Assembly: GCA_028279655.1 (NCBI GenBank)
Contig: JANQNH010000001.1
Location: 17,484-81,483, forward strand
Direction: 5' to 3'
From: Candidatus Nanoarchaeia archaeon
GTDB lineage: Archaea; Nanobdellota; Nanobdellia; Woesearchaeales; JACPBV01
DNA: 64,000 nucleotides
A program made the position numbers and the translations under genes. Numbering within the stretch: position 1 is the stretch's first letter; the number at the start of each line of letters is the position of its first letter. Positions 1 to 64,000 of this stretch are shown piece after piece. Under the pieces are notes generated by a model. That model worked only from the letters and a program-made list of their open reading frames with translations. It did no database searches and had not been told where the DNA came from.

Positions 1-1428
1 CCTGCAGATCCCATCGACTGTTCTGCTAATGATTTTGCATTGGTGGATACATGCGATAATGATCCTGATAATAATATATTTACATATGATTACGGGGCAG
101 AGTTCGTCTCTGTTTGTGTAGAGGCTACCCAATCATGTACAGTGGGAAGCCAGACTTTGACCCATGAATGTGATATAGTGAACTGTGGGGCTGAGTGTGA
201 AATAGATGATGATTGTGATGATCATGCTAATGGAGTTTGCCTGGGCAGTTGCGTATGTGAGTATACCTATTGCGGAGACGGGGAGATCAACCAGCAAAGC
301 GAGGAGTGTGATGATGGAAACAAGGTTGATGGTGACGGATGCTCTGCAGTATGTGAAACTGAGATAACTGAGGACCTTCAGGTTAACTATGTTAGGGGAA
401 GGATCACCATAGACGGTGTTGTTGCTCCAGCTGGTACTTCTTATAGTGTTGAGGTATTGTCTGGGGATAATACCGGAAGATCACATAGCGGCACAATAGA
501 TGATGATAATGTTCCTACACATCTTCATGGAGAAGGGTATCTTGATACTAACGAGCAGATAATATTCAATACAGGAGACTCTTTCAGGATAAGTTCATCT
601 GAATGTGTGGGTGTTGTAGATGGGGTCTTTGCTAATGGTGGTAATGGGGATTTCCTTGTTGGTGTTCTGGAGCTGGACTGCAGGATCCCTCCTGTTATAA
701 GCCAGATAGGCCATAATCCTCAAAATCCAACTGAGATAGAAGAGATCAATGTTTCAGCTAATGTTACTGATAATGATGGGGTAAATGAGGTATTCCTGAA
801 CTATACTATAAATGGAACCTATGAACATCTGGTTCCTATGACTTTAGATGATGTTTATTTAGTTGAACTTGGAGTATTTGCTCTGGGTACTACTATTGAC
901 TATAATATAAGGGCAAGCGATAACTATGGCAATGTTGTGGTCTCTGATGATCATTCAATCATTGTAGGACCTTCAGATCTGGATGGGGATGGGATTAGAG
1001 ATGCAGATGATAACTGTCCAGGCCTGGAAAATCCTCTGCAGGAGGATACTGATCTTGACGGCCTTGGGGATGTCTGCGATGATGACGATGATGACGATAC
1101 CGTACTTGATGGAGATGATAACTGTCCTCTGGCATCTAACGTTGGCCAGGAGGATAATGATGGAGATGGCCTTGGGGATGTCTGCGATGATGACGATGAC
1201 AATGACGGGAAGCTGGATATTGAAGATGATTATCCATTTGACCCTGACCAATGGCTTTTTGGGGATCTAAACGGAGATGATGAGGTCAATATCCTTGACC
1301 TGATAACAGCAAGAAATGCAATGGGCACCTACCCTGGGGATGAGTACTGGAACGAGGAAGCAGATGTCAATAATGATGGTACGGTCAATATTTTGGATCT
1401 TATTTTAATAAGAAATAATCTGGCCTGA
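1..1428 (+). CDS. Secreted cell-surface protein, 5'-partial (frame open to window edge). Cys-rich CxDG..EECDDGN..GDGC repeat, thrombospondin type-3-like Ca-binding repeats, C-terminal type-I dockerin.
   Basis: Frame 1 has no stop from position 1. Motif [29 protein letters not shown]. Repeated DxDxDGxxDxxDNCP...GDVCDDDDD (TSP3-like). C-terminal duplicated [13 protein letters not shown] / [13 protein letters not shown] dockerin segments. Confidence 0.75.
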
Positions 1429-1435
1429 AACTAAG

Positions 1436-1457
1436 GCCAAAACACGGGGGTTTTTTT
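1436..1457 (+). terminator. GGGGG followed by a T7 run between the two surface-protein genes. Possible terminator or SD region.
   Basis: cacgggggtttttttc immediately upstream of the ATG at 1459. Confidence 0.25.
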
Positions 1458-1458
1458 C

Positions 1459-4400
1459 ATGAAAAATAAAATTTTGGTTTATATATTAACTGTTTTTTTA
1501 GTGACAGCCATGGTTTCTTCTTTGGTTATTGCCACTACAGACCTGGATGTTGCTCCAACAAGCAGCCTTGTCTCCAATAATGATGAGTTTCTCATCAATG
1601 TGGATATAGATACTGACGATTCTGTAAGCGGGGGACAGTTTGTTGTTAATTTTGATCCTGCTGTCCTACAGGCTTTGTCTCAGGTAGATGGGGGTTTTCT
1701 CAGCCAGGATGGTGTTGCGGTTTTTGATGGCGGAAGCAGCATAGATAATACCAACGGAAAGGTTACCTTTAACATGATGGCAGGGACGCCTAACAAGGGA
1801 TTCAATGGAACAGGACATCTGGTGAACATAACCTTTGAAGCTGTAAAGAAGAACGATAATTCAGATATTACTATTGATAATATAATCCTTGGGGACTTTT
1901 CAGGATCTGCAGTATCTGTGTCTTCTATAGATAATGGAACTGTTGCTGTTGCTACAGTTGAAAAGATGCTTATCAATGAGTTTTTGGCAGATCCTACAAC
2001 AGGAAACGACTGGGTCGAGCTCTATAATAATGATACAAAATCTATCAACCTTAGCAACTGGCAGGTAAACGATACTGCAGGGAACAAGGAGATCATAGCT
2101 GATGTTGTGTTAGCTCCTGGGGAAAGAACATTGGTAGATATGGGGAGCAGCCTGAACAAGGGAGGAGATACAATATACCTGATAAATGATGAGGGACTTA
2201 TCATTGCGCAGGAGACCTATGCAACTGAGATAGGAGAAGACAAGTCCTATGGAAGGATGCATGATGGGATGGGAACATGGGTAACCTTTGATGAACCTAC
2301 ACCAGATGCAGCTAACAACAGGCTTTCTGTTGATTCTATAGCTGATAAAAATATTAATGAAGAGCACAGTAGATATTTTGATGTATCCCTTGATATATCT
2401 GATCCTGATGGAGACCCTTTGGTCTTTACAGTAGTTGATGAGGATGCAACTAAAGTGGATTGTAGTATACTGAATGATACTAACGTGACTTTGGTGCCTG
2501 TTGTTGACTGGTATGGAACAACCAACTGTACAATAAGGGTGAATGATACTTATGGGACTGTCGATAAGTTATTCAATATTGTTGTGGCAAATGTAAATGA
2601 TGCACCTACAATAGCAGGGGTGCCTGACATAAACCCTACAGAGGATGTTGATTATGAGCTTAATATCACACCTTACATAGGGGATATTGATAATGATGTT
2701 TCTGCTTTGGTGATCACTGAAAACAGTACACATGCAACTGTAAACGGCCAGATCATTACATTCAACTACCCAAATGGTATCTTGGGAGAGGAGGTTATGA
2801 TAATAGTGTCAGACGGAAGTCTGACTGATGAGCAGGCCATATCTGTTGCGGTTGGTGCGGTCAATGATGCACCTACAATAGCAGGAGTACCTGATATAAG
2901 CCCTACAGAGGATGTTGATTTTGAGCTTGACGTAAGCCCATATATAGGTGATGTTGATAATGATGTCTCTACTTTGATCATTACAGAGAACAGCTCTTAT
3001 GCAACTGTGGATGGACAGATCATTACATTCAACTACCCAAATGGTATCTTGGGAGAGGAGGTTATGATAACAGTGTCAGACGGAAGCTTAAGCAGCGACC
3101 AGACCATTACAGTCTCTGTTATCCCTGTTAATGACGCTCCTGTCATAGATCCATCGATAGCTTCGCTTAGCTTTTTGGAGGGGCAATACCTTGTATTGAA
3201 CCTAAGCGATTATGTCTCTGATGTGGATAATGCTGATGAGGACATCACTTGGAGTGCAGCTCCAACTGTAAATCTTGACGTAGATATAGATAATGAGCTG
3301 ATGAATATCTCTACAGTCTCCCCTACATTATACGGGAGGGAGGTATTTACCATGACTGCTGACGATGGTGGCGCTACTGATGATATCGAGGTTACAGTAG
3401 ATATCCAGAGCATACTGGATTTCAGCAACCTGGTTGTAACGATAGATGGAACAGAACATAATGCAGGCAACGGGGATACTGTTGGACCGGCTTCACCTGG
3501 ATCCACATTAAGCTTTAGCATAGACCTAACCAATAATTATCCTTTGGTTGAGGAGTGGGTCGAAGGGATAGTTTTAAGGGGAAAGATTGACAGTACTATT
3601 GATGATGAGACAACAATCAGCCCTTCTTTTACCTTGGATGGTACTAAGACTGCTACTAAGGAACTTGTATTCAATGACCTTCCTCTAACAGTAGAAGAGG
3701 GCAGCTATAATCTTACCATAGATGCATGGGGTATGGATCATATGGGGATGCCCAGAGGAGTCAGTTGGCTCGTCTATATAGATTATGTTACCTTAAGCAG
3801 GGAGATAAGGATTACTGAAGCAGCTTTCAGCGATGATGAGCTAGGCTGCTTTAGGGAAACAGAGCTAGACATAACATTGAAGAACACCGGAGAGACATTC
3901 CAGAACGTTAATCTGGAAGTAGAGAACCTTGATCTGGGAATTATGGAGACAAGGGATTTTCCAATGAATGCTAAGGAGACGATAAACAAGACCTTTAATG
4001 ATTCACTTAAATGGCCTTTAGGAGTTACTTTGGGAACATATCCTTTTGATATCAGAGTTAAATATGATGATGGACAGGGAGGATATCTGACACAGAGCAC
4101 CAGTGTGGACCTAACCTTTGTTGACTGCTTTGATATAGAGGACCAATCGATTGAGGAGGATTCAACAACTCCTTTGGTCCTGGACCTAGGCGATTATGTG
4201 GATGACCCTGTAAAGGCAGACTCAGATTTTACTTATGCTATAGAGGATGAGACAGATACTGCTTTGATTGACTGCGAGTTGGTTGCTATGACCTTAACAT
4301 GCGCAAATCCAACTCCAGACCAGAGCGGGTATTCGGATATACAGGTTAGTGTAAGCAGCGGAGCGCATGTAAACTATGATACGTTCAGGCTTACTGTTGA

Positions 4401-6600
4401 AGAGGACAATGACGGACCTGTTATAATCCCTACAATACCTAATGTGTTCTTTGATGAAGGACAGACTGACAGCACTATCGATCTAGACGATTATGTAGAG
4501 GACATGGATAATGCAGACGATGAACTTACATGGACATACTATGGAAACGTTAATATCACAGTTGATATTAACTCCTTGCACATTGTCACTTTTGGAACAC
4601 TCGATGAGGATTATTATGGTATTGAGACAATAACATTTAATGTAAGTGACGGAGAATATCATTATGCACAGGATGTTGTTGTTACTGTTAACCAGCTCCA
4701 GGATGACTGGCCTGAGATAACCAATCCAACCCTATTGACTGCAGGGACCGTTTATGGGGATGGAGAGGATGTTCTTTTAGAGATTGAGGTTCTTAATCCT
4801 GATTCAATGGTTTATACTGCAGAATGGTATGTTGACGGAACTAATGTTGGAAGCGGGCTTACCTATACTTTCAATGAGGCAGTGAGCGGCAATTATGATG
4901 TCGAGGTTATACTAGAGGATATCGGAGGCACGCAAGAATATGATAGTGCAGATTGGGAGATTGAGGTTAGTTCAGTTCCTGTTACCAGCTATAGTGGGAC
5001 GATAAATGATGTTGATGATACAAATGTAGGCGGATTTAGCGGACTTACTATATCCAACGGTAATGTGATGATTGATTTCGGCAATGCAGTCATCAACCTT
5101 GAAGATGTTGTTGACCTGGACAGTTTTGTAACCCTGGATGAGGGTGTTGTAGCTGTTGATACTGACGAACCAGGATATGATGTCTTTAAGATACCTGCAA
5201 CCATAACCATGTATGGGCTGGAACACGAATCGACACCACCAATCTACTATGATAATGGATTTACAGCAACAGGAACTACGGAATGTACTTCTACTACAGA
5301 CCCTTCATGCACCAATATAGTCTATAATGCAACTACAGGGACTCTTAGTTTTGATGTATCACATTTTACAGTGTTCTTCCTTCCGATTCCAAACAAGTCT
5401 CCTAGGATTACCTCTTCACCAAGCACTACGGCGGTGATCGATGAAGGTTATTCTTATGCTATAACAGCAACTGATGAGGATGGTGATTCTTTGGATTACT
5501 CTTTGCTGAGCGGACCTTCAGGGATGTCTATAAGCTCAAATATCTTGACTTGGACCCCTACTACCAACCTGACTAACGAGAGCGTCACTATCAGCGTTAC
5601 AGATAATGTCAATGCTCCTGTCACACAATCCTGGACAATAGATGTTGTTGAAGGCGCTAAGCTGATAATCAGCGATCTGGACATCAAGGTCGGCAGCGAT
5701 AAGGACAAAGACCTGAATGATGGAGACAGGATAGGGGAAGAGGCAAAGCCAGGAGATAAGGTAGAGTTTGATATTGAGCTTGAGAACCTTTACTCCAGAT
5801 CTTCAGATATAAAGATAGAGGACATCGAGGTAACTGTAACCATAAAGGATATTGATGACGGGGATGACATTGAGGATGATGTTACTCTGGATGACATAGA
5901 CGCAGGCAAGGATGATTCAGTCAAGCTGGACTTCTGGGTGCCTACCCTTGTTGACGAGGGCGATTATGATGTTATCATAGAGGTTGATGCAGAGGACGAA
6001 GACGGAAATGACCAGGACATAAGATGGGAACTAATCCTTGAGGTAAACAAGGACAGCCACGAGCTCCTTTTGGACAGGGTTGATCTAACCCCTTCTCTTG
6101 TACGATGCAACAGGAACCCTTCTGTTGATGTAAGGGTAGTTAATATCGGAAGCAAGGATGAGGATGATGTCAGCATAGAGATCCGAAGCGATCTGCTCGA
6201 CATAGAAATGAATGATCAAGGGATTGAGCTGGAGGAAGGGGATACTGACGATTCAGAGTATGACAGTATCTATAGGTTAAGAATAAGTGAAGATACAAAG
6301 ACAGGAGTCTATCCAATATCTGTCAAGGCCTATTATGATGGCAGGCTCGGGGACCAAAAGACTGTTGACCTGACTGTAGAGGACTGTGCAGATCTAGTTG
6401 TGCCTGTTAAACAGGAACCTGTCGAGGTCATTACAACAAGCGAACCTACCAAGATAAGGCCAGTCCAGACACCAGTAACAGAGATAACATTCAGAAACAC
6501 CTCGGAATACATAACCCTCTTGGTTGTACTGTTTATAATATTGCTAGGAGCGGTGATATTCCTGTTCATGGCAATGGCTATGATGCTTGGTGGAAAGTGA
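1459..6600 (+). CDS. Giant surface protein (1713 aa). N-terminal signal anchor, cohesin-like domain, lamin-tail domain, tandem Ig/cadherin-like repeats, acidic Ca-binding-like segments, C-terminal TM anchor.
   Basis: N-terminus ILVYILTVFLVTAMVSSLVIA. Cohesin-like segment VNFDPAVLQAL...GHLVNITFEAVKK. Lamin-tail-domain-like INEFLADPTTGNDWVELYNN...GDTIYLINDEG. Repeated NDAPTIAGVPDI modules. C-terminal ITLLVVLFIILLGAVIFLFMAMAMML. Confidence 0.8.
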   Translation: MKNKILVYILTVFLVTAMVSSLVIATTDLDVAPTSSLVSNNDEFLINVDIDTDDSVSGGQFVVNFDPAVLQALSQVDGGFLSQDGVAVFDGGSSIDNTNGKVTFNMMAGTPNKGFNGTGHLVNITFEAVKKNDNSDITIDNIILGDFSGSAVSVSSIDNGTVAVATVEKMLINEFLADPTTGNDWVELYNNDTKSINLSNWQVNDTAGNKEIIADVVLAPGERTLVDMGSSLNKGGDTIYLINDEGLIIAQETYATEIGEDKSYGRMHDGMGTWVTFDEPTPDAANNRLSVDSIADKNINEEHSRYFDVSLDISDPDGDPLVFTVVDEDATKVDCSILNDTNVTLVPVVDWYGTTNCTIRVNDTYGTVDKLFNIVVANVNDAPTIAGVPDINPTEDVDYELNITPYIGDIDNDVSALVITENSTHATVNGQIITFNYPNGILGEEVMIIVSDGSLTDEQAISVAVGAVNDAPTIAGVPDISPTEDVDFELDVSPYIGDVDNDVSTLIITENSSYATVDGQIITFNYPNGILGEEVMITVSDGSLSSDQTITVSVIPVNDAPVIDPSIASLSFLEGQYLVLNLSDYVSDVDNADEDITWSAAPTVNLDVDIDNELMNISTVSPTLYGREVFTMTADDGGATDDIEVTVDIQSILDFSNLVVTIDGTEHNAGNGDTVGPASPGSTLSFSIDLTNNYPLVEEWVEGIVLRGKIDSTIDDETTISPSFTLDGTKTATKELVFNDLPLTVEEGSYNLTIDAWGMDHMGMPRGVSWLVYIDYVTLSREIRITEAAFSDDELGCFRETELDITLKNTGETFQNVNLEVENLDLGIMETRDFPMNAKETINKTFNDSLKWPLGVTLGTYPFDIRVKYDDGQGGYLTQSTSVDLTFVDCFDIEDQSIEEDSTTPLVLDLGDYVDDPVKADSDFTYAIEDETDTALIDCELVAMTLTCANPTPDQSGYSDIQVSVSSGAHVNYDTFRLTVEEDNDGPVIIPTIPNVFFDEGQTDSTIDLDDYVEDMDNADDELTWTYYGNVNITVDINSLHIVTFGTLDEDYYGIETITFNVSDGEYHYAQDVVVTVNQLQDDWPEITNPTLLTAGTVYGDGEDVLLEIEVLNPDSMVYTAEWYVDGTNVGSGLTYTFNEAVSGNYDVEVILEDIGGTQEYDSADWEIEVSSVPVTSYSGTINDVDDTNVGGFSGLTISNGNVMIDFGNAVINLEDVVDLDSFVTLDEGVVAVDTDEPGYDVFKIPATITMYGLEHESTPPIYYDNGFTATGTTECTSTTDPSCTNIVYNATTGTLSFDVSHFTVFFLPIPNKSPRITSSPSTTAVIDEGYSYAITATDEDGDSLDYSLLSGPSGMSISSNILTWTPTTNLTNESVTISVTDNVNAPVTQSWTIDVVEGAKLIISDLDIKVGSDKDKDLNDGDRIGEEAKPGDKVEFDIELENLYSRSSDIKIEDIEVTVTIKDIDDGDDIEDDVTLDDIDAGKDDSVKLDFWVPTLVDEGDYDVIIEVDAEDEDGNDQDIRWELILEVNKDSHELLLDRVDLTPSLVRCNRNPSVDVRVVNIGSKDEDDVSIEIRSDLLDIEMNDQGIELEEGDTDDSEYDSIYRLRISEDTKTGVYPISVKAYYDGRLGDQKTVDLTVEDCADLVVPVKQEPVEVITTSEPTKIRPVQTPVTEITFRNTSEYITLLVVLFIILLGAVIFLFMAMAMMLGGK
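2596..3129 (+). repeat. Near-identical tandem duplication (2 x 267 bp, 89 aa each) inside the giant surface-protein gene. A third, diverged copy follows.
   Basis: Units 2596-2862 and 2863-3129 both read aatgatgcacctacaatagcagg...; protein NDAPTIAGVPDI...GILGEEVMI(I/T)VSDGSL. Confidence 0.85.
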
Positions 6601-6618
6601 TTTATAATTTAGAAAAAT

Positions 6619-7248
6619 CTATGATTTTTCTAACCCCTTAAAAGCACTGTTATCTCTGCTTTTAGGGATTTTTTTGTTTTTTGATTCGAATACTATTTTT
6701 AGCTCATGGTATATTCCATTAATCTTCTCTTGGTTTCTTCCCAACTTCTTGTTTGCCTCTGCAACTATTGTTTTTAGATAGCCTTCTTCTATCAGCATAT
6801 TGCCTTCTCTTGCAATTATAGTCTCCATAGCTTCTGTACCTATGATCTCCAGCATTATCCTCTTGTTAATGTTTATTATTCCTGCTCTTTTTATCCCTAT
6901 GTCTCTTACTGTTTTCAGCAGTTTTTCTGCAGCTTCTAAATGCCTGCAACAAACATGGATTATTATTGATTCCTGCCTGAGCCATATATCATTATTAGGG
7001 ATATGTTCTAGGCTTTGCCTTATAGCTTCAAACTCGGCTTTATTATGCTCTGCAAACTTAAACCTTGCGTCTTGTTTATTTTCTGTCTTCTTTTCTATCA
7101 ACAGGATCCTTCCAGAACAGGAGGAGGTCGTGTAATAGTCTTTGTGAGAATTGATAAGTTCGATCAAAGGCCTTATATCTTCATCAATGGACTGTTTATT
7201 GGACTTGTCAATCTTTGCGAGGCAGTTTTTCTTCTCGTTGTCGAACAT
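6619..7248 (-). CDS. taw3: tRNA wybutosine-derivative biosynthesis protein Taw3/TYW3-like methyltransferase
   Basis: TTSSCSGRI motif characteristic of the TYW3 family. About 200 aa. Confidence 0.5.
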   Translation of the reverse strand: MFDNEKKNCLAKIDKSNKQSIDEDIRPLIELINSHKDYYTTSSCSGRILLIEKKTENKQDARFKFAEHNKAEFEAIRQSLEHIPNNDIWLRQESIIIHVCCRHLEAAEKLLKTVRDIGIKRAGIININKRIMLEIIGTEAMETIIAREGNMLIEEGYLKTIVAEANKKLGRNQEKINGIYHELKIVFESKNKKIPKSRDNSAFKGLEKS

Positions 7249-7315
7249 GATGTAGGGAATTTTACAATGTATTTAATTTTTACTATAGAATTGTGTCCAT
7301 AATTGGGAAAAAAGG

Positions 7316-7945
7316 TTAAGCAGCAACGTACATGGTTTTTGGAAAATACTCCTTAAGCTTTATTATTGGATTATTATGCAATTGAGGTAATCTTTCTTTT
7401 ATGTATCTGTTTAGAACTTTTCCCATATCAAAGGCGTATAGTTGATTAGGCATGTCTTTTATGGATACAATAGTCTTTGAGCCTGCATCGTGAGTCAGGT
7501 CGCTCTTCTTTATTGTGTTCCACTCTGCATGATTTTTGATCACAGCTTCATATATGAATACAGATCCTTTCTTGAAAATAGTACCAGGTATTTTTTTATA
7601 AAAAACTGCATTTCTGGTGATTATCTCTGCAGCTTCTTTGTCAGTCATCTCTTCTTCAAGCTCCCTTGCAAGGCCTTCAAGAGGGCTTTCTCCTTTTTTG
7701 ATCATGCCTCCCACCAGCTTTATCTTTCCTGCATGCTCTTTTGCGAAGTAATCTTCTGGCGTAATCTCCATATAGAATTCTGTCTCTTCTCCATTATCAT
7801 TCCTTATTATGACAATAGCTGCGTCTAACGTATCATCCGGATCCTTAGCGTCTGCTATCTCTTCTAATGAGAGTTCTGATTCTCCACTATGACATGCTTC
7901 TGCTTCAGCAGAATCACACGTATCTTCGCTCGCTTCTTCACCCAT
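7316..7945 (-). CDS. Nudix hydrolase with acidic N-terminal extension
   Basis: Nudix box GGMIKKGESPLEGLARELEEEMT (Gx5Ex7REUxEExGU). Confidence 0.7.
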   Translation of the reverse strand: MGEEASEDTCDSAEAEACHSGESELSLEEIADAKDPDDTLDAAIVIIRNDNGEETEFYMEITPEDYFAKEHAGKIKLVGGMIKKGESPLEGLARELEEEMTDKEAAEIITRNAVFYKKIPGTIFKKGSVFIYEAVIKNHAEWNTIKKSDLTHDAGSKTIVSIKDMPNQLYAFDMGKVLNRYIKERLPQLHNNPIIKLKEYFPKTMYVAA

Positions 7946-8001
7946 AATATACTAGAAAAATGTTATATTTTATATAAATTTTACTATTATTGAGTCATAA
8001 C

Positions 8002-8805
8002 TTATTTCCAACCAATAAACCTTCTCATCCTGTCTACAAACTCTTCTGCATCTTTGTAGTACCTGTCAAATTCCTGTCCTTTTATCTCCTTGATCTCATT
8101 GTGGGTTATCATCTTGCTTAGCCTGTAGAAATTTCTCATCATGGTGACATATTTTTTTTCCAGGAGCCTGTGCTTAACAAGCTTTTCCTGAAGAAGGTCA
8201 GATATGTGGTCTGGGGATGGGGGAACAGCACCATGCTTCATCAGAGCTGCATGCGCAGAATCAATCACAGCCCAATATAGGTCTATAGTCCCCTGCAATA
8301 TGTGCCATTTTGCATTGTGCAGGGTATTTGGGGCCCTTATATAGTAGTTCCAGATGCTCTCTTCTGTAGGCCTGATCCTTCCTCTTCTCAGCAATGCCTG
8401 TAACGGTTCAAAGAATCCGGTATCTATCAGTGCAACTCCATCCCTAAGGATGTTTATTGCAATCGGGTCTCCGTTTCTTATATACTCCCAGAAAGAGCTG
8501 AACCTTAAGGAGGTGATGTGCAGTCTCGTAGAGTTCTTTGCAATCATCCTCTGGACTATCACCCTATATGCCTCTACAAGTTCTTGGGAGAAATTTATTG
8601 CCAGGTCGTCCACAACTATCATGATGTCAAGATCTGATCCTGGTTTTCTCTTTTTCTTAGCTGAGGAACCAAATAGAACTACAGCTTTCAGGAAGGTCCC
8701 CAATTCCTTATGCATATCCTTGGTAAACTTATAGGCTATGTCAAGATCTTGTTTCCTGTAGAGCTCAAGATTTGGATTTACTTTTTTATCTATCTCAACT
8801 TTCAT
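8002..8805 (-). CDS. Pol-beta-superfamily nucleotidyltransferase fused to a HEPN-like C-terminal domain
   Basis: LFGSSAKKKRKPGSDLDIMIVVDD (GS...D.D nucleotidyltransferase motif). C-terminal RLSKMITH fits HEPN Rx4-6H. Confidence 0.55.
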   Translation of the reverse strand: MKVEIDKKVNPNLELYRKQDLDIAYKFTKDMHKELGTFLKAVVLFGSSAKKKRKPGSDLDIMIVVDDLAINFSQELVEAYRVIVQRMIAKNSTRLHITSLRFSSFWEYIRNGDPIAINILRDGVALIDTGFFEPLQALLRRGRIRPTEESIWNYYIRAPNTLHNAKWHILQGTIDLYWAVIDSAHAALMKHGAVPPSPDHISDLLQEKLVKHRLLEKKYVTMMRNFYRLSKMITHNEIKEIKGQEFDRYYKDAEEFVDRMRRFIGWK

Positions 8806-8904
8806 AATATCCCCTTGAGGTAATATCTATACGATAGTTATTTAAACCTTATTGACTATTTTACAATGGTATATTTTATATAGTGGACGAGGTTAGATGT
8901 TCTT

Positions 8905-9741
8905 ATGCTGCATAGTCTAAGAAAGATATTTGGCTCAAACATAAAGGCCCTTGAGATCCTGTATATCCTGGAAGGCGTAAAGCCAGCTGGGAGGATAATG
9001 GTGAAGGAAGACGATAAGGAAGGGATATTTTCATTCCTTGAGGATAAGGGGCTTAGTTTTTCTGTGTCTGACTTTAAGGTTATAAAGCAGGATAAGGAAA
9101 AGCCATATTCAGATAAGGCCATAAAGGTTCCTATAGATTCTGATAAGAAGGGGTATTTTTTTGTCTATATATCCAAGGATAAAGAGAAAACAACAGAGGC
9201 GAAGAGGCTTGAGGGAGAGGGGAAACATGAGGAATTAGGGGTATTGCTCGGCTATCCCAGGTGTTGCTCTGTCTTCTTTTCAGATCATTTTGAGGAAGAA
9301 AGCAGGAAGGACAATGATTATACATTGAGGGCATTAGGAAAATCTGAGGGCTTTGAGTTTCCTTTTTTCTCTAATATTGCAGCAAGGCATTTTGATCTGT
9401 CTTTGTTGAGCCATTTCCCCTGCAGTTTCAACTGTGAAAAGTCTGTTGAGATTGCAGAGAACCATCTAGAGGTAGTTGAGAGGTATGATAAAGAGATTGC
9501 AGAGATAATAAGGGGCATGTTGAAGGGGGCTGTGGTTTATACAGAGAACGAAGGGGTTTTTTTGCTGAGACAATGTAAGCTTGAGCATAACAGGCTATAC
9601 TATAAGGGGGTGATGGGTACTGGGAGCAGCCAATTGGCTGAGATGCTGAAGAATGCCGAGTATATAGATATAATGAATAAGAACCGGATAAGATTAGATG
9701 GATTAGAGATGAAGAATGTTGGTTTTATGCTGTTTTCTTAG
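8905..9741 (+). CDS. Conserved hypothetical protein with LGYPRCC motif
   Basis: Long ORF with plausible codon usage. GYPRCCSVFF and CSFNCEK cysteine motifs. Confidence 0.45.
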   Translation: MLHSLRKIFGSNIKALEILYILEGVKPAGRIMVKEDDKEGIFSFLEDKGLSFSVSDFKVIKQDKEKPYSDKAIKVPIDSDKKGYFFVYISKDKEKTTEAKRLEGEGKHEELGVLLGYPRCCSVFFSDHFEEESRKDNDYTLRALGKSEGFEFPFFSNIAARHFDLSLLSHFPCSFNCEKSVEIAENHLEVVERYDKEIAEIIRGMLKGAVVYTENEGVFLLRQCKLEHNRLYYKGVMGTGSSQLAEMLKNAEYIDIMNKNRIRLDGLEMKNVGFMLFS

Positions 9742-9785
9742 ATAATAATCTTAAATGTGATTTATCTTTATAATTAACCTGCAAA

Positions 9786-10319
9786 TCATCTGGAGTATAA
9801 TGATATCAATGTATTTTCGACATTGAAACTAGTCTCTTTCTTGAGATGCATTGGGTGGAAATGATTGCTATGCACTATCAGCTTGCCGTTCAACTCTTTT
9901 AGAAGCTTCTCTTCAGTACCTCTTTCCATCGGCTTGTCTGGATTGATGAAAATTATGTCATAGTCCTTAATTGAATGGTGGGTAAAGTCATTATGATGGA
10001 AATCTGCATTTTTTATGTTTAGTTTTCTCTTGTATTCAATGGCCTTCTCATGAAGCTCATCATCTATCTCGATACCTTCTGCCTGTTTGCAGAACAAGGA
10101 GGCAATCAAGGTTATCTTTCCATCCCCACTTCCAAGGTCCATAAAATTCTTGTATTTTTGCAGGTTGAGCTTCTTGAATGCAGCGTATACCTCATCACTT
10201 ATTGCTGCATTCCAGAAACCCAGTTCTGTCGATCTTAATGGAAGCTTTCCCTGTTTTAAGAGAGATCTATAATAAGTGTCATACTCCTGCTTTATCTCTT
10301 TGAATTTCCTCGGTTTCAT
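9786..10319 (-). CDS. Small class-I SAM-dependent methyltransferase
   Basis: Motif I MDLGSGDGKITLIA. Acidic motif II IEIDDEL. Confidence 0.6.
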   Translation of the reverse strand: MKPRKFKEIKQEYDTYYRSLLKQGKLPLRSTELGFWNAAISDEVYAAFKKLNLQKYKNFMDLGSGDGKITLIASLFCKQAEGIEIDDELHEKAIEYKRKLNIKNADFHHNDFTHHSIKDYDIIFINPDKPMERGTEEKLLKELNGKLIVHSNHFHPMHLKKETSFNVENTLISLYSR

Positions 10320-10792
10320 TGCATCTGGTATTTCTTAATCTTGTGTATAAGTGATTTTGTTGCGACGACAAGATTTGCTATCTCATCGCTGGTTCCATGG
10401 TATTTGATCTTCTCTACCCTTTCTCCTAGCTGGTCAATCCACCCCATCTGGTCTTCGCTTGGGGACTCTCCTCCATAAGCGATGCCTTTTGCTGCTTCAT
10501 AGTCCTGTGCTAGCTCGTAAAGCGGGCCCTGGTCCTCTTCTGTAGCTTCTTTTTTTACAGTGGCCTCCAGATTCTGCTCTTCGGCAAAGAGGCTGCTGAT
10601 ATCTATCGGTTTTGTCTCAGGGACCTTTACTGATTCTGCAATCCCATCTCTTTCTATCTGGGACTCTGTCTCATGGATCAGCTTTTCTGCTTCTTCTATC
10701 TCCTTTTTATTCTCTTCTTCAAGGGATTTTAGTCTCTTGATCCTCTCGGCAGCGGACAGCTTTCCAAGCTCTTCTTTGTTTATCTTTGCCAT
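10316..10792 (-). CDS. Acidic coiled-coil protein, unknown function. Its ATG lies in an ATGA overlap with the stop of the 9786-10319 gene, so it is upstream of and translationally coupled to the methyltransferase.
   Basis: E/K-rich coiled coil. 4-nt overlap with the 9786..10319 gene. Confidence 0.45.
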   Translation of the reverse strand: MAKINKEELGKLSAAERIKRLKSLEEENKKEIEEAEKLIHETESQIERDGIAESVKVPETKPIDISSLFAEEQNLEATVKKEATEEDQGPLYELAQDYEAAKGIAYGGESPSEDQMGWIDQLGERVEKIKYHGTSDEIANLVVATKSLIHKIKKYQMQ

Positions 10793-10855
10793 ATTTATCT
10801 GGTAATGCTATCGGGTTAATAAATCTATCTTGGATTTCATCAGGTAGTGTGGTAA

Positions 10856-13054
10856 TTATTCCATTGGTACCTGGGACCATAGGGTCCAGTCATTGCTTGG
10901 AGCATAGGATCCAAATACAAAATAAGGGGGTTGGTTCTGACCGAAGTAGGAGTATTGTACCTGGCCCCATGTCTGAGGCACTCTGGCTCCACCTCCTCCA
11001 ACGCCATATATCGGGGAGCCCATGTAACGCCAGGTTTTCATCAATCCATGGAAATCCGACAGGTCAGTGGAGGCGTCTGCTCCTGGCTCAACTGTTAAAG
11101 CTTTATCATATCCATACTTGGACAATATGTTCATAACCTCTTTTAGGGGGGCATTCCCCTGTCCTGGGGCAAGATGGTCATCCTGAAAGCCGAAGTTGTC
11201 TGACATGTGCACATTTCCAATGTAACCTCCCTTTGCAAGCTTATCGAATTCCTGAACATACCATTTTTTAAAGTCCTTATCTGCTTCTTCTATGGTCTGG
11301 CCTGGCTTAACCTGCCAGAATTTTCTCCAAACGTTTGCATGTCCTGTGTCAAAGGTAGCCTTTATGTGCTTCTCTGCCAATTTCTCAGCCTGTTCCTTGG
11401 ACATCCCTTTTTGATAGTATAGGTTATCTGTAGGGCCCCAGTCCTTTATCTTTGTTCCTTCTTGCCAAGCTCCATGTGTTATCTTTTTTTCAGTGAGGAA
11501 TCTGACCATCTGCTTTCTTGCCTGGTCTATAACAAACTTCAGTTCCTGAGGATGGCCACCAAAGCGTTCTGGGAATATGTTTTCTATTGCAAGGAAGACA
11601 GGATTGTTGTCATCCTTGGATCTTTGCCAGGTCCTGATCCCTGCTTCGGCATATAGCCTTGCGATGTGCCTTTTGAATCTTTTCACAGGGGTAACGATAT
11701 GTTTTTTTGTTTCTAAGGTGTCTTCTGCCTGCTGCTCCTGGGAGGCAGATGATTGCCGTGAATAATCGATTCTTGCCCTCATCTCTTCTATTTTACCATC
11801 TATTATTTCAAGGGGGTTTTTTGTATCCGGAGTAAGGATCTCCTGGGCGTGCCTCCATAAAGATGTATCCTGCTTCATTATCTTCCATTTCTCTTCTGGT
11901 GGAACGTCTTTGTCGAGTTTTTCATAGAACTTTCTTACTTCCTTAAGTTTTTCAAGTACTTCGATCTCTTCCTTTGCAGTTTGACCAAACTGACCTGCCC
12001 ACCCTCTAGAATGTCCTTCGTTGGTCTCTAAAGTAGCATGTATGAAAGCTTCGTCTGGATGGACCTCTCCTTCGTAATAGAACTCAGGATCGTCATACCA
12101 CTCCTTTCCTGTAAGGGCTTTCCAATGTTGTTTGTTCCATTCTGTATGCTCTACTGCTTCCTCTCTGAAATAGTCAAAATCATGATACTCAACCTTAAAT
12201 CTTTGTGCTTCAGGATCATATTGAGGGACTCTTCCATATTTTGCGTCATAGGGATTAATAATCTTATTCCCCTCATAATCTATATAATCTCCTTTTTTTA
12301 TCTTTGTTGGCTTTCCTTTCAGATGTTCAAATTCCGGGTCACTCTTCCCCTGGTATTCACCATCATAATCATGGTCTGCTCTCCTCCATTTAGGTACTGA
12401 TACGAAGCGATCTTTCTGGACTGTCTCCATCTTCTGAGAGGTCCTGTCGTCTAGAAGAACGAAGTTTGCATCTGCCTCCTGTGAGTGCCTTTCCTTGAAC
12501 ATCAACCTTCCATTCTCATCATAAGCAAGGTTCTTTTTCATCAATGGATCATCTAAGGTCATGTCTGTCATAGGCCTTTCCCACTCTCCTGTGTGTACAA
12601 CGACAGATCCTCCGCCGGCAGTGTCTGCTGCAAAGTCAACTGCCCTTCTTATCTCCTGTAGGTTCTGGCTTGCATTGTTGACAGAGAAGTTCCCTCTCTG
12701 GTCAGAGCCCATCATGCCCATTGTGAATGCCGAGTGTGTCGTGAGCTTGATCTCGTTGATGTTGGCCATCTCTCTTATGGCCTGCCTTTGGTCTTCACCA
12801 TAGACTCCCGGGGTTTGTGCGTTTCTCTGGGAGCCCCCTGCCTGTGGGAACTGTATCTCTATAGAGCCAACCCCCATCCTTATCTTAGAGTATAATCCTG
12901 CTACATTCTGCGCTGCTATCCCCATAGGGACACTCAGTCCTATGTCTTTTATGCTAAAACCAGGAGAATCTGTTTTTTCCTGGCCATACATCTCAGGATC
13001 CATGGAATTAGCATAATCTACCATTGGATGGTGGGTGTAGTATCTGAATTCCAT
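10856..13054 (-). CDS. Xylose-isomerase-like (AP endonuclease 2 family) TIM-barrel protein with a highly charged insertion of about 330 aa and a Gly-rich C-terminal tail
   Basis: ATFDTGHANVW and NVHMSDNFGFQDDHLAPGQGNAPLKEVMNILSKYGYDKALTVEPG resemble the HxHDN...PGxG..D metal-site blocks of sugar-phosphate isomerase/epimerase TIM barrels. The long D/E/K-rich middle is not part of the canonical fold. Confidence 0.5.
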   Translation of the reverse strand: MEFRYYTHHPMVDYANSMDPEMYGQEKTDSPGFSIKDIGLSVPMGIAAQNVAGLYSKIRMGVGSIEIQFPQAGGSQRNAQTPGVYGEDQRQAIREMANINEIKLTTHSAFTMGMMGSDQRGNFSVNNASQNLQEIRRAVDFAADTAGGGSVVVHTGEWERPMTDMTLDDPLMKKNLAYDENGRLMFKERHSQEADANFVLLDDRTSQKMETVQKDRFVSVPKWRRADHDYDGEYQGKSDPEFEHLKGKPTKIKKGDYIDYEGNKIINPYDAKYGRVPQYDPEAQRFKVEYHDFDYFREEAVEHTEWNKQHWKALTGKEWYDDPEFYYEGEVHPDEAFIHATLETNEGHSRGWAGQFGQTAKEEIEVLEKLKEVRKFYEKLDKDVPPEEKWKIMKQDTSLWRHAQEILTPDTKNPLEIIDGKIEEMRARIDYSRQSSASQEQQAEDTLETKKHIVTPVKRFKRHIARLYAEAGIRTWQRSKDDNNPVFLAIENIFPERFGGHPQELKFVIDQARKQMVRFLTEKKITHGAWQEGTKIKDWGPTDNLYYQKGMSKEQAEKLAEKHIKATFDTGHANVWRKFWQVKPGQTIEEADKDFKKWYVQEFDKLAKGGYIGNVHMSDNFGFQDDHLAPGQGNAPLKEVMNILSKYGYDKALTVEPGADASTDLSDFHGLMKTWRYMGSPIYGVGGGGARVPQTWGQVQYSYFGQNQPPYFVFGSYAPSNDWTLWSQVPME

Positions 13055-13085
13055 TTTAATTTTTTCCTTATTTTTATATTAAGAG

Positions 13086-13209
13086 GATTTCAACAACATT
13101 GGAATCAAACACGGATTTTACTTCGTAAAATCCTACACCAAAAGGAAATTCCCACACTTCGTATGGGAATTCCCTCTTCAGGCGTGTTTTCATCCATGTT
13201 GTTGAAATC
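13086..13209. repeat. Nested inverted-repeat element. About 29-nt imperfect terminal inverted arms enclose two internal stem-loops. Candidate MITE or structured RNA.
   Basis: Left arm gatttcaacaacattggaatcaaacacgg. Right arm revcomp gatttcaacaacatggatgaaaacacgcc. Inner hairpins ggatttta-cttcg-taaaatcc (13113-13133) and ggaaattccca...tgggaattcc (13144-13174). Confidence 0.4.
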
Positions 13210-13236
13210 TCTTTTATTTTTTATTATCCTCTTTAA

Positions 13237-14715
13237 TTACCAGTTTAACATACCGTGATGTTTCTTGAAGTGGTGGTAGATCCCCCACATTGACTTTGAA
13301 CAGTCAGATCCTGCTTTACTTTTAGTGGTCTTTATCTTGTATAGTTCTGCCTTTGAAGGCTTCTTTATCCTGCTAGAGATCTCTTTTGCTCCTTTATACG
13401 AGGTAAACATATCCTTGAATCCTTTGTACATTCCAGCTAAGGGGTTTGCACTCGGTGGCTTTTTCTCTTCCTTTTCTTCCTTCTTATCTGGGATCTGCTC
13501 TCCTGCTTCGTCCAGGTATCTCATCAGTTCGTCTCCCAAGGCCTCCATAGCAGCCTTTACAGACCCGTCTATAAGACCTAAAAGCTGGAAGTCCTCCTGC
13601 TCCCTCATCTTCTTATAGAGTAGGATCTCGTCGTCCGTCCAGGCATATGACCTGAAGGTCATCTGTACTCTTCCAACGTGCAGTGGTCCTTTCTGGTATC
13701 CTTCCTGTACATAGCTCATCTCTGGGCGGGTTCTGAACCAGAAGTGCATTAGTATTACCTGCCATATCTGCTGATCCTTTCCGGCAATCTTCATTGGTTT
13801 TCCCTGCGGTTTTTTTGCCAATATCTCAACCTCTATCATGGATGTCTCGAATGCAGCAAGTATATCAGGGGATTCGGCCTTACTTTGGTCCATCATAAGC
13901 CTCTGGATATTCTTAAGGTAGGGCTTGACCCAGGCCATGTACATCCGAATTATCTCGTAATGCTGTCTTAGGTACTTTAGTGTGAATATCCTCCTGTTCT
14001 TGAGCTCTTCAAAGGTAGCTTCTTTCCAGGCAAGGAAGCTTCTTAGCTTTCTTTTCAGGACCTCCCTTACTTTCCTGTTGAACTCTCCTCTTTCTGATTC
14101 TACTACAAGATCTACATCCTCCTGCTTAAGAGGGTGGGTGCTGAAGAAAAGATCAGGGAGGGTTGTGAACTGAACTTCTCGAGCCATACCATATACAGAG
14201 GCAGGGTTCTTTGCGCCTTGTTCAACCATGTCTACCCAGATGCCCTTTAGGGTTATCTCTGCGCTTTCCCTGCTGTGGCTTGCTTCCTGATAGGAATCCT
14301 GATAGTATCCCATCCTTTCATCCAGTACTCTCAGTTCCCTAACTAACTGAAATAATTCCTTTACCATCTTTCCGATAGTTGCCAGGAACTGGGATACCTT
14401 ATCCTGCTGCAGGCCTAACCTTTGCTGGGCTGACCCAAAGAAGGCAGAGTTTTCAGCAGCTGAGAATATGTCTGTTATCTTGTCTATCCTATTGAAGGCA
14501 TGGAACCACCTCATATAATGGAGTATCCAGAAATAAGGCTCTTCAATGGAGATGTTGTATCCCTCTACAAAAAGCCTTAATCTCCTAAGGGGTTTAGGGT
14601 AACCAGTAGGTAACTTGTCTTTCTCATCTCTGGTTACTTCCACATCTTCTTTTCCATCTTTTCCAAGGACTTTTATTATATCTTTTGGGTCTTTCATCTT
14701 AATCAACATGGTCAT
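13237..14715 (-). CDS. Hypothetical protein (492 aa), overlaps upstream kef by 17 nt in an operon arrangement
   Basis: Long ORF with no recognisable motifs. Coupled to the Kef gene. Confidence 0.5.
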   Translation of the reverse strand: MTMLIKMKDPKDIIKVLGKDGKEDVEVTRDEKDKLPTGYPKPLRRLRLFVEGYNISIEEPYFWILHYMRWFHAFNRIDKITDIFSAAENSAFFGSAQQRLGLQQDKVSQFLATIGKMVKELFQLVRELRVLDERMGYYQDSYQEASHSRESAEITLKGIWVDMVEQGAKNPASVYGMAREVQFTTLPDLFFSTHPLKQEDVDLVVESERGEFNRKVREVLKRKLRSFLAWKEATFEELKNRRIFTLKYLRQHYEIIRMYMAWVKPYLKNIQRLMMDQSKAESPDILAAFETSMIEVEILAKKPQGKPMKIAGKDQQIWQVILMHFWFRTRPEMSYVQEGYQKGPLHVGRVQMTFRSYAWTDDEILLYKKMREQEDFQLLGLIDGSVKAAMEALGDELMRYLDEAGEQIPDKKEEKEEKKPPSANPLAGMYKGFKDMFTSYKGAKEISSRIKKPSKAELYKIKTTKSKAGSDCSKSMWGIYHHFKKHHGMLNW

Positions 14716-16465
14716 GGTGTTTTGGGTGGTCGTGGCCTATCCTCTGCCTGTGTTTCAGTTCTTTTATATGTTTCAGCCTGTGCTCTATGATCTTCCCTAC
14801 GTTTTCGCTGAATTCTTCAATCATTAGGGAGACATGCTCTCCTCCAAGGAAATGTGGGAGGATGACGTAATCAGCTCCTGCATCATAAAGCTTTAGGGCT
14901 TTTTCAACCTCTGATGCAGTAACGTATATTGCTGCATCTTTGTTTACTTCCTTGATCTTCTCTATCAGAAGCTTATTCACCCTGCTGCTAGGGATTGTTG
15001 AGATTATCATCTCAGCTTCATCGAATGGCAGCCTTTCCAGGACCTCTACGTCACCTGCGTCACCATATATGCAGGATATCTTTTTTCTGATCAGCATCTT
15101 TATTATCTCCGGATTATAATCTACGACAAGCATCTTTTTATGCAGTTTCGTTATTGTCCTGGATATTGAATATCCTATCCTGTTATGTCCACACATGATA
15201 ACGTTGATCTTTTTCTTTGGCATATATTCCAGATCCTCATAACCATGGTTGAACCTTTCGAATACCTTTAATGATTTCTTGAACCTGTTGTATAGCTTGT
15301 CCTCAAACTTTATGAAATAGGATGTGATCATCATGGTGATTATAGCAACCAATATAGTAAGGGTGAATATCCCCCTTGATACATGACCCAACATCAGGCC
15401 CTGGCTGACTATTATAAGGCCGAATTCTGATACCTGTGCCAGGGATATAGAGGTTATGAAGCTTATCCTTCTCTTATAACCGAAGAAGGAACACAGGAAC
15501 ATGGTTATGAACGGCTTTACCAATACTGCAAGAACAAGGAGTATGATCATAGGTGCGATTATAGGGATGATCTCGTCTACAACTAATTCCATCCCCAGTG
15601 AAACAAAGAATATCGTTGCAAAGAAATCCCTTAGTGATTTTACTCTGCCGATTATGGCGAAGTTATATGGGAGGGAGGCAAGGCTTAGTCCAGCCAGGAA
15701 GGCACCTATAGCTATGGATAAATTCAGATAGAAGGCTGCTATTGACAACAGGAAGCAGACAGATATTGAGGCAAGGAACAAAAGCTCCTGGGATTTTGCT
15801 GCTGTCTTGAAGATTTTTGGAAGTACAGACTTTGTCAGGGCCATTATGGCAAGCAGCAACAAGATACCTTTTACGAGGGCAAGGATTACAGCCAAGAAGG
15901 AGTTACCTTCAAGGGATACAAGTATGGATAAGGCAAGTATAGCTAGGATGTCTTCCATCAATAATATGCCTACGACAATCCTTCCATGAAGGGTGTCAAG
16001 CTCTCTCTTGTCAGATATCAGCTTTATTACAACCATGGTTGAGCTGAATGCTATTATTATCCCTATGTATATCGCTTCTCTTGTAACGAATCCAAGTATC
16101 AATGCGATCAGGAAACCTAGTGTAAACATCGTGAGGCTTCTTATCGTGCCTCCTAGGCCAGAGACCAGGGCAACCTCTTTTATCTTCTTTATGTTCATCT
16201 CAAGGCCTACTATGAACAAGAGGAATGCAATGCCTATCTCAGACATATTTATTATCAGTTCTTTGTTGTCAATAAGTCCAAGAACAGGTCCAATCAGCAG
16301 CCCTGTTACTATATATGCTGGGATAAGGGGCTGTTTTAATTTCCTTGATATGAATGCTAGCACTGTTGCGATTATTATTACAGCTCCAATCTGGAAAAAT
16401 GCTTCATTAACATGGGTATTTGTGAAGAACTGTTCCAACTTTGGTGCTAATTCTATCAGGTTCAT
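14699..16465 (-). CDS. kef: CPA2-family Kef-type monovalent cation:proton antiporter with C-terminal RCK/TrkA-N domain and His-rich tail
   Basis: About 12 TM N-terminal Na+/H+ exchanger-like domain (GLLIGPVLGLID). RCK Rossmann NVIMCGHNRIGYSISRTI...VVDYNPE. C-terminal HDHPKHHDH. Confidence 0.8.
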   Translation of the reverse strand: MNLIELAPKLEQFFTNTHVNEAFFQIGAVIIIATVLAFISRKLKQPLIPAYIVTGLLIGPVLGLIDNKELIINMSEIGIAFLLFIVGLEMNIKKIKEVALVSGLGGTIRSLTMFTLGFLIALILGFVTREAIYIGIIIAFSSTMVVIKLISDKRELDTLHGRIVVGILLMEDILAILALSILVSLEGNSFLAVILALVKGILLLLAIMALTKSVLPKIFKTAAKSQELLFLASISVCFLLSIAAFYLNLSIAIGAFLAGLSLASLPYNFAIIGRVKSLRDFFATIFFVSLGMELVVDEIIPIIAPMIILLVLAVLVKPFITMFLCSFFGYKRRISFITSISLAQVSEFGLIIVSQGLMLGHVSRGIFTLTILVAIITMMITSYFIKFEDKLYNRFKKSLKVFERFNHGYEDLEYMPKKKINVIMCGHNRIGYSISRTITKLHKKMLVVDYNPEIIKMLIRKKISCIYGDAGDVEVLERLPFDEAEMIISTIPSSRVNKLLIEKIKEVNKDAAIYVTASEVEKALKLYDAGADYVILPHFLGGEHVSLMIEEFSENVGKIIEHRLKHIKELKHRQRIGHDHPKHHDHVD

Positions 16466-16605
16466 TTTTTAATCTCTAAGATAAATCCCCCTTTATGTTT
16501 TTTAAAGTCCAGGTTCATCCCTTTTTCAAGGCCTTCGTATTCTGCTATCCTCTTAGGTATAGTAATCACGAGCTGACCTGAATATAGTTTTTGGATCTTT
16601 ACCAT
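16462..16605 (-). CDS. AbrB/MazE/SpoVT-type swapped-hairpin DNA-binding protein (47 aa). Its stop overlaps the kef ATG (ATGA).
   Basis: MVKIQKLYSGQLVITIPKRIAEYEGLEKGMNLDFKKHKGGFILEIKK, the classic G(Q)xxITIPKxIxxxxGLxxGxxL pattern. Below the 60-aa cutoff of the ORF track. Confidence 0.55.
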   Translation of the reverse strand: MVKIQKLYSGQLVITIPKRIAEYEGLEKGMNLDFKKHKGGFILEIKK

Positions 16606-16660
16606 GTTGCTTATCTATGTATTGAGTCCTGTTTGTTTCTTTGTTTTATTTGGGATATTT

Positions 16661-16742
16661 GATAATACTAGTATTTTTGATAGTTTTTTTACTCTATTTT
16701 ATGATATCTAGTATACTATTTTATATACTAGTATTTAAATAT
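16661..16742. promoter_or_regulatory. Two perfect copies of the 10-bp palindrome ATACTAGTAT plus an AGTATACT palindrome in an AT-rich promoter region. Candidate operator.
   Basis: atactagtat at 16665-16674 and 16725-16734. agtatact at 16710-16717. Upstream of the AbrB-like/kef operon start (16605). Confidence 0.35.
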
Positions 16743-16797
16743 TGTGTTTTTCTTGATAATACCAAATATTAAATAAACCTGGATATTCCCAATTATA

Positions 16798-17115
16798 ATG
16801 GCAGAAAGTTATGAAATACCTTTTAATGAGACAGTAGCTATTCCAGTTATGGGGGACAAAAAAGTTAGATTTACCTACACCAATCAACCCCCTTTTGAAG
16901 TTGTCTATGCTTTGTCTTACTCGAGTCCTTTTGGAGGGGGCGGGGGTTGTAAATCGGTCTATCATTCGGAAACCGAGAAACCGATACGTGGTAAATTTAG
17001 TATCGGTGGAAGAAATTTTGGCTGGGTTGACTTTAGGGTAACTGATGCGTCTCCTGAAAATGTCTGGTTGGATTATATTGGTTTCAGACCCAGACCCCCT
17101 GGTAGATCAGTTTAG
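16798..17115 (+). CDS. Hypothetical small protein with Gly5 tract
   Basis: ORF only. FGGGGGCKS motif. Confidence 0.3.
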   Translation: MAESYEIPFNETVAIPVMGDKKVRFTYTNQPPFEVVYALSYSSPFGGGGGCKSVYHSETEKPIRGKFSIGGRNFGWVDFRVTDASPENVWLDYIGFRPRPPGRSV

Positions 17116-17130
17116 ACCTCTTTCCATAAT

Positions 17131-17925
17131 TTACTTTAGAATTCTTTTTATCTCTTCTACGAGATCAGAAGCAAGATAGGTAAATCCTTTTTTCTTTTTT
17201 AGCAATATGTCTCCTGCTAATCCGTTATAGTAAGCTGCGTTGATTGAAGATTGCAGAAGGGACAGGCCTTGGCCTAGGAAACCAACACAAAGGCCAGCTA
17301 ATACGTCTCCTGTTCCTGCTTTGGTCATACCTGGGTTTCCGGTTTTGTTGATGTATGTTTTTGATTTTGTTATTATCCTGTCTGTTTGGCCTTTTAGCAG
17401 GATGATGTTGTCTCTTATGTGTTTTTTTAGGATTCTTTCGTCCAGTTTTGAGTTTTTTAATAGGGTCTTGAACTCTCTTTTGTGAGGAGTTAGGATGGCG
17501 TTGTTGATGTCCTGTAATCTGATGTGTTTTATGGCGTCTGCGTCTATAACTAATGGTTTTTTTGTTTCCTTTATGTACTTTTTAACAAAAGAGCTGCAGT
17601 GCATCCCTATTCCATTTCCTATAAGCACTGCGTCAAAGTCTTTCTCCAGCTTTAGAATATCTTTAGCTCTTGATGAGCGGAAATCATCTCCCTTGAACTT
17701 CTTAACAATCAGGTCAGGGCTTATAGCATTGATTGCATATCCAACCTTTTCTGGGGCTGCTATTGTGACCCAATCAACACCTGACCTTAATGCAGCCAGG
17801 CCTGCAAGTGCAACTGCACCAACATATTCCTTAGAGCCACCTATAATAAGGACCTTGCCATTATCTCCCTTATGGGAGTTAGAACTCCTTTTTGGAAGTT
17901 TTATATGCCTTTTTGTTATGTTCAT
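17131..17925 (-). CDS. nnrD: ADP-dependent NAD(P)H-hydrate dehydratase (YjeF C-terminal / carbohydrate-kinase-like domain)
   Basis: GTGDVLAGLCVGFLGQG and IGGSKEYVGA motifs. Confidence 0.75.
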   Translation of the reverse strand: MNITKRHIKLPKRSSNSHKGDNGKVLIIGGSKEYVGAVALAGLAALRSGVDWVTIAAPEKVGYAINAISPDLIVKKFKGDDFRSSRAKDILKLEKDFDAVLIGNGIGMHCSSFVKKYIKETKKPLVIDADAIKHIRLQDINNAILTPHKREFKTLLKNSKLDERILKKHIRDNIILLKGQTDRIITKSKTYINKTGNPGMTKAGTGDVLAGLCVGFLGQGLSLLQSSINAAYYNGLAGDILLKKKKGFTYLASDLVEEIKRILK

Positions 17926-18128
17926 CTAAACATCTTATAGAGTACCCTAACTGATAACAGTACGACCAATACTATAAATACCCATAGGTATTGTACTACG
18001 AAATCAGCTATGTATGCTCCTATAATAACCCCCAATAACAAGGAAGCCCACTTGATGCATCCAATGTCCCAGACATTAAGGTTCTTTAATTTTCCATCTG
18101 CCCAACTGATCAATCCCATGTTAATCAC
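17922..18128 (-). CDS. Small membrane protein
   Basis: Two hydrophobic helices. 4-nt overlap with the downstream gene. Confidence 0.3.
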   Translation of the reverse strand: MINMGLISWADGKLKNLNVWDIGCIKWASLLLGVIIGAYIADFVVQYLWVFIVLVVLLSVRVLYKMFR

Positions 18129-18138
18129 CTTTTATGTA

Positions 18139-18363
18139 TTATTTTTTCTTCTTCTTTTTACCAACACATGTACATTTATCAGGAATCTTTGGATTCATTA
18201 TCGGGCATGTAACCATTGCCACTGACATCAATACCGTAAGAAACAACCCATTTATCCCCGGGTTTACCACTCCCAGCAGGTCCAGCACCAAAGCAAAGAA
18301 TGCCCATGTTGCCAATCCTGATATCACACATTTTCCAGCACAACTCTTACACATATCAATCAC
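18139..18363 (-). CDS. Small Cys-rich membrane protein ending in a K6 tail
   Basis: CKSCAGKC, CTCVGKKKKKK and two TM helices. Confidence 0.3.
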   Translation of the reverse strand: MIDMCKSCAGKCVISGLATWAFFALVLDLLGVVNPGINGLFLTVLMSVAMVTCPIMNPKIPDKCTCVGKKKKKK

Positions 18364-18375
18364 CTCTTTTTTGAA

Positions 18376-18969
18376 TCAGTTCTTTATTCCGATATCCACT
18401 ATCTTAGTCTTATCCTTGTCAAGTCCTTTCTTGATATCATGGAATGTTATAATCAGGTCAGGGTTTAAGGCTTTGTTTGCATGTTCTCCTGTGTCAGGGT
18501 TTATCCCTGTTGGTATATCTATAGATATCTTGAATGCAGTTGATTTGTTGATCAGTTCTATTATGGAACTTATCGGTTCCTGCAGATCACCTTCAACCCC
18601 TGTCCCAAGCACGGCGTCAATTATTATATCATAATCATCCAGGTCTGTCTGCTCTGGACTTATCAATAGCTGTATCTTGTTGTTCTCTTCAATCCTCTTG
18701 AAGTTTGTCCTTCCTTCTTCCTTGAACTTTGATTCATCACCAATGAACAGGACGTCGGTTTCTGCCTCTTCACACAGGTGGCGAGCTGCAACAAATCCGT
18801 CTCCTCCGTTATTCCCATGGTAGGAGATTATAAGAATTCTCTTATTTTTTATATCAGGGAATCTCTCCTTTATTGTCTCATATACGCCCCTGCCTGCATT
18901 CTCCATCAAGGTAATCTTAGGTATGCCGCAGGTATCTTCCAGCTTTTTCATATCGGTTGTGGTTATCAT
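18376..18969 (-). CDS. nnrE: NAD(P)H-hydrate epimerase (YjeF N-terminal domain)
   Basis: MENAGRGVYE...ILIISYHGNNGGDGFVAARHL. Confidence 0.75.
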   Translation of the reverse strand: MITTTDMKKLEDTCGIPKITLMENAGRGVYETIKERFPDIKNKRILIISYHGNNGGDGFVAARHLCEEAETDVLFIGDESKFKEEGRTNFKRIEENNKIQLLISPEQTDLDDYDIIIDAVLGTGVEGDLQEPISSIIELINKSTAFKISIDIPTGINPDTGEHANKALNPDLIITFHDIKKGLDKDKTKIVDIGIKN

Positions 18970-19748
18970 GCTAAAAATCCTTCCAGTTTCTCTTTAGCGT
19001 CTATATTGTTGTCGAATCTCTTTATTAATCTTTCTATCTCGTCGGTGCTTTTTATGCCTTTTTCCTTCAGGAAATCCATGAGGTCAACCTTCTCTGAATT
19101 GTTTATTCTCTTAAGCAGGAAGTTATAGGGATAGTTCATGGCTGGTTTTATCTCCTTGCTTTTCATCAGGGTGATTATCAATCGATTTATCCATTCTGTA
19201 AGATAGTCATATTCTATAATGTCCAGGAAATCCTCACCAAACGCATCATGCAGCTGTGTTACCAATTCTTTCTTGTTATTGTCCTTAAGCTTGGGTATTA
19301 TATCCTTCATCGAAGGGCAGGAACCGAACATCTCTTCTTTCTTTAGATTCTCTCCTGTGTTCAGGAAAGGGCCTTTGTTGAAAGGGAATAGCCTGCAGAT
19401 AAATGCCCTCTTTTTGTCATATATCAGGCACTTGTTGTTCTTAAGAAATGGGCAACTGTCATAATCCATATAGTAGGTTACGATGATTGATTTGTTTGAG
19501 TTCAGGTCCAGAATGACCCTTGAAGGAAGTATCTTTGCGTCTATGTCTACCTCTTTTTGCCATTCTTTGAATCTCTTGGCTTCGAAGTCAAACAATGGAA
19601 AGGACATCCTTTCAATAGGGAATAGCTGTACCAAAGGCAGTTTTCCATAGGCATTCTCCTTTAGAAATTCCTTCTCCTCTTCAGATATCATTCCCCTTAT
19701 ATGGGAACAACACTGACCGCATTGAATGCACTGGAATTTAGGTATCAT
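18966..19748 (-). CDS. YkgJ-family CxxCxxCC putative Zn/Fe-binding protein
   Basis: FQCIQCGQCCSH at N-terminus. Confidence 0.55.
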   Translation of the reverse strand: MIPKFQCIQCGQCCSHIRGMISEEEKEFLKENAYGKLPLVQLFPIERMSFPLFDFEAKRFKEWQKEVDIDAKILPSRVILDLNSNKSIIVTYYMDYDSCPFLKNNKCLIYDKKRAFICRLFPFNKGPFLNTGENLKKEEMFGSCPSMKDIIPKLKDNNKKELVTQLHDAFGEDFLDIIEYDYLTEWINRLIITLMKSKEIKPAMNYPYNFLLKRINNSEKVDLMDFLKEKGIKSTDEIERLIKRFDNNIDAKEKLEGFLA

Positions 19749-19749
19749 A

Positions 19750-20133
19750 TTAAATTGTTTTTATCCTTATTTTTTCAATATTCTTATAGTGTTTTATGTT
19801 TCTTGTTATCAATGTCAACCCATATGTTAAAGCAAATGCCCCATTTAGGATATCAAAGTCTCCTACTAAGGTCCCTTTTTTCTTAAGTTTTGATTTTATC
19901 ATCCCAAAATTATTTGCTACAGAGAATCTCGATTCTAATATGGATATGTCCTGGAGGAAAAGAACTAGATTCTTTTTATGTTTATCTAGATTTTTTGAGT
20001 TGTAGATCCCATAGAACAATTCTGCAAGGCTTATTATGGAGATGTGGAGGTCTTTTAGTCTTTTTATCTCATTGACAACTTTCTCTTCATTTCTCATGAA
20101 TTCGATGCATATGTCTGTGTCTAGGAGATACAT
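19750..20133 (-). CDS. vapC: PIN-domain ribonuclease toxin VapC
   Basis: MYLLDTDICIEF...LITRNIKHY. Conserved acidic residues of the PIN fold. Confidence 0.75.
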   Translation of the reverse strand: MYLLDTDICIEFMRNEEKVVNEIKRLKDLHISIISLAELFYGIYNSKNLDKHKKNLVLFLQDISILESRFSVANNFGMIKSKLKKKGTLVGDFDILNGAFALTYGLTLITRNIKHYKNIEKIRIKTI

Positions 20134-20134
20134 C

Positions 20135-20419
20135 TTAATCCAGGTTTATGTCCCTCCCCATACCTATTTTTCTGCTATCATATATGTCTTTTATCAGCTT
20201 TTTTCCATCGATGTCTGCCCAGCCACCTGCAGATGATAAGAACTTCTTTCTCCTTTCTAGGTTTTCCAATGCACTTTTTATTGCATATCCTACGGCTGTT
20301 GATAGTTTTACATTGTATAATCCATCTATGACTTCTTCTTTTTCTAACTCTTTTTTTAATTTTTTTGCATCCTTATATGCCTTTTCAGGTATTTTTATAG
20401 TCTTTAACATTTCTACCAC
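20135..20419 (-). CDS. vapB: VapB-type antitoxin, adjacent upstream of vapC
   Basis: Small (94 aa). One-nucleotide gap to vapC start. Confidence 0.45.
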   Translation of the reverse strand: MVEMLKTIKIPEKAYKDAKKLKKELEKEEVIDGLYNVKLSTAVGYAIKSALENLERRKKFLSSAGGWADIDGKKLIKDIYDSRKIGMGRDINLD

Positions 20420-20470
20420 CTTTTTACTACTTTTAATACACTAGAAGTGGAAATTATTATATAAATTTTT

Positions 20471-21244
20471 CTATTTCTTAACTCTACAGCCGCCACTGGG
20501 CAAGGCCCGGATTATATCATCGATATTGCCTCCGACTTTCTTCTGGATGAATTTTGCAATCTTGCTTGCTTTCTCTCTTCCCTGTTCTATCTGGACAAAC
20601 GCTTTACAGTTCTTCTTGATTGCAGCCAAGGGGCCCGCCATTATGCTGTCTTTGTATAATCCTATTGCGCAGCTTATCTTGTTTTCGATGTAATTCAATT
20701 TTCCTTTTGTTATGAATCCTCCCCTTGGCACATATTCTCCAGAAGGGGCCTCTTTTGTCAACTGTTCTGGACTGCAGTAGAATACCGAGGAAGAGGGCAT
20801 GCCTAGTTTCCAGGCTCTTGAGAATGTAACGGTTGCATCTGCGGTTTCGTGGAGTGTTTTAGGAGGAATATCTTTATTGTTTGCCTTTATCACAAAAAAA
20901 GGAGAGCCTATCATGTCTGTATGGAACACAAGGTCTCCTTTATCGGTGTGTTTTTTCACTATAATCTCATTGGTTGTTGCATCTCTCCCTCCTATTACCA
21001 ATAGGCCATCTGAGGAGAAGAACCATCTGAACTTGTCGTACCATTCTTTTTTTGTCTTTGCTGCCTTAACCTCTTGCTTCTCTTCTTTCTGTTTCTCCTT
21101 CTCTAGTTTCTTTAGCTTGGCTTTTGTTATCTCTAATGCTTCTTTAGCTCCTTCTATCTTCTTCTTGATTTTCTTTGCCTTATCATAATATATAGCTGCG
21201 TTTTGCTCTAATGTCTTGTCCAGGTTAAGGGTAATCTTTGCCAT
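20471..21244 (-). CDS. DUF814 / NFACT-R RNA-binding domain protein (homologue of the C-terminal part of Rqc2/FbpA) with N-terminal coiled coil
   Basis: EWYDKFRWFFSSDGLLVIGGRDATTNEIIVKKHTDKGDLVFHTDMIGSPFFVIK matches the DUF814 core. Confidence 0.6.
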   Translation of the reverse strand: MAKITLNLDKTLEQNAAIYYDKAKKIKKKIEGAKEALEITKAKLKKLEKEKQKEEKQEVKAAKTKKEWYDKFRWFFSSDGLLVIGGRDATTNEIIVKKHTDKGDLVFHTDMIGSPFFVIKANNKDIPPKTLHETADATVTFSRAWKLGMPSSSVFYCSPEQLTKEAPSGEYVPRGGFITKGKLNYIENKISCAIGLYKDSIMAGPLAAIKKNCKAFVQIEQGREKASKIAKFIQKKVGGNIDDIIRALPSGGCRVKK

Positions 21245-21295
21245 TTGAGAGATTAAGAAGGCTTATTTTAAATATTTAATGGAAATAAAGCCAAG

Positions 21296-22801
21296 CTAGC
21301 TAAAATCCTCGGCAGTCAGGAAATGCCTTTTGAAAAGCTCATATATGAAGAACAGGTATCCTCCTACATAGAAAAGGATCGTTATCATGGCGAATATTAT
21401 GAAATAGAAGGTAATGAAGTATTCTGAGGATTTAAGCAGGAACATTATTGTGCTGATGTAGTACTGGTAGAGGCTTATGAAGTAGAACCATATGTAGAAT
21501 GCAAAAAAGACCATTCCTATAAGGACAGCGATTATGAATGCGTCTTTCTCTATGGTCTGGCTGTATTCAAGAATCCATGTTACCAATCCTAAGAGCAGAC
21601 ATATGGATGCTACTACTATTATTGCTGTGGTTCTGTTCTGGATTATTGCGTCTATTATTGAGGAGGAGTTAAGGATACTTTTTGTGGATATATCAACACC
21701 TGCTAACCCTGCCTGGCTGATCTTTTTTATGAAGAAAGCAGGGGTGAGTGCAAAACACAATAGGGATGAGAATACAAAGGCCAATGATGTTCTAGGAACG
21801 TGCAAGGGCCTTCCAATAAAGAACCTGTAAAAGACGAATGCCGGCAGAACCAACAGGAATATCATAGCTACTGCATTCAGGAAATATATTACAAATAAGC
21901 TTAAGTCTCCTATGAGATATGTTGCTGCAATATCTGCCCTAAAGAGGTGGAACAATGGAGTATGGCCTTCTCCCAGCTGTCCGAAGTAGAGGATATCCTT
22001 TAATCCTATTATATAAGGGAGGATGAAGTGGCCCACTTCAGACAAAAGGTGGAGAGCAAGAAGACCCATGATGCCCAGGAAGATGGTCTGAGGGTAATGG
22101 AACATCTGCATGAACCTTTCGTAGAAGGTCTCTCCGAAGTGACCTATCTTGTAGATGAAGTTTGTCGGGTTTAACTGGTCATGGTGCCTTATTATCAAGA
22201 ATAGGTATATGAAGATTCCAATTACTGCTAAAGGTGCGTCAAGAGCTATAGCAAGCCATTCAGTGGCCAGGTTGAATATTGTTATGAAGAATGTTACTAA
22301 GACAAGGAGGAAGCTTAATGACCTGATAAAAAGCTGAGTCCAGTTTTGTGCCGGAGGCCCTATCTCATGGAGGACTGCCATGAAGCTTGGCTGCCTTATC
22401 TCAAACCTTAGGGCCATGTATAATGAGATGAATATTAACAATAATCCTCCGAGGTAGAAGGAGTATTTCTCTATGAGTACTGCGTTGGTTATGAGATATG
22501 TGTATAGCTTCTCAAACATGTGTGCTTCTTCTATGGCAACGCTGACATATCCTATGAGGTTTTTTGTGATAAACAGGAAGAAGGTTAATACAATAGCTAT
22601 ATCGAACCTGTGTCTCCTGTAGCCTATTAGGATTGTGCTTAAGCTTGCTTTGACGAATAGGTAGCCAAGGGCTGCCCAGGATATGAGCTTTTTGATGAAA
22701 TCCAGGTCTCCAGGAAGAACTTCCAAGAAGTCTGTTACGTGCAGAATAATTATCAGTGTAAGCAATGTTAATTCAATCTTCTGCTGGAGTTTTGGGTCCA
22801 T
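21296..22801 (-). CDS. Polytopic integral membrane protein (about 12 or more TM), unknown function
   Basis: Continuous hydrophobic helices throughout 501 aa. Confidence 0.5.
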   Translation of the reverse strand: MDPKLQQKIELTLLTLIIILHVTDFLEVLPGDLDFIKKLISWAALGYLFVKASLSTILIGYRRHRFDIAIVLTFFLFITKNLIGYVSVAIEEAHMFEKLYTYLITNAVLIEKYSFYLGGLLLIFISLYMALRFEIRQPSFMAVLHEIGPPAQNWTQLFIRSLSFLLVLVTFFITIFNLATEWLAIALDAPLAVIGIFIYLFLIIRHHDQLNPTNFIYKIGHFGETFYERFMQMFHYPQTIFLGIMGLLALHLLSEVGHFILPYIIGLKDILYFGQLGEGHTPLFHLFRADIAATYLIGDLSLFVIYFLNAVAMIFLLVLPAFVFYRFFIGRPLHVPRTSLAFVFSSLLCFALTPAFFIKKISQAGLAGVDISTKSILNSSSIIDAIIQNRTTAIIVVASICLLLGLVTWILEYSQTIEKDAFIIAVLIGMVFFAFYIWFYFISLYQYYISTIMFLLKSSEYFITFYFIIFAMITILFYVGGYLFFIYELFKRHFLTAEDFS

Positions 22802-22929
22802 AATGTGGTTTTTGGTTTATTTTATATTTAATTGTTTGCATATATTATTAGTTAAGGGGTATTCTCTTGAGATATATTACAAAGATTGAGCGTTATGATG
22901 TGTTAAAAGATTAAATGGAAATAGGTACT

Positions 22930-23193
22930 TTAAGCAATAAGTCTTGTATCTAATGTGTGTTTTCTAGGCTCATCTAAAATAACCTTTTTAGATAAGTCAA
23001 TGAAATCTACTCCAGTATGTATTCCTGATCTGTAATGGACTGATGCAAATTTAGGTTTAGAATCCTTAAATGCTATCTCGACCATAGTTACATCCCTTCC
23101 TGCAAATTGAGTTTCATAACTTACTTGCATCAGGGTCCAAGAATTCATAAACCTATAAGCCTCGCTTGGATCTTTATATTGTCGAATGTACAT
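22930..23193 (-). CDS. Hypothetical small protein
   Basis: ORF only. Confidence 0.3.
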   Translation of the reverse strand: MYIRQYKDPSEAYRFMNSWTLMQVSYETQFAGRDVTMVEIAFKDSKPKFASVHYRSGIHTGVDFIDLSKKVILDEPRKHTLDTRLIA

Positions 23194-23239
23194 GCTTGGG
23201 GGGGTTTATCTAGGAATTATAAATTTTTTGATTTCAGAA

Positions 23240-23980
23240 TCAGTGGGTCGCACTTTTCCATAATAATTCAAACCACTTTCTGTAAGAATCAGCGATATCT
23301 TTATTAATGATCATAAAACAAGTAGGAATGTTACTTTTCCACAAAACATTTACAACTCTATCTGCATAAATGTTAATGACAGCAGGACTTGAGTATTCTT
23401 TAGGTAGGAATTTAGTTTCCATTAGTGGAAGCTTTGTAATCTTTTTTCCCCTAGTTTCAGCATCATAAAGAATCTTCCATTTTATTCTTGCTTTAACTCT
23501 AAGCTTGTCAAAACCTGGAAAGAAATATTTTAGATTCTTATCTTCTTTTCCTACTGCTCCAATTAGATATAGGTCTTGTTTTTGTTTTAAGACATCTTTT
23601 CTTATAGTCTTAAATCCTTCTTTTCCCGGGAAGACATGAGCTTCTGCATGAGGCAATGATGAGGGAGTTTGTTTTTTAAGCTCAGGGATTATTCTTTTAA
23701 TATTTGATTCTTTTTCATTAAGCTTTTCTTTTTGTCCTTCAATATAATCTAATAATCTGTCAGGATCAGTTGCCTCAAAAAACTTTATGTTATTTTTTAT
23801 AACATAAGAAACAAGACCTTTTTCAGTTAATCTGTTTATTGCTTCATAGATTCTGCTTCTATGGAGATTTAGTTTTTTCATTAATTCTCCAACTTTGATC
23901 GATCCTGATTTAAGTAAATTTAAGTATACATTGATCTCTGATTTGGTTAATCCAATTTCTTGGAGCAGTCTTTCGTCCAT
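23240..23980 (-). CDS. trmB: TrmB-family transcriptional regulator
   Basis: N-terminal wHTH LTKSEINVYLNLLKSGSIKVGELMKKLNLHRSRIYEAINRLTEKGLV. Confidence 0.7.
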   Translation of the reverse strand: MDERLLQEIGLTKSEINVYLNLLKSGSIKVGELMKKLNLHRSRIYEAINRLTEKGLVSYVIKNNIKFFEATDPDRLLDYIEGQKEKLNEKESNIKRIIPELKKQTPSSLPHAEAHVFPGKEGFKTIRKDVLKQKQDLYLIGAVGKEDKNLKYFFPGFDKLRVKARIKWKILYDAETRGKKITKLPLMETKFLPKEYSSPAVINIYADRVVNVLWKSNIPTCFMIINKDIADSYRKWFELLWKSATH

Positions 23981-24073
23981 ACTAAGAAGATACCTTATTC
24001 ATATATAAATTTTATGTTGTAGTCTTTTAAAAGGAGGACAAATATTATTATAATAGCCTGTATTTTCTGTGAA

Positions 24074-25186
24074 GTGATTATTATGGCTGAGAAACCTGAT
24101 AACCTTGCATTTAGATGTATGGAAAATCCTTTTGTAATAGGTAGAGACAACGCAATATTCTCACCTCATGATGGATTGGGTTTTATTGTGAACAATGGAG
24201 GTTTTGTGGGTAGGGATAGGTTTATTAGCAGAAGCTCTGCTATTGAAGAGCTTAAAGAAGGCACTGGTCCAGTAATAATTAATATGGGGGATTCCTCAAC
24301 ATCTGGCTGGCATAGCGATATGCTATCCAGAGATAGAGATAACAAGCCAACCGATCCATATTTTCATTACAAAACTTATTCTGATTTAATGCGAGAAGTA
24401 TTTGGGAGAGTAATAAATGCAGGAGTTTCAAAATACACTACTTTACAAGGGAAGAAATATCTAGCGCTTATTTTAAGAGATTTTGCAAAGCATAATATCT
24501 ATCCAGATTATGTTACTTTATACTTTGGAAACAACGACTCAGTATTTAGTCGTATTGAGGATAAAACCGCAATTGATGGCATGTTACCGACCAGAAACAA
24601 TACCTACAAAAGGGTATTACTTGCTGATTATAAGCGTAATCTGGAAGAGATGATTAGACTTATCAGATGCTATGGTGCGATACCAATAATCATTATTCCG
24701 CCTAGAAGATATGACTGGCCACCAGCTCTACGCTCACTAAAATATAAGGAAGAACGTAAAGTAGGTATAGAAGAACTTGAACCAGTTGAATTAAGGACAG
24801 AATTAGAAAAAGCAAGCCAATTATTTTGGGAAGATAGATTAGAAGAAGCTTATGAAAAAGACGTTTTCTTACCTAGGATCAAGAAGATATATGTTGAAAT
24901 GCTAATAAAAACTGCTAAAAGACAGAATGTGGACATTATTGATGTCCAAAAAGATGTGCCTTTCCATAAAAGTGGGGAATTTTTTTGTGATTATTGCCAT
25001 CCATTAGAACCTACAAATGAATTAATTTTAAGGGAATTTCTGAGAATAAAAGAAGCATACAAAATCCCATTAAGGTATAGAATACTTGAAGGTACAATAA
25101 ATTTTTTGGGACATTTCATCAGACCAGGAAGAAGCGGTAGAAGTGACAAACATCAACCCCCCACCGATATTTACCCCTTACATTAA
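24074..25186 (+). CDS. SGNH/GDSL-family hydrolase
   Basis: Block I INMGDSSTSG, block III LYFGNNDS, block V DYCHP. Confidence 0.6.
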   Translation: MIIMAEKPDNLAFRCMENPFVIGRDNAIFSPHDGLGFIVNNGGFVGRDRFISRSSAIEELKEGTGPVIINMGDSSTSGWHSDMLSRDRDNKPTDPYFHYKTYSDLMREVFGRVINAGVSKYTTLQGKKYLALILRDFAKHNIYPDYVTLYFGNNDSVFSRIEDKTAIDGMLPTRNNTYKRVLLADYKRNLEEMIRLIRCYGAIPIIIIPPRRYDWPPALRSLKYKEERKVGIEELEPVELRTELEKASQLFWEDRLEEAYEKDVFLPRIKKIYVEMLIKTAKRQNVDIIDVQKDVPFHKSGEFFCDYCHPLEPTNELILREFLRIKEAYKIPLRYRILEGTINFLGHFIRPGRSGRSDKHQPPTDIYPLH

Positions 25187-25239
25187 ATGGCTTAGCATAA
25201 ATCCCCCTCACTTTTGATTGTGGAGCATCAATTAGAATA

Positions 25240-25539
25240 ATGGGTTGGCAAAAAATAGAAACATTTATATATCAGATGGTATCTATTGGTATCATGAATA
25301 CGCAAATTAATCTAAGAATGCCACAAAAATTGCTTAGTTCAGTTAAATCTTACAGTGATGAGCATGGATATGGTTCAGTACAAGATTTTATTAAGGAAAC
25401 AGTTAGGGAGAAACTATTTGATGAGCCTGAGATAAGTAAAGAAGAATTGGCACTTGTAAAAAAACTTGCAGAAGTTACTGAAAAGAAGAAACTATATGGA
25501 ACTGAGAAACAATTATTTGAGAAACTTAGGAGAAGATAG
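25240..25539 (+). CDS. Ribbon-helix-helix (CopG-like) antitoxin. True start may be the internal Met at 25294.
   Basis: MNTQINLRMPQKLLSSVKSY...FIKETVREKL, with an RHH beta-strand followed by helices. Confidence 0.55.
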   Translation: MGWQKIETFIYQMVSIGIMNTQINLRMPQKLLSSVKSYSDEHGYGSVQDFIKETVREKLFDEPEISKEELALVKKLAEVTEKKKLYGTEKQLFEKLRRR

Positions 25540-25541
25540 TA

Positions 25542-25838
25542 ATGGAATATGAAATTATTCCATCTCAGTTTTTTCTGGAGCAGATTGATGAACTCAGTGA
25601 TGAAGCTGCAAAGTTAATTGAAGATAAGTTACGTTTAGCAAAAATAAATCCCTTTAGATTTAAACGTATTGAAGGATACAACCTATTCCTTTTTAGAATT
25701 AGATTTGAAGATGAAAGAAAGGAAAAACGTGTAGTATATCTTGTTGATAAACCAAAGGTGAAAGTTCTCTGTATTCTGGATAGAAGTAGCGAATATAAAA
25801 AACTTAGAAAGTTCTTAAAAAGACATGGATATCTATGA
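25542..25838 (+). CDS. RelE/ParE-family toxin
   Basis: YEIIPSQFFLEQIDELSDEAAKLIEDKLRLAKINPFRFKRIEGYNLFLFRIRFEDERKEKRVVYLVD...KVLCILDR. 2-nt gap after the RHH gene. Confidence 0.7.
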   Translation: MEYEIIPSQFFLEQIDELSDEAAKLIEDKLRLAKINPFRFKRIEGYNLFLFRIRFEDERKEKRVVYLVDKPKVKVLCILDRSSEYKKLRKFLKRHGYL

Positions 25839-25969
25839 TTTTTTTTCAATCCCATATAGCGCTAATTCCTGATTGAATATCACCTCAATATGCTAACTTT
25901 TTTTATCATCTGAAATACAATTCCTGATTTAGAGAAAACTTTAAATACTACTGTTATCAGGTTACAGGT

Positions 25970-26248
25970 ATGGTAAACTTAACCAGGAAGCCAAACATCT
26001 TTGAGTCAATACTTTTGATAATAGGTGTGGTGTTGATAGTTCTGGGATATGTTGTTATATACAGGATGTATGCTGTTGAGGGGTTTCTTTCCTGGGCTTT
26101 GTTGCAGACCTTGTTCCTGTGGATACTGATGATCCTGCTGGTTATATTGGCTGCTGTCAATGAGAACATGAAAGAGGAACTGAAGATAATGATAAGCAAC
26201 CAGGCTGAAGAGCTAAAGTTACTAAGGAAGGATCTTAAGAGGAAGTAA
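25970..26248 (+). CDS. Small membrane protein with C-terminal coiled coil
   Basis: Two TM helices. Confidence 0.35.
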   Translation: MVNLTRKPNIFESILLIIGVVLIVLGYVVIYRMYAVEGFLSWALLQTLFLWILMILLVILAAVNENMKEELKIMISNQAEELKLLRKDLKRK

Positions 26249-26451
26249 GTTTGTTCTTAACTATTCTAATCAATCCGTACATATTGCTTAAGGAACAGTA
26301 TACTCTAGACTAGAAATGTTTATATAAATATGTAAGTTATTCCATATTAAAGGCATAGAATATTGTTGTAAAAAAATAAATACAATATCCGACCATTAAT
26401 TAGTGATAAAATAACTTTAAATATATAATTCCTCAGCCGGAGTGTATTGAG

Positions 26452-26682
26452 TTGGCGAATATGGACAGTTCAAAAATTGCAAAGGAAGACCTAAATGAGG
26501 TAGCTTTTTCTAAATTAGACTTAAAAAAACATGCTGGGGAGTGTATTGCTATGGTAAATGGTAAGGTAGTCATTACAGAGAAAGATGCTACAAAAGCTAT
26601 GAAGAAGGTTGTTGCACTGAGTGAAAAAAACCAAGTAGCATTGATATGTATACCAAGTTCAAAGACTACTATGTGTATCTAA
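26452..26682 (+). CDS. DUF5678-like small protein (partner of the downstream aspartic protease)
   Basis: HAGECIAMVNGKVVITEKDATKAMKKV. Confidence 0.35.
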   Translation: MANMDSSKIAKEDLNEVAFSKLDLKKHAGECIAMVNGKVVITEKDATKAMKKVVALSEKNQVALICIPSSKTTMCI

Positions 26683-26684
26683 AA

Positions 26685-27134
26685 ATGTTAGATTATTCTA
26701 AGAAAGAACCAATTGTCTTCCCTTACAAGCTTTGTGAGATTACTACAAAAAATGGAAAGGAAAAAGTTCTTAGACCAATCGCCTTAATAAAGATTGGTAA
26801 GAAAAAAATTCAAATGGCTGGCCTTATAGATTCTGGATCAGATAAAACTGTCTCCTATGCTTATCCTTTTGGAAAATTGCTTGGTGTTTTGGATGATATT
26901 GAAGGTGAACCTGAGTCAATTGGTGGTTTATTCAGTAAGGGATCAGCTTGGCCTTGCCATACGGATTTGTGGATAGGGCAGTATAGATTGAATGTTCCAG
27001 TTTACTGGCTTACTACACCCTATGATCCTAAGGAATGCAACTATAATCTAATACTCGGTAGGAAGATAATATTCAATAATTTTGATGTAGTGTTTTGTGA
27101 GAGTGAAGGAAAGGTCTACTTCTATAAAAAATAG
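26685..27134 (+). CDS. Retropepsin-like (clan AA) aspartic peptidase
   Basis: Catalytic AGLIDSGSD (hydrophobic-D-S-G-S) and C-terminal LILGRKII (ILGR). Start taken at the Met directly after the upstream stop. Confidence 0.55.
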   Translation: MLDYSKKEPIVFPYKLCEITTKNGKEKVLRPIALIKIGKKKIQMAGLIDSGSDKTVSYAYPFGKLLGVLDDIEGEPESIGGLFSKGSAWPCHTDLWIGQYRLNVPVYWLTTPYDPKECNYNLILGRKIIFNNFDVVFCESEGKVYFYKK

Positions 27135-27144
27135 AATCTGTATG

Positions 27145-27179
27145 CTTAATATGTTTATTGAATCTACATATTAAGTTTT
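27145..27179 (+). terminator. Hairpin plus T-tract after the protease gene
   Basis: cttaatatg...catattaag 9-bp stem followed by ttttc. Confidence 0.3.
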
Positions 27180-27231
27180 CTTGTGCTGTTAAGTTAGCGT
27201 CACCTAGTCATCCTACTCTGAGCTTTAAGGT

Positions 27232-28224
27232 TTGTTGAATACAATCTTAAACGAGGTGAAAGAAATGGAAAGATATTTATATATAAAAACAATCTATGAG
27301 GATTATATGGAAAAAACTCGTTTCTATTTCCACGATTTACAGATAAAAGATATTAATAATGATAAAATAATTGAATTATTTGGGGAAATAGCCAAAGAAA
27401 CTGGTGAAGAAGATAAGCCAAGAACTTATATTGAGATAGATTCATCAAAATTACATATTCAAATTGTTAAAAAAGAACATGTGGATAAAGAGATATTTTT
27501 TTATGGAAAACTTATTCAATCTCACAAAACAGCAGATTTTAAGGAGGAAAAACAGGGAGAATTAATAGAGATTGACCTTGATGAAGATTCGGGAATATGC
27601 CAACCTCAACGAGGGATTATTTATTTTGTATTGTACCTAAATGAAGAAAAAAATGAAAGAATACTAATTTTAGAAGATGTCCCATTTGCATTAAATATTG
27701 GGGGTTTTATAAAATATCTGGTAAATAAATTGGGTATTGGTCAAGAGGACATAACAACAAAACAAAAATTGGGCAGGGATATAATTTCAATCATCAATGC
27801 AACTGGAGAAAGCCAGATGATTTTGGCTAAATTAAGATTTAAGAAAAACATTAGTATTGATGATGTAAAGAGAATCGGTATAGTTGAAGAAGCAATGGAG
27901 AAATTAAAAGAAAAGGATTTGGATTGTGAACTAATAATTAGATGGTCAAAAAAGAAAACAGAGAAATTAAAAGATTTTGTAAATAAATTCTTTAAAATAG
28001 GTAACATATCGGAACTTTCAACAGTAGACTATGGTAGTTTCTTAAGAACATTACAGTTTAAGATTGATAATGTGGCTCATGATAAGATAAATATGAAGGA
28101 TGATATAATAAAATATGCTCCACCAGAAAACAAAGAATATTATTTTGAACACGAAGATGAACTATATAATTCAGTTAAAGCTGATTTTGTACAAAAATAT
28201 GCTGATGGAAAATTAAATGGATAA
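27232..28224 (+). CDS. Hypothetical cytosolic protein (330 aa). First gene of a two-gene cassette.
   Basis: ORF with K/E-rich composition, no recognisable motif. Confidence 0.5.
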   Translation: MLNTILNEVKEMERYLYIKTIYEDYMEKTRFYFHDLQIKDINNDKIIELFGEIAKETGEEDKPRTYIEIDSSKLHIQIVKKEHVDKEIFFYGKLIQSHKTADFKEEKQGELIEIDLDEDSGICQPQRGIIYFVLYLNEEKNERILILEDVPFALNIGGFIKYLVNKLGIGQEDITTKQKLGRDIISIINATGESQMILAKLRFKKNISIDDVKRIGIVEEAMEKLKEKDLDCELIIRWSKKKTEKLKDFVNKFFKIGNISELSTVDYGSFLRTLQFKIDNVAHDKINMKDDIIKYAPPENKEYYFEHEDELYNSVKADFVQKYADGKLNG

Positions 28225-28708
28225 TCAAATGAACATTAAAAAAAATTCTTTATTGTGGGATACTATTGCGGTTTTTGTCATATTTTTGCCCATTACTTTT
28301 GTCTTACTTTTCAATTTTCCTAAATTTGTTATGAATCTAGATAATTTCACAGAAATTTTAGTTGGTTTATTTGGGACTTTATTGGGATTTATACTAACAG
28401 CAGTCACTATCCTTTTTATGTTTGATATAGACAAAAGCGAGATACTAAAGAAAATAAAAGATGCAGGATTATATAGCCAAATATTTGAAAGGTTTATTAG
28501 CACAATTGTAATTACTTTTATTTCATTGATTGCGGTATTATTTTATTATTTCTTATCAAAACTAACAGGGAATATTAGGATTGTAGATATTTTAATTTTT
28601 TATCTTTGCACATTAGTTCTAGTTAGAGTGTATCGGGTATTGAGAATTTTGTATTTAATCTATGGTATTATTAAACCTAATCCAACTCCACCAACCCAAC
28701 ATGGCTAA
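28217..28708 (+). CDS. Small four-TM membrane protein. 8-nt overlap with the upstream gene.
   Basis: VIFLPITFVLLF, LVGLFGTLLGFILTAVTILFMF and two more helices. Confidence 0.5.
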   Translation: MDNQMNIKKNSLLWDTIAVFVIFLPITFVLLFNFPKFVMNLDNFTEILVGLFGTLLGFILTAVTILFMFDIDKSEILKKIKDAGLYSQIFERFISTIVITFISLIAVLFYYFLSKLTGNIRIVDILIFYLCTLVLVRVYRVLRILYLIYGIIKPNPTPPTQHG

Positions 28709-29780
28709 CAGTAAGTAAAAAATATATGCCTGATTTCTCAACAAAAGAATATAAAATGAATTAATTAGAAGCTAACTTAATCAACCCCAACCACCTATTA
28801 ACTCCTGTCTCTAACTTTAATCCTGCTAACTCACAAGGCACCACTCCTGTTGTAGTGTGTGCCTCAATAAAGTTATGCTGTAAGATAATCCCTGCCATAA
28901 GAATAGGAGCAGACCAAAGAGCCTTTAAGCCACGAAAATCATCTACCCTATCTTTTATCTTTGAGAAAACAGTTTCAATCCTAACGTTATGCTTCCCTGT
29001 CTTTTGAACATTGTTTATCCTATGTTCTACAAGCATTCGTTTACTTCCGCTTATGTTTCGTTTTCCCTTACAACGGACAGAGGCAAAGACCTTTTTCATA
29101 GCTTTTGGATAGAATTGTGCGGCGTCAGTTTGGATATATTTAGGAAGTCCGTTTTTTGCTGTTTTCCTTAGAAAATCCACAGCGTCTTTTGTGTTTTGTG
29201 ATTTTGGGCTGTATAGTGTTGCATTAATATATCTTGTGTCCCAATCAACAGAACACCAGAATATATCTCCACCTTTCCTTGTTGGTGTACATCCTCTAGG
29301 AATATCTGTCTCGTCTGCATAGACCTTACCTGATAAGTTTAAGGGCAGAGTATCGACATACTTTTGAACCTTTAAAACATATTTTCTACACCAATCAAGA
29401 ACAGAAACGTGAGAGGCGTTATGCTCCCAATGTCTCCTAAAATGGTTTCTTACCTTTCTACTTGAAAGGTTAGAGAAATATAAGTCAATAGCAGAGGTTA
29501 TCTTTTTTTCATTATTTCTCATTCGGTAAAAGCCATCATCATTAGTAAAATATTTATTACAAGCATTGCATTTATACTTTTGTATTCTTCCCCTGTTCTC
29601 TGTCTTACGAAAGCCCTTCTTTATATAATCGCTTTCTCCACAATGAACGCATTTTATTTTTTTCATAGTAATATAGTAGGTACCGAAAGTATATAAATAC
29701 TTCGGTACCGAAATAATACTGTCATAATGTATATAATGGGGTACCGAAAAGCTTATAAAGGAGTAGGTACCTATTATTCC
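28709..29780. mobile_element. Putative IS element. Boundaries uncertain. The left flank carries three GGTACCGAA(A) repeats and an imperfect palindrome.
   Basis: ggtaccgaa at 29679, 29704 and 29740. Hairpin aggtaccgaaagtatataaatacttcggtacc at 29678-29709. Terminal inverted repeats at the other end not found by eye. Confidence 0.35.
28761..29666 (-). CDS. tnp: DDE transposase with N-terminal zinc ribbon (IS1595- or IS6-like)
   Basis: CVHCGESDY...YKCNACNKYF zinc ribbon. Acidic residues YADETD and IQTDAAQFY. Size about 300 aa. Confidence 0.65.
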   Translation of the reverse strand: MKKIKCVHCGESDYIKKGFRKTENRGRIQKYKCNACNKYFTNDDGFYRMRNNEKKITSAIDLYFSNLSSRKVRNHFRRHWEHNASHVSVLDWCRKYVLKVQKYVDTLPLNLSGKVYADETDIPRGCTPTRKGGDIFWCSVDWDTRYINATLYSPKSQNTKDAVDFLRKTAKNGLPKYIQTDAAQFYPKAMKKVFASVRCKGKRNISGSKRMLVEHRINNVQKTGKHNVRIETVFSKIKDRVDDFRGLKALWSAPILMAGIILQHNFIEAHTTTGVVPCELAGLKLETGVNRWLGLIKLASN

Positions 29781-29782
29781 CT

Positions 29783-29944
29783 ATGTATCTACAAAAACAA
29801 CTTTCTAAGAAGATTGGTGATAAGGAGTATGCTAAATATGTTATAGTAGTGCCACCTAAACTTATTGATAAACTAAAGTGGAAAGGTGGTGAGGAATTGG
29901 AAGCTGAGGTTAAAGGGGATAAACTTGTCATCGAGAAAGATTAA
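29783..29944 (+). CDS. AbrB/SpoVT-like swapped-hairpin small protein (53 aa)
   Basis: MYLQKQLSKKIGDKEYAKYVIVVPPKLIDKLKWKGGEELEAEVKGDKLVIEKD. Confidence 0.5.
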   Translation: MYLQKQLSKKIGDKEYAKYVIVVPPKLIDKLKWKGGEELEAEVKGDKLVIEKD

Positions 29945-29967
29945 TACTATAAATATAAAAAGAAAAG

Positions 29968-30152
29968 CAATGCCAGAGAATTGCGTAAATAAATTGATAA
30001 AAGAGATTCCAAATTTAACAGATAGGGAACTTTTAGAAGTTATATTTACTAACTCCATAAAAGGAGATTATGTAAAAGCTAAGTATCAAGGAGAGGAATA
30101 TTTTAACGATTTATTCTCCTATTTTGAAGAACTAAAGAAACGAAGAAAATAA
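29968..30152 (+). CDS. Small hypothetical protein (61 aa), downstream partner of the AbrB-like gene
   Basis: MPENCVNKLIKEIPNLTDRELLEVIFTNSIKGDYVKAKYQGEEYFNDLFSYFEELKKRRK. The 88-aa ORF-track start at 29886 overlaps the AbrB-like gene and was rejected. Confidence 0.35.
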
Positions 30153-30169
30153 TTTTTTTATTCTATTAG

Positions 30170-33100
30170 GTGACGTTTACTTTACAGCTCAAGTTTTCTA
30201 AAGATTTATATATTCTAGAGTATTCCTCTATAGTAGTTAAAATGTATTGGGGGGCTTGGAAGGTTGTTTTGTATGTATTCTTATGGATAGTCCTATGTGG
30301 TTTTGTATCTGCTGTGAATGTTGAGATATATGATTGTGATGATTTGCAGAATATGAACCAGAACCTAAGCGGAAGCTACGAACTAGCTAATGATATAGAT
30401 TGCTCAGCAACAAGAACATGGGGTGAGGGGAAAGGCTTTAATCCTATCGGTAATCTTTCAGAAAGGTTTACTGGTTATTTTGATGGAAAAAATCATCTAA
30501 TCACCGGGTTATATATGAATAGAAGCGAAAGTTATATTGGGTTATTTGGATATGTCCAACATGCAACAATAAAGAATGTTGGTTTTATTGATGTTGCGAT
30601 CTATGCAGACCCGAGTTCGGGTGATGATATCGGGGCATTGATCGGTCGTGCTGAATGGGTAAATGTTACTAACTCCTATTCTTCTGGTCTTGTAAAAGGA
30701 AGAAGCAATGTAGGAGGTTTGATTGGTTCCCTGTATGATTATGAAGTAAGAAATTCTCACTCTAATGCAACTGTTATTGGGTCATATATGTATGTTGGTG
30801 GGTTGGTAGGTTCATTTACAGGAAGCATCATTGATTCTTATGCTATAGGAACCGTAGATTCACCATATTATGCTGCTGGTCTGATCGGAAAGGCAGGAAA
30901 AGGAAATTCTGGAAATAATCTAGTGTATAATTGCTCTGCTGCAGGTGATGTATCTAGAAGATACTATAATTGCAGCCATCATTGTGGTGGTTTGATAGGA
31001 ACTAGCGAAGAGATCATGGTTGAGAAATCCTATGCAACAGGGGATGTGAATGCTAAGCCTGATCAGGCCTATATGGGCGGTCTAATCGCTCTTGCATCTA
31101 AGACCAACATATCTCAGTCCTATGCAATAGGTGATGTTATTGGTGACTCTTTCGTTGGAGGTTTGGTTGGAAGCCTCCAAGGGAGTTATGCTAATGAAAC
31201 CCTTAAGGATTCTTATGCAACCGGTAATATATATACTACTGGAGGAAACGGCCTTGTAGGCGGCCTTGTGGGGCAACTCCATAACACTAATGTGATCAAT
31301 TCTTATGCCACTGGAACAGTAAATGCTAGAAGTGGGGGTGTAGGCGGCCTCATCGGTACTATCAGCAACTATTCAGTGCAACCTGTGTTGATAAACTCGT
31401 ATTCTACTGGATATGTTGGCGGTGATGATGTTGGAGGGTTGATAGGAAGGGTTGACAGCAATTTCAGCAGAATTACTAACGTTTATTATTATGGTAATGT
31501 AAGTGATTGCTGCGGTCTAGGGTCATGTATTGATTGTACTAGGGAAGTATCATCTGATGTTTTTTACGGTAATGAACATGATGTTTATGTTTTATCACCT
31601 TTATGGGATTTTATTCATATATGGCAGAACCATTCAGATGATTACCCTACGTTGAGGTTGGAAAAGCCATTGGATGTTGACTCTTTATTAGAGAAATATG
31701 CTCCTGTTCTTTATCTCCATCCAGACGAAGAGTTTTTCCCTAAGAGTATTTATAGTATGCTGAATGAGAGCGATCTTATGCTTGGTAATAGGTCCATTGA
31801 TGTTAGCAGGCCTGTTTCTCAAGATAATCTGGATGGAAAAGAAAACGGTTCCTATCTGGATATGCAGGATGCCAGTCCTGGCTTTTTCCCATCAGTTCCA
31901 AACTCAAGCAGGTTTGATAGGTATGAGAATACTGTATATGGCAGAGTGTTTGAGCCTGATGATGAGCACATCGTATTGCAGTATTGGTTCTTTTATCCTT
32001 ATAATCATTTTAGGGGAGGTCATGAAGGGGACTGGGAGATGATACAGATAATATTAAACAAAACCGATGAAAAACCATTAACATCTACTTATTCCTATCA
32101 TTATGATGGAAGAACATATAATTGGAGTGATATAAATAAGGTTGATTCTACACATCCAAAGGTTTTTGTCGCAGAGGGTGGGCATGCGAGTTATAAAGAT
32201 CCAGTAGTTATCTGGCTTCCAGGATACCTTTTACTTGAGTCAGTTAGTGAAGAGAACAATAGTATAGTGTATTATTGCAATAATACAGATACATCCCAGT
32301 TTGTTAATAATCGTTCAACACAATATAGATTAAATTCTATTCTGAATGCTACCGAATGGGCGCATTTTAATGGTAGGTGGGGAGAATCAAAAAATAAATC
32401 TTCTATATATAATGGTCCAAGCAGCCCTGCAAATCTTAGATACGGAAATCAAGCATTTAGATGGAACGATCCAATCGGCTTTGCAAATAATCCCTCCCCA
32501 GATTCAACCAGTGCAGCAACGGGAAGCCCTGTAAATCTTCATGCTTATGATTCACAAGGTAGGCATGTAGGTTTAAGTAGTTCAGGTGATATTGAAGCAG
32601 AGATTCCTGGCGTTTATATGTATATTCCTTCTGATGATGAAAAAGAGGTTATCGTTATATTAGATTCAGAAGACCTAACCTTTGAGATAGAAGCAACAGA
32701 CCAAGGAGAGTTTGATTTTTCATTGAATACTCAGAATGATGGTAACTATATCAATCTACAGTATGAAGATGTACAGATTAATAAGAATACTAGAGCAACA
32801 ATGCAATTTACCAATACCAATCCAAATTTTATTATGGGAATAGATGTCAATGGAGATGGTATAACAGATACTACCTTAAGTCCAAATAATGTAGAGATAT
32901 CTGGAAATTATTCAAATAATGAAACAGATTTTGATAATGACAGTATTGCAGACTCTATTGATAATTGTATAAACACATCTAATCCAGATCAAAGAGATTG
33001 GGATAATGATAGTGTAGGAGATGTTTGTGATGTTGAATCAATTAATATAACTTTAGTTCCGGGTTGGAATCTAATATCTATACCTTTAATTGCGAATAAT

Positions 33101-33514
33101 AATTCTATTCCTTCTTTAATTCCTGGTTATTTAAAAGCATTTACTTATTTACAAGGATCCTTGATCGAATTAAATGATGGATCACATGTCAATACAACAT
33201 GGGGAATGTGGGTTGAGATGTTGAATAATAACACAATAACAATAAATGGGACATTACCAAGAAATCCTTTGTTTATGATGAAACAAGGATGGAATTTAAT
33301 TGGTTATCCTAGCTTGATTCAAAAAGAAGTTAATAAGACTTTTAATGTAAGTCAAATAGAATCTGTTTTTATGTATAATGCTTCTAATACTTTGTGGAAA
33401 TCATACAATCCTTTGAATCCTCTCAATACTTTAGAAAGTATGAAATATGGCTATGGCTATTTAGTTAAAGTTAACGATACTATGAATTGGACTTTTAATG
33501 GAGAGTTTAAATGA
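30170..33514 (+). CDS. Giant surface protein with GLUG-motif repeats, Vps62/DUF946-like domain, TSP3-like repeat and two C-terminal GWNLI modules. True start possibly the Met at 30242.
   Basis: Signal anchor VVLYVFLWIVLCGFVSA. Repeated GGLIG/GGLVG. YAPVLYLHPDEEFFP...GGHEGDWEMIQI...VFVAEGGHASY. DNDSIADSIDNCINTSNPDQRDWDNDSVGDVCD. Confidence 0.7.
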   Translation: MTFTLQLKFSKDLYILEYSSIVVKMYWGAWKVVLYVFLWIVLCGFVSAVNVEIYDCDDLQNMNQNLSGSYELANDIDCSATRTWGEGKGFNPIGNLSERFTGYFDGKNHLITGLYMNRSESYIGLFGYVQHATIKNVGFIDVAIYADPSSGDDIGALIGRAEWVNVTNSYSSGLVKGRSNVGGLIGSLYDYEVRNSHSNATVIGSYMYVGGLVGSFTGSIIDSYAIGTVDSPYYAAGLIGKAGKGNSGNNLVYNCSAAGDVSRRYYNCSHHCGGLIGTSEEIMVEKSYATGDVNAKPDQAYMGGLIALASKTNISQSYAIGDVIGDSFVGGLVGSLQGSYANETLKDSYATGNIYTTGGNGLVGGLVGQLHNTNVINSYATGTVNARSGGVGGLIGTISNYSVQPVLINSYSTGYVGGDDVGGLIGRVDSNFSRITNVYYYGNVSDCCGLGSCIDCTREVSSDVFYGNEHDVYVLSPLWDFIHIWQNHSDDYPTLRLEKPLDVDSLLEKYAPVLYLHPDEEFFPKSIYSMLNESDLMLGNRSIDVSRPVSQDNLDGKENGSYLDMQDASPGFFPSVPNSSRFDRYENTVYGRVFEPDDEHIVLQYWFFYPYNHFRGGHEGDWEMIQIILNKTDEKPLTSTYSYHYDGRTYNWSDINKVDSTHPKVFVAEGGHASYKDPVVIWLPGYLLLESVSEENNSIVYYCNNTDTSQFVNNRSTQYRLNSILNATEWAHFNGRWGESKNKSSIYNGPSSPANLRYGNQAFRWNDPIGFANNPSPDSTSAATGSPVNLHAYDSQGRHVGLSSSGDIEAEIPGVYMYIPSDDEKEVIVILDSEDLTFEIEATDQGEFDFSLNTQNDGNYINLQYEDVQINKNTRATMQFTNTNPNFIMGIDVNGDGITDTTLSPNNVEISGNYSNNETDFDNDSIADSIDNCINTSNPDQRDWDNDSVGDVCDVESINITLVPGWNLISIPLIANNNSIPSLIPGYLKAFTYLQGSLIELNDGSHVNTTWGMWVEMLNNNTITINGTLPRNPLFMMKQGWNLIGYPSLIQKEVNKTFNVSQIESVFMYNASNTLWKSYNPLNPLNTLESMKYGYGYLVKVNDTMNWTFNGEFK

Positions 33515-33552
33515 AAAATATTAAATATGAGTGATTTTATTTATATGGTAAG

Positions 33553-33939
33553 GTGTTTATTGTGGGAAAGATAAAAGATTTATGGGATAAGTTGAAATAT
33601 TGGCATAGGGGGGCAATAATCATGTTTATTCCTGCTCTTATTATTTTTGTTCTTTATACAATTAATTCAATCAGGGTAGGTTTGAACTTAGGTTATACTT
33701 TTTTGGATATAATAAAAAAGGCAAATTTGTTTGCTTTATTGTTGCCAATTATAATTATTCCATTAATATATGGGTCTATTATGGGTATTGTTTACTCTTT
33801 TTTACTATCGAAAAAGAAAGATGACCCTCGGAAAAGAGTTTTAAGTATTTTGGCTTTTATAATAATATTACTGATTTCGTTATTTTTATTATTTTTTCTT
33901 ATCCTGTATGTTATAATAGGTATAGTCAAACCATTTTAA
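33553..33939 (+). CDS. Small multi-TM membrane protein
   Basis: Three or four hydrophobic helices. Confidence 0.4.
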   Translation: MFIVGKIKDLWDKLKYWHRGAIIMFIPALIIFVLYTINSIRVGLNLGYTFLDIIKKANLFALLLPIIIIPLIYGSIMGIVYSFLLSKKKDDPRKRVLSILAFIIILLISLFLLFFLILYVIIGIVKPF

Positions 33940-33961
33940 TTTTATTATACTAATCCCCTAC

Positions 33962-35089
33962 CTATCTCATGATTGCCTTATAGTGGTTCATAACATACAC
34001 AACACTTATCTTCTGTTCCCTTTTGGCAAGCTTGCCGAGCACATCGGTTGGATCATTTTTGAGATACTTCTTATTATCTTCAAGATCCCTTCCAATAGCC
34101 TCGCAGAACAAGGGGTGGGGTATTTCAATGCCTATAGTGCCACCATATCCAACTCTTCGCAGCATACCAAATAACTCCTTCATGTCCTTACCAACAGGGG
34201 TGTTTTCATTAATAACTCCCCTATTACCAGGACTATTCCATGGGCCCCATTCGCTAATATGCAGATGGGCAACAGTATTAGCTTTAATCGCTTCCTCAAG
34301 AATATTGAGATACTTATCGCCATAGAGTGCCCTTAAGTGAGCAGTATCGAGATGCATCTTAAAATACGGGCTTCCTGTTCTCTGGACATACTCCATATAC
34401 CTTCTAACATCCGAAAGCGCCCTTGATTCATCTGTTCTCAGAGCCTCTGGAGCACATACTACACCCATCTCTTTTGCCTTAGGAAGGATAATAGTACCTA
34501 GGCTCTCATTCCATCGCTCATACAGTCCACTCACATCCGGGTTAAAGTGCTCATCCACCATGCCAGGACCAACTACTGTTTTAACCTTGGCAGCACCTCC
34601 AAGCTCCAAGAAGTTATGTGCCCACTGCAGCCCCTTATTGCTCTCAGGATGCCTGCTTGATGCATAGTTTGCAGATAACATTCCTTCTTTAGCAGGACCT
34701 ACAAACGTTAGCAGTATTGGTTCCAGACCAAACCCCCTAACTATATCCCCTGCCTGCTCATACCATCTAACCTGTGCCTTATCAAAATTATCAAAATTAA
34801 GCCCCGAATTACCAGGCACAGTTGCTATCTCATACGAGCCTCCTTTTTCAACTCCAGATTCTAATGCAAGCTCAAGGTTTCTTTTTAATCCATCGTGATT
34901 TTTATCTGCCGGACCATTACCTAACCAAGTATTGATATCTACTATGCCAGGTGGAATTGGCGGTGTTCCTTTATGGTATATCACAGGACCTTGTCCATGT
35001 GCAGCTTCAGCACTAAAAAATTCTATTAATGCTGGCAAAGAAATAGTACCAGCTGCTAAACCTTTTATAACTTGCCTACGATTAATCAT
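33962..35089 (-). CDS. Xylose-isomerase-like TIM-barrel sugar-phosphate isomerase/epimerase with twin-arginine-like signal peptide. Locally GC-rich.
   Basis: N-terminus MINRRQVIKGLAAGTISLPA...AEAAHG. VAHLHISEW...PGNRGVINENTPVGKDMKELFGMLRRVGYGGTIGIEI. Confidence 0.6.
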   Translation of the reverse strand: MINRRQVIKGLAAGTISLPALIEFFSAEAAHGQGPVIYHKGTPPIPPGIVDINTWLGNGPADKNHDGLKRNLELALESGVEKGGSYEIATVPGNSGLNFDNFDKAQVRWYEQAGDIVRGFGLEPILLTFVGPAKEGMLSANYASSRHPESNKGLQWAHNFLELGGAAKVKTVVGPGMVDEHFNPDVSGLYERWNESLGTIILPKAKEMGVVCAPEALRTDESRALSDVRRYMEYVQRTGSPYFKMHLDTAHLRALYGDKYLNILEEAIKANTVAHLHISEWGPWNSPGNRGVINENTPVGKDMKELFGMLRRVGYGGTIGIEIPHPLFCEAIGRDLEDNKKYLKNDPTDVLGKLAKREQKISVVYVMNHYKAIMR

Positions 35090-35209
35090 AGTAATCCCCC
35101 CTAAAAAGCTTTATTTATAGTTACATGCGTCCTATCTATATAAATCTTTCCTCGGATTTTTTTAACAGCTTAATGACGACAAATTATATCTTTTTTATTA
35201 TTTGTTAAG

Positions 35210-35605
35210 TTAATTTTCCAGAAAACTTTTTAGACCTTCCATGCTAGCTGGCTTGTATAATAAGGTTATCCCTATCTGTTCGCATCTACTTTCCATAGCT
35301 ATGTCCTTTTCTAATCCAAGTTTGGTATGTAAAGCTATCCTTGCAGTTGGATATTGGTCTTTTACTTCTTGGGCTACCTTAATTCCTGTGTCTCGGTAAG
35401 GTACTCCTCCTGGGTAAAGTGGACAATTGTTGTCTAATATAATTGCATAAAAATCGGTATCATCTAGTCTTTGCAGGAAGGTTTTTTTATCTTCAGAACT
35501 AACTATATTATATCCTAACTTTTTTAAATCATCTTCTAAGTCCATTAGTTCAAGTACATCATCTTCCAGAACCAAAACTGTTTTGCAGTGTTCATCTAAG
35601 GCCAT
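35210..35605 (-). CDS. Stand-alone CheY-like receiver domain protein
   Basis: TVLVLEDD acidic pocket, ILDNNCP, conserved K in HTK. Confidence 0.55.
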   Translation of the reverse strand: MALDEHCKTVLVLEDDVLELMDLEDDLKKLGYNIVSSEDKKTFLQRLDDTDFYAIILDNNCPLYPGGVPYRDTGIKVAQEVKDQYPTARIALHTKLGLEKDIAMESRCEQIGITLLYKPASMEGLKSFLEN

Positions 35606-35698
35606 ATAACCTAGAAGAAGGAAATATACTTTATAAACCTATACTTCCATCTCATTCCAACCCAATAACTTAATAAACAAGCAAATTTTCTAAATATT

Positions 35699-37612
35699 AT
35701 GAAGTATAAGAACCTTTTATTGGATAAGTTCCAGGAAGATGCTATTGCGGCTATTGAAAAAAACCATTCGGTCGTTGTTTCTGCGCCAACAGGGTCAGGG
35801 AAGACGTTGATAGCAGACTATATCATAAACAAAGATGTCAGGAAAGGCATCAGGGTTATATACACTGCACCTATCAAGGCGTTGAGCAACCAGAAGTATA
35901 AGGATTTCTGTGAGGAGTATGGAGAAGATAAGATAGGGCTTCTTACTGGAGATATTGTCAGGAACCATGATGCTCCCATACTGATAATGACTACTGAGAT
36001 CTACAGGAACATGGCCCTTACAAATGACCCTTTGATGGATAACATATCTTATGTTGTTTTTGATGAGATACATTATATCAATGATGTTGAGAGGGGATAT
36101 GTCTGGGAAGAGTCAATTATATTTTCAAATCCAAAGATACGGTTTCTTTGCCTATCAGCTACCATCCCTAATGCTAAGCAGTTTGCTTCTTGGATAGAGG
36201 CTGTAAAGAAACACAAGGTAGATGTGATCAAGCATAACCGAAGGGAAGTTCCTTTGGCAAAGAAGTTCTATGATTCTGAGCTTGGAATCACTACATTGGA
36301 GCAGATAAGGGACGTTGCCCATATACCAGACTACAGATACATAAGGGGCAGGAAAAGATTTAGAAGACCAAGGATCAAGGCACCATCCCATATCGAGCTT
36401 ATCAAGGAGATCAAGGATAAGCTTCCATGCCTGTTCTTTAATTTTTCCAGAAAGAAATGCCAGGATAATGCCAATGAGCTGATGAACGCTAAGATCTTTG
36501 ATAACAACCCCAAGATAACCTCCTTTGTACGTAAAAAACTAGAAGGAGCGCCAAAAGAGATCAGGGAGCTTGAGTCTTCGCAACTGCTCTTTAGGACCCT
36601 GTCTTTTGGTATAGCTTTCCATCATGCCGGGCTTATACCTCTGATTAAGGAGATCGTAGAGGAACTTTTCAGTCAGGGCCTGATCAGGGTCTTATACACT
36701 ACTGAGACATTTGCAGTTGGAATCAATATGCCTGCTAAGTCTGTCTGCTTTGAAAGCCTAAGGAAGTATGATGGGATCAATTTTCGTTTCCTGAACTCCA
36801 AGGAGTATTTTCAGATTGCCGGTCGGGCAGGCAGGAGGGGGATAGATAAGGAAGGGTTTTCTTATGCTATGATAGACAGGAGGGATTTTGACTATGGGGT
36901 GATAAGGGGCATTACTGATCTAGATAAGGACCCTATCAAATCCCAGTTTCGATTATCTGTCAATACTGTTCTTAATCTTGTAAAGAATCATACTCCTGGT
37001 GAGATTGATGTTATTCTGAAAAATAACTTCTTTACATACCAGAAATTCGGCAAGAATTTTGCGAAGATACGAAGAAATGTTTTTTCATATAGCTTTGAGA
37101 AGACAAAGAAGAAGCTGATCAGGATGGGTTACATAAAAAACGGGAAGCTTACCTCCAAGGGAGAATTTTCTTCTAAGATATACTCAGACGAAATATTGAT
37201 AGGGGAGATCTTTGCAACTGATTTTTACTTTGATCTTAATGAGTATCAGATCCTCATGATACTTGCCTGTCTGGCCTACGAGCCCAGGGCAAAGACAGAG
37301 TTCTATAAGGACTATCCTTCTAAGTTTGTCTCTGACCTTAAAGGTGCATTGAGGAGAAGAGATCTCTTAAGGAATTTCAAGAGCCTTGATAAGCTGACTG
37401 CGCTGATCCATCCATGTTACAATAACAGAAGCGTATTTGAGATCCTTCCTAATACAAACCTGCTGGAAGGGGATCTGATCCGGTTCTTTAGGCAGATACT
37501 GGATAAGATAGGGCAGATAAAGAAGGCTACTGGAGATGAGAGGCTTAGGCAGATGCTCGGCAGCTGCCAGACATTAATATTAACATGCCTGAAGGATGTT
37601 GATGTTGTCTAA
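35699..37612 (+). CDS. Ski2-like DExH-box SF2 helicase (Hel308-related)
   Basis: Walker A SAPTGSGKTL, motif II VVFDEIHYIND, motif III LCLSATIPN, motif VI QIAGRAGRRG. Confidence 0.75.
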   Translation: MKYKNLLLDKFQEDAIAAIEKNHSVVVSAPTGSGKTLIADYIINKDVRKGIRVIYTAPIKALSNQKYKDFCEEYGEDKIGLLTGDIVRNHDAPILIMTTEIYRNMALTNDPLMDNISYVVFDEIHYINDVERGYVWEESIIFSNPKIRFLCLSATIPNAKQFASWIEAVKKHKVDVIKHNRREVPLAKKFYDSELGITTLEQIRDVAHIPDYRYIRGRKRFRRPRIKAPSHIELIKEIKDKLPCLFFNFSRKKCQDNANELMNAKIFDNNPKITSFVRKKLEGAPKEIRELESSQLLFRTLSFGIAFHHAGLIPLIKEIVEELFSQGLIRVLYTTETFAVGINMPAKSVCFESLRKYDGINFRFLNSKEYFQIAGRAGRRGIDKEGFSYAMIDRRDFDYGVIRGITDLDKDPIKSQFRLSVNTVLNLVKNHTPGEIDVILKNNFFTYQKFGKNFAKIRRNVFSYSFEKTKKKLIRMGYIKNGKLTSKGEFSSKIYSDEILIGEIFATDFYFDLNEYQILMILACLAYEPRAKTEFYKDYPSKFVSDLKGALRRRDLLRNFKSLDKLTALIHPCYNNRSVFEILPNTNLLEGDLIRFFRQILDKIGQIKKATGDERLRQMLGSCQTLILTCLKDVDVV

Positions 37613-38031
37613 TCAAAATAATCCTCGTAACAGAAATTCTTCCTTCCCTCGAACGTGCAGCTGCTTTTTTCTTCTATGATATTCCCATCCAGGAATTCCC
37701 TGTACTGGTTAATCAGGGAATTGCAGTCAGTGCATCTCCTGAAGTCAGTCCCTATCTCAATCTCAAATTTTTTTTCATCGATCTTCCTTATCTTACTTGG
37801 GACTGCTGCTCTTCCTTTGAAATATCTGTAGATATTCTCTATGAACCTATTGTCATTTATTCTTTCGGATAGGGTTATGTGGAGTGAACACTTTTTTGGA
37901 GGAGAGAAGCTTACTACATCCCTTCTTATTTTTATGCATCTCTGGTGTTTTAGCTTTTCTTTGTTCTCCTCTTTTTTTCTTGCAAATTGTGTAGGGAGCT
38001 TGATGCTCCCATCCGGATTGAATTCTACCAT
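37609..38031 (-). CDS. Hypothetical protein with C-terminal Cys cluster (Zn-ribbon-like)
   Basis: CTDCNSL...CTFEGRKNFC. Confidence 0.4.
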   Translation of the reverse strand: MVEFNPDGSIKLPTQFARKKEENKEKLKHQRCIKIRRDVVSFSPPKKCSLHITLSERINDNRFIENIYRYFKGRAAVPSKIRKIDEKKFEIEIGTDFRRCTDCNSLINQYREFLDGNIIEEKSSCTFEGRKNFCYEDYFD

Positions 38032-38121
38032 AAAATCACAACATCATGGTTGTTTAAATTGTTTTTGGTATTCTCTTTTTTACCCACTACCTTTAAATAT
38101 CCAAATACTTTTTCTTAGGTT

Positions 38122-38832
38122 ATGGAAAGAATCCAAAAGATCATGGCACACTCCGGGGTTGCTTCCAGGAGGAAGTGTGAGGATATGATAGAGAAGGGAT
38201 TAGTCAAGTTGAATGGTAAGACTGTTAAGCTTGGTGACAAGGCTGATAAGGGTGATAGAATCACGGTTAATGGGAAGCTTTTGAAACTAGAGAAGAAGAC
38301 TTATGTTATCATGAATAAGCCAAAGGGCATTATCTGCTCGGTTGGTGACTTTAGGGGCAGGAAGTCAGTAGTTGACCTTGTCAAATGTAAGGAAAGGGTA
38401 TTTCCGGTTGGTAGACTGGATATGGACAGCGAAGGACTGATAATACTTACTAATGATGGGGATTTTGCAAATGATGTTATCCATCCAAGGAATAATGTTA
38501 AGAAGGCCTATTCTGTATTGCTTGATAAGGTCCTTGATAAGGAGGATTTCCTAAGGATCAAATCTGGAGTTGAAATAGATGGGAAAAAGGTAACTGTTTT
38601 TGATTTCAGAAGTGATAGGAATGCAGTGGAGCTGAGCATCCATGAGGGGAGGAAGCATATAATCAAGAGACTCTTTGGTGTGCTGGGGTATAAGGTAAAT
38701 GAACTAAAAAGGATAGCTATTGGTGGATTGAAGCTAAATCTGGATATTGGCGAATACAGATTTGTGAGTGGAGAATGGTTAAGGAAAAATATCTTTCTGA
38801 GAGGCAAAAACCAAAAGTTATTTAAAGAATAA
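38122..38832 (+). CDS. rsuA: RsuA/RluB-family pseudouridine synthase with N-terminal S4 domain
   Basis: S4 domain IMAHSGVASRRKCEDMIEKGLVKLNG. Catalytic VGRLDMDSEGLIILTNDG. Confidence 0.75.
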   Translation: MERIQKIMAHSGVASRRKCEDMIEKGLVKLNGKTVKLGDKADKGDRITVNGKLLKLEKKTYVIMNKPKGIICSVGDFRGRKSVVDLVKCKERVFPVGRLDMDSEGLIILTNDGDFANDVIHPRNNVKKAYSVLLDKVLDKEDFLRIKSGVEIDGKKVTVFDFRSDRNAVELSIHEGRKHIIKRLFGVLGYKVNELKRIAIGGLKLNLDIGEYRFVSGEWLRKNIFLRGKNQKLFKE

Positions 38833-38874
38833 TCTTCATCTTTAGGGATTAAGGGGATTTATCCTGAATAAATA

Positions 38875-39282
38875 ATGGACAGAGGTGAGAAAATGAAACT
38901 AGGATATATTGTTGCACTATTGATGATCGTTCTAATGGTAGGATGTGCAACAAAAGAGGCACCACCAGCAGCACCAGAGCCAACACCACCAGCAGCACCA
39001 GAGACACCACCAGCAGCTCCTGAAGCAGCACCAGAGGCACCTGCCGAGGAAGCTCCAGCTGAGGAAGCACCTGCAGAAGAGGTTGTTGAAGAGGAGCCTG
39101 AACTGACTGAAGCAGATATGTCGCAGATTGAAAGATTGAAAACTGCATGTGAAAGAGGAAATGCAGGATTGTGCGCTGCACTTAAGAACAGATACGACAT
39201 CGATTGGCCTCCAGAAGAGCCTGTTGAGGAACCTGTTGCAGAAGAACCTGCAGAGGTTGAAGTTGCTGGAGAAGAGATATAA
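38875..39282 (+). CDS. Lipoprotein-like secreted protein with Pro/Ala/Glu-rich PAPE repeats. Probable start is the Met at 38893.
   Basis: MKLGYIVALLMIVLMVGC lipobox. Repeated APEPTPPAAPE at protein and DNA level. Confidence 0.5.
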   Translation: MDRGEKMKLGYIVALLMIVLMVGCATKEAPPAAPEPTPPAAPETPPAAPEAAPEAPAEEAPAEEAPAEEVVEEEPELTEADMSQIERLKTACERGNAGLCAALKNRYDIDWPPEEPVEEPVAEEPAEVEVAGEEI

Positions 39283-39336
39283 TTAATCTTTTTCTTTTTT
39301 TCTTTTTAATAAAATAAAAAATAAAAAAACAGAAAT
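39283..39336. terminator. T/A-rich bidirectional terminator region between convergent genes
   Basis: taattaatctttttctttttttctttttaataaaataaaaaataaaaaaac. Confidence 0.35.
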
Positions 39337-39672
39337 CTATGCTCTCATCTTGTTAGGCTCTATAACCCTTTCCTCACAACCAATGTAAGGGTGCAGTTCA
39401 GGAACCAAAGACCTGAAATCATCGTCTTCTAACAAGAAGTTATAGCAGTCATCCTTTGTCTCACACTCTATCCCTGTGGAAAAAAGCCTGTCAACCATAA
39501 GGAAATATCCATCTTCCTCTTCAGAGACAGTAAGTGTACAATATCCCTTTGCTTCACCATCAACAGTCAATGTGACTACTTCACCAACTGAGGTCTTTTC
39601 TGCTTCTTCTGTCTGGCAACCTACAGTTGCAAACAAAATACCAATTATCAACAATGTTTTTATCAATTTCAT
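39337..39672 (-). CDS. Small lipoprotein-like secreted protein
   Basis: MKLIKTLLIIGILFATVGC lipobox. Confidence 0.5.
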   Translation of the reverse strand: MKLIKTLLIIGILFATVGCQTEEAEKTSVGEVVTLTVDGEAKGYCTLTVSEEEDGYFLMVDRLFSTGIECETKDDCYNFLLEDDDFRSLVPELHPYIGCEERVIEPNKMRA

Positions 39673-39798
39673 TCTATCATACCCCCATACTGTTAGGGTT
39701 GGTATTGCTATATATAAATTTTTCTACTCTTCAATAGTTACTTTATCCAGCTTGTACAAATCCAAAGATATTTATATATGTGAATCAAGGTTAATAGT

Positions 39799-40419
39799 AT
39801 GAAGTCTAAAGTAAGGCATAAACACCTTATTGTCCTTCTGGTAGTTCTGATTGCTATACTCATTGTGCTTTTCAGTTTTTCAGTACGTAATGGTGAAGGG
39901 GAACAGGTTACAACAGATTATACTGCGGAAGAGGTCATAGAGACAGAATCGGACATACCTGGTGATGATGAGATACCTACTATAGAGGCAGAGGAGCCTT
40001 TGGAAGCAGAGGGGACTATAGAGGCAGAGGAGGAGGTTATCATCAACATCAAGAGCCTGAGGTTTGAGCCTGATACGGTCATAATATCTCCAGGAACTAC
40101 AGTAGTATGGGTAAATAAGGATTCTGTTTCGCATAAGGTGGTAGCTTATGATAGGTTATTCTATGGTTCCAGGATGGAGACAGATGATAGGTATTCGTTC
40201 ACTTTTACCAAGGAAGGGACTCATCGGTATTTTGATGCAGTTTTCCCTAAGATAGGCAGGGGCACCATCATAGTGAAGGAAGAGCCCTTGCCCATAACAG
40301 GAGCTGCTGTTGTAGGACTTGATAGTGAGGAGGCAAATGGTAAGCTAGCAATGATCATATTCCTCTTTGTTGTTATGATATTCTCCTTAAGCAGAGGGGT
40401 GCATAATTATTATTCTTAG
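39799..40419 (+). CDS. Membrane-anchored cupredoxin-like domain protein lacking Cu ligands (N- and C-terminal TM, acidic linker)
   Basis: INIKSLRFEPDTVIISPGTTVVWVNKDSVSHKVVA...FTFTKEGTHRYFDAVFPKIGRGTIIV. No Cys or Met at the ligand positions. Confidence 0.5.
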   Translation: MKSKVRHKHLIVLLVVLIAILIVLFSFSVRNGEGEQVTTDYTAEEVIETESDIPGDDEIPTIEAEEPLEAEGTIEAEEEVIINIKSLRFEPDTVIISPGTTVVWVNKDSVSHKVVAYDRLFYGSRMETDDRYSFTFTKEGTHRYFDAVFPKIGRGTIIVKEEPLPITGAAVVGLDSEEANGKLAMIIFLFVVMIFSLSRGVHNYYS

Positions 40420-40496
40420 AAATCAGGGATTTTGAGTGTGTTAAAGAACTATCTGTTTTTTTATTGATCTTTTGATAAAAATAAAAAAAAAAGAAT

Positions 40497-40727
40497 TTAT
40501 CTTCCTCTTGCCATCTTTGCACAGGAGATATCTCCTTTCTTATCGATGAAGTATAGATAGCCTTTTTCCTTCTTGATGCCTACTTTAGCGACAACCTGTA
40601 TCTTGGCTTTTCCTTTCTTCTTCTTGCCTCTTGCCATCTTTGCACAGGCTACATTTCCTTTTTTATCAACAAAGTATAGAAAGCCTGCTTTTTTCTTAAC
40701 ACCCACTTTTGCTACTTTTTTTGCCAT
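40497..40727 (-). CDS. Small basic protein made of two tandem modules of about 34 aa (candidate nucleic-acid-binding protein)
   Basis: VAKVGVKKKAGFLYFVDKKGNVACAKMARG / VAKVGIKKEKGYLYFIDKKGDISCAKMARG. The 114-nt units are also repeated at DNA level. Good SD aggaggt upstream. Confidence 0.55.
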   Translation of the reverse strand: MAKKVAKVGVKKKAGFLYFVDKKGNVACAKMARGKKKKGKAKIQVVAKVGIKKEKGYLYFIDKKGDISCAKMARGR

Positions 40728-41027
40728 TTTTTATTCTACCTCCTATTTTTTAAAATGTCAGGAATTTTCTGTCAGTTTAAAACTGGTGGATAAGAGTCAA
40801 TCCTCATTTGGATTGTGGAAAATTCCTGAGCATGCTCAAGAACCACTGCCCCTTCAAATTCGAGATGAAGCCTTCGCTTCATTCCACCGGTTTCTGACAG
40901 GTGGTTCTTGACAATACGGTTCCCCCGTCATAAAATCTGTGTTTTATAGACGAGAATTAAAGACAGCTTATATATAAATGTTTCGTTTTGTCGACGGAAA
41001 AAAGGGTAATCAGTTGGTGGTGAAAAA

Positions 41028-41945
41028 TCACTTAAACCTTACTTTAGTAACCCTGTAGCCTCTTTCTTGGAGTTCAGCTTCAAATAAGAACCCTGATTTA
41101 TCTGTCAATCTTGTAATGTTAGTTCCTTGTAGGACAGACTTGTGCAGGAAGGCCCTGACCTTCTTTCCTTTTCCCCAAACATACCCATAACTCCTGTCTT
41201 GGGGCCAGTCCATATACATAACTTCATATTCTCTATGGGGTATATATCTTCTTTGGGTGTCATTTCTTAAGTCTCTTCTATACAGCTCTAGACTAGCACC
41301 GCCTATGCCTCTTCTAATATCATCGGTACTTATAATACCTGTGGGGTTTCCAAACTCCCATGCCATGTGATCTATGATTGTATCCGGATTGTCTGCATTC
41401 TGATAGACCTTTCTTTGCACCTGGCCAATCTGTGATTCATATCTTCTTCTCAACATCTCATCCCTCTTTTTTATCTTTTCATATGGTCCATGATTTTTTT
41501 TGTGTTTAGCTGCATACAACTGCATTACCTCTTTTACACCTCTTTGATTTAATCCTATGGAACCAGCATTACTTCTGCATCTTTTCATCCATTTTGTAAT
41601 ATCATCTATGGTTCTGGTGGTGTATATCTCCACAGAAGGGATGGCTGGGAGCCTAACATCCTGTTGGTCAATAGCGTTTGCACACTGCAGATATGGTATC
41701 TGCCATACGTTAACCAGCTGGAGGATGACTGATCTTTTTTCAGCCTCTTCAGCCATCTCCAGGAGTGTTACAAGTCCATCAGGACTTATGTGTCCTGTGC
41801 TACTAAGGTCTATGGTGAATAACGGAAACTGGGAATATCTTCTTGGTTCTTTAAGAAAGCTATTAAACACCCGTTTTTGTGATACAAGACGTTTTTTGCT
41901 TAATGTTGATCTTGCTTTCAATGTGTATTCGATTGTTCCTGGCAT
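41028..41945 (-). CDS. Hypothetical protein (305 aa)
   Basis: ORF only. Possible STAS-like N-terminal segment FTIDLSSTGHISPDGLVTLLEM (weak). Confidence 0.45.
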   Translation of the reverse strand: MPGTIEYTLKARSTLSKKRLVSQKRVFNSFLKEPRRYSQFPLFTIDLSSTGHISPDGLVTLLEMAEEAEKRSVILQLVNVWQIPYLQCANAIDQQDVRLPAIPSVEIYTTRTIDDITKWMKRCRSNAGSIGLNQRGVKEVMQLYAAKHKKNHGPYEKIKKRDEMLRRRYESQIGQVQRKVYQNADNPDTIIDHMAWEFGNPTGIISTDDIRRGIGGASLELYRRDLRNDTQRRYIPHREYEVMYMDWPQDRSYGYVWGKGKKVRAFLHKSVLQGTNITRLTDKSGFLFEAELQERGYRVTKVRFK

Positions 41946-42010
41946 TTTCCTACCTACTTATCTGAGAATCTTTTTCGAACCTATATTGGGATGCTGTTTA
42001 AAAACCTTTC

Positions 42011-43306
42011 TTAGAATTCATCCAATCCTTTCTGTTCGAACTTTGGCTTGTGGGTTTCAAAAGAATCTGGAGATTCTTCCTGAATAGTATCTTTTTCCAG
42101 CTTGCCTGCCTTTGGGAATAATGGCTTTCCGTATTCACCATCAAATCCTGGTTGTATTGTAATCTTTCCCTCCCTGTTCTTGATGATTGCGTCTGCTATC
42201 TGAGCACCTGCTATCTTTGTCAGTTCTTCTTTCTCTGCATCCAACATTATGTTAAATTCATCCTTGAATTTTTCCAAAAGGTCGTTGTATATCTTCCATG
42301 TCTTCTTGGAGGCGATTGGAGATCCTATCAATGTCGATATGATCTCTGATAAGGGGATTAATGAGGTGAATGGTTTTGCCTCTTTTGGCCTGAAACCAAC
42401 TTCACGGTCTGCCAGTTCTTCCACCCTATGCAATACTCCTATGGTAAGGTTTCTTCCACACTTGGGACATATGTTCTTGACCCTTATAGAGTCCTTTGGG
42501 TTCATACATATCTTACAATTCCTGTGTCCATCAAAGTGATATTTCCCATAGTTTGGATCTACTTCAATTGTACCTTCTAATCCTTCCTTGGTTCTTATGG
42601 CCTTGATTATGTTCTTGTATGTCAATTGGCTTAGGTCGAATATGGTTGCCTCTCTTCCTATCCTCCATGGCCAGAAGGAATGCAGATCTGAGGATGAGAC
42701 TAAAGAATACCTGTCAAGCTGGGATAATCGCCAGTTCATGGCTGGATCTGAGGACAGCCCAGTCTCTAGTGCATAGATATTCTTTGTCTGGTCCTTGAAG
42801 CACTCTTCAACGGAGTTGAATCCTGAGTTTGAGCCGAACAACGAGAACCATGGGGTCCATATGTGGGCAGGTATCACCTCAATATCCTGGTCAATCTTTT
42901 TCATGGATTCAGTAAACTCATCACAGGGTATCTTGAAGATAGGCCGGCCATCGTAATCTATCCTTCCTTTGGACTTTAGGTACTCTGTTATATGCTCTGC
43001 AATGTCAAAGCTTTTTGCCATGAGGACTATATGGACCCTTCGGCCTTTGTTGTCCTGTGAATATATCAAAGAAACCTCTGTCTGCAGTATGAAAGGAAAA
43101 TTATCCTTGGTCTTTGGAATCCCTGTTTCGTCTTCTGTCAATTGTTGTTTTAGTTCCTTTACCCATTCTGGATGGGTGAAATCTCCGGTGCCTAGCAGAC
43201 CGACGCCTTTTATCTTAGCATATTTTTCCAGGTTTTCAATGTTTAACTGTTTTGAGGTTGCTCTTGAGAACCGTGAGTGTATATGTAGATCAGATATCAG
43301 TTTCAT
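42011..43306 (-). CDS. PHP-domain metal-dependent phosphoesterase with C-terminal zinc ribbon
   Basis: N-terminal ISDLHIHSRFSRATS. CMNPKDSIRVKNICPKCGRN. Confidence 0.55.
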   Translation of the reverse strand: MKLISDLHIHSRFSRATSKQLNIENLEKYAKIKGVGLLGTGDFTHPEWVKELKQQLTEDETGIPKTKDNFPFILQTEVSLIYSQDNKGRRVHIVLMAKSFDIAEHITEYLKSKGRIDYDGRPIFKIPCDEFTESMKKIDQDIEVIPAHIWTPWFSLFGSNSGFNSVEECFKDQTKNIYALETGLSSDPAMNWRLSQLDRYSLVSSSDLHSFWPWRIGREATIFDLSQLTYKNIIKAIRTKEGLEGTIEVDPNYGKYHFDGHRNCKICMNPKDSIRVKNICPKCGRNLTIGVLHRVEELADREVGFRPKEAKPFTSLIPLSEIISTLIGSPIASKKTWKIYNDLLEKFKDEFNIMLDAEKEELTKIAGAQIADAIIKNREGKITIQPGFDGEYGKPLFPKAGKLEKDTIQEESPDSFETHKPKFEQKGLDEF

Positions 43307-43426
43307 GCCTAAAAGTGTTGAAAGTACATTTATAAAAACTTTGTTTTGTTATTTGGATTGTTTAATAACTATCTAGTAGTCATAATAGAAAAATTTATAT
43401 AGTCTGGTATATTTGTAGACTATAGT

Positions 43427-43954
43427 ATGGGGGTTAAAACTTTAGTTTTTTTAGTAGGTTTTATGATTCTGATTAGTGCCTGTTCTATGGATAAGACAAA
43501 GCCTATAATCTCTGAGCCTGGAGAGGAGGTTGTTGATTCCGGGGTAACTGATATCACAGGCAAGGCTGTTGATGATTTAACAGATGCTGAGGTTGAAGAA
43601 GATGCTGAGACTGATGAAATAGATATGGATGAACCTGACATAGATGAACCAGACCTAAATGAAAGTGAGGATGTTACCGGCGTACATACTGTGATAATAA
43701 AGGACCTTAAGTTAAACCCTAAGGAGCTGACTATCAAAAAGGGGGATACTGTGGTATGGGAGCACGAGGATACCTGGGAGGATGAAGGGTCCACAAGGCA
43801 TTATATCGCAGCACATACCAACGAATTCCGAAGTTCAATCCTGTTCTATGGAGATACCTTTGAGCATACTTTTGAAAATGAAGGCACTTTTACATATATC
43901 GATGTTCTGTATAAAGAGAGGAATGCTTTAAGGGGAAAGATAGTTGTTGAGTAA
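43427..43954 (+). CDS. Secreted acidic protein with C-terminal cupredoxin-like domain lacking Cu ligands (paralogue of 39799-40419)
   Basis: Signal LVFLVGFMILISAC. HTVIIKDLKLNPKELTIKKGDTVVWEHED...FEHTFENEGTFTYIDVLYKERNALRGKIVV. Confidence 0.5.
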   Translation: MGVKTLVFLVGFMILISACSMDKTKPIISEPGEEVVDSGVTDITGKAVDDLTDAEVEEDAETDEIDMDEPDIDEPDLNESEDVTGVHTVIIKDLKLNPKELTIKKGDTVVWEHEDTWEDEGSTRHYIAAHTNEFRSSILFYGDTFEHTFENEGTFTYIDVLYKERNALRGKIVVE

Positions 43955-43994
43955 TCACAAGTTTTAAATATCCTATCTTTCTAATGGTGGGCAG

Positions 43995-44633
43995 ATGGCA
44001 GCAGACATAACAGGAGAGCTGAATTCTAGAGACCTTAAGGAATTTGGGAAGGACTTCGGAGAGGTAATGAGGGTATACTCTGGGATAAATAAAGAGTATG
44101 CTATGCCTGGGAAGGAGACTGACAGATATATCGATAGGTTTAGAGACGGGCTTAAAAAGTTTAACAAGAAGTATAAGAACCTGGTTATTAATCTTAGGGC
44201 AACAACAGAGAAGCTGAACCTGAGTATTTTTATAAAAGATGGGGGCGTTAAGGAGGTCTTTGCTAATGTTGCTTCTAAGCTAAACGGCCTTAAGGCTGTT
44301 GGGCTGAAGGACTTTGGAGAGGTTAAGGTTGAGGAACCAGAGTTCTCTGACGTTATCGAAAAAGTTAAGGATAGATTATTCATCTCCTATGTTGAGCAGT
44401 CAGAATCTTCGGTTTATCTGGAGCAGCGGAAGGATATGGTAGAGCTGCATGCTGATGAAGATATTGGGAATCCTAGTTCTCCTGGGTTTAAGATCCTTGG
44501 TTATTATGCAGTTAAGGATATGGGGAAATGTGACGTATATAGTATTTTGTCTGGGATAGGATTTATGGAGAGGCCTATCTTGGATAAGGTTAGAAGTATG
44601 CTGAAGAAGTTCAATCCGAGGATTGGAGAATGA
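43995..44633 (+). CDS. Hypothetical protein, ATGA-coupled to the downstream antiporter
   Basis: ORF only. Confidence 0.45.
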   Translation: MAADITGELNSRDLKEFGKDFGEVMRVYSGINKEYAMPGKETDRYIDRFRDGLKKFNKKYKNLVINLRATTEKLNLSIFIKDGGVKEVFANVASKLNGLKAVGLKDFGEVKVEEPEFSDVIEKVKDRLFISYVEQSESSVYLEQRKDMVELHADEDIGNPSSPGFKILGYYAVKDMGKCDVYSILSGIGFMERPILDKVRSMLKKFNPRIGE

Positions 44634-45652
44634 TCCCTTTATTTTTTGTTCTTATCGGAATAGCAGGACTTTATTTTGGGGCAGATTATGTTGTTGAGAG
44701 CGCGAAGAACATCGCTGAGAAGCTTAAAATCTCCCATACTCTTGTTGGGCTTACTATAATCTCCATAGGAACATCCATCCCTGAGATAATGACTAACTTA
44801 GTTAGTGGGCTTAAGATTAGGCAGGGGATAGATGCTTCTGGTATCGCTGTTGGGACTAATATCGGTTCTGACGTTACGCAGATCACTTTTATCCTAGGAC
44901 TTACTGCCTTGTTTGGCACGATGTATGCTTCAAAGAAGCTGTTTAGGAGGGATGGTCCCATGGTTTTGTTTTCCATAATAGCTGTCTTTATTGCAGGGAT
45001 TACAGGCTTTGTAGTTGGGTTTTGGGAGGGCCTGGTAATGTTGCTCATATATTTTGCATATCTTTATTTTACCAGCGAGCACGAAAGGGTGATTGGAAAG
45101 ATTTATGATAAATTGACTGACTGGAGCAAGATTGATAAGCGAAGATACATAAGGAGTGTTCTGGAAAGGGCCTTCAAAAGGGGGTATATTGCCGATGCTG
45201 TACTTATGACTTTGGGGATGATCATATTGGTTTTTGCTTCTGACCTGGTGGTTGGGAGTGCCCTGGAGCTTACAGAGGTCTGGGGAGTTGCACAGAGTTT
45301 TGTTGGGGTGATGGTGGTTGGTGTTGGCACTGGATTGCCTGAGCTTTCAACTGCTATCAGGGCAGCATTCAAGAATGCAGGCGGTATCTCTCTAGGAACT
45401 CTGATCGGAAGCAATATCACAGATCCCATGTTCGCTCTTCCTGTAGGGGCTATGGCTGCAGGAGTTGGACTGAACTTTGACAGGAATCTTCTTTTGTTTG
45501 ATCTCCCCTTTTGGTTTATTGTAACGATCATAGCTCTGACATTCTTTGCAGTTAATAAGAAAGTAGGAAAGGAGAATAAGGTTCATGGTTCGGTGTTGAT
45601 CATGCTATATATACTATTTGTGTTCCTTAAGATCAGATTCTTCCTGCATTAA
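44630..45652 (+). CDS. CaCA-family Na+/Ca2+ exchanger (YrbG-like)
   Basis: Two alpha-repeats: IGTSIPEIMTNL and VGVGTGLPELSTAI. Confidence 0.8.
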   Translation: MIPLFFVLIGIAGLYFGADYVVESAKNIAEKLKISHTLVGLTIISIGTSIPEIMTNLVSGLKIRQGIDASGIAVGTNIGSDVTQITFILGLTALFGTMYASKKLFRRDGPMVLFSIIAVFIAGITGFVVGFWEGLVMLLIYFAYLYFTSEHERVIGKIYDKLTDWSKIDKRRYIRSVLERAFKRGYIADAVLMTLGMIILVFASDLVVGSALELTEVWGVAQSFVGVMVVGVGTGLPELSTAIRAAFKNAGGISLGTLIGSNITDPMFALPVGAMAAGVGLNFDRNLLLFDLPFWFIVTIIALTFFAVNKKVGKENKVHGSVLIMLYILFVFLKIRFFLH

Positions 45653-45771
45653 TTTGTTAATTCTCTTGAAAAAAGCAGTAACTTTATAAATAACCTGTAG
45701 TTTTACTAGTATAAAAAAGACAATCTCACATTTTTTCTCATAGATATCAATGTGGGTTTAAAGTATATAAA

Positions 45772-46845
45772 ATGAACATCGGAATACCAAAAGAAACAAA
45801 GATGGGAGAGTTTAGGGTATCTCTGATACCAGATCATGTTAGATTATTGACTAAGGCTGGTCATATGGTTTTTGTTGAGAAGGATGCTGGTAAGAGGTGC
45901 AAGTTCTCCAACAGGGATTATGAGAAAGCAGGTGCTGTAATCGTTGATGATGTTTATGATTGTGAGATGATTGTCAGGGTAAAGGAGCCTCCACTGGCTA
46001 CAATAAAGAAGAACCAGGTAATAATGGGTTATCTGCATATAGAGAAAGGTCAAAACCTGGTATTATTGAACAAATTCCTTGATCAGAACTCTACAACTTA
46101 TGCTTATGAAGAGATAAGGGACGATAAGAGCAATAGATTGGTAAATCTTGGAGTAGAAGCAGGCATAGTTGGCATGTATGAAGGATTACGTTTGTATGGA
46201 AAAACCCTTGAGAAGAATGGGGGGATGAACAGGTTTAAGAAACTGAAGCCTATAAAGACCTATTTCTGTATCGAGGATGTCTATAAGGCGCTTAAGGAAG
46301 CCCATGTCCATAATAATGTCAATGTATATATATTTGGGAAAGGAAGGGTAAGTACTGGAGCACAGAAGGTCCTTTCTTATACAGATATCAAACCGCAGGT
46401 CCTATATAGAGACAGGACATCTTATGCAGAGGAATTTTTGCCAAAGGCAGACATCATACTTAACGCTGTTGACTGGTATCCTGATGAGCCCAGGATAATA
46501 ACAAAGAATATGCTTAAGCTGATGAAGAGATCTGCAGTGATTGTTGATATATCCTGCGATGAGAACGGTTCTATAGAAAGCTGCATACCAACAACATGGC
46601 AGAAGCCCATCTATGTTTTTAACGGAATCACCCATTTCTGTGTTGATAACCTTCCTTCTGCTGTCCCTAGAGATTCTTCAATCCATCTGAGTTCTATGAT
46701 AATACCTCATGTCCTTAAGGTTGCTAATGGCGAAGAGCTTGCTACCGGCCTTATGACAAAGAACGGTATCTTTGAGTATGCTAAGAATAATGAGCATTCA
46801 GAGATCTTTGAGGAGATCCTGGCTCCTGTCCAGGATAGCGCTTGA
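45772..46845 (+). CDS. AlaDH/PNT-N-domain family NAD(P)-dependent dehydrogenase (saccharopine dehydrogenase / carboxyethyl-ornithine synthase-like)
   Basis: N-terminus MNIGIPKETKMGEFRVSLIPDHVRLLTKAGHMVFVEKDAG. Dinucleotide-binding VYIFGKGRVSTGAQ. Confidence 0.6.
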   Translation: MNIGIPKETKMGEFRVSLIPDHVRLLTKAGHMVFVEKDAGKRCKFSNRDYEKAGAVIVDDVYDCEMIVRVKEPPLATIKKNQVIMGYLHIEKGQNLVLLNKFLDQNSTTYAYEEIRDDKSNRLVNLGVEAGIVGMYEGLRLYGKTLEKNGGMNRFKKLKPIKTYFCIEDVYKALKEAHVHNNVNVYIFGKGRVSTGAQKVLSYTDIKPQVLYRDRTSYAEEFLPKADIILNAVDWYPDEPRIITKNMLKLMKRSAVIVDISCDENGSIESCIPTTWQKPIYVFNGITHFCVDNLPSAVPRDSSIHLSSMIIPHVLKVANGEELATGLMTKNGIFEYAKNNEHSEIFEEILAPVQDSA

Positions 46846-46946
46846 TTTTTTTACAATAGTTTTTAAGAATTGGAAATTCTTAAACCTTTATTATTTCGCT
46901 TCTCTTAATAAGAAAGTTTATATATTTCTGGTGTTTATTTTGATTT

Positions 46947-47687
46947 ATGGCTAAAGGAAATGCTAAAGAAAAAGCAGCACCCCATTTAGTAAATGCTGAG
47001 GAAGAGGTAGGCTCTACTCCAGTAAATGCTAAGGGGGAAGGAGCACGTATTCTAATTGTAGATAATGAAAGTAAATATATGGCGGACTTGAAGACGACTG
47101 TTGAAGCTCATGCTGAAGCAAATGCTAATGGAAAAGTCAAGGTTGATAAAGTTCATGTTAAGGATGCTATAGGTAAACTAAAAGATGAGGCGCCTTATGA
47201 TGCGGTTATATTATCTGGAAGTTTTAAAAGAAGATATGATAATGAAGATGTCCAGAATGTTATTAAATTTGTTGATGATTACAATAAAGGCAAGAATGCT
47301 CCTGACAAAAAAATTCCTGATCAAAAGATAGATCTATATGGTGCTTGTCTGGGGCATCAGGCTTTGATCCATTATCATGGTAAGGGACAAGCTGAATTTG
47401 TTGAACTAGGGAAATATATCAAAGGGGATAAGGACATAACCCTTAAAGATAAGAGTATGGTAAAATCCCATAAACATCATAAGCACGCTTTTAAAAGTGC
47501 CCCTAATCTAGAGATAATAGCAACTAGTTCAGTAGAGGATTCTGGAGGTACATCTCATGATATAGTTGAAGCTGTAGAACATAAAGATATGCCATACTCT
47601 TCTTCTCAGGGTCATGCCTCAAGACCCGGACATGCTCAAGATATGCTGTATAAGATGTTGCTTAAGGTTTACCAGAAAGCAGCTTAA
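46947..47687 (+). CDS. Class-I glutamine amidotransferase-like (GATase1 / peptidase C26) protein
   Basis: Nucleophile elbow LYGACLGHQAL (G-x-C-x-G-x-Q). His/Glu near C-terminus. Confidence 0.55.
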   Translation: MAKGNAKEKAAPHLVNAEEEVGSTPVNAKGEGARILIVDNESKYMADLKTTVEAHAEANANGKVKVDKVHVKDAIGKLKDEAPYDAVILSGSFKRRYDNEDVQNVIKFVDDYNKGKNAPDKKIPDQKIDLYGACLGHQALIHYHGKGQAEFVELGKYIKGDKDITLKDKSMVKSHKHHKHAFKSAPNLEIIATSSVEDSGGTSHDIVEAVEHKDMPYSSSQGHASRPGHAQDMLYKMLLKVYQKAA

Positions 47688-49318
47688 ACCTCTTTTACCA
47701 TCTTAACTGTAAAATGCCTGAATCCCATCTTGTCGTATAGTTTTATTGCAGCTTTGTTGTCCATGTGTATCTCTAATGATACATGAGGCACCTTATTTGA
47801 CTTAAGCCATTCTAATGCGCTCTTTACAAGATTCTCTGCTACTCCTTTTTTCCTGTGTTCCTTGTCAACAAATAGGTTGCTGATGTGGCCTTTTCCTTCT
47901 TTGTGATACCTTGAGATCCTCAGAGGGGTAAAGAATTTTGCAAGGATAGCCCCCACTATCTTGTTTCTATCTTCTGCTACAAACAGGATCCTGTCTGGTT
48001 TTGTAAGATCAAACTGAAGGTATTCCCTGTAGTAATGTTTGCTTTTGGTAATCGGTTTAAGGGTATTTGAGTATTTCAGCTCCTCTTTTTTTGACATAAG
48101 CCTTAGCTTGAAGAGCTCGTCAAAGTCATCTATTGTCGCTTTCCTTATGGCTATGTTATCTCCATAGTTATCTATAATGTCTTTTATGAAGTATCTGCTT
48201 AGGTTGTATCTTCTCACTCTTGGGAATCCTGGAAATGCATTGATCTCTATGAACTCTGCCTTCTTCTTGTCAGCACAGAGCATCATGTCAACCCCTCCAA
48301 AGTTCAGGCCTAATGCTTTTATCGCCTTAATGGCGCTTTGTTTGGCAAATTCCAGCTGTTTTTTTGGAAGGGTTTTTTCAAAGCTTAGTTTCTCTCCTAT
48401 GGCGCCCTGGGATATGTTTGTTGTAACTGCTTTTTCGTCATTACTCCTTCCATAGGTGTAAAGGACTTTGTCCTTAAAGACATACATCCTAAGGTCAAAC
48501 TTTCTTCCTTTTATCAGCAACGGGTCAATGGCATCTTCTATTATGATGTCCTTCTTTAGGATCTCACTCAGGAATCTGGTCTTGTTTGTTATGTTAATAA
48601 AGGTCCAGCCATAGTCTGATTTTCTGCTTAGGATCTTTCCATTTCTGAACCTGAAATTCGTCATCCACCTGCCTTTCTCAAGATAGGTTATGCCTTTTCC
48701 CATGGAACCATATCTGACCTTAATGAAAAGTTTGCGTCCATTTTCCAGCAGCTTTAAGATATCCTTTACCTTTCTTGTATTGTATGTTTTTGGAATCAGG
48801 ACCCCTGCTTTTGCAACCTTCTTCTTGGTCATCTCCTTATCCCTGTCGGTTGCCAGATTCTTTGGGTGATTGATATAGGTTATCTTATTGTTTTTGTAAA
48901 AATTCTTCAGCTTACTATCTATCTCCTTCCAGAACTTAATGAATTTGGTGTAGAAGCTCTTGTTTCCATAGATGCCCTTGTATTTCTTTGGTTCAATATA
49001 TTTATCCCAATACTCAAAAGGGAAGCACAGGAATATTATGATCTCTTTTGTCTTTATCTCTGGGAGTTTTTGGTCTATTACAGACCAGTAATTTGTGGCT
49101 TTTACCTGGATGTTGCTTCCTCTGAAGAACTTTCTCTGCTTGTAGACCTTCTTGAAGGTGTCGAAGTCCTTCCAGTCTCCTATTGCCAATAGTGTTTTCA
49201 TATTTTTCTCAAAATTATTGATACTTATAAAGTTTACTGTGTTAGTCCTTCTGATTGATATGTAAAAAGAAAAACCACCACCAATGGGCTCAAATACGGT
49301 CGTGCTTCGCACGCCCAA
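47684..49318 (-). CDS. YheC/YheD(TTL)-type ATP-grasp ligase fused to a C-terminal GNAT acetyltransferase. Real start may be the internal Met (MKTLLAIGDW).
   Basis: LFIKVRYGSMGKGITYL and RKFDLRMYVFKDKVLYTYGRSNDEKAVTTNISQGAIGE (YheCD signature). GNAT motif A FVDKEHRKKGVAENLV. Confidence 0.6.
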   Translation of the reverse strand: MGVRSTTVFEPIGGGFSFYISIRRTNTVNFISINNFEKNMKTLLAIGDWKDFDTFKKVYKQRKFFRGSNIQVKATNYWSVIDQKLPEIKTKEIIIFLCFPFEYWDKYIEPKKYKGIYGNKSFYTKFIKFWKEIDSKLKNFYKNNKITYINHPKNLATDRDKEMTKKKVAKAGVLIPKTYNTRKVKDILKLLENGRKLFIKVRYGSMGKGITYLEKGRWMTNFRFRNGKILSRKSDYGWTFINITNKTRFLSEILKKDIIIEDAIDPLLIKGRKFDLRMYVFKDKVLYTYGRSNDEKAVTTNISQGAIGEKLSFEKTLPKKQLEFAKQSAIKAIKALGLNFGGVDMMLCADKKKAEFIEINAFPGFPRVRRYNLSRYFIKDIIDNYGDNIAIRKATIDDFDELFKLRLMSKKEELKYSNTLKPITKSKHYYREYLQFDLTKPDRILFVAEDRNKIVGAILAKFFTPLRISRYHKEGKGHISNLFVDKEHRKKGVAENLVKSALEWLKSNKVPHVSLEIHMDNKAAIKLYDKMGFRHFTVKMVKEV

Positions 49319-49456
49319 CCCACAAAGGAAAAAACCATACGTTGTATGCTTTTTCCCTCTACACTCGTGTTTTCACCTATGGTTGTTTTTATGAAATATA
49401 TTTTTTATACTACAAAGTTTTAAATAATAGTGATTTTTGATTGTTAATGGGAGAAA

Positions 49457-50473
49457 ATGAGAATAGCAATAACTTGCAGCATAAAACCTGAAAATGTTCG
49501 TGAAGAGGAGAAGGAGAAGTATGCTGAATTTGATTCTAAGGAAACCATTGATGATCTTTCAGAAGCTATCAAATCAAATGCGCATGAAGTTGAGATTATC
49601 GATGTAAGAGAAGATATAAAGGATGTCCTGATGTCTAAGAAGGACAATATTGATCTTGTTTTTAATGTTGCAGAGGGAATTGAAGGGGAGGAGAGAGAAG
49701 CACTGGTTCCCGGAGTATGCGAGGAATTAGGCATTCCTTTTTCCGGCGCTGGTTTCAAGACCTCTGTGATTGTGCTAAATAAGGCAAAGGCAAAGGATGT
49801 CCTGATGAAGAATGATATCAAAACTCCCAGATATAAGGTTTTTGAGACTGGAAATGAAGCATTTGATCTGAGATTTCCCATACTCATCAAGCCTTTGATC
49901 GAAGGAAGCTCTAGGGGTGTATTTAATGAGAACCTAGTTAGTAATGTTGAGGACCTTAGGAGAATTGTAAGAAAAATTATCGAGGAATATAAACAGCCAG
50001 CCATAGGGGAGGAATTTCTTAGCGGCAGGGAATTTACTGTTTCTGTTATTGGCTATAAGAACCCAATAGTGCTTCCGATTGTTGAGATAAAGTTTGATCA
50101 TCTTCCACCTGATATCAACCCCATGGATAGTTATGAAGCAAAGTGGATATATGACAGTCCTGAATATAATGAGAAGCATAATGTTGATCCTGTCCAATGT
50201 CCTGCTATTCTTGATGATAGGCTGAGACAGGAGATAGAGGATATAGTTTTGCAGACCTATAAGGTATTAGATTGCAAGGATTGGGCAAGGATTGATGTTA
50301 GACTGGATAAGGAAGGAGTTCCAAATATCTTGGAGGTTAATACCCCTCCTGGTTTTATGAAGGATCCTAAAGAAAATTCAAGGTTGCCAAAGGCTGCCTA
50401 TGCTAATGGATGGAGTTATGAGAAGCTTATCGGAGAGGTTTTGAAGAGCGCTATTGGGAGGTGGAATCTGTGA
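49457..50473 (+). CDS. D-alanine-D-alanine-ligase-like ATP-grasp enzyme, paralogue 1
   Basis: Ddl N-domain and ATP-grasp. AEGIEGEEREALVPGVCEELGIPFSGAG. ILIKPLIEGSSRGV. EVNTPPG. Confidence 0.7.
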   Translation: MRIAITCSIKPENVREEEKEKYAEFDSKETIDDLSEAIKSNAHEVEIIDVREDIKDVLMSKKDNIDLVFNVAEGIEGEEREALVPGVCEELGIPFSGAGFKTSVIVLNKAKAKDVLMKNDIKTPRYKVFETGNEAFDLRFPILIKPLIEGSSRGVFNENLVSNVEDLRRIVRKIIEEYKQPAIGEEFLSGREFTVSVIGYKNPIVLPIVEIKFDHLPPDINPMDSYEAKWIYDSPEYNEKHNVDPVQCPAILDDRLRQEIEDIVLQTYKVLDCKDWARIDVRLDKEGVPNILEVNTPPGFMKDPKENSRLPKAAYANGWSYEKLIGEVLKSAIGRWNL

Positions 50474-51468
50474 AAATTGCTGTGATATATACCAAGAGAG
50501 AAGAGATGGCAGAATCATACCATGAGGATTGGGAAGGCAGGGATACTAATGATGATGCTGAGTCTGTTATGAAGGCTTTAAAGGAACTAGGGCATGAGGT
50601 TAAGGTATATTATGTTGATCTTGACCTGTTCGAGAGCCTTAAGAGGGATAAGAAAGACATAGATATGGTTTTTAACATGTGTGATGACGGTTTTTATTCT
50701 GATCCTGAGTTAGAGCCACACGTGCCTGCCATGCTGGATATTCTGGAGATACCCTATACCGGGGGAGATTATCTAACATTGGCTTTGACCTTAAGGAAGG
50801 CTATGGTAAAGAAGATACTTATCTATCATGATCTTCCTACGCCAAGGTTTAAACTCTTTGAGACCGGAGATGAATCTTTTGATATGGGCTTTCCATTGAT
50901 TGTTAAGCCTGCTCTGGAGGACGCTTCTATCGGGATTAAAGATGAGTCTGTTGTATATGATGAAGAGAAATTGAGAGAAAGGGTCAAGTACGTTATCAAG
51001 GAGTATGAGCAGCCTGCGCTTGTTGAGGAGTTTATCGATGGAAGGGAGTTTAATGTTGGAGTGATAGGTGATAATGAGATACTTCCACTTTCTGAGATAA
51101 CCTTTGATGGTCTGCCTGCCGATAAGCCCAAGATTGTGAATTATGATGCTAAGTGGAAGGAGGATTCTATCGATTATAAGGAAACCAGAAGGAGCTGTCC
51201 TGCAAAGGTTGATGAGATATTAGGAAATAAGCTTAGGGAACTTGCCTTGAAAGCGGGTTCTTTGTTTGGATGCAGGGATTACTTTAGGGTAGATTTTAGG
51301 GTTAGGGGGGATGAACCTTTTATCCTTGAGGTTAATCAGAGCCCGGATATCTCAGAGGATGCAGGTCTTTTTGCTATGGCCCAGGCAAAAGGTTATAGCT
51401 ATAAGGATCTGATCGACAAGATTATCACCAATGTTATGAAAAGAGAAAAGGATGATAGTCCAGAATAA
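50461..51468 (+). CDS. D-alanine-D-alanine-ligase-like ATP-grasp enzyme, paralogue 2
   Basis: Same architecture as paralogue 1. LIVKPALEDASIGI. LEVNQSPD. 13-nt overlap with paralogue 1. Confidence 0.7.
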   Translation: MESVKIAVIYTKREEMAESYHEDWEGRDTNDDAESVMKALKELGHEVKVYYVDLDLFESLKRDKKDIDMVFNMCDDGFYSDPELEPHVPAMLDILEIPYTGGDYLTLALTLRKAMVKKILIYHDLPTPRFKLFETGDESFDMGFPLIVKPALEDASIGIKDESVVYDEEKLRERVKYVIKEYEQPALVEEFIDGREFNVGVIGDNEILPLSEITFDGLPADKPKIVNYDAKWKEDSIDYKETRRSCPAKVDEILGNKLRELALKAGSLFGCRDYFRVDFRVRGDEPFILEVNQSPDISEDAGLFAMAQAKGYSYKDLIDKIITNVMKREKDDSPE

Positions 51469-52786
51469 GCTTGAGAAAAGAGGTTTTTCTGTAAATCTAT
51501 TTAAAGATGCAAGTATAGAATACCAGGAGGATGTCTGGGAGAATATTTCTGAGGATTATAAGAAGGCGATTATGGATAACTTAGTCTATCTGAAGCTATC
51601 CCCTTATTCTATGTTCCAGGAAATGCATTTTGATTTCCCTAAGCCTTTTCTTTCTGAATTGGGGGACAAGGGGGTTATCGGGGATATTCCAAGAATCGCA
51701 TATGAAGATAAGGTTTCTGCTAAAGAGATGATTGAGAGGTTTAGGAATAAACATGTTGATTTTTGTGAAGGTAGCTCTGCATCCATGAGTGGTATAGAGA
51801 CTGAAGATACCCCCTTGATCGGGATTTCTTTTGGGAAGGATAGTCTTTTGTCTTATGCAGTTGCTAAGGAATTAGGACTAGATCCTGAGCTTGTTATGGT
51901 ACAGGATTTCTGGGATAAGGAGGCGGACTTTAAGTTTGACATAATAGACAGATTTGAGGATGAGTTTGATGAGGAGATATACATAGTTTATGATTACATG
52001 GATGATGTATCAGCCTATAAGCGGATAAATAAGCTTGGTTCAGAGGGGGTTGTTGGTGCTAATGCGATAAATTCCTATATTGCCATGCTTCTTCCATTGG
52101 CAGTGAGGCATAGGGCAGATACGCTTGTCTTTGGGAATGAACAAAATTTTAATGATTACTTTTTAAATGAAGAGGGATTTAAGGTTTATCCTTCCTATGA
52201 ACAGTCGAGCGACTGGATGGAGGAACAGAACAAGGCCTTGGATGAGTTTACAGGAGGAAATGTTAAGGTCACTAGTTTTGTTGAGCCCCTGTATAATATT
52301 GCTGAGGTGAAGGTATTGTTCAGCAGGTATCAGTCTATAGCAAGATATCAGATGTCCTGTGATCTTTCATACTCTAAAGGGGGGAGAGGGATGTGGTGCT
52401 ATAACTGTCCTATGTGCGGCAAGGCCTTCCTATACCTAAAGGCCATAGGTGTTGATCCCAAGGTCATTGGTTTCAATAAAAACTTTTTTGACAAGGAATT
52501 TGAAAGACACTATCCTTTGTTCACCCCGCCTACCCGCATCTATGAGAAGCCTGCTGCTGTAAGGGATGAGCAGCTTTTTGGTTTTTACCTTGCTTTTAAG
52601 TCGGATTGCAAGGGTTATCTTATTGACCAGTTTGCGGATAGGTTTTTGGATGAAGCTAAAGAACGCGAGGATGAGTTATTCAATAAATTCTTCAAGGTGC
52701 ATGATTCTGTGTCTATGGATGGGAGGATCAAGGCAGGGATCAATTCTATCTATAGAGAGGAGCTGGATAAGGAGAGCTTAGGATGA
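51452..52786 (+). CDS. PP-loop (adenine-nucleotide alpha-hydrolase superfamily) ATP-pyrophosphatase-like protein with CxxC...CxxC zinc ribbon. Candidate amidoligase.
   Basis: LIGISFGKDSLLSYAVAKELG (variant of SGGxDS). MWCYNCPMCG. 17-nt overlap with the upstream gene. Confidence 0.5.
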   Translation: MIVQNKLEKRGFSVNLFKDASIEYQEDVWENISEDYKKAIMDNLVYLKLSPYSMFQEMHFDFPKPFLSELGDKGVIGDIPRIAYEDKVSAKEMIERFRNKHVDFCEGSSASMSGIETEDTPLIGISFGKDSLLSYAVAKELGLDPELVMVQDFWDKEADFKFDIIDRFEDEFDEEIYIVYDYMDDVSAYKRINKLGSEGVVGANAINSYIAMLLPLAVRHRADTLVFGNEQNFNDYFLNEEGFKVYPSYEQSSDWMEEQNKALDEFTGGNVKVTSFVEPLYNIAEVKVLFSRYQSIARYQMSCDLSYSKGGRGMWCYNCPMCGKAFLYLKAIGVDPKVIGFNKNFFDKEFERHYPLFTPPTRIYEKPAAVRDEQLFGFYLAFKSDCKGYLIDQFADRFLDEAKEREDELFNKFFKVHDSVSMDGRIKAGINSIYREELDKESLG

Positions 52787-54153
52787 GATGGGAAGATGCT
52801 ATCGGTCCATTAAAGGAAGGATGGAATGAAGATATTGATGAGGATGACGGGAATTACTATGAAGATATAGTCAACAGCGTCTTAAAAAAGAAGGATTTGT
52901 TGCTTGAGAGCGCTTCTAGATTTGGCACCCCCCAATATATCCTTGATGAGGATGTCCTTAGGGAGAAGGCGTCTGGTTTTATGCAGAACTTCAGGAATTT
53001 TATACCTAACTCCAGGTTTTTCTATGCTTTCAAGTCTAACGATCTTCCTTACATATGTGGTTTTTTGAGGGATCTTGGGTTTAATGCTGATGTTGCTGGT
53101 TTGTTTGAGCTGCAACTGGCTTTGAAACTGAATTTTAAGCGTATAATCTTTACAGGGCCTGCGAAGAGTACGGAAGAGCTTTTGTTAGCTATCGAAAATA
53201 GAAACAGGGTGGTAATAAATGTGGACAACAAGGATGAGCTTGATAGGGTGATAGGTTTGGTGGATGATGGCAGAGTTAGGATCAGCGTTAGAGTCAATCC
53301 GGATAGTTCGGTGATGAAGACCTGGAGCAAGTTTGGGGTTGACTTCGATGAATTGAAGGAGGTTATCTCAAGGGCCAGGACTAGCAGTAAGGTCTCACTG
53401 GTCGGTCTACATTTTCATTCTTCATGGAACGATACTCCAGAACGTTACTGTAAGAATATTAAACTGATCGGAGAATTCCTGAAGGAAGACCTATCTCAGT
53501 TTGAGTTCCTTGATATCGGTGGAGGGATATATCCAGAGGACCAGGCAACCCTGACAAAGTTCAGCCATAACTATGTCTTAAGAGAGGTTGTTTCAGAGGT
53601 ACAGGAAGAGCATCTTGATTTTGACTTAAGTGAGTTTGTTGTTGATGATGTCGATTCTCTGGAGGTGTTTGGGAAAGAGATTTCGAGTGCGTTAGAGAAA
53701 TATATATTTCCCTTCAATAAAGATATGGATATCTATCTTGAGCCTGGAAGGTATGTCTCTAACAATTCAACCCATATTCTGCTGAAGGTACTCTGTGAAA
53801 AAGGAGAGAACGTGATTGTTGATGGCGGCATGAACCTTATAGGAAGCCTGGATTTTTCACAATATCTTTTTGCACCTATTGTCAACCTTTCTAATCCTTC
53901 CTTGGAATTAAGAAAGAAAACAATCTATGGGAGTCTATGTAAAGCGGATGACCTTTGGGGTTATTCATTTTTTGGAGAGGGTTGCAAGAAAGATGATGTT
54001 GTGATCGTATTGATGCAGGGAAGCTATACATTCTCAAGGGCGTGGAGATTCATTAAAGAGACTGCCCCATACGTTGTTATATCCAACGGTAAATTGAGAT
54101 TAGCAAAAGAGAAAGAAAAATTTTCTGATAGGTATTCTGGCTGCAAGTTCTGA
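52783..54153 (+). CDS. Fold-III PLP-dependent decarboxylase (Orn/DAP/Arg decarboxylase family)
   Basis: FGTPQYILDED. PLP-Lys FYAFKSN. LDIGGGI. YLEPGRY. C-terminal YGSLCKADD. Confidence 0.75.
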   Translation: MRWEDAIGPLKEGWNEDIDEDDGNYYEDIVNSVLKKKDLLLESASRFGTPQYILDEDVLREKASGFMQNFRNFIPNSRFFYAFKSNDLPYICGFLRDLGFNADVAGLFELQLALKLNFKRIIFTGPAKSTEELLLAIENRNRVVINVDNKDELDRVIGLVDDGRVRISVRVNPDSSVMKTWSKFGVDFDELKEVISRARTSSKVSLVGLHFHSSWNDTPERYCKNIKLIGEFLKEDLSQFEFLDIGGGIYPEDQATLTKFSHNYVLREVVSEVQEEHLDFDLSEFVVDDVDSLEVFGKEISSALEKYIFPFNKDMDIYLEPGRYVSNNSTHILLKVLCEKGENVIVDGGMNLIGSLDFSQYLFAPIVNLSNPSLELRKKTIYGSLCKADDLWGYSFFGEGCKKDDVVIVLMQGSYTFSRAWRFIKETAPYVVISNGKLRLAKEKEKFSDRYSGCKF

Positions 54154-54508
54154 AAAAGATTTTTTCTGAGAATTAAAGAATAATTTCTAGATTATAAAAT
54201 TGTAATTATTTTTCTTAAAAAAATAAAAATTTTGTAAAATATTAAAAAACTTTTCTCGTTTTTTTCGACGAGAAATTAAAAAAATAAAAACTTTTTTTAA
54301 AAAAATAAAAAAAAATAAATTTTTTTTTATCCATTTTGTCGACGGTAAATTCAAAAAAGAATAAGCTTTAAATACTACTAATTTCAGTAAAAAATATTAA
54401 AAAAATTAATTTTTTCCAAAAAAAGCTGGTGAAATAAGAGATGATTACCAAAAATTCATTGTTTCTTCTCCATTTTATCCATGATTATAAACTGAGAGAA
54501 GAATTTTT
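54154..54508. promoter_or_regulatory. About 355-bp spacer of more than 85% A+T, low complexity, with AAAAATAAAAA iterations and two GTCGAC-containing motifs, upstream of the aminomutase
   Basis: tttttcgacgag at 54262. ttttgtcgacggtaaa at 54334-54349. Confidence 0.35.
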
Positions 54509-55630
54509 TTGAGGTCAACAATGCCAGGACAACAAGAAGAAACATTGATAAAGAAGAAATATGCGAAAGAGATTGAACAGGTTGAATTATGGGAAGAATT
54601 GTTGAGAAAAAGCATTGTTGATGAAGGGCAGCTTGATGCAATCTGCAAAGGAAATATCGATAAAGAGAAGCTGAAGGCTGTAATCAAGAAATACCCGATG
54701 AGGATAAACCCCTATTATCTAAGTCTTGTGAAAAAGAAGGATGATGCAATCTGGAAGCAATGCATCCCTGATGTCCGTGAGCTTGATGATCCTAAGGGTT
54801 TTGAGGACCCCCTTTGCGAAGAAAGGGACAGTCCGGTCCCTGGCTTGACACATAGATATCCAGACAGGGTCCTTCTGCTGGTATGTAACCAATGTGCAAT
54901 GTATTGCAGGTTCTGTACAAGGAAAAGAAAGGTAGGTGATCCTTTCAAACGGATTACAAGGGCCCAAATATTAAGGGGTATCGAATATATAAAAGGACAT
55001 CCTGAGGTAAGGGACGTGCTTTTGTCAGGAGGAGACCCTTTCCTGCTTTCTGATTCTTATCTTGAATGGATACTGAAGGAACTAAGAAGCATACCTCACG
55101 TTGAGATTATTCGTATTGGAACACGAGTACCATGTGCTCTTCCGCATAGGGTAACTCCTGAGTTGTGCAACATGTTAAAGAAGTACCATCCTTTATATGT
55201 AAATATCCATTTTGCTCATCCGGATGAGATAACTGAACTAAGCGAGAGTGCATGCAATATGCTGTCTGATGCAGGTATCCTGTTGAGTAGCCAGACTGTG
55301 TTGCTTAGGGGTGTTAATGATGATCCTAAGGTCATGAAGGACCTTATGCAGAAGCTCCTGAAGATAAGGGTGCGACCATATTATATCTATCAGGCAGATA
55401 TGACTATGGGGATTAACCATTTCAGAACAAAGGTTGAGAAAGGTATAGAGATCATTGAGAAGATCCAGGGATGGACCTCTGGATTGTGCGTCCCTCATTT
55501 TGTTATCGACAGTCCCGGCGGAGGAGGGAAGATACCAATCCTGCCTAATTTTATTGTTTCCAGAGATGATAAGAAGATAGTCCTAAGGAATTATTCCGGG
55601 AAGACATATACTTATGAAGAGCATTGTTGA
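54509..55630 (+). CDS. kamA: KamA-family radical-SAM aminomutase (lysine 2,3-aminomutase-like)
   Basis: CNQCAMYCRFCTRKRK (CxxxCxxC in the KamA context). LLSGGDPF. PLP-Lys region. C-terminal Cys cluster. Confidence 0.8.
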   Translation: MRSTMPGQQEETLIKKKYAKEIEQVELWEELLRKSIVDEGQLDAICKGNIDKEKLKAVIKKYPMRINPYYLSLVKKKDDAIWKQCIPDVRELDDPKGFEDPLCEERDSPVPGLTHRYPDRVLLLVCNQCAMYCRFCTRKRKVGDPFKRITRAQILRGIEYIKGHPEVRDVLLSGGDPFLLSDSYLEWILKELRSIPHVEIIRIGTRVPCALPHRVTPELCNMLKKYHPLYVNIHFAHPDEITELSESACNMLSDAGILLSSQTVLLRGVNDDPKVMKDLMQKLLKIRVRPYYIYQADMTMGINHFRTKVEKGIEIIEKIQGWTSGLCVPHFVIDSPGGGGKIPILPNFIVSRDDKKIVLRNYSGKTYTYEEHC

Positions 55631-55665
55631 GATAAATAGGAAGAATTCTTTTGATTTTATTTTAA

Positions 55666-55953
55666 TTGTTCTTGATGCAAAGGTTTATATGCTTTTCGCT
55701 AGCTCCAATTTTTATGAGAGCATGTATTGATTGCGATATAACCTTCAAGGTCCAGTATTGTTGTGGATCAGATCCAGATACAAAGAAATCAGTAGATCTT
55801 GTACTAGCGGATGGTCTAGTTGTAAGTGCGTGTCCTAGTTTGAACAGGGACGGTGGCTGCAATCAATACGGCTCAAGACCAGATCCTTGCAAAGAATATA
55901 TAGATTGTCCGAATCTTGAAGGAGTGGATCTTTTTGATATACTATATGCGTAA
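55666..55953 (+). CDS. Small Cys-rich protein (8 Cys) with hydrophobic N-terminus
   Basis: CIDCD...CCGSDPD...CPSLNRDGGCNQ...CKEYIDCPN. Confidence 0.35.
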   Translation: MFLMQRFICFSLAPIFMRACIDCDITFKVQYCCGSDPDTKKSVDLVLADGLVVSACPSLNRDGGCNQYGSRPDPCKEYIDCPNLEGVDLFDILYA

Positions 55954-55973
55954 TATATGCATAAGAAATAGTC

Positions 55974-57329
55974 TTACCTGCCCATTCCTTTTGGCATCTT
56001 GCCTTGGAACTTCTTCATCAACTTATTGATGTCTCCCTTTCCTTTCATCATCTTCATCATCTTTTTGCTCTGCCGATACTGTTTGATCAGTTCCCGTACT
56101 GTACCTGTTGTTACTCCTGAGCCTTTTGCAATTCTCTCAATTCTTTTGGAGTCCAAAACTTCATCTGGTTTTTCAAGCTCTTCTTGGGTCATTCCCTGCA
56201 TAGCATACTTCCATTTCTTGAGCTTGCCTTCCTGCACCTTTAACATCTCCTTGGGCATCTTCAACTGTCCAAAGCCAGGGATCATCTCTGTTATCTTAGA
56301 AAGAGGACCCATCTTTGACATGGCTTCCATCTGTTCGTATAGATCTATAAGTGTGAAGTCTCCTTTGAGCAACCTTTTACCCAGGTCTTCTGCTTCCTCT
56401 TCTGATATGGCTTCCTTGGCCTTTTCCAGAAGGGCTTCAAGGTCTCCCATACCGAGCAACCTTCCTACAAATCCAGGAGGATTGAACTGCTCTAGGTCAT
56501 CTATCTTCTCTCCTACCCCTATGAATTTAATTGGTGCTTTGGTAACTGCACATGCAGATAAGGCGCCTCCTGCTTTTGCGGTTCCATCCATCTTTGTGGC
56601 TATTACTCCTGTTATATGGCAGGAATCGTGGAACTGCTGGGCCTGCTTCTGGGCTGCCTGACCAATATCTGCGGATATAACCAGAAGATTCTCATTTGTC
56701 TTTATCTCCTTGTTGACCGCCTCTATCTCTTTTATCAGGTCTTTGCTTAAAGCATCTCTTCCTGCAGTATCTATTATAAGAATATCATACTTCTTGTATT
56801 CATCCTTGTACTGGTTCCATATCTTTATAGGATCTTTCTCTACCTTGTTGATGTAGACAGGGACATTGACCTGCTTTGCGATCTGTTCTATCTGGTCCAT
56901 GGCTGCAGGTCGATGGATATCAAGGCCCACTAATGCTACCTTATATCCTCTTTTTGTGAAGAACCTGGCAAGCTTTCCAGTAGTTGTAGTCTTGCCGGAT
57001 CCGAACAGACCTACGAGCATCATCTTGAATGGTTTTTCCTTGATCTCTATCTTGTAGGCTTCTTTGCCTAAGAAATTTACGAGTTCTTCATAGACAATAT
57101 TGATAAGCTGCTCTCTTTTTGTAAGGCCCTTTGCTGGATCTTCCTTTTTTATCCTTTCCTTGATGCTGTTTGTCAGGTCAAAGACCAGCTTTACATTGAC
57201 ATCTGCCTGAAGCAAGGCTCTCTGGATGTCCTTAATCAGTTCGTTGATCAGTTTTTCATCTACGAACATGGACTTTGCTATCTTGCTCAAGGTATCTTTT
57301 AGGCTAGAGCCTAGTTTTTCTAGTACCAT
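55974..57329 (-). CDS. srp54: Signal recognition particle protein SRP54
   Basis: N and G domains LVGLFGSGKTTTTGKLA, DTAGR. Met-rich M domain KKMMKMMKGKG. Confidence 0.9.
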   Translation of the reverse strand: MVLEKLGSSLKDTLSKIAKSMFVDEKLINELIKDIQRALLQADVNVKLVFDLTNSIKERIKKEDPAKGLTKREQLINIVYEELVNFLGKEAYKIEIKEKPFKMMLVGLFGSGKTTTTGKLARFFTKRGYKVALVGLDIHRPAAMDQIEQIAKQVNVPVYINKVEKDPIKIWNQYKDEYKKYDILIIDTAGRDALSKDLIKEIEAVNKEIKTNENLLVISADIGQAAQKQAQQFHDSCHITGVIATKMDGTAKAGGALSACAVTKAPIKFIGVGEKIDDLEQFNPPGFVGRLLGMGDLEALLEKAKEAISEEEAEDLGKRLLKGDFTLIDLYEQMEAMSKMGPLSKITEMIPGFGQLKMPKEMLKVQEGKLKKWKYAMQGMTQEELEKPDEVLDSKRIERIAKGSGVTTGTVRELIKQYRQSKKMMKMMKGKGDINKLMKKFQGKMPKGMGR

Positions 57330-57382
57330 ATTACATACAGAAGAAGACTTTTATTTATAAACTTAATTAAAAAAGAAAGGAT

Positions 57383-58591
57383 TTAGGATGCTTTTGGCTT
57401 TTTTGTTATTACAGCCAATCCTGCAGCAACCAAGCATAGTATGCCAGATGGAATGAAGGCATACATGTAGGAGCCTGTCAAGTCGAATATCTTTCCGCCA
57501 AGTATTGGGCCGAAGATACCGGCTACACCATAGGAGGTGAAAACCCATCCATAGTTGATGCCGATGTTTTTTGTGCCGAAGAAATCAGCTGTTGCTGAAG
57601 GGAACAATGCAAAGTTTCCACCAAAGTTGAATCCTACCCATGCAGAGGCGATCCCTAATGTCAATCCTGATGCACCCATCCTTATCAAGGCAAGCATCAT
57701 TATGCCCTGTAGAATGAACATCAAGGTCATTGCTTTGGTCCTTCCCATCTTATCCGATGCGAAGCCCCAGATTATCCTTCCTGCTCCGTTGAATAAGGCT
57801 AAGATACCTACAGCAGAGCCTGCTACTGCAGCTGGCAATCCGGAATATATCCCAAAAGGCTTTAGGTTTCCTATCACCATAAGTCCTGCTGCTGCACCAA
57901 AGGTGAACATGATCCAAAGGAACCAGAACTGTTTAGTCTTTAGCATGTCATTCCATGCCAGGTCATCTGTCTTTGATGTTTTTGAGGCCTTAACCTCTGC
58001 CTTGAATCCTTTTGGTGTCCAACCTTCTGGTGGGTTAATCATAAGAAATGAACTTGGTATTACTGCCAGTAGGAATATCAGTCCTAGGCTCATGAATGTT
58101 GCTGGAAGGCCTATTGATTCTATCAAAGAGGATGCGAGTTGTGCAAAAATCCATGCTCCTGCTCCAAAGCCAGCTACTGCTAACCCTGTAATAAGTCCCC
58201 TCTTGTCAGGAAACCATTTAACGCAGGCAGCTATAGGGCATACATAGCCAAAGCCTATCCCTGCTCCTCCTATTATCCCTATTGTGAGGATGAGTCCTGG
58301 AAACGAGGATCCGACGAATCTTGCTGCAATATATCCTAGTCCAAGGAGGATGCCTCCTGTGATAGCCACTTTCTTTGGACCTATCTTGTCCTGCAGCCTT
58401 CCTGCAAGGACCATGACGATGGCGAATGTTGCCAATGCGACTGAGAAAATTATCTGAGTCTGTGTTGTAGTATATAGATATGAATCTTTTAATGGTTTTA
58501 CAAATACGCTCCAAGAGTATATGGCTCCCAAGCATAACTGGATTATCAATGCTGCTATTACGACAATCCATCTAAATGTTTCTTTCTTCAT
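57383..58591 (-). CDS. MFS transporter, oxalate/formate-antiporter-like family
   Basis: 12 TM. GAIYSWSVF motif. Confidence 0.7.
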   Translation of the reverse strand: MKKETFRWIVVIAALIIQLCLGAIYSWSVFVKPLKDSYLYTTTQTQIIFSVALATFAIVMVLAGRLQDKIGPKKVAITGGILLGLGYIAARFVGSSFPGLILTIGIIGGAGIGFGYVCPIAACVKWFPDKRGLITGLAVAGFGAGAWIFAQLASSLIESIGLPATFMSLGLIFLLAVIPSSFLMINPPEGWTPKGFKAEVKASKTSKTDDLAWNDMLKTKQFWFLWIMFTFGAAAGLMVIGNLKPFGIYSGLPAAVAGSAVGILALFNGAGRIIWGFASDKMGRTKAMTLMFILQGIMMLALIRMGASGLTLGIASAWVGFNFGGNFALFPSATADFFGTKNIGINYGWVFTSYGVAGIFGPILGGKIFDLTGSYMYAFIPSGILCLVAAGLAVITKKPKAS

Positions 58592-58645
58592 TTTTTATTC
58601 CCCCTATAAGTATATATCCTGAAGATTGAGAGGTTATATATAAAG

Positions 58646-59332
58646 TTAACCAGTAGGCGGCTTAAAGATCATGGAGTATTTTGAGGCTCGTTGGGCAACC
58701 ATATTTGGATTTTCTCCCTCGTATCCTATCTTATTCCGGAAAGCATCGGTTGTGATATCCATCGTATCGATTACACTGCCTGGATTGCAATCCTCGTACA
58801 AAAATCCTCCTGCTCTTGTAAGTGATTGGTCTCTCCTCCATACTAGCATGTTGCCTTTCCGTTCAGCAATTAGAAGTTCTATCTTTGGATTAGGTATTAA
58901 TTGTCCTTCTGTTCCTTTAACAAAATTCTTTAATTCGATTATTAACCTTTCGTACCTTCCTATCCCCATATCATCTGTAAAGTTATTTGTGAATTTTCCT
59001 CTTTCAATATAACAGTGGGCTGCTACATATTCTCTTCTATTAGCGGGCAGCCCTCCTGCTGTGTTTCCGTAAGTGAATGTTGTTCCAGTGTAATGATCAT
59101 CATGGGCAGATGCGTCGCTTGCTAAAGGGGATAATTGGGATTCAAGCTTGTACTTTTTTCTCCTATATTTCTCCTTATGGAGAACAGCTTTCATAGTAGT
59201 TTTTGTAGGCATATCTTGTTTGTCTAAGGGAGATTCTTTGCTGCCTTCCTGGATAATAATTTTCTCTAGACTTTTTTTTATCTTTGAGATATCAAACCAT
59301 TGCTCTTCTTTTTCTTCTCTTTTTGCGTGCAT
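58646..59332 (-). CDS. Hypothetical protein
   Basis: ORF only. Confidence 0.4.
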   Translation of the reverse strand: MHAKREEKEEQWFDISKIKKSLEKIIIQEGSKESPLDKQDMPTKTTMKAVLHKEKYRRKKYKLESQLSPLASDASAHDDHYTGTTFTYGNTAGGLPANRREYVAAHCYIERGKFTNNFTDDMGIGRYERLIIELKNFVKGTEGQLIPNPKIELLIAERKGNMLVWRRDQSLTRAGGFLYEDCNPGSVIDTMDITTDAFRNKIGYEGENPNMVAQRASKYSMIFKPPTG

Positions 59333-59404
59333 ATCTGTTCACCTTACCTATGTAGGAGACTTATAAATCTAGAGAAATTATATATTATTTATAAATTTAA
59401 CCTC

Positions 59405-59959
59405 TTAAGTTGGGCGTGGTATATAAACTCCTGGTTTGTATCCTGTTAATCTTATCAGGTGTTCTTCACATCTAACTCTAAATATGTTTAGTTTTTCCTC
59501 TTTGTCTGGATCAAGTTCTACCCTAAGACAAGCCATAATTGCATCTGCCTCGTATTGGGAAAACCCATCTTTTACAACATCTACAAGATTGTGCATAAGC
59601 CCATCTGCGTCCTTACTGGTCATCCTATAATCGGGATGGTAAAAGATATTCTCTGGGAGAACCCGATTGTTTCTTGCATTCCATGCTTTCATGGCATCAT
59701 GGTTTAGGTCTCCAACCATGTTTTCAAGAGCCAAGCAGATACCTTCTGTTGCTCCGTTTAACAAATATAGTTTTCCATACTCCCTGAATATTGCTCTTTG
59801 GTTGTCTGTTATCCTTTCAGTTCTGTAAGGATCTTCAAGACTGCGGTTTATTCTTAGGGTTACATATGCAGCATGAGCTATCTCTTTGGTCCCTTCCTTA
59901 GGGCCTAACTTATTAGTTACAGCAAGCAACCTGCCGGTTGTTGTTCCTTCAAAAACCAT
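59405..59959 (-). CDS. Hypothetical protein
   Basis: ORF only. Confidence 0.4.
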   Translation of the reverse strand: MVFEGTTTGRLLAVTNKLGPKEGTKEIAHAAYVTLRINRSLEDPYRTERITDNQRAIFREYGKLYLLNGATEGICLALENMVGDLNHDAMKAWNARNNRVLPENIFYHPDYRMTSKDADGLMHNLVDVVKDGFSQYEADAIMACLRVELDPDKEEKLNIFRVRCEEHLIRLTGYKPGVYIPRPT

Positions 59960-60076
59960 TTTAATATCCTTAGAATGATTCTAATATATTATAATACTGG
60001 GTTGCTTTTCTGTTTAAAAAGCTTATCTTTTTTACTGACTATCTATGATTGGTTCATGAAATATCCTTGCTAGGTG

Positions 60077-60439
60077 TTAGACATATCTCTCTGTTACACT
60101 ATTCTTATCTATTTGAGCTAATGCATCACTAGTTAAGAACCATTCTTTTGGGATAACCTCATCCAATTTATCATTACGGAAAATCATTCTTTTAGATTCA
60201 TCTTTTCTATAGAGTGCAGTTAATCCAGTATTGTAACCATTAAATACAAATAGGCTGACCCTGCATTCATTAACTGTGCCCCTCTGTTTGAAGGTCAAAG
60301 GACCATTAGTCCTTAGAGAGATAAATTCGTAGGTATCGCTTTCTTCTCCAGGTCCGTAATCAATGGAGCCCTTTTCAGCATATATCATACCTAAGGAATA
60401 GTCTTCGTCTCTGCAACATGTAGGAACTCTCTGATTCAA
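60077..60439 (-). CDS. Hypothetical protein, ATGA-coupled to the upstream 71-aa gene
   Basis: ORF only. Confidence 0.35.
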   Translation of the reverse strand: MNQRVPTCCRDEDYSLGMIYAEKGSIDYGPGEESDTYEFISLRTNGPLTFKQRGTVNECRVSLFVFNGYNTGLTALYRKDESKRMIFRNDKLDEVIPKEWFLTSDALAQIDKNSVTERYV

Positions 60440-60651
60440 ATAATAGATCCCTCCCTCTGATTTCTGTAGTTTCCCCCCTCTAAGTTTCTTTTTATTAGTT
60501 TTCTAGCACGAGACTTATTTGGTGCATCACTGTAACTATTTATAGTTATACAACTGTCCATCGCCTTATCAACATGTCTGTCTAGGCTAGTTTCTAGTTT
60601 TCTTGGATCAATGAACTGAAATTCAGGTCCTGTAATGCTTTTTTCCAACAT
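60436..60651 (-). CDS. Hypothetical small protein
   Basis: ORF only. Confidence 0.3.
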   Translation of the reverse strand: MLEKSITGPEFQFIDPRKLETSLDRHVDKAMDSCITINSYSDAPNKSRARKLIKRNLEGGNYRNQREGSII

Positions 60652-60756
60652 TTTCTATTTATCCATAATCTGCTAAACGGTATTTCTAACTTAAAAAAAT
60701 TTAGTTAACCCCCTGATCAATTTTTTACTTTGAGAAATGAGAGAAGGTTTATAAAC

Positions 60757-62640
60757 CTATCCTACAAATATCGGCCTTTTGGAAAGCTGTTTTGGAAGAG
60801 GCAGCGGTTTGTATGGTTTGCCTTGCGTTCCTTTTTTTATCTTATCTATAAGCTCTTTTACTGTTGACTCTCCTTGTTTCTTTGTTTCTCTTATTCTTAC
60901 GTTGATGTTTTTAGCTTTTTCTTCTTTTTCTCCTACCACCACAATGAATGGTGCCCAGTCCATCTCTCCTTCCCTTATCTTTTTTCCTACGTGCAACTGC
61001 CTGTCATCAAGATCAGCCCTTATGTTGTTCTGCCTGATCTCATCTGTTACCTTCTCAGCGTATTTTGACTGCTCTTCGGAAACTGGGATTACTCTTACCT
61101 GAGTTGGGGAGAGCCATAATGGCAGCTTTGGAACCTTTCCTGCTTTCTGGTCAAAAGCAGCCTTCTCAAGAAGGGAATACATGACTCTTTCGATAGCCCC
61201 TGATGGGCTGCAGTGAAGTATCAACGGGTGCTTTTGTTTTCCATCCTTGTCTGTAAATTTGATGTCATACCTCTCTCCGTTTTCAATGTCTATCTGATCT
61301 GTGCTTAGTGCAGATGCTTTATCGAGATTATCCACAAAGTTGAACTCATACTTCAGAACGAAGTAGAAGATCCTTTCATCCCACATCTCCAACAGTATGG
61401 GCTTTCCAAGCTTCTTAACAAGGTTTAGGATGAACTCTTTGTTGTCTTTATAGAATTTCTTTGTTGTTCTTAATGCCATCTCCACATCCTGGTTTTCTAT
61501 GCCTGCTCCGTTTATGGTTTTTAGGGATAGGTTAAATCTTACCTTGAATTCTTCCATAGCCTGCTTCATATCGGCAACCAATGCATGGACGTCTGGCATG
61601 GTGAATGCCCTTAGTCTTCTCAATCCTGTCAACTCTCCAGATTGTTCTCTTCTGAAGGAGTATTTTGTAAGCTCGTAGATCTTTAATGGAAGGTTCTTGT
61701 AGCTGATGGTTGCATCGTGGGCCATCAGAAATCCTCCAAAGCATGCTGCAAAACGCAGGAAGAATTTTCTTTTGTCTGATTCTATCTGATACTGCCGTGC
61801 AGGAAATCTTTGGAGATACTTGCTTAAGGTAGGATGGTTCATGTCATACATTATAGGAGTTTCTACTTCTACTCCGCCATAATCAACTACCTTGTCGGTT
61901 ACGTATTCTTCTATCAGCTTCTTTATCAATCTTCCTTTTGGGTAATACCTTAGGTTTCCTCCGTCGGAGGCTGGCTCGTAATCCACAAGCTCTAATTTTT
62001 TCATAAAAGTAACATGAGGGGGTTCGCTCTTTACTGCCCTTGATTTCTCTTTTTCATAGAATGCAAATTTCTTCAGCTTTTCGTGACCCTTGTAGCTGAA
62101 CTTATCAATATCATGAAGCTTTCCGTCTTCTGAAAGGATATGCCAATAGCTCGTAAGCTTTCTCTCTTTCTTAAGGGACTCTGTCTCTTCCTCTTTTGCT
62201 CCTTCTTGTGCTGGCTTTGCCTCTTCTGGTCCGAACTCTCTTGACAGTTCTGCAAGAGGATGACCTTTGCAGCTTACGGTGAATGATTTGTAGTAGCCGA
62301 AAGGAGACCTGTGTACCTTGAATGTTTTCTTCAACTCCTTTTCAGCTATATCCAGGACCTGCAATGCTGTTTTTGGACTGCTAGGCTGGTTTGTAAGATG
62401 GACATAGGGATACAGAACTATGTTTTTTTCCTTTACCTGGGCAGAGATGTCTATGATGTTTTTGATGAGGTTTTTTGAAGCGCTTTGTGGATCTGCCTCG
62501 TCTCGCTTTTCAACTGAGATAAAGACAACCAGACATTCATCTACTCTTTCTTTTTTATTTTTTAGCTCTTCTGGATCCTTAATAGCTTTCTTTTTAGCTT
62601 CGAATTCTATAAAGTCTGAATGTAAAGTTAGTATTTTCAT
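60757..62640 (-). CDS. thrS: Threonyl-tRNA synthetase, archaeal type with N-terminal D-aminoacyl-tRNA-deacylase-like editing domain
   Basis: N-terminus MKILTLHSDFIEFEAKKKA. Class-II core FRREQSGELTGLRRLRAFTMPDVH. Anticodon-binding C-terminus. Confidence 0.9.
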   Translation of the reverse strand: MKILTLHSDFIEFEAKKKAIKDPEELKNKKERVDECLVVFISVEKRDEADPQSASKNLIKNIIDISAQVKEKNIVLYPYVHLTNQPSSPKTALQVLDIAEKELKKTFKVHRSPFGYYKSFTVSCKGHPLAELSREFGPEEAKPAQEGAKEEETESLKKERKLTSYWHILSEDGKLHDIDKFSYKGHEKLKKFAFYEKEKSRAVKSEPPHVTFMKKLELVDYEPASDGGNLRYYPKGRLIKKLIEEYVTDKVVDYGGVEVETPIMYDMNHPTLSKYLQRFPARQYQIESDKRKFFLRFAACFGGFLMAHDATISYKNLPLKIYELTKYSFRREQSGELTGLRRLRAFTMPDVHALVADMKQAMEEFKVRFNLSLKTINGAGIENQDVEMALRTTKKFYKDNKEFILNLVKKLGKPILLEMWDERIFYFVLKYEFNFVDNLDKASALSTDQIDIENGERYDIKFTDKDGKQKHPLILHCSPSGAIERVMYSLLEKAAFDQKAGKVPKLPLWLSPTQVRVIPVSEEQSKYAEKVTDEIRQNNIRADLDDRQLHVGKKIREGEMDWAPFIVVVGEKEEKAKNINVRIRETKKQGESTVKELIDKIKKGTQGKPYKPLPLPKQLSKRPIFVG

Positions 62641-62766
62641 AATAGGGGGAGGTTTTATTAGGCATATATAAAAACTTCGTTTTTATATCTTAAAAATTCT
62701 TTGAATTTATAATTAAATAAAATTGTTGGTTTTAGTGAGTTCATAAGAAATTAGTGCTTAACTATA

Positions 62767-63426
62767 TTATAAATATTTGACAAGGATGTTTCCTTTATTT
62801 GCCTCATAGAATCTTACCGTGTCTAATAGATGTTCTCTATAAGTGTGTCTTAACTTTATACAAAGATCCATATCTTTTTTATGTGCACGCCTTACACTGT
62901 GTACTTGTCTCAAATCTCCGGTGAGTAATCTAGGTGGTGGAAGTTGTTCATCAGAACCTAAAATTGCCTGAAAGATCTCTAGTAAATAGTAATCACCAAA
63001 CGTGAAGGATGACATTGACGGTCTCCCTAATGAAGCATAAGTTCCAATCCTCTTGCTCACACAAACTTTATTATATAATCCGCTCGGATCATAATCTGCA
63101 ATAACTGTATTTGTTCTATTAGTTGGTGATTTAAAACCCATTTTTAGAATTCTTTGTAAATCTGTATAGGATTCACCTGTTGTTTCATTTCTAACTCCGT
63201 GAAGCATAACAGCCGGTGTGATCCTCCAAATATTCTCATTTTTTTCAATAGTAGCAGGGAAATATTTCCTTTTGTCAGTAGTTTGTAGGAAAATGAGTGC
63301 TTTTCTTGACTTAGCTGATTTCTCTATTAGTTGAGATGCAACTCTAGTTTGTTCTTCAATATTCGGAAATAATTCTTCTTGCTCTGTTAAATCTTCTAGA
63401 TTAACTATGAAAGGTTCTTTTATCAT
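62767..63426 (-). CDS. Hypothetical protein in AT-rich segment
   Basis: ORF only. Confidence 0.4.
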   Translation of the reverse strand: MIKEPFIVNLEDLTEQEELFPNIEEQTRVASQLIEKSAKSRKALIFLQTTDKRKYFPATIEKNENIWRITPAVMLHGVRNETTGESYTDLQRILKMGFKSPTNRTNTVIADYDPSGLYNKVCVSKRIGTYASLGRPSMSSFTFGDYYLLEIFQAILGSDEQLPPPRLLTGDLRQVHSVRRAHKKDMDLCIKLRHTYREHLLDTVRFYEANKGNILVKYL

Positions 63427-63602
63427 ATACTAAAATTGGGTATTATTCTGTTTATAAATATTTCCTTTTTGTAACTACTAATAAGTTGTTATAAAATTAA
63501 TAAGCGGTATAAAACCGAAACATCATAATAGAATGAGGTTTTATTTGGCACATATAACATTGTTGGTTTTCGTAAGGTTTAAATATTATATATTATATTT
63601 CT

Positions 63603-63947
63603 ATGTCTATGAAATTGAGAACCCACTTCATTGTTCAAGTGGTGTTATTTTTTTTGCTGCTTATCCTATTGGGAATTGATGAGGCTTTTATCATAGTTTT
63701 TTTCCATTTTATACCTACTATAGATTATATAATGAAACTTACCGGGCTTCATGCAGAGTTGCATAGTAAATTATTCCATAATGTTTTTGTGATTATCCTT
63801 TCTTCATTAATTGTCTTTTATCTTACTGATCCACTTGTAGCTTCTTTAGCTACGCTTAACCTTGTAATGCATATTGTAATGGATTTAAAGGGAAAGGGCA
63901 TCTACATTTTTTATCCTGTTTCTGATTATAGATTGAAGCTTTGGTGA
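63603..63947 (+). CDS. Small membrane protein
   Basis: Three hydrophobic helices. Confidence 0.35.
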   Translation: MSMKLRTHFIVQVVLFFLLLILLGIDEAFIIVFFHFIPTIDYIMKLTGLHAELHSKLFHNVFVIILSSLIVFYLTDPLVASLATLNLVMHIVMDLKGKGIYIFYPVSDYRLKLW

Positions 63948-64000
63948 TTTCTTGGTTGTTGGTTTTGAATTTCAACTGCAATCCTTATTATTAACCTTTT

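Follow-up and report, generated by a model that had tools for sequence, protein, structure and literature searches.

What is made by an archaeal gene that joins an ATP-grasp ligase to a GNAT acetyltransferase and ends within the stop codon of a convergent gene for a class-I glutamine-amidotransferase-like (GATase-like) protein? We addressed this question in a window of 64,000 nucleotides of a Candidatus Nanoarchaeia genome. The first-pass annotation of this window had read the locus as a route for modifying beta-lysine. Its description of the domain architecture and of the rarity of the fusion stood, whereas the link to beta-lysine and the proposal that the GATase feeds a neighboring PP-loop enzyme were not supported. 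The locus instead contains a real and small module (dehydrogenase, ligase, acetyltransferase and amidotransferase-like protein) that is common to tiny DPANN archaea and Omnitrophota-type bacteria. We tentatively read it, with a probability of about 0.35, as a pathway resembling Ngg and the NAAG synthases that N-acetylates, ligates and possibly amidates an amino-acid or opine-type substrate.

Architecture of the fusion gene

The open reading frame was confirmed at 47684-49318 on the reverse strand, where it encodes 544 aa from the listed TTG. All homologues open with MKTLLAIGD, so ATG 49201, which gives a protein of 505 aa, is the probable start, and the TTG at 49318 is probably out of use. By reading of the sequence, a TATA-like 'tttataagta' lies ~25 nt upstream of this ATG. 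Scans for sigma-70 promoters and terminators gave background levels, and such models are unsuited to an archaeon. The features of the locus are listed in the table.

Table. Coordinates, strand and basis of the features at the fusion locus (positions in the window)
Feature	Position	Strand	Basis or detail
AlaDH/PNT-family dehydrogenase with LKR-type motifs, 357 aa	45772..46845	+	Pfam AlaDh_PNT_N and _C
Class-I glutamine-amidotransferase-like protein, 246 aa	46947..47687	+	PF00117, motif, AF2, Foldseek
TTAA common to both convergent stop codons	47684..47687	.	Sequence read directly
ATP-grasp-GNAT fusion CDS, 505 aa from the probable start ATG 49201	47684..49201	-	Pfam, NCBIfam, homologue N-termini, AF2, Foldseek
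Linker and GNAT acetyltransferase domain, aa 346-505	47687..48166	-	PF00583, RKKGVA motif
ATP-grasp domain, YheCD/RimK type, with its own pre-ATP-grasp N-domain, aa 1-345	48167..49201	-	PF14398, invariant residues
Divergent intergenic region, fusion gene / first Ddl-like gene	49202..49456	.	TATA-like box upstream of ATG 49201
Context cluster, outside the conserved module	49457..55630	+	Pfam, NCBIfam

Both domain profiles exceeded their Pfam cut-offs, in agreement with the original description of a YheCD-type ATP-grasp joined to a GNAT. In the 544-aa frame, ATPgrasp_YheCD (PF14398) scored 61.7 bits (cut-off 26.8) over aa 172-365 and Acetyltransf_1 (PF00583) scored 74.4 bits (cut-off 20.7) over aa 424-533. 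The frame also scored 38.1 against Pfam RimK and 27.2 against TTL. The catalytic residues of the ATP-grasp are intact: K161 with the GSMGKG loop, E222, D236/R238 (FDLR), D305, E319 and N321 do not vary among 70 homologues, and we take them to correspond to the ATP/Mg2+ and acyl-phosphate motifs of RimK. The GNAT domain carries the acetyl-CoA motif (R/Q-x-x-G-x-G/A) as RKKGVA at aa 450-455. Neither of the two outcomes that would have refuted the first-pass architecture, a C-terminus without a GNAT score or an N-terminal domain lacking its ATP-grasp catalytic residues, was thus obtained. The AF2 model of the fusion is confident (pLDDT 89.8, pTM 0.77), and its best Foldseek matches are ArgX/LysX, RimK and the graspetide ligases (PsnB/MdnC). 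The best sequence matches of the GNAT domain are Naa10, Naa30, the archaeal NAT SSO0209 and RimI, the last at 53.9 bits, which is below the equivalog cut-off.

We considered whether the fusion arose as an assembly artefact and ruled this out, as the same fused frame occurs in independent samples (proteins P0002-P0005 and loci L001 and L009). The fusion is unusual, as had been supposed: among the 120 best homologues, just 7 have the fused form. Fusion occurs in two lineages, the clade of the window, L001 and L009, and L003 with P0074 (48% identical). The counterpart in most relatives is a stand-alone ATP-grasp of ~350 aa. ATP-grasp and GNAT are separate genes in ~25 DPANN loci, mostly with a 4-nt ATGA overlap, at which the separate GNAT gene (~154 aa) starts in most split DPANN loci. 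In Rosetta-stone fashion, the fusion unites a translationally coupled pair of genes, for the ATP-grasp ligase and the GNAT.

A dehydrogenase is the constant partner

The constant partner of the module, overlooked in the first-pass annotation, is an AlaDH/LKR-like dehydrogenase. Of 72 archaeal and bacterial loci, 60 have an AlaDH/PNT-family gene adjoining the ATP-grasp gene; the neighbors in loci without the dehydrogenase are unrelated housekeeping or mobile genes. In Omnitrophota-type bacteria, the gene directly upstream of the ATP-grasp encodes a full-length LKR homologue that aligns end to end with human AASS-LKR (222 bits).

The dehydrogenase of the window scored 152.9 bits against the alaDH equivalog (TIGR00518), below its cut-off of 391.85, and 178.5 bits against an HMM built from the bacterial LKR-like partners. 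By phmmer, AlaDH (130.7 bits) scored higher than LKR (64.8 bits). The NAD-binding region does not align with that of AlaDH and has the LKR-type sequence GKGRVSTGAQ; HIEKGQ and FGKGRVSTGAQ in the window resemble HTIKAQ and TGTGNVSKGAQ in human LKR. Like the LKR domains in AASS and in fungal Lys1 (AlaDH/PNT family), the protein has HxxK[AG]Q and GxGxVSxGAQ motifs, but at 357 aa it is shorter, it is without the LKR insertion and it carries no saccharopine dehydrogenase (SDH) domain. An analogy to PylBCD (radical-SAM mutase, ATP-grasp, dehydrogenase) was rejected, as no PylD model matched the dehydrogenase at E<0.01.

The core of the pathway is an LKR/AlaDH-like NAD(P)-dependent dehydrogenase and a RimK/LysX-fold ATP-grasp, to which a GNAT is added in DPANN and a GATase-like protein in many genomes. 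The GNAT is absent from the bacterial versions of the module, and the core chemistry can therefore do without acetylation. The family comprises 65 clusters at E<=1e-30 among 1.84 billion representatives, and identity across Woesearchaeota is 60-78%. No other neighbor is conserved in more than ~12 loci, and we found no conserved small substrate or carrier ORF near the module. A search upstream of the bacterial operons detected no riboswitch in 7 loci, with one tRNA as the only hit. A full-text literature search returned no paper on this module.

The GATase-like protein is an optional partner

The convergent arrangement with a 4-nt overlap was read directly: ...GCT TAA on the forward strand and TTA on the reverse strand overlap in TTAA, and the same tail-to-tail overlap recurs in L003 and L004. 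The GATase-like gene has the same direction as the upstream dehydrogenase gene. GATase-like genes lie beside the module in ~15 archaeal and 3 bacterial loci, and in one bacterium (L078/P0249) the domain is fused to the ATP-grasp.

The protein of the window scored 34.1 bits against Pfam GATase (PF00117; cut-off 22.8). Its AF2 model has a pLDDT of 81, and its N-terminal ~29 residues are predicted to be disordered. The Foldseek neighbors are the glutaminase units of GuaA-A, PabA, PhzE and CTPS, and GatD of GatD/MurT was also matched. No C26 hydrolase appeared among the top 50 Foldseek matches, and Pfam gave no match to PF07722 (Peptidase C26); the one C26 score (22.6 bits) belongs to a non-orthologous GATase-like copy of L001. 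The suggested alternative role as a gamma-glutamyl hydrolase is therefore disfavored. The nucleophile motif GACLGHQ (Cys134) and His223 are kept, but His-Ala-Ser replaces the usual His-Pro-Glu, so that the triad Glu is absent. The HPE is retained in the close relatives P0123 and P0124. Several GATase-like paralogues and the fused P0249 lack the nucleophile Cys, so glutamine hydrolysis cannot be the universal role of these proteins. A basic, Ala-rich C-terminal tail is conserved among them; the idea that a C-terminal 'K-A-A' is a substrate of the ligase was downgraded, as closer homologues end in RAK, KAR, RVA and MAV.

The kamA cluster lies outside the module

Next to the fusion gene, the window encodes two Ddl-like ATP-grasp ligases, a PP-loop MurL-like protein, a DAP/Orn-decarboxylase-like protein and a lysine 2,3-aminomutase (KamA). 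Among ~26 archaeal loci, only the window, L001/L002 and L009 have this cluster, with its kamA, beside the module, and the divergence of the fusion gene from the first Ddl-like gene is kept only in L001 and L009. Neither kamA nor a Ddl or PP-loop gene accompanies the module in L003-L008, in ~22 other DPANN loci or in any bacterial locus. In L003, the fused ATP-grasp and GNAT do not lie next to kamA. GATase-like genes are found with the ATP-grasp/dehydrogenase module in many loci that have no PP-loop gene. As the cluster adjoins the module only in the window and its nearest relatives, the GATase-like gene goes with the ATP-grasp module and not with the PP-loop enzyme that it had been proposed to feed.

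Comparison with known systems

Ngg is documented as an acetyltransferase and a peptide ligase in one enzyme, with an amidotransferase working alongside it (PMC8070244). Like the fusion, Ngg (TIGR03103), which acts with AsnO in the synthesis of the osmolyte NAGGN, combines GNAT and ATP-grasp in one polypeptide with an amidotransferase partner. Both domains of the fusion match the Ngg model weakly, in two stretches (57.5 bits against a cut-off of 569). The order is GNAT followed by ATP-grasp in Ngg and is reversed in the fusion, where the C-terminal GNAT matches profile positions 125-221 of 547. The ATP-grasp of the fusion is also of a different subfamily (YheCD type). AsnO is a class-II amidotransferase with a synthetase domain, whereas the partner in the window is a bare class-I GATase-like protein and the constant partner is the LKR/AlaDH-like dehydrogenase.

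RimK, LysX and ArgX are the best structural matches of the fusion (Foldseek E 1e-13 to 1e-10, TM (target) 0.6-0.74) and share its Mg/ATP and acyl-phosphate motifs, but sequence identity is just 13-17%, a relation at the level of the fold only. Scores against the models of this group were far under the family cut-offs: 58.3 for RimK (TIGR00768; cut-off 143.4), 76.5 for MptN (NF040720; 350) and 34 for LysX (TIGR02144; 275.6). Unlike RimK and LysX, the fusion has no S6-like or LysW-like substrate gene nearby, and its N-terminal domain is distinct and highly conserved.

NAT8L makes N-acetylaspartate, from which RIMKLA/RIMKLB make N-acetylaspartylglutamate (NAAG). The two-step logic is the one that we propose here, although these are separate eukaryotic enzymes without a dehydrogenase or GATase partner and are homologous to the fusion at the superfamily level only. 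In GatD/MurT and CarA/CarB, a class-I glutaminase feeds an ATP-dependent carboxylate-activating ligase, much as a small GATase-like protein is here genetically coupled to an acyl-phosphate-forming ligase. MurT is, however, a Mur-type ligase and CarB belongs to another ATP-grasp clade, both unlike the ligase of the module, and several GATase-like members of the module have an incomplete glutaminase triad or none.

A proposed pathway and its alternatives

In the pathway that we propose, the dehydrogenase would make or consume an amino-acid or opine-type substrate; candidate reactions are the reductive condensation or amination of a 2-oxo acid, in lysine or glutamate chemistry. The GNAT domain may then cap the free amine of this substrate using acetyl-CoA, and the ATP-grasp domain would activate a carboxylate as an acyl-phosphate and couple it to an amine. 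The acceptor could be a second amino acid or ammonia freed from glutamine by the GATase-like partner. The predicted product is an N-acetylated, possibly amidated amino-acid conjugate, and the product of the module is probably such a capped conjugate rather than a beta-lysine derivative. A role as a compatible solute is plausible. The source records are mostly marine or saline (Black Sea, trench, seep, Tara), which lends slight support to an osmolyte role.

Several observations favor this pathway: both domains are intact, split and fused forms alternate, the dehydrogenase is linked, GATase-like genes flank the module or are fused to it with a fold nearest to ammonia-delivering glutaminase subunits, and both domains match the Ngg model weakly. 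Others count against it. The nearest structural relatives of the ATP-grasp act on proteins or peptides, the GNAT is as close to protein N-terminal acetyltransferases and RimI as to small-molecule GNATs, it is missing in bacteria, the GATase-like partner is optional with losses of the triad Glu and Cys, and the Ngg, RimK and MptN scores are low. Because the linkage to a metabolic dehydrogenase is conserved, we favor a small-molecule over a protein substrate.

It is less likely that the same proteins protect, modify and deprotect a diamino acid (lysine or ornithine, for example), in the manner of the LysW/LysX, N-acetyl-Glu or Puu schemes. The ATP-grasp, the GNAT or both would mask one amine, the LKR-like dehydrogenase would then transform the other, and the GATase-fold protein would later take off the protecting group or supply nitrogen. 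This would suit the top structural matches, ArgX and LysX, which are amino-group-protecting ligases, and the bacterial partner, a true homologue of LKR that would act on the epsilon-amine of lysine. Saccharopine formation and N6-acetylation have been proposed to be functionally equivalent (PMC2922099), and the window clade adjoins lysine-forming or -using genes (DAP-decarboxylase-like, lysine 2,3-aminomutase). This adjacency is, however, limited to one small clade, no conserved LysW-like carrier, kinase, reductase or aminotransferase gene lies nearby, and the GATase-like fold is closer to glutaminase subunits than to C26 hydrolases. It is improbable that the fusion is instead a RimK-like and RimI-like pair that extends a protein with amino acids at its C-terminus or on a side chain and acetylates a protein N-terminus, with a ribosomal protein or the module's own protein as a possible target. 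The protein or peptide substrates of its structural neighbors, the Naa10, Naa30, SSO0209 and RimI matches, the very high conservation across Woesearchaeota and the basic tail of the GATase-like proteins all fit such a pair. A protein modifier would be hard to reconcile with so strict an association, in archaea and bacteria alike, with a metabolic dehydrogenase of LKR/AlaDH type, and the missing small substrate or carrier ORF, the variable 'KAA' terminus and the RimK and RimI scores below equivalog cut-offs also argue against it.

The first-pass model, in which AblB-like acetylation of KamA-derived beta-lysine and its ligation form one pathway while the GATase serves the PP-loop enzyme, now appears very improbable. 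In its favor, the nearby KamA is a genuine lysine 2,3-aminomutase by its AblA score (501.7 bits) and its equivalents of the lysine-binding Asp293 and Asp330 of 2A5H; the cluster contains no separate ablB, and in the window, L001 and L009 the fusion gene diverges from the first Ddl-like gene across a common promoter region. Against it stand the many loci with the module and no kamA, Ddl or PP-loop gene and the fusion of a GATase-like domain to the ATP-grasp in L078. The GNAT has no specific similarity to AblB, which was not among the 25 best NCBIfam models for this domain; RimI and N-terminal acetyltransferases are its best matches. A bolder and unlikely reading is that the dehydrogenase, ATP-grasp and glutaminase-like trio, with the GNAT in archaea, is an unrecognized and horizontally shared pathway of ultra-small host-dependent prokaryotes (DPANN, Omnitrophota). 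It would make new N-capped or amidated opine or peptide solutes or act as a non-homologous nitrogen-assimilation unit, in which glutamine-dependent reductive amination and ATP-dependent amidation would be analogous to GS/GOGAT.

Significance

The family is small, tight and cross-domain, two independent Rosetta-stone fusions tie its parts together, and it has no characterized member. The metabolism of DPANN and Omnitrophota is minimal, so a strongly conserved enzyme set likely matters for their lifestyle. The identity of the product, possibly an osmolyte or nitrogen-handling metabolite, would add a pathway to sparse metabolic maps and would also correct the widespread annotation as 'alanine dehydrogenase'.

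An ATP-grasp ligase fused to an acetyltransferase

The minus-strand fusion gene encodes an intact ATP-grasp ligase and an intact GNAT acetyltransferase on one chain. The first-pass annotation had described this fusion as lying tail to tail with a class I glutamine amidotransferase (GATase1) gene. We recovered both ORFs, Pfam scores supported the domain assignments, and the 4-nt overlap was read as a common TTAA (47684-47687) that holds both stop codons. Neither half of the protein speaks against the fusion: the C-terminus scores as a GNAT and carries the acetyl-CoA motif RKKGVA, and the ATP-grasp catalytic residues (K161 with the GSMGKG loop, E222, D236/R238, D305, E319 and N321) are invariant in 70 homologues. 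The AlphaFold2 model of the fusion protein, built on a 70-sequence alignment, has a pLDDT of 89.8 and a pTM of 0.77. Because all homologues open with MKTLLAIGD, which matches ATG 49201 and yields a 505-aa protein, the mechanically assigned TTG at 49318 is an unlikely start. A TATA-like 'tttataagta' lies ~25 nt upstream of the ATG.

Features of the window (aa, residues of the 544-aa ORF 47684-49318)
Feature	Position	Strand	Remarks
ATPgrasp_YheCD	aa 172-365	-	Pfam 61.7 bits (cut-off 26.8)
RimK	aa 252-370	-	Pfam 38.1 bits (cut-off 21)
TTL	aa 139-284	-	Pfam 27.2 bits (cut-off 20.1)
Acetyltransf_1 (GNAT)	aa 424-533	-	Pfam 74.4 bits (cut-off 20.7)
Class I GATase-like protein	46947-47687	+	Pfam 34.1 bits (cut-off 22.8)
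Dehydrogenase	45772-46845	+	~357 aa; 101 nt upstream of GATase-like gene, same strand
Na+/Ca2+ exchanger family gene	44630-45652	+	Directly 5' of dehydrogenase; position kept only in L001 and L009
Two Ddl-like ATP-grasp ligases	within 49457-55630	+	Operon-like cluster
PP-loop protein	within 49457-55630	+	444 aa; SFGKDS motif; weak MurL epimerase match (41.5 bits)
DAP/Orn-decarboxylase-like PLP enzyme	within 49457-55630	+	
Lysine 2,3-aminomutase	within 49457-55630	+	AblA model 501.7 bits; 420 bits vs 2A5H
Very large ORF	1459-6600	+	1713 aa
Very large ORF	30170-33514	+	1114 aa

Fused and split forms

We compared 68 loci from species-representative genomes and further ones found via exact protein look-up (L001-L008). 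Homologues of the window ATP-grasp come from Woesearchaeota/Nanoarchaeota-type DPANN archaea. Among the best 120 matches, the ATP-grasp part is a highly conserved stand-alone protein of ~350 aa with 50-78% identity to the window protein; seven carry the GNAT (P0001-P0005, P0065, P0074), in line with the earlier view that the fusion is unusual. About 25 DPANN loci encode the GNAT as a separate ~154-aa gene directly downstream, mostly with its ATG and the ATP-grasp stop overlapping as ATGA. Besides the window, true fusions occur only in L001/L002 (80% identity), L009, L003 (48% identity) and P0074, which suggests that genes were joined independently two or more times. Given the few fusions and the many separate genes, the fusion is a Rosetta-stone event and not the ancestral state. 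It confirms that ligase and acetyltransferase act together.

The taxonomic labels of some of these MAGs look unreliable. L009, L011-L014, L016, L017, L019, L020, L024 and L027 are labelled 'uncultured Methanosarcinales archaeon' and carry genes with 65-79% identity to Woesearchaeota proteins; in L021 the gene order is archaeal, yet the label reads Planctomycetota.

The dehydrogenase partner

We compared the proteins of the window with six-frame ORFs from every locus and grouped the neighbouring genes into clusters. An AlaDH/PNT-family gene adjoins the ATP-grasp in 60 of 72 non-redundant loci. In DPANN archaea, where the GNAT is present, a dehydrogenase of ~357 aa is downstream of and convergent with the ATP-grasp. 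In the bacterial group (among them Omnitrophota, MAGs labelled Planctomycetia, Margulisiibacteriota and Ratteibacteria), the GNAT is absent and a ~436-aa dehydrogenase lies immediately upstream on the same strand. Over its full length, this bacterial protein is homologous to human AASS in its lysine-ketoglutarate reductase (LKR) domain (221.9 bits, E 1.5e-64, residues 6-432 vs 7-445).

The window dehydrogenase and its homologues (P0137-P0218) are named 'alanine dehydrogenase' in the JGI annotation, a name our results do not support and that is probably a systematic mis-annotation of the window-type family. The window protein scores 152.9 against the alaDH equivalog (cut-off 391.85), its NAD-binding region gives no alignment to AlaDH, and an HMM built from the LKR-like proteins of the bacterial loci gives it 178.5 bits. 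Its motifs H-I-E-K-G-Q and F-G-K-G-R-V-S-T-G-A-Q correspond to H-T-I-K-A-Q and T-G-T-G-N-V-S-K-G-A-Q in human LKR. On these grounds we take it to be a putative amino-acid dehydrogenase of the opine/saccharopine or a related type rather than an ordinary AlaDH.

The GATase-like partner

The ATP-grasp is also frequently linked, and once fused, to a glutaminase-like protein. An HMM of window-type GATase-like ORFs detected copies directly beside the module in ~15 DPANN loci, some with 2-3 paralogues, and, among bacteria, in L056, L073 and L075; at these three loci it overlaps the ATP-grasp 3' end. An exhaustive profile search yielded P0249, a 568-aa protein from a Black Sea bacterial MAG (L078 5988-7694, after an LKR-like gene) with the ATP-grasp at residues 9-352 and a 138-bit GATase-like match at 376-566. 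P0249 is a second Rosetta-stone fusion, physically tying the two proteins together.

The window protein retains the nucleophile elbow GACLGHQ (Cys134) and His223. It reads His-Ala-Ser for the usual His-Pro-Glu, so the triad Glu is missing, as it is in L004; L015, L018 and L035c have HPGG. The nucleophile is lost in several paralogues, in the L001 copy and in P0249 (Cys to Gly, HIGHSHKW vs YICHSHQW). The AF2 model (pLDDT 81) is nearest the glutaminase units of true amidotransferases (GuaA subunit A, PhzE, PabA/ADC synthase, CTP synthase, FGAM synthetase, GatD), and gamma-glutamyl hydrolase is not among its top 50 structural matches. Ammonia delivery by the window protein is plausible; the uneven conservation of the active site argues that it cannot be the sole role of the family.

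Tandem paralogues lie at L013 11543-13069, L035 1175-4150, L037 11304-12746 and L017 3906-5406; some lack the catalytic Cys (GFTHGSE, YLTLGAQ), and those in L017 appear frameshifted. Many window-type proteins end in basic, Ala-rich tails (...YQKAA, KPAA, KKAA, KEAA, EKAA; window 47640-47687, L004, L009, L013, L016, L018, L025), and closer homologues differ (RAK, KAR, RVA). The gene beside the L001 fusion (11586-12344) encodes a different GATase-like protein (GVNAGHQ without Cys, weak Peptidase_C26 match) and is co-directional with the fusion, not convergent, which marks this site as remodelled.

Proposed pathway and alternatives

We favour, at a probability of roughly 0.35, a small-molecule pathway. 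The dehydrogenase would handle an amino-acid or opine-type intermediate, the GNAT would N-acetylate it, and the ATP-grasp, via an acyl-phosphate, would ligate the product to a second amino acid or glutamine-derived ammonia. The synthesis of NAAG by NAT8L plus RIMKLA follows the same chemical logic. So does that of NAGGN by Ngg plus AsnO (PMC8070244). Ngg is an already known bifunctional GNAT and ATP-grasp enzyme, but its domain order is opposite and its ATP-grasp subfamily different; the window module further differs in amidotransferase type and in its constant dehydrogenase partner.

That lysine/ornithine-type substrates follow a protect-modify-deprotect route, on the logic of LysX/ArgX or Puu, is rather doubtful, and a RimK/RimI-like pair modifying proteins is quite unlikely. 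In Foldseek searches of the PDB, the nearest structures to the ATP-grasp were ArgX/LysX (3vpb, 3vpd, 5k2m), RimK (5zct, 4iwx, 7qys) and the graspetide ligases PsnB and MdnC (E 1e-13 to 1e-10, target TM 0.6-0.74, identity 13-17%), and its sequence scores fall far under the family cut-offs of MptN, RimK, LysX and Ngg. It is a YheCD Pfam family member in no characterised subfamily. The family of the window ATP-grasp is small and tight: a profile search of 1.84 billion representative proteins gave 65 clusters at E<=1e-30, 265 at E<=1e-10 and 2446 at E<=0.001. Very unlikely is the earlier beta-lysine model, in which the GNAT performs an AblB-like step. The neighbouring kamA cluster (49457-55630) resembles a pathway for a peptide that contains beta-lysine and may be epimerised. 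Its aminomutase is a bona fide lysine 2,3-aminomutase and retains equivalents of Asp293 and Asp330, which bind the lysine epsilon-amine, and no ablB was found in the cluster. Fusions do recur beside kamA in L001/L002 and, with a smaller version of the cluster, in L009, but not in L003; the cluster is likewise not beside the module in L004-L008, other DPANN loci or bacterial loci. Because of this narrow adjacency, and since the GNAT gives no specific AblB signal, neither beta-lysine coupling nor the suggestion that the GATase feeds the PP-loop enzyme is supported as a general explanation. L001 also differs from the window in a HEPN/nucleotidyltransferase (toxin-antitoxin-like) pair and a 330-aa gene between its two Ddl-like genes (6538-7624).

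Every domain of the module is from known superfamilies, and our literature search found no publication on the module. Clade-specific use of lysine-derived substrates is possible and would fit the LKR-like partner. The mostly marine or saline source records are weakly consistent with a compatible-solute role for the small-molecule pathway. It is unlikely, but conceivable, that DPANN and Omnitrophota share in this module a new pathway for an N-capped or amidated solute, or else a nitrogen unit resembling GS/GOGAT.

What the first reader, a model, noticed from the sequence alone, without database searches (positions are those of the whole stretch)
49457..54153. Tightly coupled four-gene core operon: two Ddl-like ligase paralogues, a PP-loop ATPase and a PLP decarboxylase
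Consecutive genes overlap by 13, 17 and 4 nt, which implies translational coupling and fixed stoichiometry. Two Ddl paralogues in tandem suggest two sequential amino-acid additions, as in dipeptide or pseudo-peptide assembly, followed by amidation and decarboxylation. The PP-loop protein carries an atypical SFGKDS P-loop and an extra N-terminal domain of about 120 aa.
Basis: seen in the sequence. Interest (0 to 1): 0.65.

Follow-up and report, generated by a model that had tools for sequence, protein, structure and literature searches.

The report
Beta-lysine peptide operon with MurL-like enzyme
A small-genome (DPANN) archaeon carries a tightly packed operon of two altered D-Ala-D-Ala-ligase-type enzymes, a distant relative of the bacterial ATP-driven peptide epimerase MurL and a decarboxylase, next to a beta-lysine-forming enzyme. 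Together they most likely build an unusual short peptide-like molecule whose identity is unknown.

Summary
Four co-directional genes (49457-54153) overlap at every junction. The 13-nt overlap is more likely a 4-nt GTGA overlap, because the public gene call starts the second ligase at GTG 50470.

Both Ddl paralogues (39% identical) keep the ATP, Mg and catalytic residues but have lost the D-Ala-recognition residues, so they are not cell-wall ligases. The "PP-loop ATPase" has no Pfam domain. It has a QueC-type core (SFGKDS loop, four invariant Cys) with extra N- and C-terminal domains. [quoted passage not shown] The decarboxylase keeps the catalytic residues of its fold but lacks LysA's substrate residues.

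In 80 related loci, the MurL-like gene lies near a Ddl-like ligase in 70. These loci come from DPANN, CPR bacteria, Bathyarchaeia and Omnitrophota. Close DPANN relatives keep ligase-ligase-MurL-like-decarboxylase-lysine 2,3-aminomutase, and two loci fuse the aminomutase to the ligase.

Best reading: ribosome-independent assembly of a beta-lysine-containing pseudopeptide, with adenylation of the terminal carboxylate (epimerisation favoured, amidation not excluded) and decarboxylative tailoring. The product is unknown and I found no published description. This is a new variant of a known logic, of moderate-to-high interest.

The parts
49419..49426 (+). TATA-box-like TTTAAATA, candidate archaeal promoter of the operon
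   Evidence: TTTAWATA occurs 40 times in the window against 14.7 +/- 4 expected, mostly 25-40 nt upstream of start codons. This copy is 38 nt before the ATG at 49457, and there is no + strand copy between 49457 and 54153. Its function as a promoter is inferred, not shown.
49457..50473 (+). Ddl-like ATP-grasp ligase, type A (338 aa)
   Evidence: Dala_Dala_lig_C E 6.6e-34. The best NCBIfam Ddl model scores 168.5 bits, below its 243 cut-off. K97, K144, E180, E187, K215, R255, D257, E270 and N272 (E. coli DdlB numbering) are kept. E15->I, H63->E, Y216->W and L282->R. The same signature is seen in 13 DPANN sequences. This type is fused to KamA in L038 and L085.
50470..51468 (+). Ddl-like ATP-grasp ligase, type B (332 aa from GTG 50470; the maximal ORF starts at 50461)
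   Evidence: Dala_Dala_lig_C E 7.1e-32. It is 39% identical to the first ligase. Catalytic residues are kept. The substrate pocket is made acidic: H63->D, G149->D, S150->A, G276->D, H280->D, S281->A, L282->G. The start at 50470 follows the public gene call.
51452..52786 (+). MurL-like PP-loop (QueC-fold) adenylating enzyme (444 aa)
   Evidence: It has no Pfam hit. The only NCBIfam hit is MurL NF041275, E 5.8e-11 and 41.5 bits against a cut-off of 700. hhalign against X. sacchari MurL gives probability 95.8%, E 8e-9, 289 columns. Shared invariant residues are G128, K129, S131, E230, S302-C303, W315-C316, C319 and C322. The AlphaFold model has pLDDT 92.8. The best Foldseek PDB matches are QatC, QueC, YcfA and Cap9.
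52783..54153 (+). Fold-type III PLP decarboxylase (456 aa), not a LysA
   Evidence: Orn_Arg_deC_N E 5.2e-29. It scores 152 bits against lysA TIGR01048, whose cut-off is 297.9. The PLP Lys84, HxH, GGG, EPGR, catalytic Cys and Tyr are conserved in 22 orthologues. The LysA distal-carboxylate Arg/Tyr (DLxRPxxY) is absent, and Glu after the catalytic Cys is replaced by Lys here and is variable elsewhere. The start overlaps the upstream stop as ATGA.
54521..55630 (+). Lysine 2,3-aminomutase (KamA/AblA type, 369 aa), functionally linked and probably on its own promoter
   Evidence: It scores 501.7 bits against TIGR03820 (cut-off 525.4) and 420 bits against C. subterminale LAM, PDB 2A5H. The residues aligned with chain positions 293 and 330 are both Asp; their role as the lysine epsilon-ammonium binders is from my recollection of the LAM literature. 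The public call starts at ATG 54521. It is syntenic in L006-L011, L014 and L016, and fused to the type-A ligase in L038 and L085. A 355-nt AT-rich spacer with T-runs and a TTTAAATA at 54367 precedes it.
47684..49318 (-). ATP-grasp (RimK/YheCD type) fused to a GNAT acetyltransferase, divergently transcribed; probable accessory ligase/acetylase
   Evidence: Acetyltransf_1 E 1.1e-20, ATPgrasp_YheCD E 8.3e-17, RimK E 1.5e-9. There are weak hits to MptN and to the N-acetylglutaminylglutamine synthetase model. The same fusion occurs upstream of the cluster in L011. GNAT genes accompany the MurL-like/ligase pair in 32 Bathyarchaeia-type loci and in Omnitrophota. Membership of the pathway is inferred.

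Best explanation
This is a ribosome-independent assembly line for a short, unusual peptide-like small molecule built around beta-lysine.

Proposed steps:
1. Lysine 2,3-aminomutase converts L-lysine to beta-lysine.
2. The type-A Ddl-like ATP-grasp ligase uses beta-lysine to make a first amide bond through an acyl-phosphate.
3. The type-B paralogue, whose pocket has become acidic, adds a second, probably basic, building block.
4. The MurL-like enzyme (QueC-fold, PP-loop) adenylates the free terminal carboxylate of the ligase product. By analogy with MurL, its only characterised sequence relative, the most likely outcome is one-way L-to-D epimerisation of the C-terminal residue followed by hydrolysis of the adenylate.
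5. The fold-III PLP decarboxylase then removes the alpha-carboxylate of a residue that still has a free alpha-amino group (a side-chain-linked residue, as with BtrK and FslC). Alternatively it makes the amine that one ligase uses.
6. The divergent ATP-grasp-GNAT fusion may add a further residue and an N-acetyl group.

The product would be a protease-resistant, cationic or zwitterionic compound, for example a compatible solute or a polyamine-like molecule.

Shown: the gene anatomy, residue conservation, homologies, synteny and fusions. Inferred: every substrate, the order of steps, and epimerisation versus another fate of the adenylate.
For: Anatomy and coupling:
- Four overlapping genes with Shine-Dalgarno-like sites at the junctions and a single TATA-like motif upstream.

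Ligases:
- Catalytic ATP, Mg and acyl-phosphate residues are kept in both, and D-Ala specificity residues are lost. In an alignment of 80 partner ligases from related loci plus the two window ligases, none has the E. coli signature H63/Y216/L282.

Link to beta-lysine:
- KamA aligns Asp with both LAM positions 293 and 330.
- Close relatives keep the order ligase-ligase-MurL-like-decarboxylase-KamA (L006, L009, L011).
- L038 encodes one ORF with Radical_SAM, LAM_C and Dala_Dala_lig_C domains, and L085 has a similar fusion.

MurL-like enzyme:
- MurL is the only NCBIfam hit.
- hhalign probability is 95.8% over 289 columns, spanning part of the N-domain, the PP-loop, the Cys4 motif and the C-domain.
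- The Lys in the PP-loop, E230 and the four Cys are shared.
- MurL is ATP/Mg-dependent, forms AMP, and acts on the C-terminal residue just added by a ligase encoded next to it (PMC5808125, PMC8788868).
- The same ligase-plus-MurL-like adjacency holds in 70 of 80 loci, and in 50 of the 56 loci with at least 3 kb of flank on both sides.

Decarboxylase:
- The catalytic set is conserved and the LysA substrate residues are absent.
- PDB relatives include BtrK and FslC, which decarboxylate side-chain-linked Glu and Orn made by partner ligases.

Supporting hint:
- In L085 a Peptidase_S58 gene (E 8.6e-103) overlaps the end of the MurL-like gene. From my own knowledge, S58 is the DmpA/BapA family, which acts on beta-peptides and D-Ala amides.
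Against: - No substrate or product is known for any member of this family.
- Similarity to MurL is distant: about 18% identity, and 41.5 bits against a cut-off of 700. Function may have diverged.
- Other QueC-fold enzymes use the adenylate for amidation (QueC) or for conjugation to an amine (Cap9).
- If beta-lysine were the C-terminal residue, epimerisation would make no chemical sense, because C2 carries no stereocentre.
- Epimerising a residue and then decarboxylating that same residue would be pointless, so the two enzymes must act on different centres. That is an added assumption.
- CPR and Bathyarchaeia versions lack KamA, so beta-lysine is not general to the family.
- The decarboxylase is present in only 20 of 80 loci and KamA in only 13 of 80.
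Confidence: 0.4

Rival explanations
1. The PP-loop enzyme amidates the terminal carboxylate of the ligase product with ammonia, as QueC or asparagine-synthetase-type enzymes do, and as AsnO does in N-acetylglutaminylglutamine amide synthesis. Ammonia might come from the GATase-like protein at 46947-47687. The product would be a peptide amide, then decarboxylated.
For: - The core fold is QueC-type. From my own knowledge, QueC adenylates a carboxylate and amidates it.
- A class-I GATase-like gene (PF00117, E 2.8e-8) with a GACLGHQ motif lies 1.8 kb upstream.
- The upstream ATP-grasp-GNAT fusion weakly matches the N-acetylglutaminylglutamine synthetase model (57.5 bits).
Against: - No QueC or asparagine-synthetase model matches the protein. 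Only MurL does.
- The GATase-like gene has no counterpart in any of the 80 related loci.
- The whole three-domain architecture is collinear with MurL, not with the 220-aa QueC.
Confidence: 0.2
2. The MurL-like enzyme is itself a third bond-forming enzyme. It adenylates a carboxylate for attack by an amine of the same molecule (giving a lactam or ring) or of another molecule or protein, as the QueC-like Cap9 and QatC do.
For: - The best structural matches are QatC, QueC, YcfA and Cap9.
- With a beta-amino acid at the C-terminus, cyclisation or transfer is chemically more sensible than epimerisation (inference).
- Five loci carry two MurL-like paralogues in tandem, suggesting two different carboxylate-activating steps.
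Against: - TM-scores are low (0.3-0.4 on the query).
- There are no PADLOC hits, so it is not a known Qat or CBASS component.
- No conserved acceptor-protein gene was found in the neighbourhood clustering.
- Sequence similarity points to MurL.
Confidence: 0.15
3. This is an ordinary cell-wall or amino-acid metabolism cluster: D-Ala-D-Ala (or pseudomurein-type) ligases plus a diaminopimelate decarboxylase (LysA) that supplies lysine.
For: - The top family names for the ligases are D-alanine--D-alanine ligase, and for the decarboxylase lysA.
- In Xanthomonas sacchari, murL-murD lies just downstream of an aspartokinase/DAP-decarboxylase gene.
Against: - All scores are below the curated cut-offs: 168.5 and 154.3 against 243, and 152 against 297.9.
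- D-Ala-binding residues are lost.
- The LysA distal-carboxylate Arg/Tyr and the Glu after the catalytic Cys are absent.
- No Mur ligases, glycosyltransferases or other wall genes are found in the annotated ORFs of at least 150 aa in the 64-kb window.
- The host is a DPANN-type archaeon.
Confidence: 0.04

Closest known systems
MurD2/MurL alternative D-Glu route in peptidoglycan synthesis (Xanthomonas; Feng et al. 2017, reviewed in PMC5808125 and PMC8788868)
   Same: - A ligase adds an L-amino acid, and the adjacent gene encodes an ATP/Mg-dependent, AMP-forming enzyme that acts on the new C-terminal residue.
- The window protein is about the same length as MurL (444 vs 451 aa) and collinear with it.
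- It shares the Lys-containing PP-loop, E230 and the SC...WCxxCxxC motif.
   Different: - Identity is only about 18%, and the score is far below the family cut-off.
- The PP-loop is SFGKDS, not GGGKDS.
- The partner is an ATP-grasp (Ddl-type) ligase, not a Mur-type ligase.
- There is no UDP-MurNAc context, and the hosts are archaea and CPR bacteria.
- A decarboxylase and an aminomutase are added.
- Epimerase activity is untested.
D-alanine--D-alanine ligase (Ddl) and the stand-alone L-amino-acid ligases of the ATP-grasp family (BacD/YwfE, TabS, RizA)
   Same: - The Dala_Dala_lig_C ATP-grasp fold is present.
- All ATP, Mg and acyl-phosphate residues are conserved.
- The chemistry is dipeptide-forming.
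   Different: The D-Ala1 and D-Ala2 recognition residues are replaced (E15, H63, Y216, L282; also S150, G276 and S281 in type B). There are two divergent specificity types in tandem.
N-epsilon-acetyl-beta-lysine synthesis in methanogens (AblA lysine 2,3-aminomutase + AblB GNAT)
   Same: An AblA-type aminomutase scores just below the equivalog cut-off (501.7 against 525.4), and a GNAT acetyltransferase lies in the same neighbourhood.
   Different: The GNAT is fused to an ATP-grasp ligase and transcribed divergently. Three ligase modules, a MurL-like enzyme and a decarboxylase are present, so the product must be more elaborate than acetyl-beta-lysine.
Ligase plus fold-III decarboxylase pairs: BtrJ/BtrK (butirosin), FslA/FslC (rhizoferrin), MfnA/MfnD (methanofuran)
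   Same: - A carboxylate-amine ligase works with a PLP decarboxylase.
- BtrK and FslC are among the closest solved relatives of the window decarboxylase (69.8 and 77.5 bits).
- Both act on side-chain-linked amino acids.
   Different: - There is no acyl carrier protein and no citrate-type synthetase here.
- MfnA is a different decarboxylase fold (my own knowledge).
- The specificity residues differ.
QueC and QueC-like enzymes (QatC, Cap9, YcfA)
   Same: The closest solved folds for the central domain. All have a PP-loop plus a C-terminal Cys4 metal site.
   Different: - No QueC sequence model matches.
- The window protein has about 117 extra N-terminal and about 120 extra C-terminal residues.
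- There is no deazaguanine pathway or defence context, and no PADLOC hits.

Membership tests
D-alanine--D-alanine ligase (Ddl, EC 6.3.2.4) | ATP-grasp fold with Dala_Dala_lig_C domain and conserved ATP/Mg/acyl-phosphate residues (K97, K144, E180, E187, K215, R255, D257, E270, N272 of E. coli DdlB) | tested here: met
   Pfam E 6.6e-34 and 7.1e-32. All listed residues are kept in both paralogues. The E. coli sequence was verified as identical to PDB 2DLN.
D-alanine--D-alanine ligase (Ddl, EC 6.3.2.4) | Score above the curated NCBIfam Ddl cut-offs | tested here: not met
   The best model, NF002378, scores 168.5 and 154.3 bits against a cut-off of 243.
D-alanine--D-alanine ligase (Ddl, EC 6.3.2.4) | D-Ala recognition residues E15, S150, Y216 (triad), H63, S281, L282 | tested here: not met
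   Type A: E15->I, H63->E, Y216->W, L282->R. Type B: E15->K, H63->D, S150->A, Y216->W, G276->D, S281->A, L282->G. None of the 80 partner ligases from related loci, nor either window ligase, has H63/Y216/L282.
[quoted passage not shown] | Score above the equivalog cut-off | tested here: not met
   41.5 bits, E 5.8e-11, against a cut-off of 700.
[quoted passage not shown] | Same domain architecture and core motifs (PP-loop with Lys, Cys4 motif) | tested here: met
   hhalign probability 95.8%, 289 columns, residues 71-388 against 98-403 of X. sacchari MurL. G128, K129, S131, E230, S302, C303, W315, C316, C319 and C322 are invariant across both.
[quoted passage not shown] | Encoded next to a MurD2-type Mur ligase in a peptidoglycan-making bacterium | tested here: not met
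   The partners are ATP-grasp Ddl-like ligases in 70 of 80 loci. No Mur ligase family appeared among the largest neighbour clusters I examined. The host is archaeal.
[quoted passage not shown] | ATP-dependent, AMP-forming L-to-D epimerisation of a C-terminal residue | not testable with these tools
   This needs enzyme assays with chiral analysis.
QueC (7-cyano-7-deazaguanine synthase) | Match to QueC sequence models; about 220 aa single-domain protein | tested here: not met
   No QueC model hit in Pfam or NCBIfam at E <= 0.01. The protein is 444 aa with extra N- and C-terminal domains.
QueC (7-cyano-7-deazaguanine synthase) | PP-loop nucleotide-binding fold with C-terminal Cys4 metal site | tested here: met
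   Foldseek matches to QueC 2pg3 and 3bl5, QatC 9y02 and Cap9 9nto (probability 1.00, TM on target 0.55-0.66). The four Cys are invariant.
Diaminopimelate decarboxylase LysA (TIGR01048) | Fold-III PLP decarboxylase catalytic set (PLP Lys, His, GGG, EPGR, Cys, Tyr) | tested here: met
   Conserved in the window protein and in 21 orthologues.
Diaminopimelate decarboxylase LysA (TIGR01048) | Score above cut-off, and the distal-carboxylate/amine binding residues (DLxRPxxY Arg/Tyr; Glu after the catalytic Cys) | tested here: not met
   152 bits against 297.9. The motif reads NLIGSLDF instead of DLIRPSIY, and CK instead of CE. The roles of these residues in LysA are from my own knowledge of the E. 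coli and M. tuberculosis structures.
Lysine 2,3-aminomutase (KamA/AblA, TIGR03820) | Radical-SAM CxxxCxxC, LAM_C domain, and the two Asp that bind the lysine epsilon-ammonium (D293, D330 of C. subterminale LAM) | tested here: met
   Radical_SAM and LAM_C hits. 420 bits to PDB 2A5H, with Asp aligned at both chain positions 293 and 330. The role of those two Asp is from my own recollection of the LAM literature. The TIGR03820 score of 501.7 is just under the cut-off of 525.4.

The most novel reading that the evidence does not exclude
The ATP-grasp ligase plus MurL-like enzyme pair may be a general two-enzyme module. It would install D-residues (or otherwise edit the C-terminus) in small non-ribosomal peptides without racemases or NRPS machinery. 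The module would be spread across DPANN archaea, CPR bacteria, Bathyarchaeia and Omnitrophota. The window would show its most elaborate form: a beta-lysine-based, decarboxylated peptide whose three enzyme types echo the bacterial murein stem-peptide toolkit (Ddl, MurL, LysA) in a wall-less archaeon.
Probability: 0.3. Interest if true: 0.75.

Novelty: new variant of a known kind. Interest (0 to 1): 0.6.

Why it matters
MurL is so far a one-off enzyme known only from an alternative peptidoglycan route. Here a distant sister family, with no Pfam domain, is paired almost always with Ddl-type ATP-grasp ligases. The family has 307 clusters at 50% identity among 1.84 billion representatives. The organisms are uncultured and often have very reduced genomes, so a conserved multi-enzyme pathway is unlikely to be dispensable.

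If the family is an epimerase, it gives a natural 'ligate L, then flip to D' route to protease-resistant peptides. That is the same logic recently engineered with unrelated enzymes for penicillin precursors (PMC13338154). If it is not an epimerase, it extends the chemistry of QueC-fold enzymes.

Either way, the operon gives a defined, expressible set of five or six genes for finding an unknown metabolite of DPANN archaea and CPR bacteria.

Tried and rejected
- **PDB sequence search with the MurL-like protein:** it gave only zinc-finger noise around the CxxC motif, so no MurL-family structure is solved.
- **RNA searches:** Rfam and tRNA scans of the window found nothing.
- **Promoter and terminator scan:** the sigma-70 promoter and intrinsic-terminator scan was at chance level and does not apply to archaea.
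- **Defence-system library:** PADLOC gave no hit for any of the five proteins, so I rejected a Qat/CBASS-type reading.
- **Literature:** searches on MurL, ATP-grasp, aminomutase, DPANN and peptidoglycan found no description of this cluster.
- **Other window genes tested as conserved partners:** the GATase-like protein and the 95-aa Cys-rich ORF (55666-55953) had no counterparts in the 80 loci. The AlaDH-like protein was found only in L011. The 212-aa ORF and the CaCA transporter are simply syntenic upstream neighbours.
- **LysA reading of the decarboxylase:** rejected on the missing substrate residues.
- **Classical Ddl reading:** rejected on the missing D-Ala residues.
- **Horizontal transfer from composition:** cluster GC is 0.38-0.41 against a window range of 0.31-0.44, which is not distinctive.

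Full report
**Observation.** The four ORFs are present exactly as described: 49457-50473 (338 aa), 50461-51468 (335 aa from GTG), 51452-52786 (444 aa) and 52783-54153 (456 aa), all on the + strand. Reading the junctions directly gave three results.
- The stop of gene 1 is TGA at 50471-50473. The maximal start of gene 2 is GTG 50461 (13-nt overlap). A second GTG at 50470 gives a GTGA 4-nt overlap, with GGGAGGTGG just upstream.
- Gene 3 starts at ATG 51452, 17 nt before the TAA of gene 2.
- Gene 4 starts in an ATGA overlap, with AGGAGAG 7-13 nt upstream.

The exact-sequence look-up found the 332-aa product from GTG 50470 in the public collection but not the 335-aa one. The first overlap is therefore probably 4 nt.

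**Transcription unit.** The archaeal TATA-like word TTTAWATA occurs 40 times in the window against 14.7 +/- 4 in shuffles, mostly 25-40 nt upstream of start codons. One copy lies at 49419, 38 nt before the first ATG. There is none on the + strand inside 49457-54153, and the next is at 54367. After gene 4 comes a 355-nt, extremely AT-rich spacer with many T-runs. This fits one promoter for the four genes and a separate one for the next gene, but it is inference, not transcript data. The bacterial promoter and terminator scan was at chance level.

**Host.** The window encodes TYW3, a threonyl-tRNA synthetase with the archaea-specific editing domain, TrmB, NFACT, SRP54 and large surface proteins. 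The closest homologues of the cluster proteins come from Nanoarchaeota/Woesearchaeota-type MAGs. No Mur ligases, glycosyltransferases or other wall-synthesis genes were found in the ORFs I annotated.

**The two ligases.** Both match Dala_Dala_lig_C (E 6.6e-34 and 7.1e-32). They stay below every curated Ddl cut-off, with best scores of 168.5 and 154.3 bits against 243. They are 39% identical to each other. I aligned them with E. coli DdlB, whose sequence I first verified as identical to PDB 2DLN.
- Both keep K97, K144, E180, E187, K215, R255, D257, E270 and N272.
- Type A (gene 1) has E15->I, H63->E, Y216->W and L282->R.
- Type B (gene 2) has E15->K, H63->D, G149->D, S150->A, Y216->W, G276->D, H280->D, S281->A and L282->G, which makes the pocket acidic.
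- In an alignment of 80 partner ligases from related loci plus the two window ligases, none has the H63/Y216/L282 signature. Four or five recurrent signature classes appear instead.

These are active-looking ligases with new specificities, not cell-wall Ddl.

**The PP-loop protein.** It has no Pfam hit. Its only NCBIfam hit is MurL_Xanthomonadales (E 5.8e-11, 41.5 bits, cut-off 700), aligned collinearly over residues 82-349. Homologues conserve S126-F127-G128-K129-D130-S131, a GNE motif (E230), YPSY(D/E)QS, and C303, C316, C319 and C322. The AlphaFold model is confident (pLDDT 92.8). It shows an N-terminal domain of about 117 residues, a central nucleotide-binding domain and a C-terminal helical domain. 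Foldseek against the PDB finds QatC, QueC, YcfA and Cap9 as best matches, with low query coverage. The core is therefore QueC-type.

A tblastn of the plasmid collection gave a single weak hit, which fell on an annotated murL of Xanthomonas sacchari next to murD. With that sequence, hhalign gives probability 95.8%, E 8e-9 and 289 aligned columns (residues 71-388 against 98-403). The PP-loop Lys, E230 and the SC...WCxxCxxC motif are invariant across both. MurL is described as an ATP/Mg-dependent, AMP-forming, one-way epimerase of the C-terminal L-Glu just added by MurD2, with 'no known conserved domains' (PMC5808125, PMC8788868). The window protein is thus a distant sister of MurL with the same architecture. 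It is not an equivalog.

**The decarboxylase.** It is a fold-type III PLP enzyme (Orn_Arg_deC_N, E 5.2e-29). Its best family score is lysA at 152 bits, below the 297.9 cut-off. The closest solved structures are Aquifex LysA (101.7 bits), FslC N-citrylornithine decarboxylase (77.5), BtrK gamma-glutamyl-ACP decarboxylase (69.8) and D-Orn/D-Lys decarboxylase (61.8). The PLP Lys, HxH, GGG, EPGR, catalytic Cys and Tyr are conserved in 22 orthologues. The LysA DLxRPxxY segment reads NLIGSLDF, and the residue after the Cys is Lys here and variable elsewhere (K/T/D/M/A/L). It is not a diaminopimelate decarboxylase. Because PLP decarboxylation needs a free alpha-amino group, the substrate is either a free amino acid or a residue linked through its side chain, as for BtrK and FslC. 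This last point is inference.

**Neighbours.**
- Downstream (ATG 54521) lies a lysine 2,3-aminomutase. It scores 501.7 bits against AblA (cut-off 525.4) and 420 bits against C. subterminale LAM, with Asp aligned at both positions 293 and 330. From my recollection of the LAM literature, those two Asp bind the lysine epsilon-ammonium.
- Upstream and divergent is a RimK/YheCD-type ATP-grasp fused to a GNAT acetyltransferase.
- Further upstream are an AlaDH-family protein and a class-I GATase-like protein.

**Comparative genomics.** Homologues of the MurL-like protein occur in DPANN archaea, CPR/Patescibacteria, Omnitrophota, Bathyarchaeia, Thorarchaeota and Aenigmatarchaeota. The family is small: 307 clusters at E <= 1e-3 and 109 at <= 1e-30, among 1.84 billion representatives. 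In 80 loci from species-representative genomes:
- A Ddl-like ligase lies within 8 kb in 70, and in 50 of the 56 loci with at least 3 kb of flank on both sides. It is usually adjacent and co-directional.
- The decarboxylase is present in 20 loci (DPANN and CPR only) and KamA in 13.
- A GNAT is present in 32 and a ThrC-like PLP enzyme in 36 (both the Bathyarchaeia type).
- Five loci have tandem MurL-like paralogues.
- Close relatives L006, L009 and L011 keep the order ligase A-ligase B-MurL-like-decarboxylase-KamA. L007, L010, L014 and L015 insert another ATP-grasp of about 415 aa before the decarboxylase.
- CPR bacteria have the MurL-like gene, an 810-aa protein, a 445-aa ATP-grasp and the decarboxylase. 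The N-terminal half of the 810-aa protein resembles the 415-aa ligase and its C-terminal half resembles type B.
- In L038, one 700-aa ORF carries Radical_SAM, LAM_C and Dala_Dala_lig_C domains. L085 has a similar KamA-ligase fusion. These fusions tie the aminomutase product to the type-A ligase.
- In L085, a Peptidase_S58 gene (E 8.6e-103) overlaps the end of the MurL-like gene.

**Interpretation.** The constant core is a ligase followed by a MurL-like enzyme. The aminomutase, decarboxylase, acetyltransferase and extra ligases are variable additions, as in families of small-molecule biosynthetic clusters. For the window, the best-supported scheme is:
1. KamA makes beta-lysine.
2. The type-A ligase couples beta-lysine.
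3. The type-B ligase adds a second, probably basic, unit.
4. The MurL-like enzyme adenylates the terminal carboxylate.
5. The decarboxylase tailors a residue with a free alpha-amino group, or supplies an amine.
6. The ATP-grasp-GNAT fusion may extend and acetylate the product.

I favour epimerisation for step 4, because MurL is the only sequence relative and shares the whole architecture and the 'next to its ligase' logic. The similarity is remote, however, and QueC-fold enzymes also amidate or conjugate. Epimerisation would be meaningless on a C-terminal beta-amino acid. Epimerising and then decarboxylating the same centre would also be wasteful. The amidation and ligase/cyclase readings therefore remain serious rivals.

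A cell-wall or LysA reading is very unlikely. I found no paper describing this cluster. All three enzyme types have their nearest characterised relatives in murein stem-peptide metabolism (Ddl, MurL, LysA). That is a striking resemblance, but it is not evidence of a wall polymer.

**Verdict.** It is not supported on 'amidation', and it is incomplete because it missed KamA, the GNAT fusion and the true conserved core. The feature is a new variant of the ligase-plus-MurL logic, placed in a new enzymatic and phylogenetic setting, with an unknown product. Interest 0.6.

Noticed in passing
window 54154-54520: A 355-nt spacer between the decarboxylase and KamA is almost pure A/T. It has long A- and T-runs, imperfect direct repeats (for example TTAAAAAAATAAAAA at 54215 and 54276) and a small hairpin, CTCGT(7T)CGACGAG. 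No Rfam match. It may be a terminator/promoter region or a regulatory element.
   Followed up: partly
whole window: TTTAWATA is 2.7-fold enriched (40 against 14.7 +/- 4) and usually sits 25-40 nt upstream of start codons (for example 8875/8905, 38092/38122, 43394/43427, 46917/46947). This suggests very short leaders throughout this genome.
   Followed up: partly
L086 (Xanthomonas sacchari NZ_CP010410.1) 356-6170: The authentic murL-murD pair is preceded by a bifunctional aspartate kinase/diaminopimelate decarboxylase and a small hypothetical gene, all co-directional and overlapping. A fold-III decarboxylase therefore also sits beside MurL in Xanthomonas. This may be coincidence or a deeper link.
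   Followed up: no
L085 4645-5802: A Peptidase_S58 gene (E 8.6e-103) overlaps the 3' end of the MurL-like gene in a KamA-ligase-MurL-like operon. From my own knowledge, S58 is the DmpA/BapA family of D-Ala-amidases and beta-peptidyl aminopeptidases.
   Followed up: partly
L001 9382-10761, L014 3946-5310, L015 1512-2966, L039 7451-8920, L046 8497-9888: A second, divergent MurL-like paralogue lies in tandem with the first. Its PP-loop is altered to FTFGKES in L001 (SFGKES in L014).
   Followed up: no
L039, L044-L084 (mostly Bathyarchaeia): The Bathyarchaeia-type cluster is a divergent ThrC-like PLP enzyme (PRK06381, 351 bits), then MurL-like, one Ddl-like ligase and a GNAT. It has no KamA and no decarboxylase. 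The amino-acid building block may be made by the ThrC-like enzyme.
   Followed up: partly
window 40-6600 and 30170-33514: Very large predicted surface proteins carry Dockerin, thrombospondin-3, lamin-tail and Big_9 domains (462 and 1713 aa). A 1114-aa GLUG-motif protein is also present. These are typical of episymbiotic DPANN cell-surface equipment.
   Followed up: no
window 24000-34000, esp. 28761-29666: A low-GC stretch (0.31-0.33 against about 0.40 elsewhere) contains an IS240-type DDE transposase on the - strand. It may be a mobile or recently acquired segment.
   Followed up: no
window 55666-55953: A 95-aa Cys-rich ORF lies directly after KamA. It has no Pfam or NCBIfam hit and no counterpart in the 80 related loci. 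It may not be a gene.
   Followed up: partly
window 43995-45652: The 212-aa ORF of unknown function and the CaCA-type exchanger upstream are syntenic with the cluster in L006, L007 and L011. In the window, the AlaDH-like, GATase-like and ATP-grasp-GNAT genes lie between them and the operon.
   Followed up: partly
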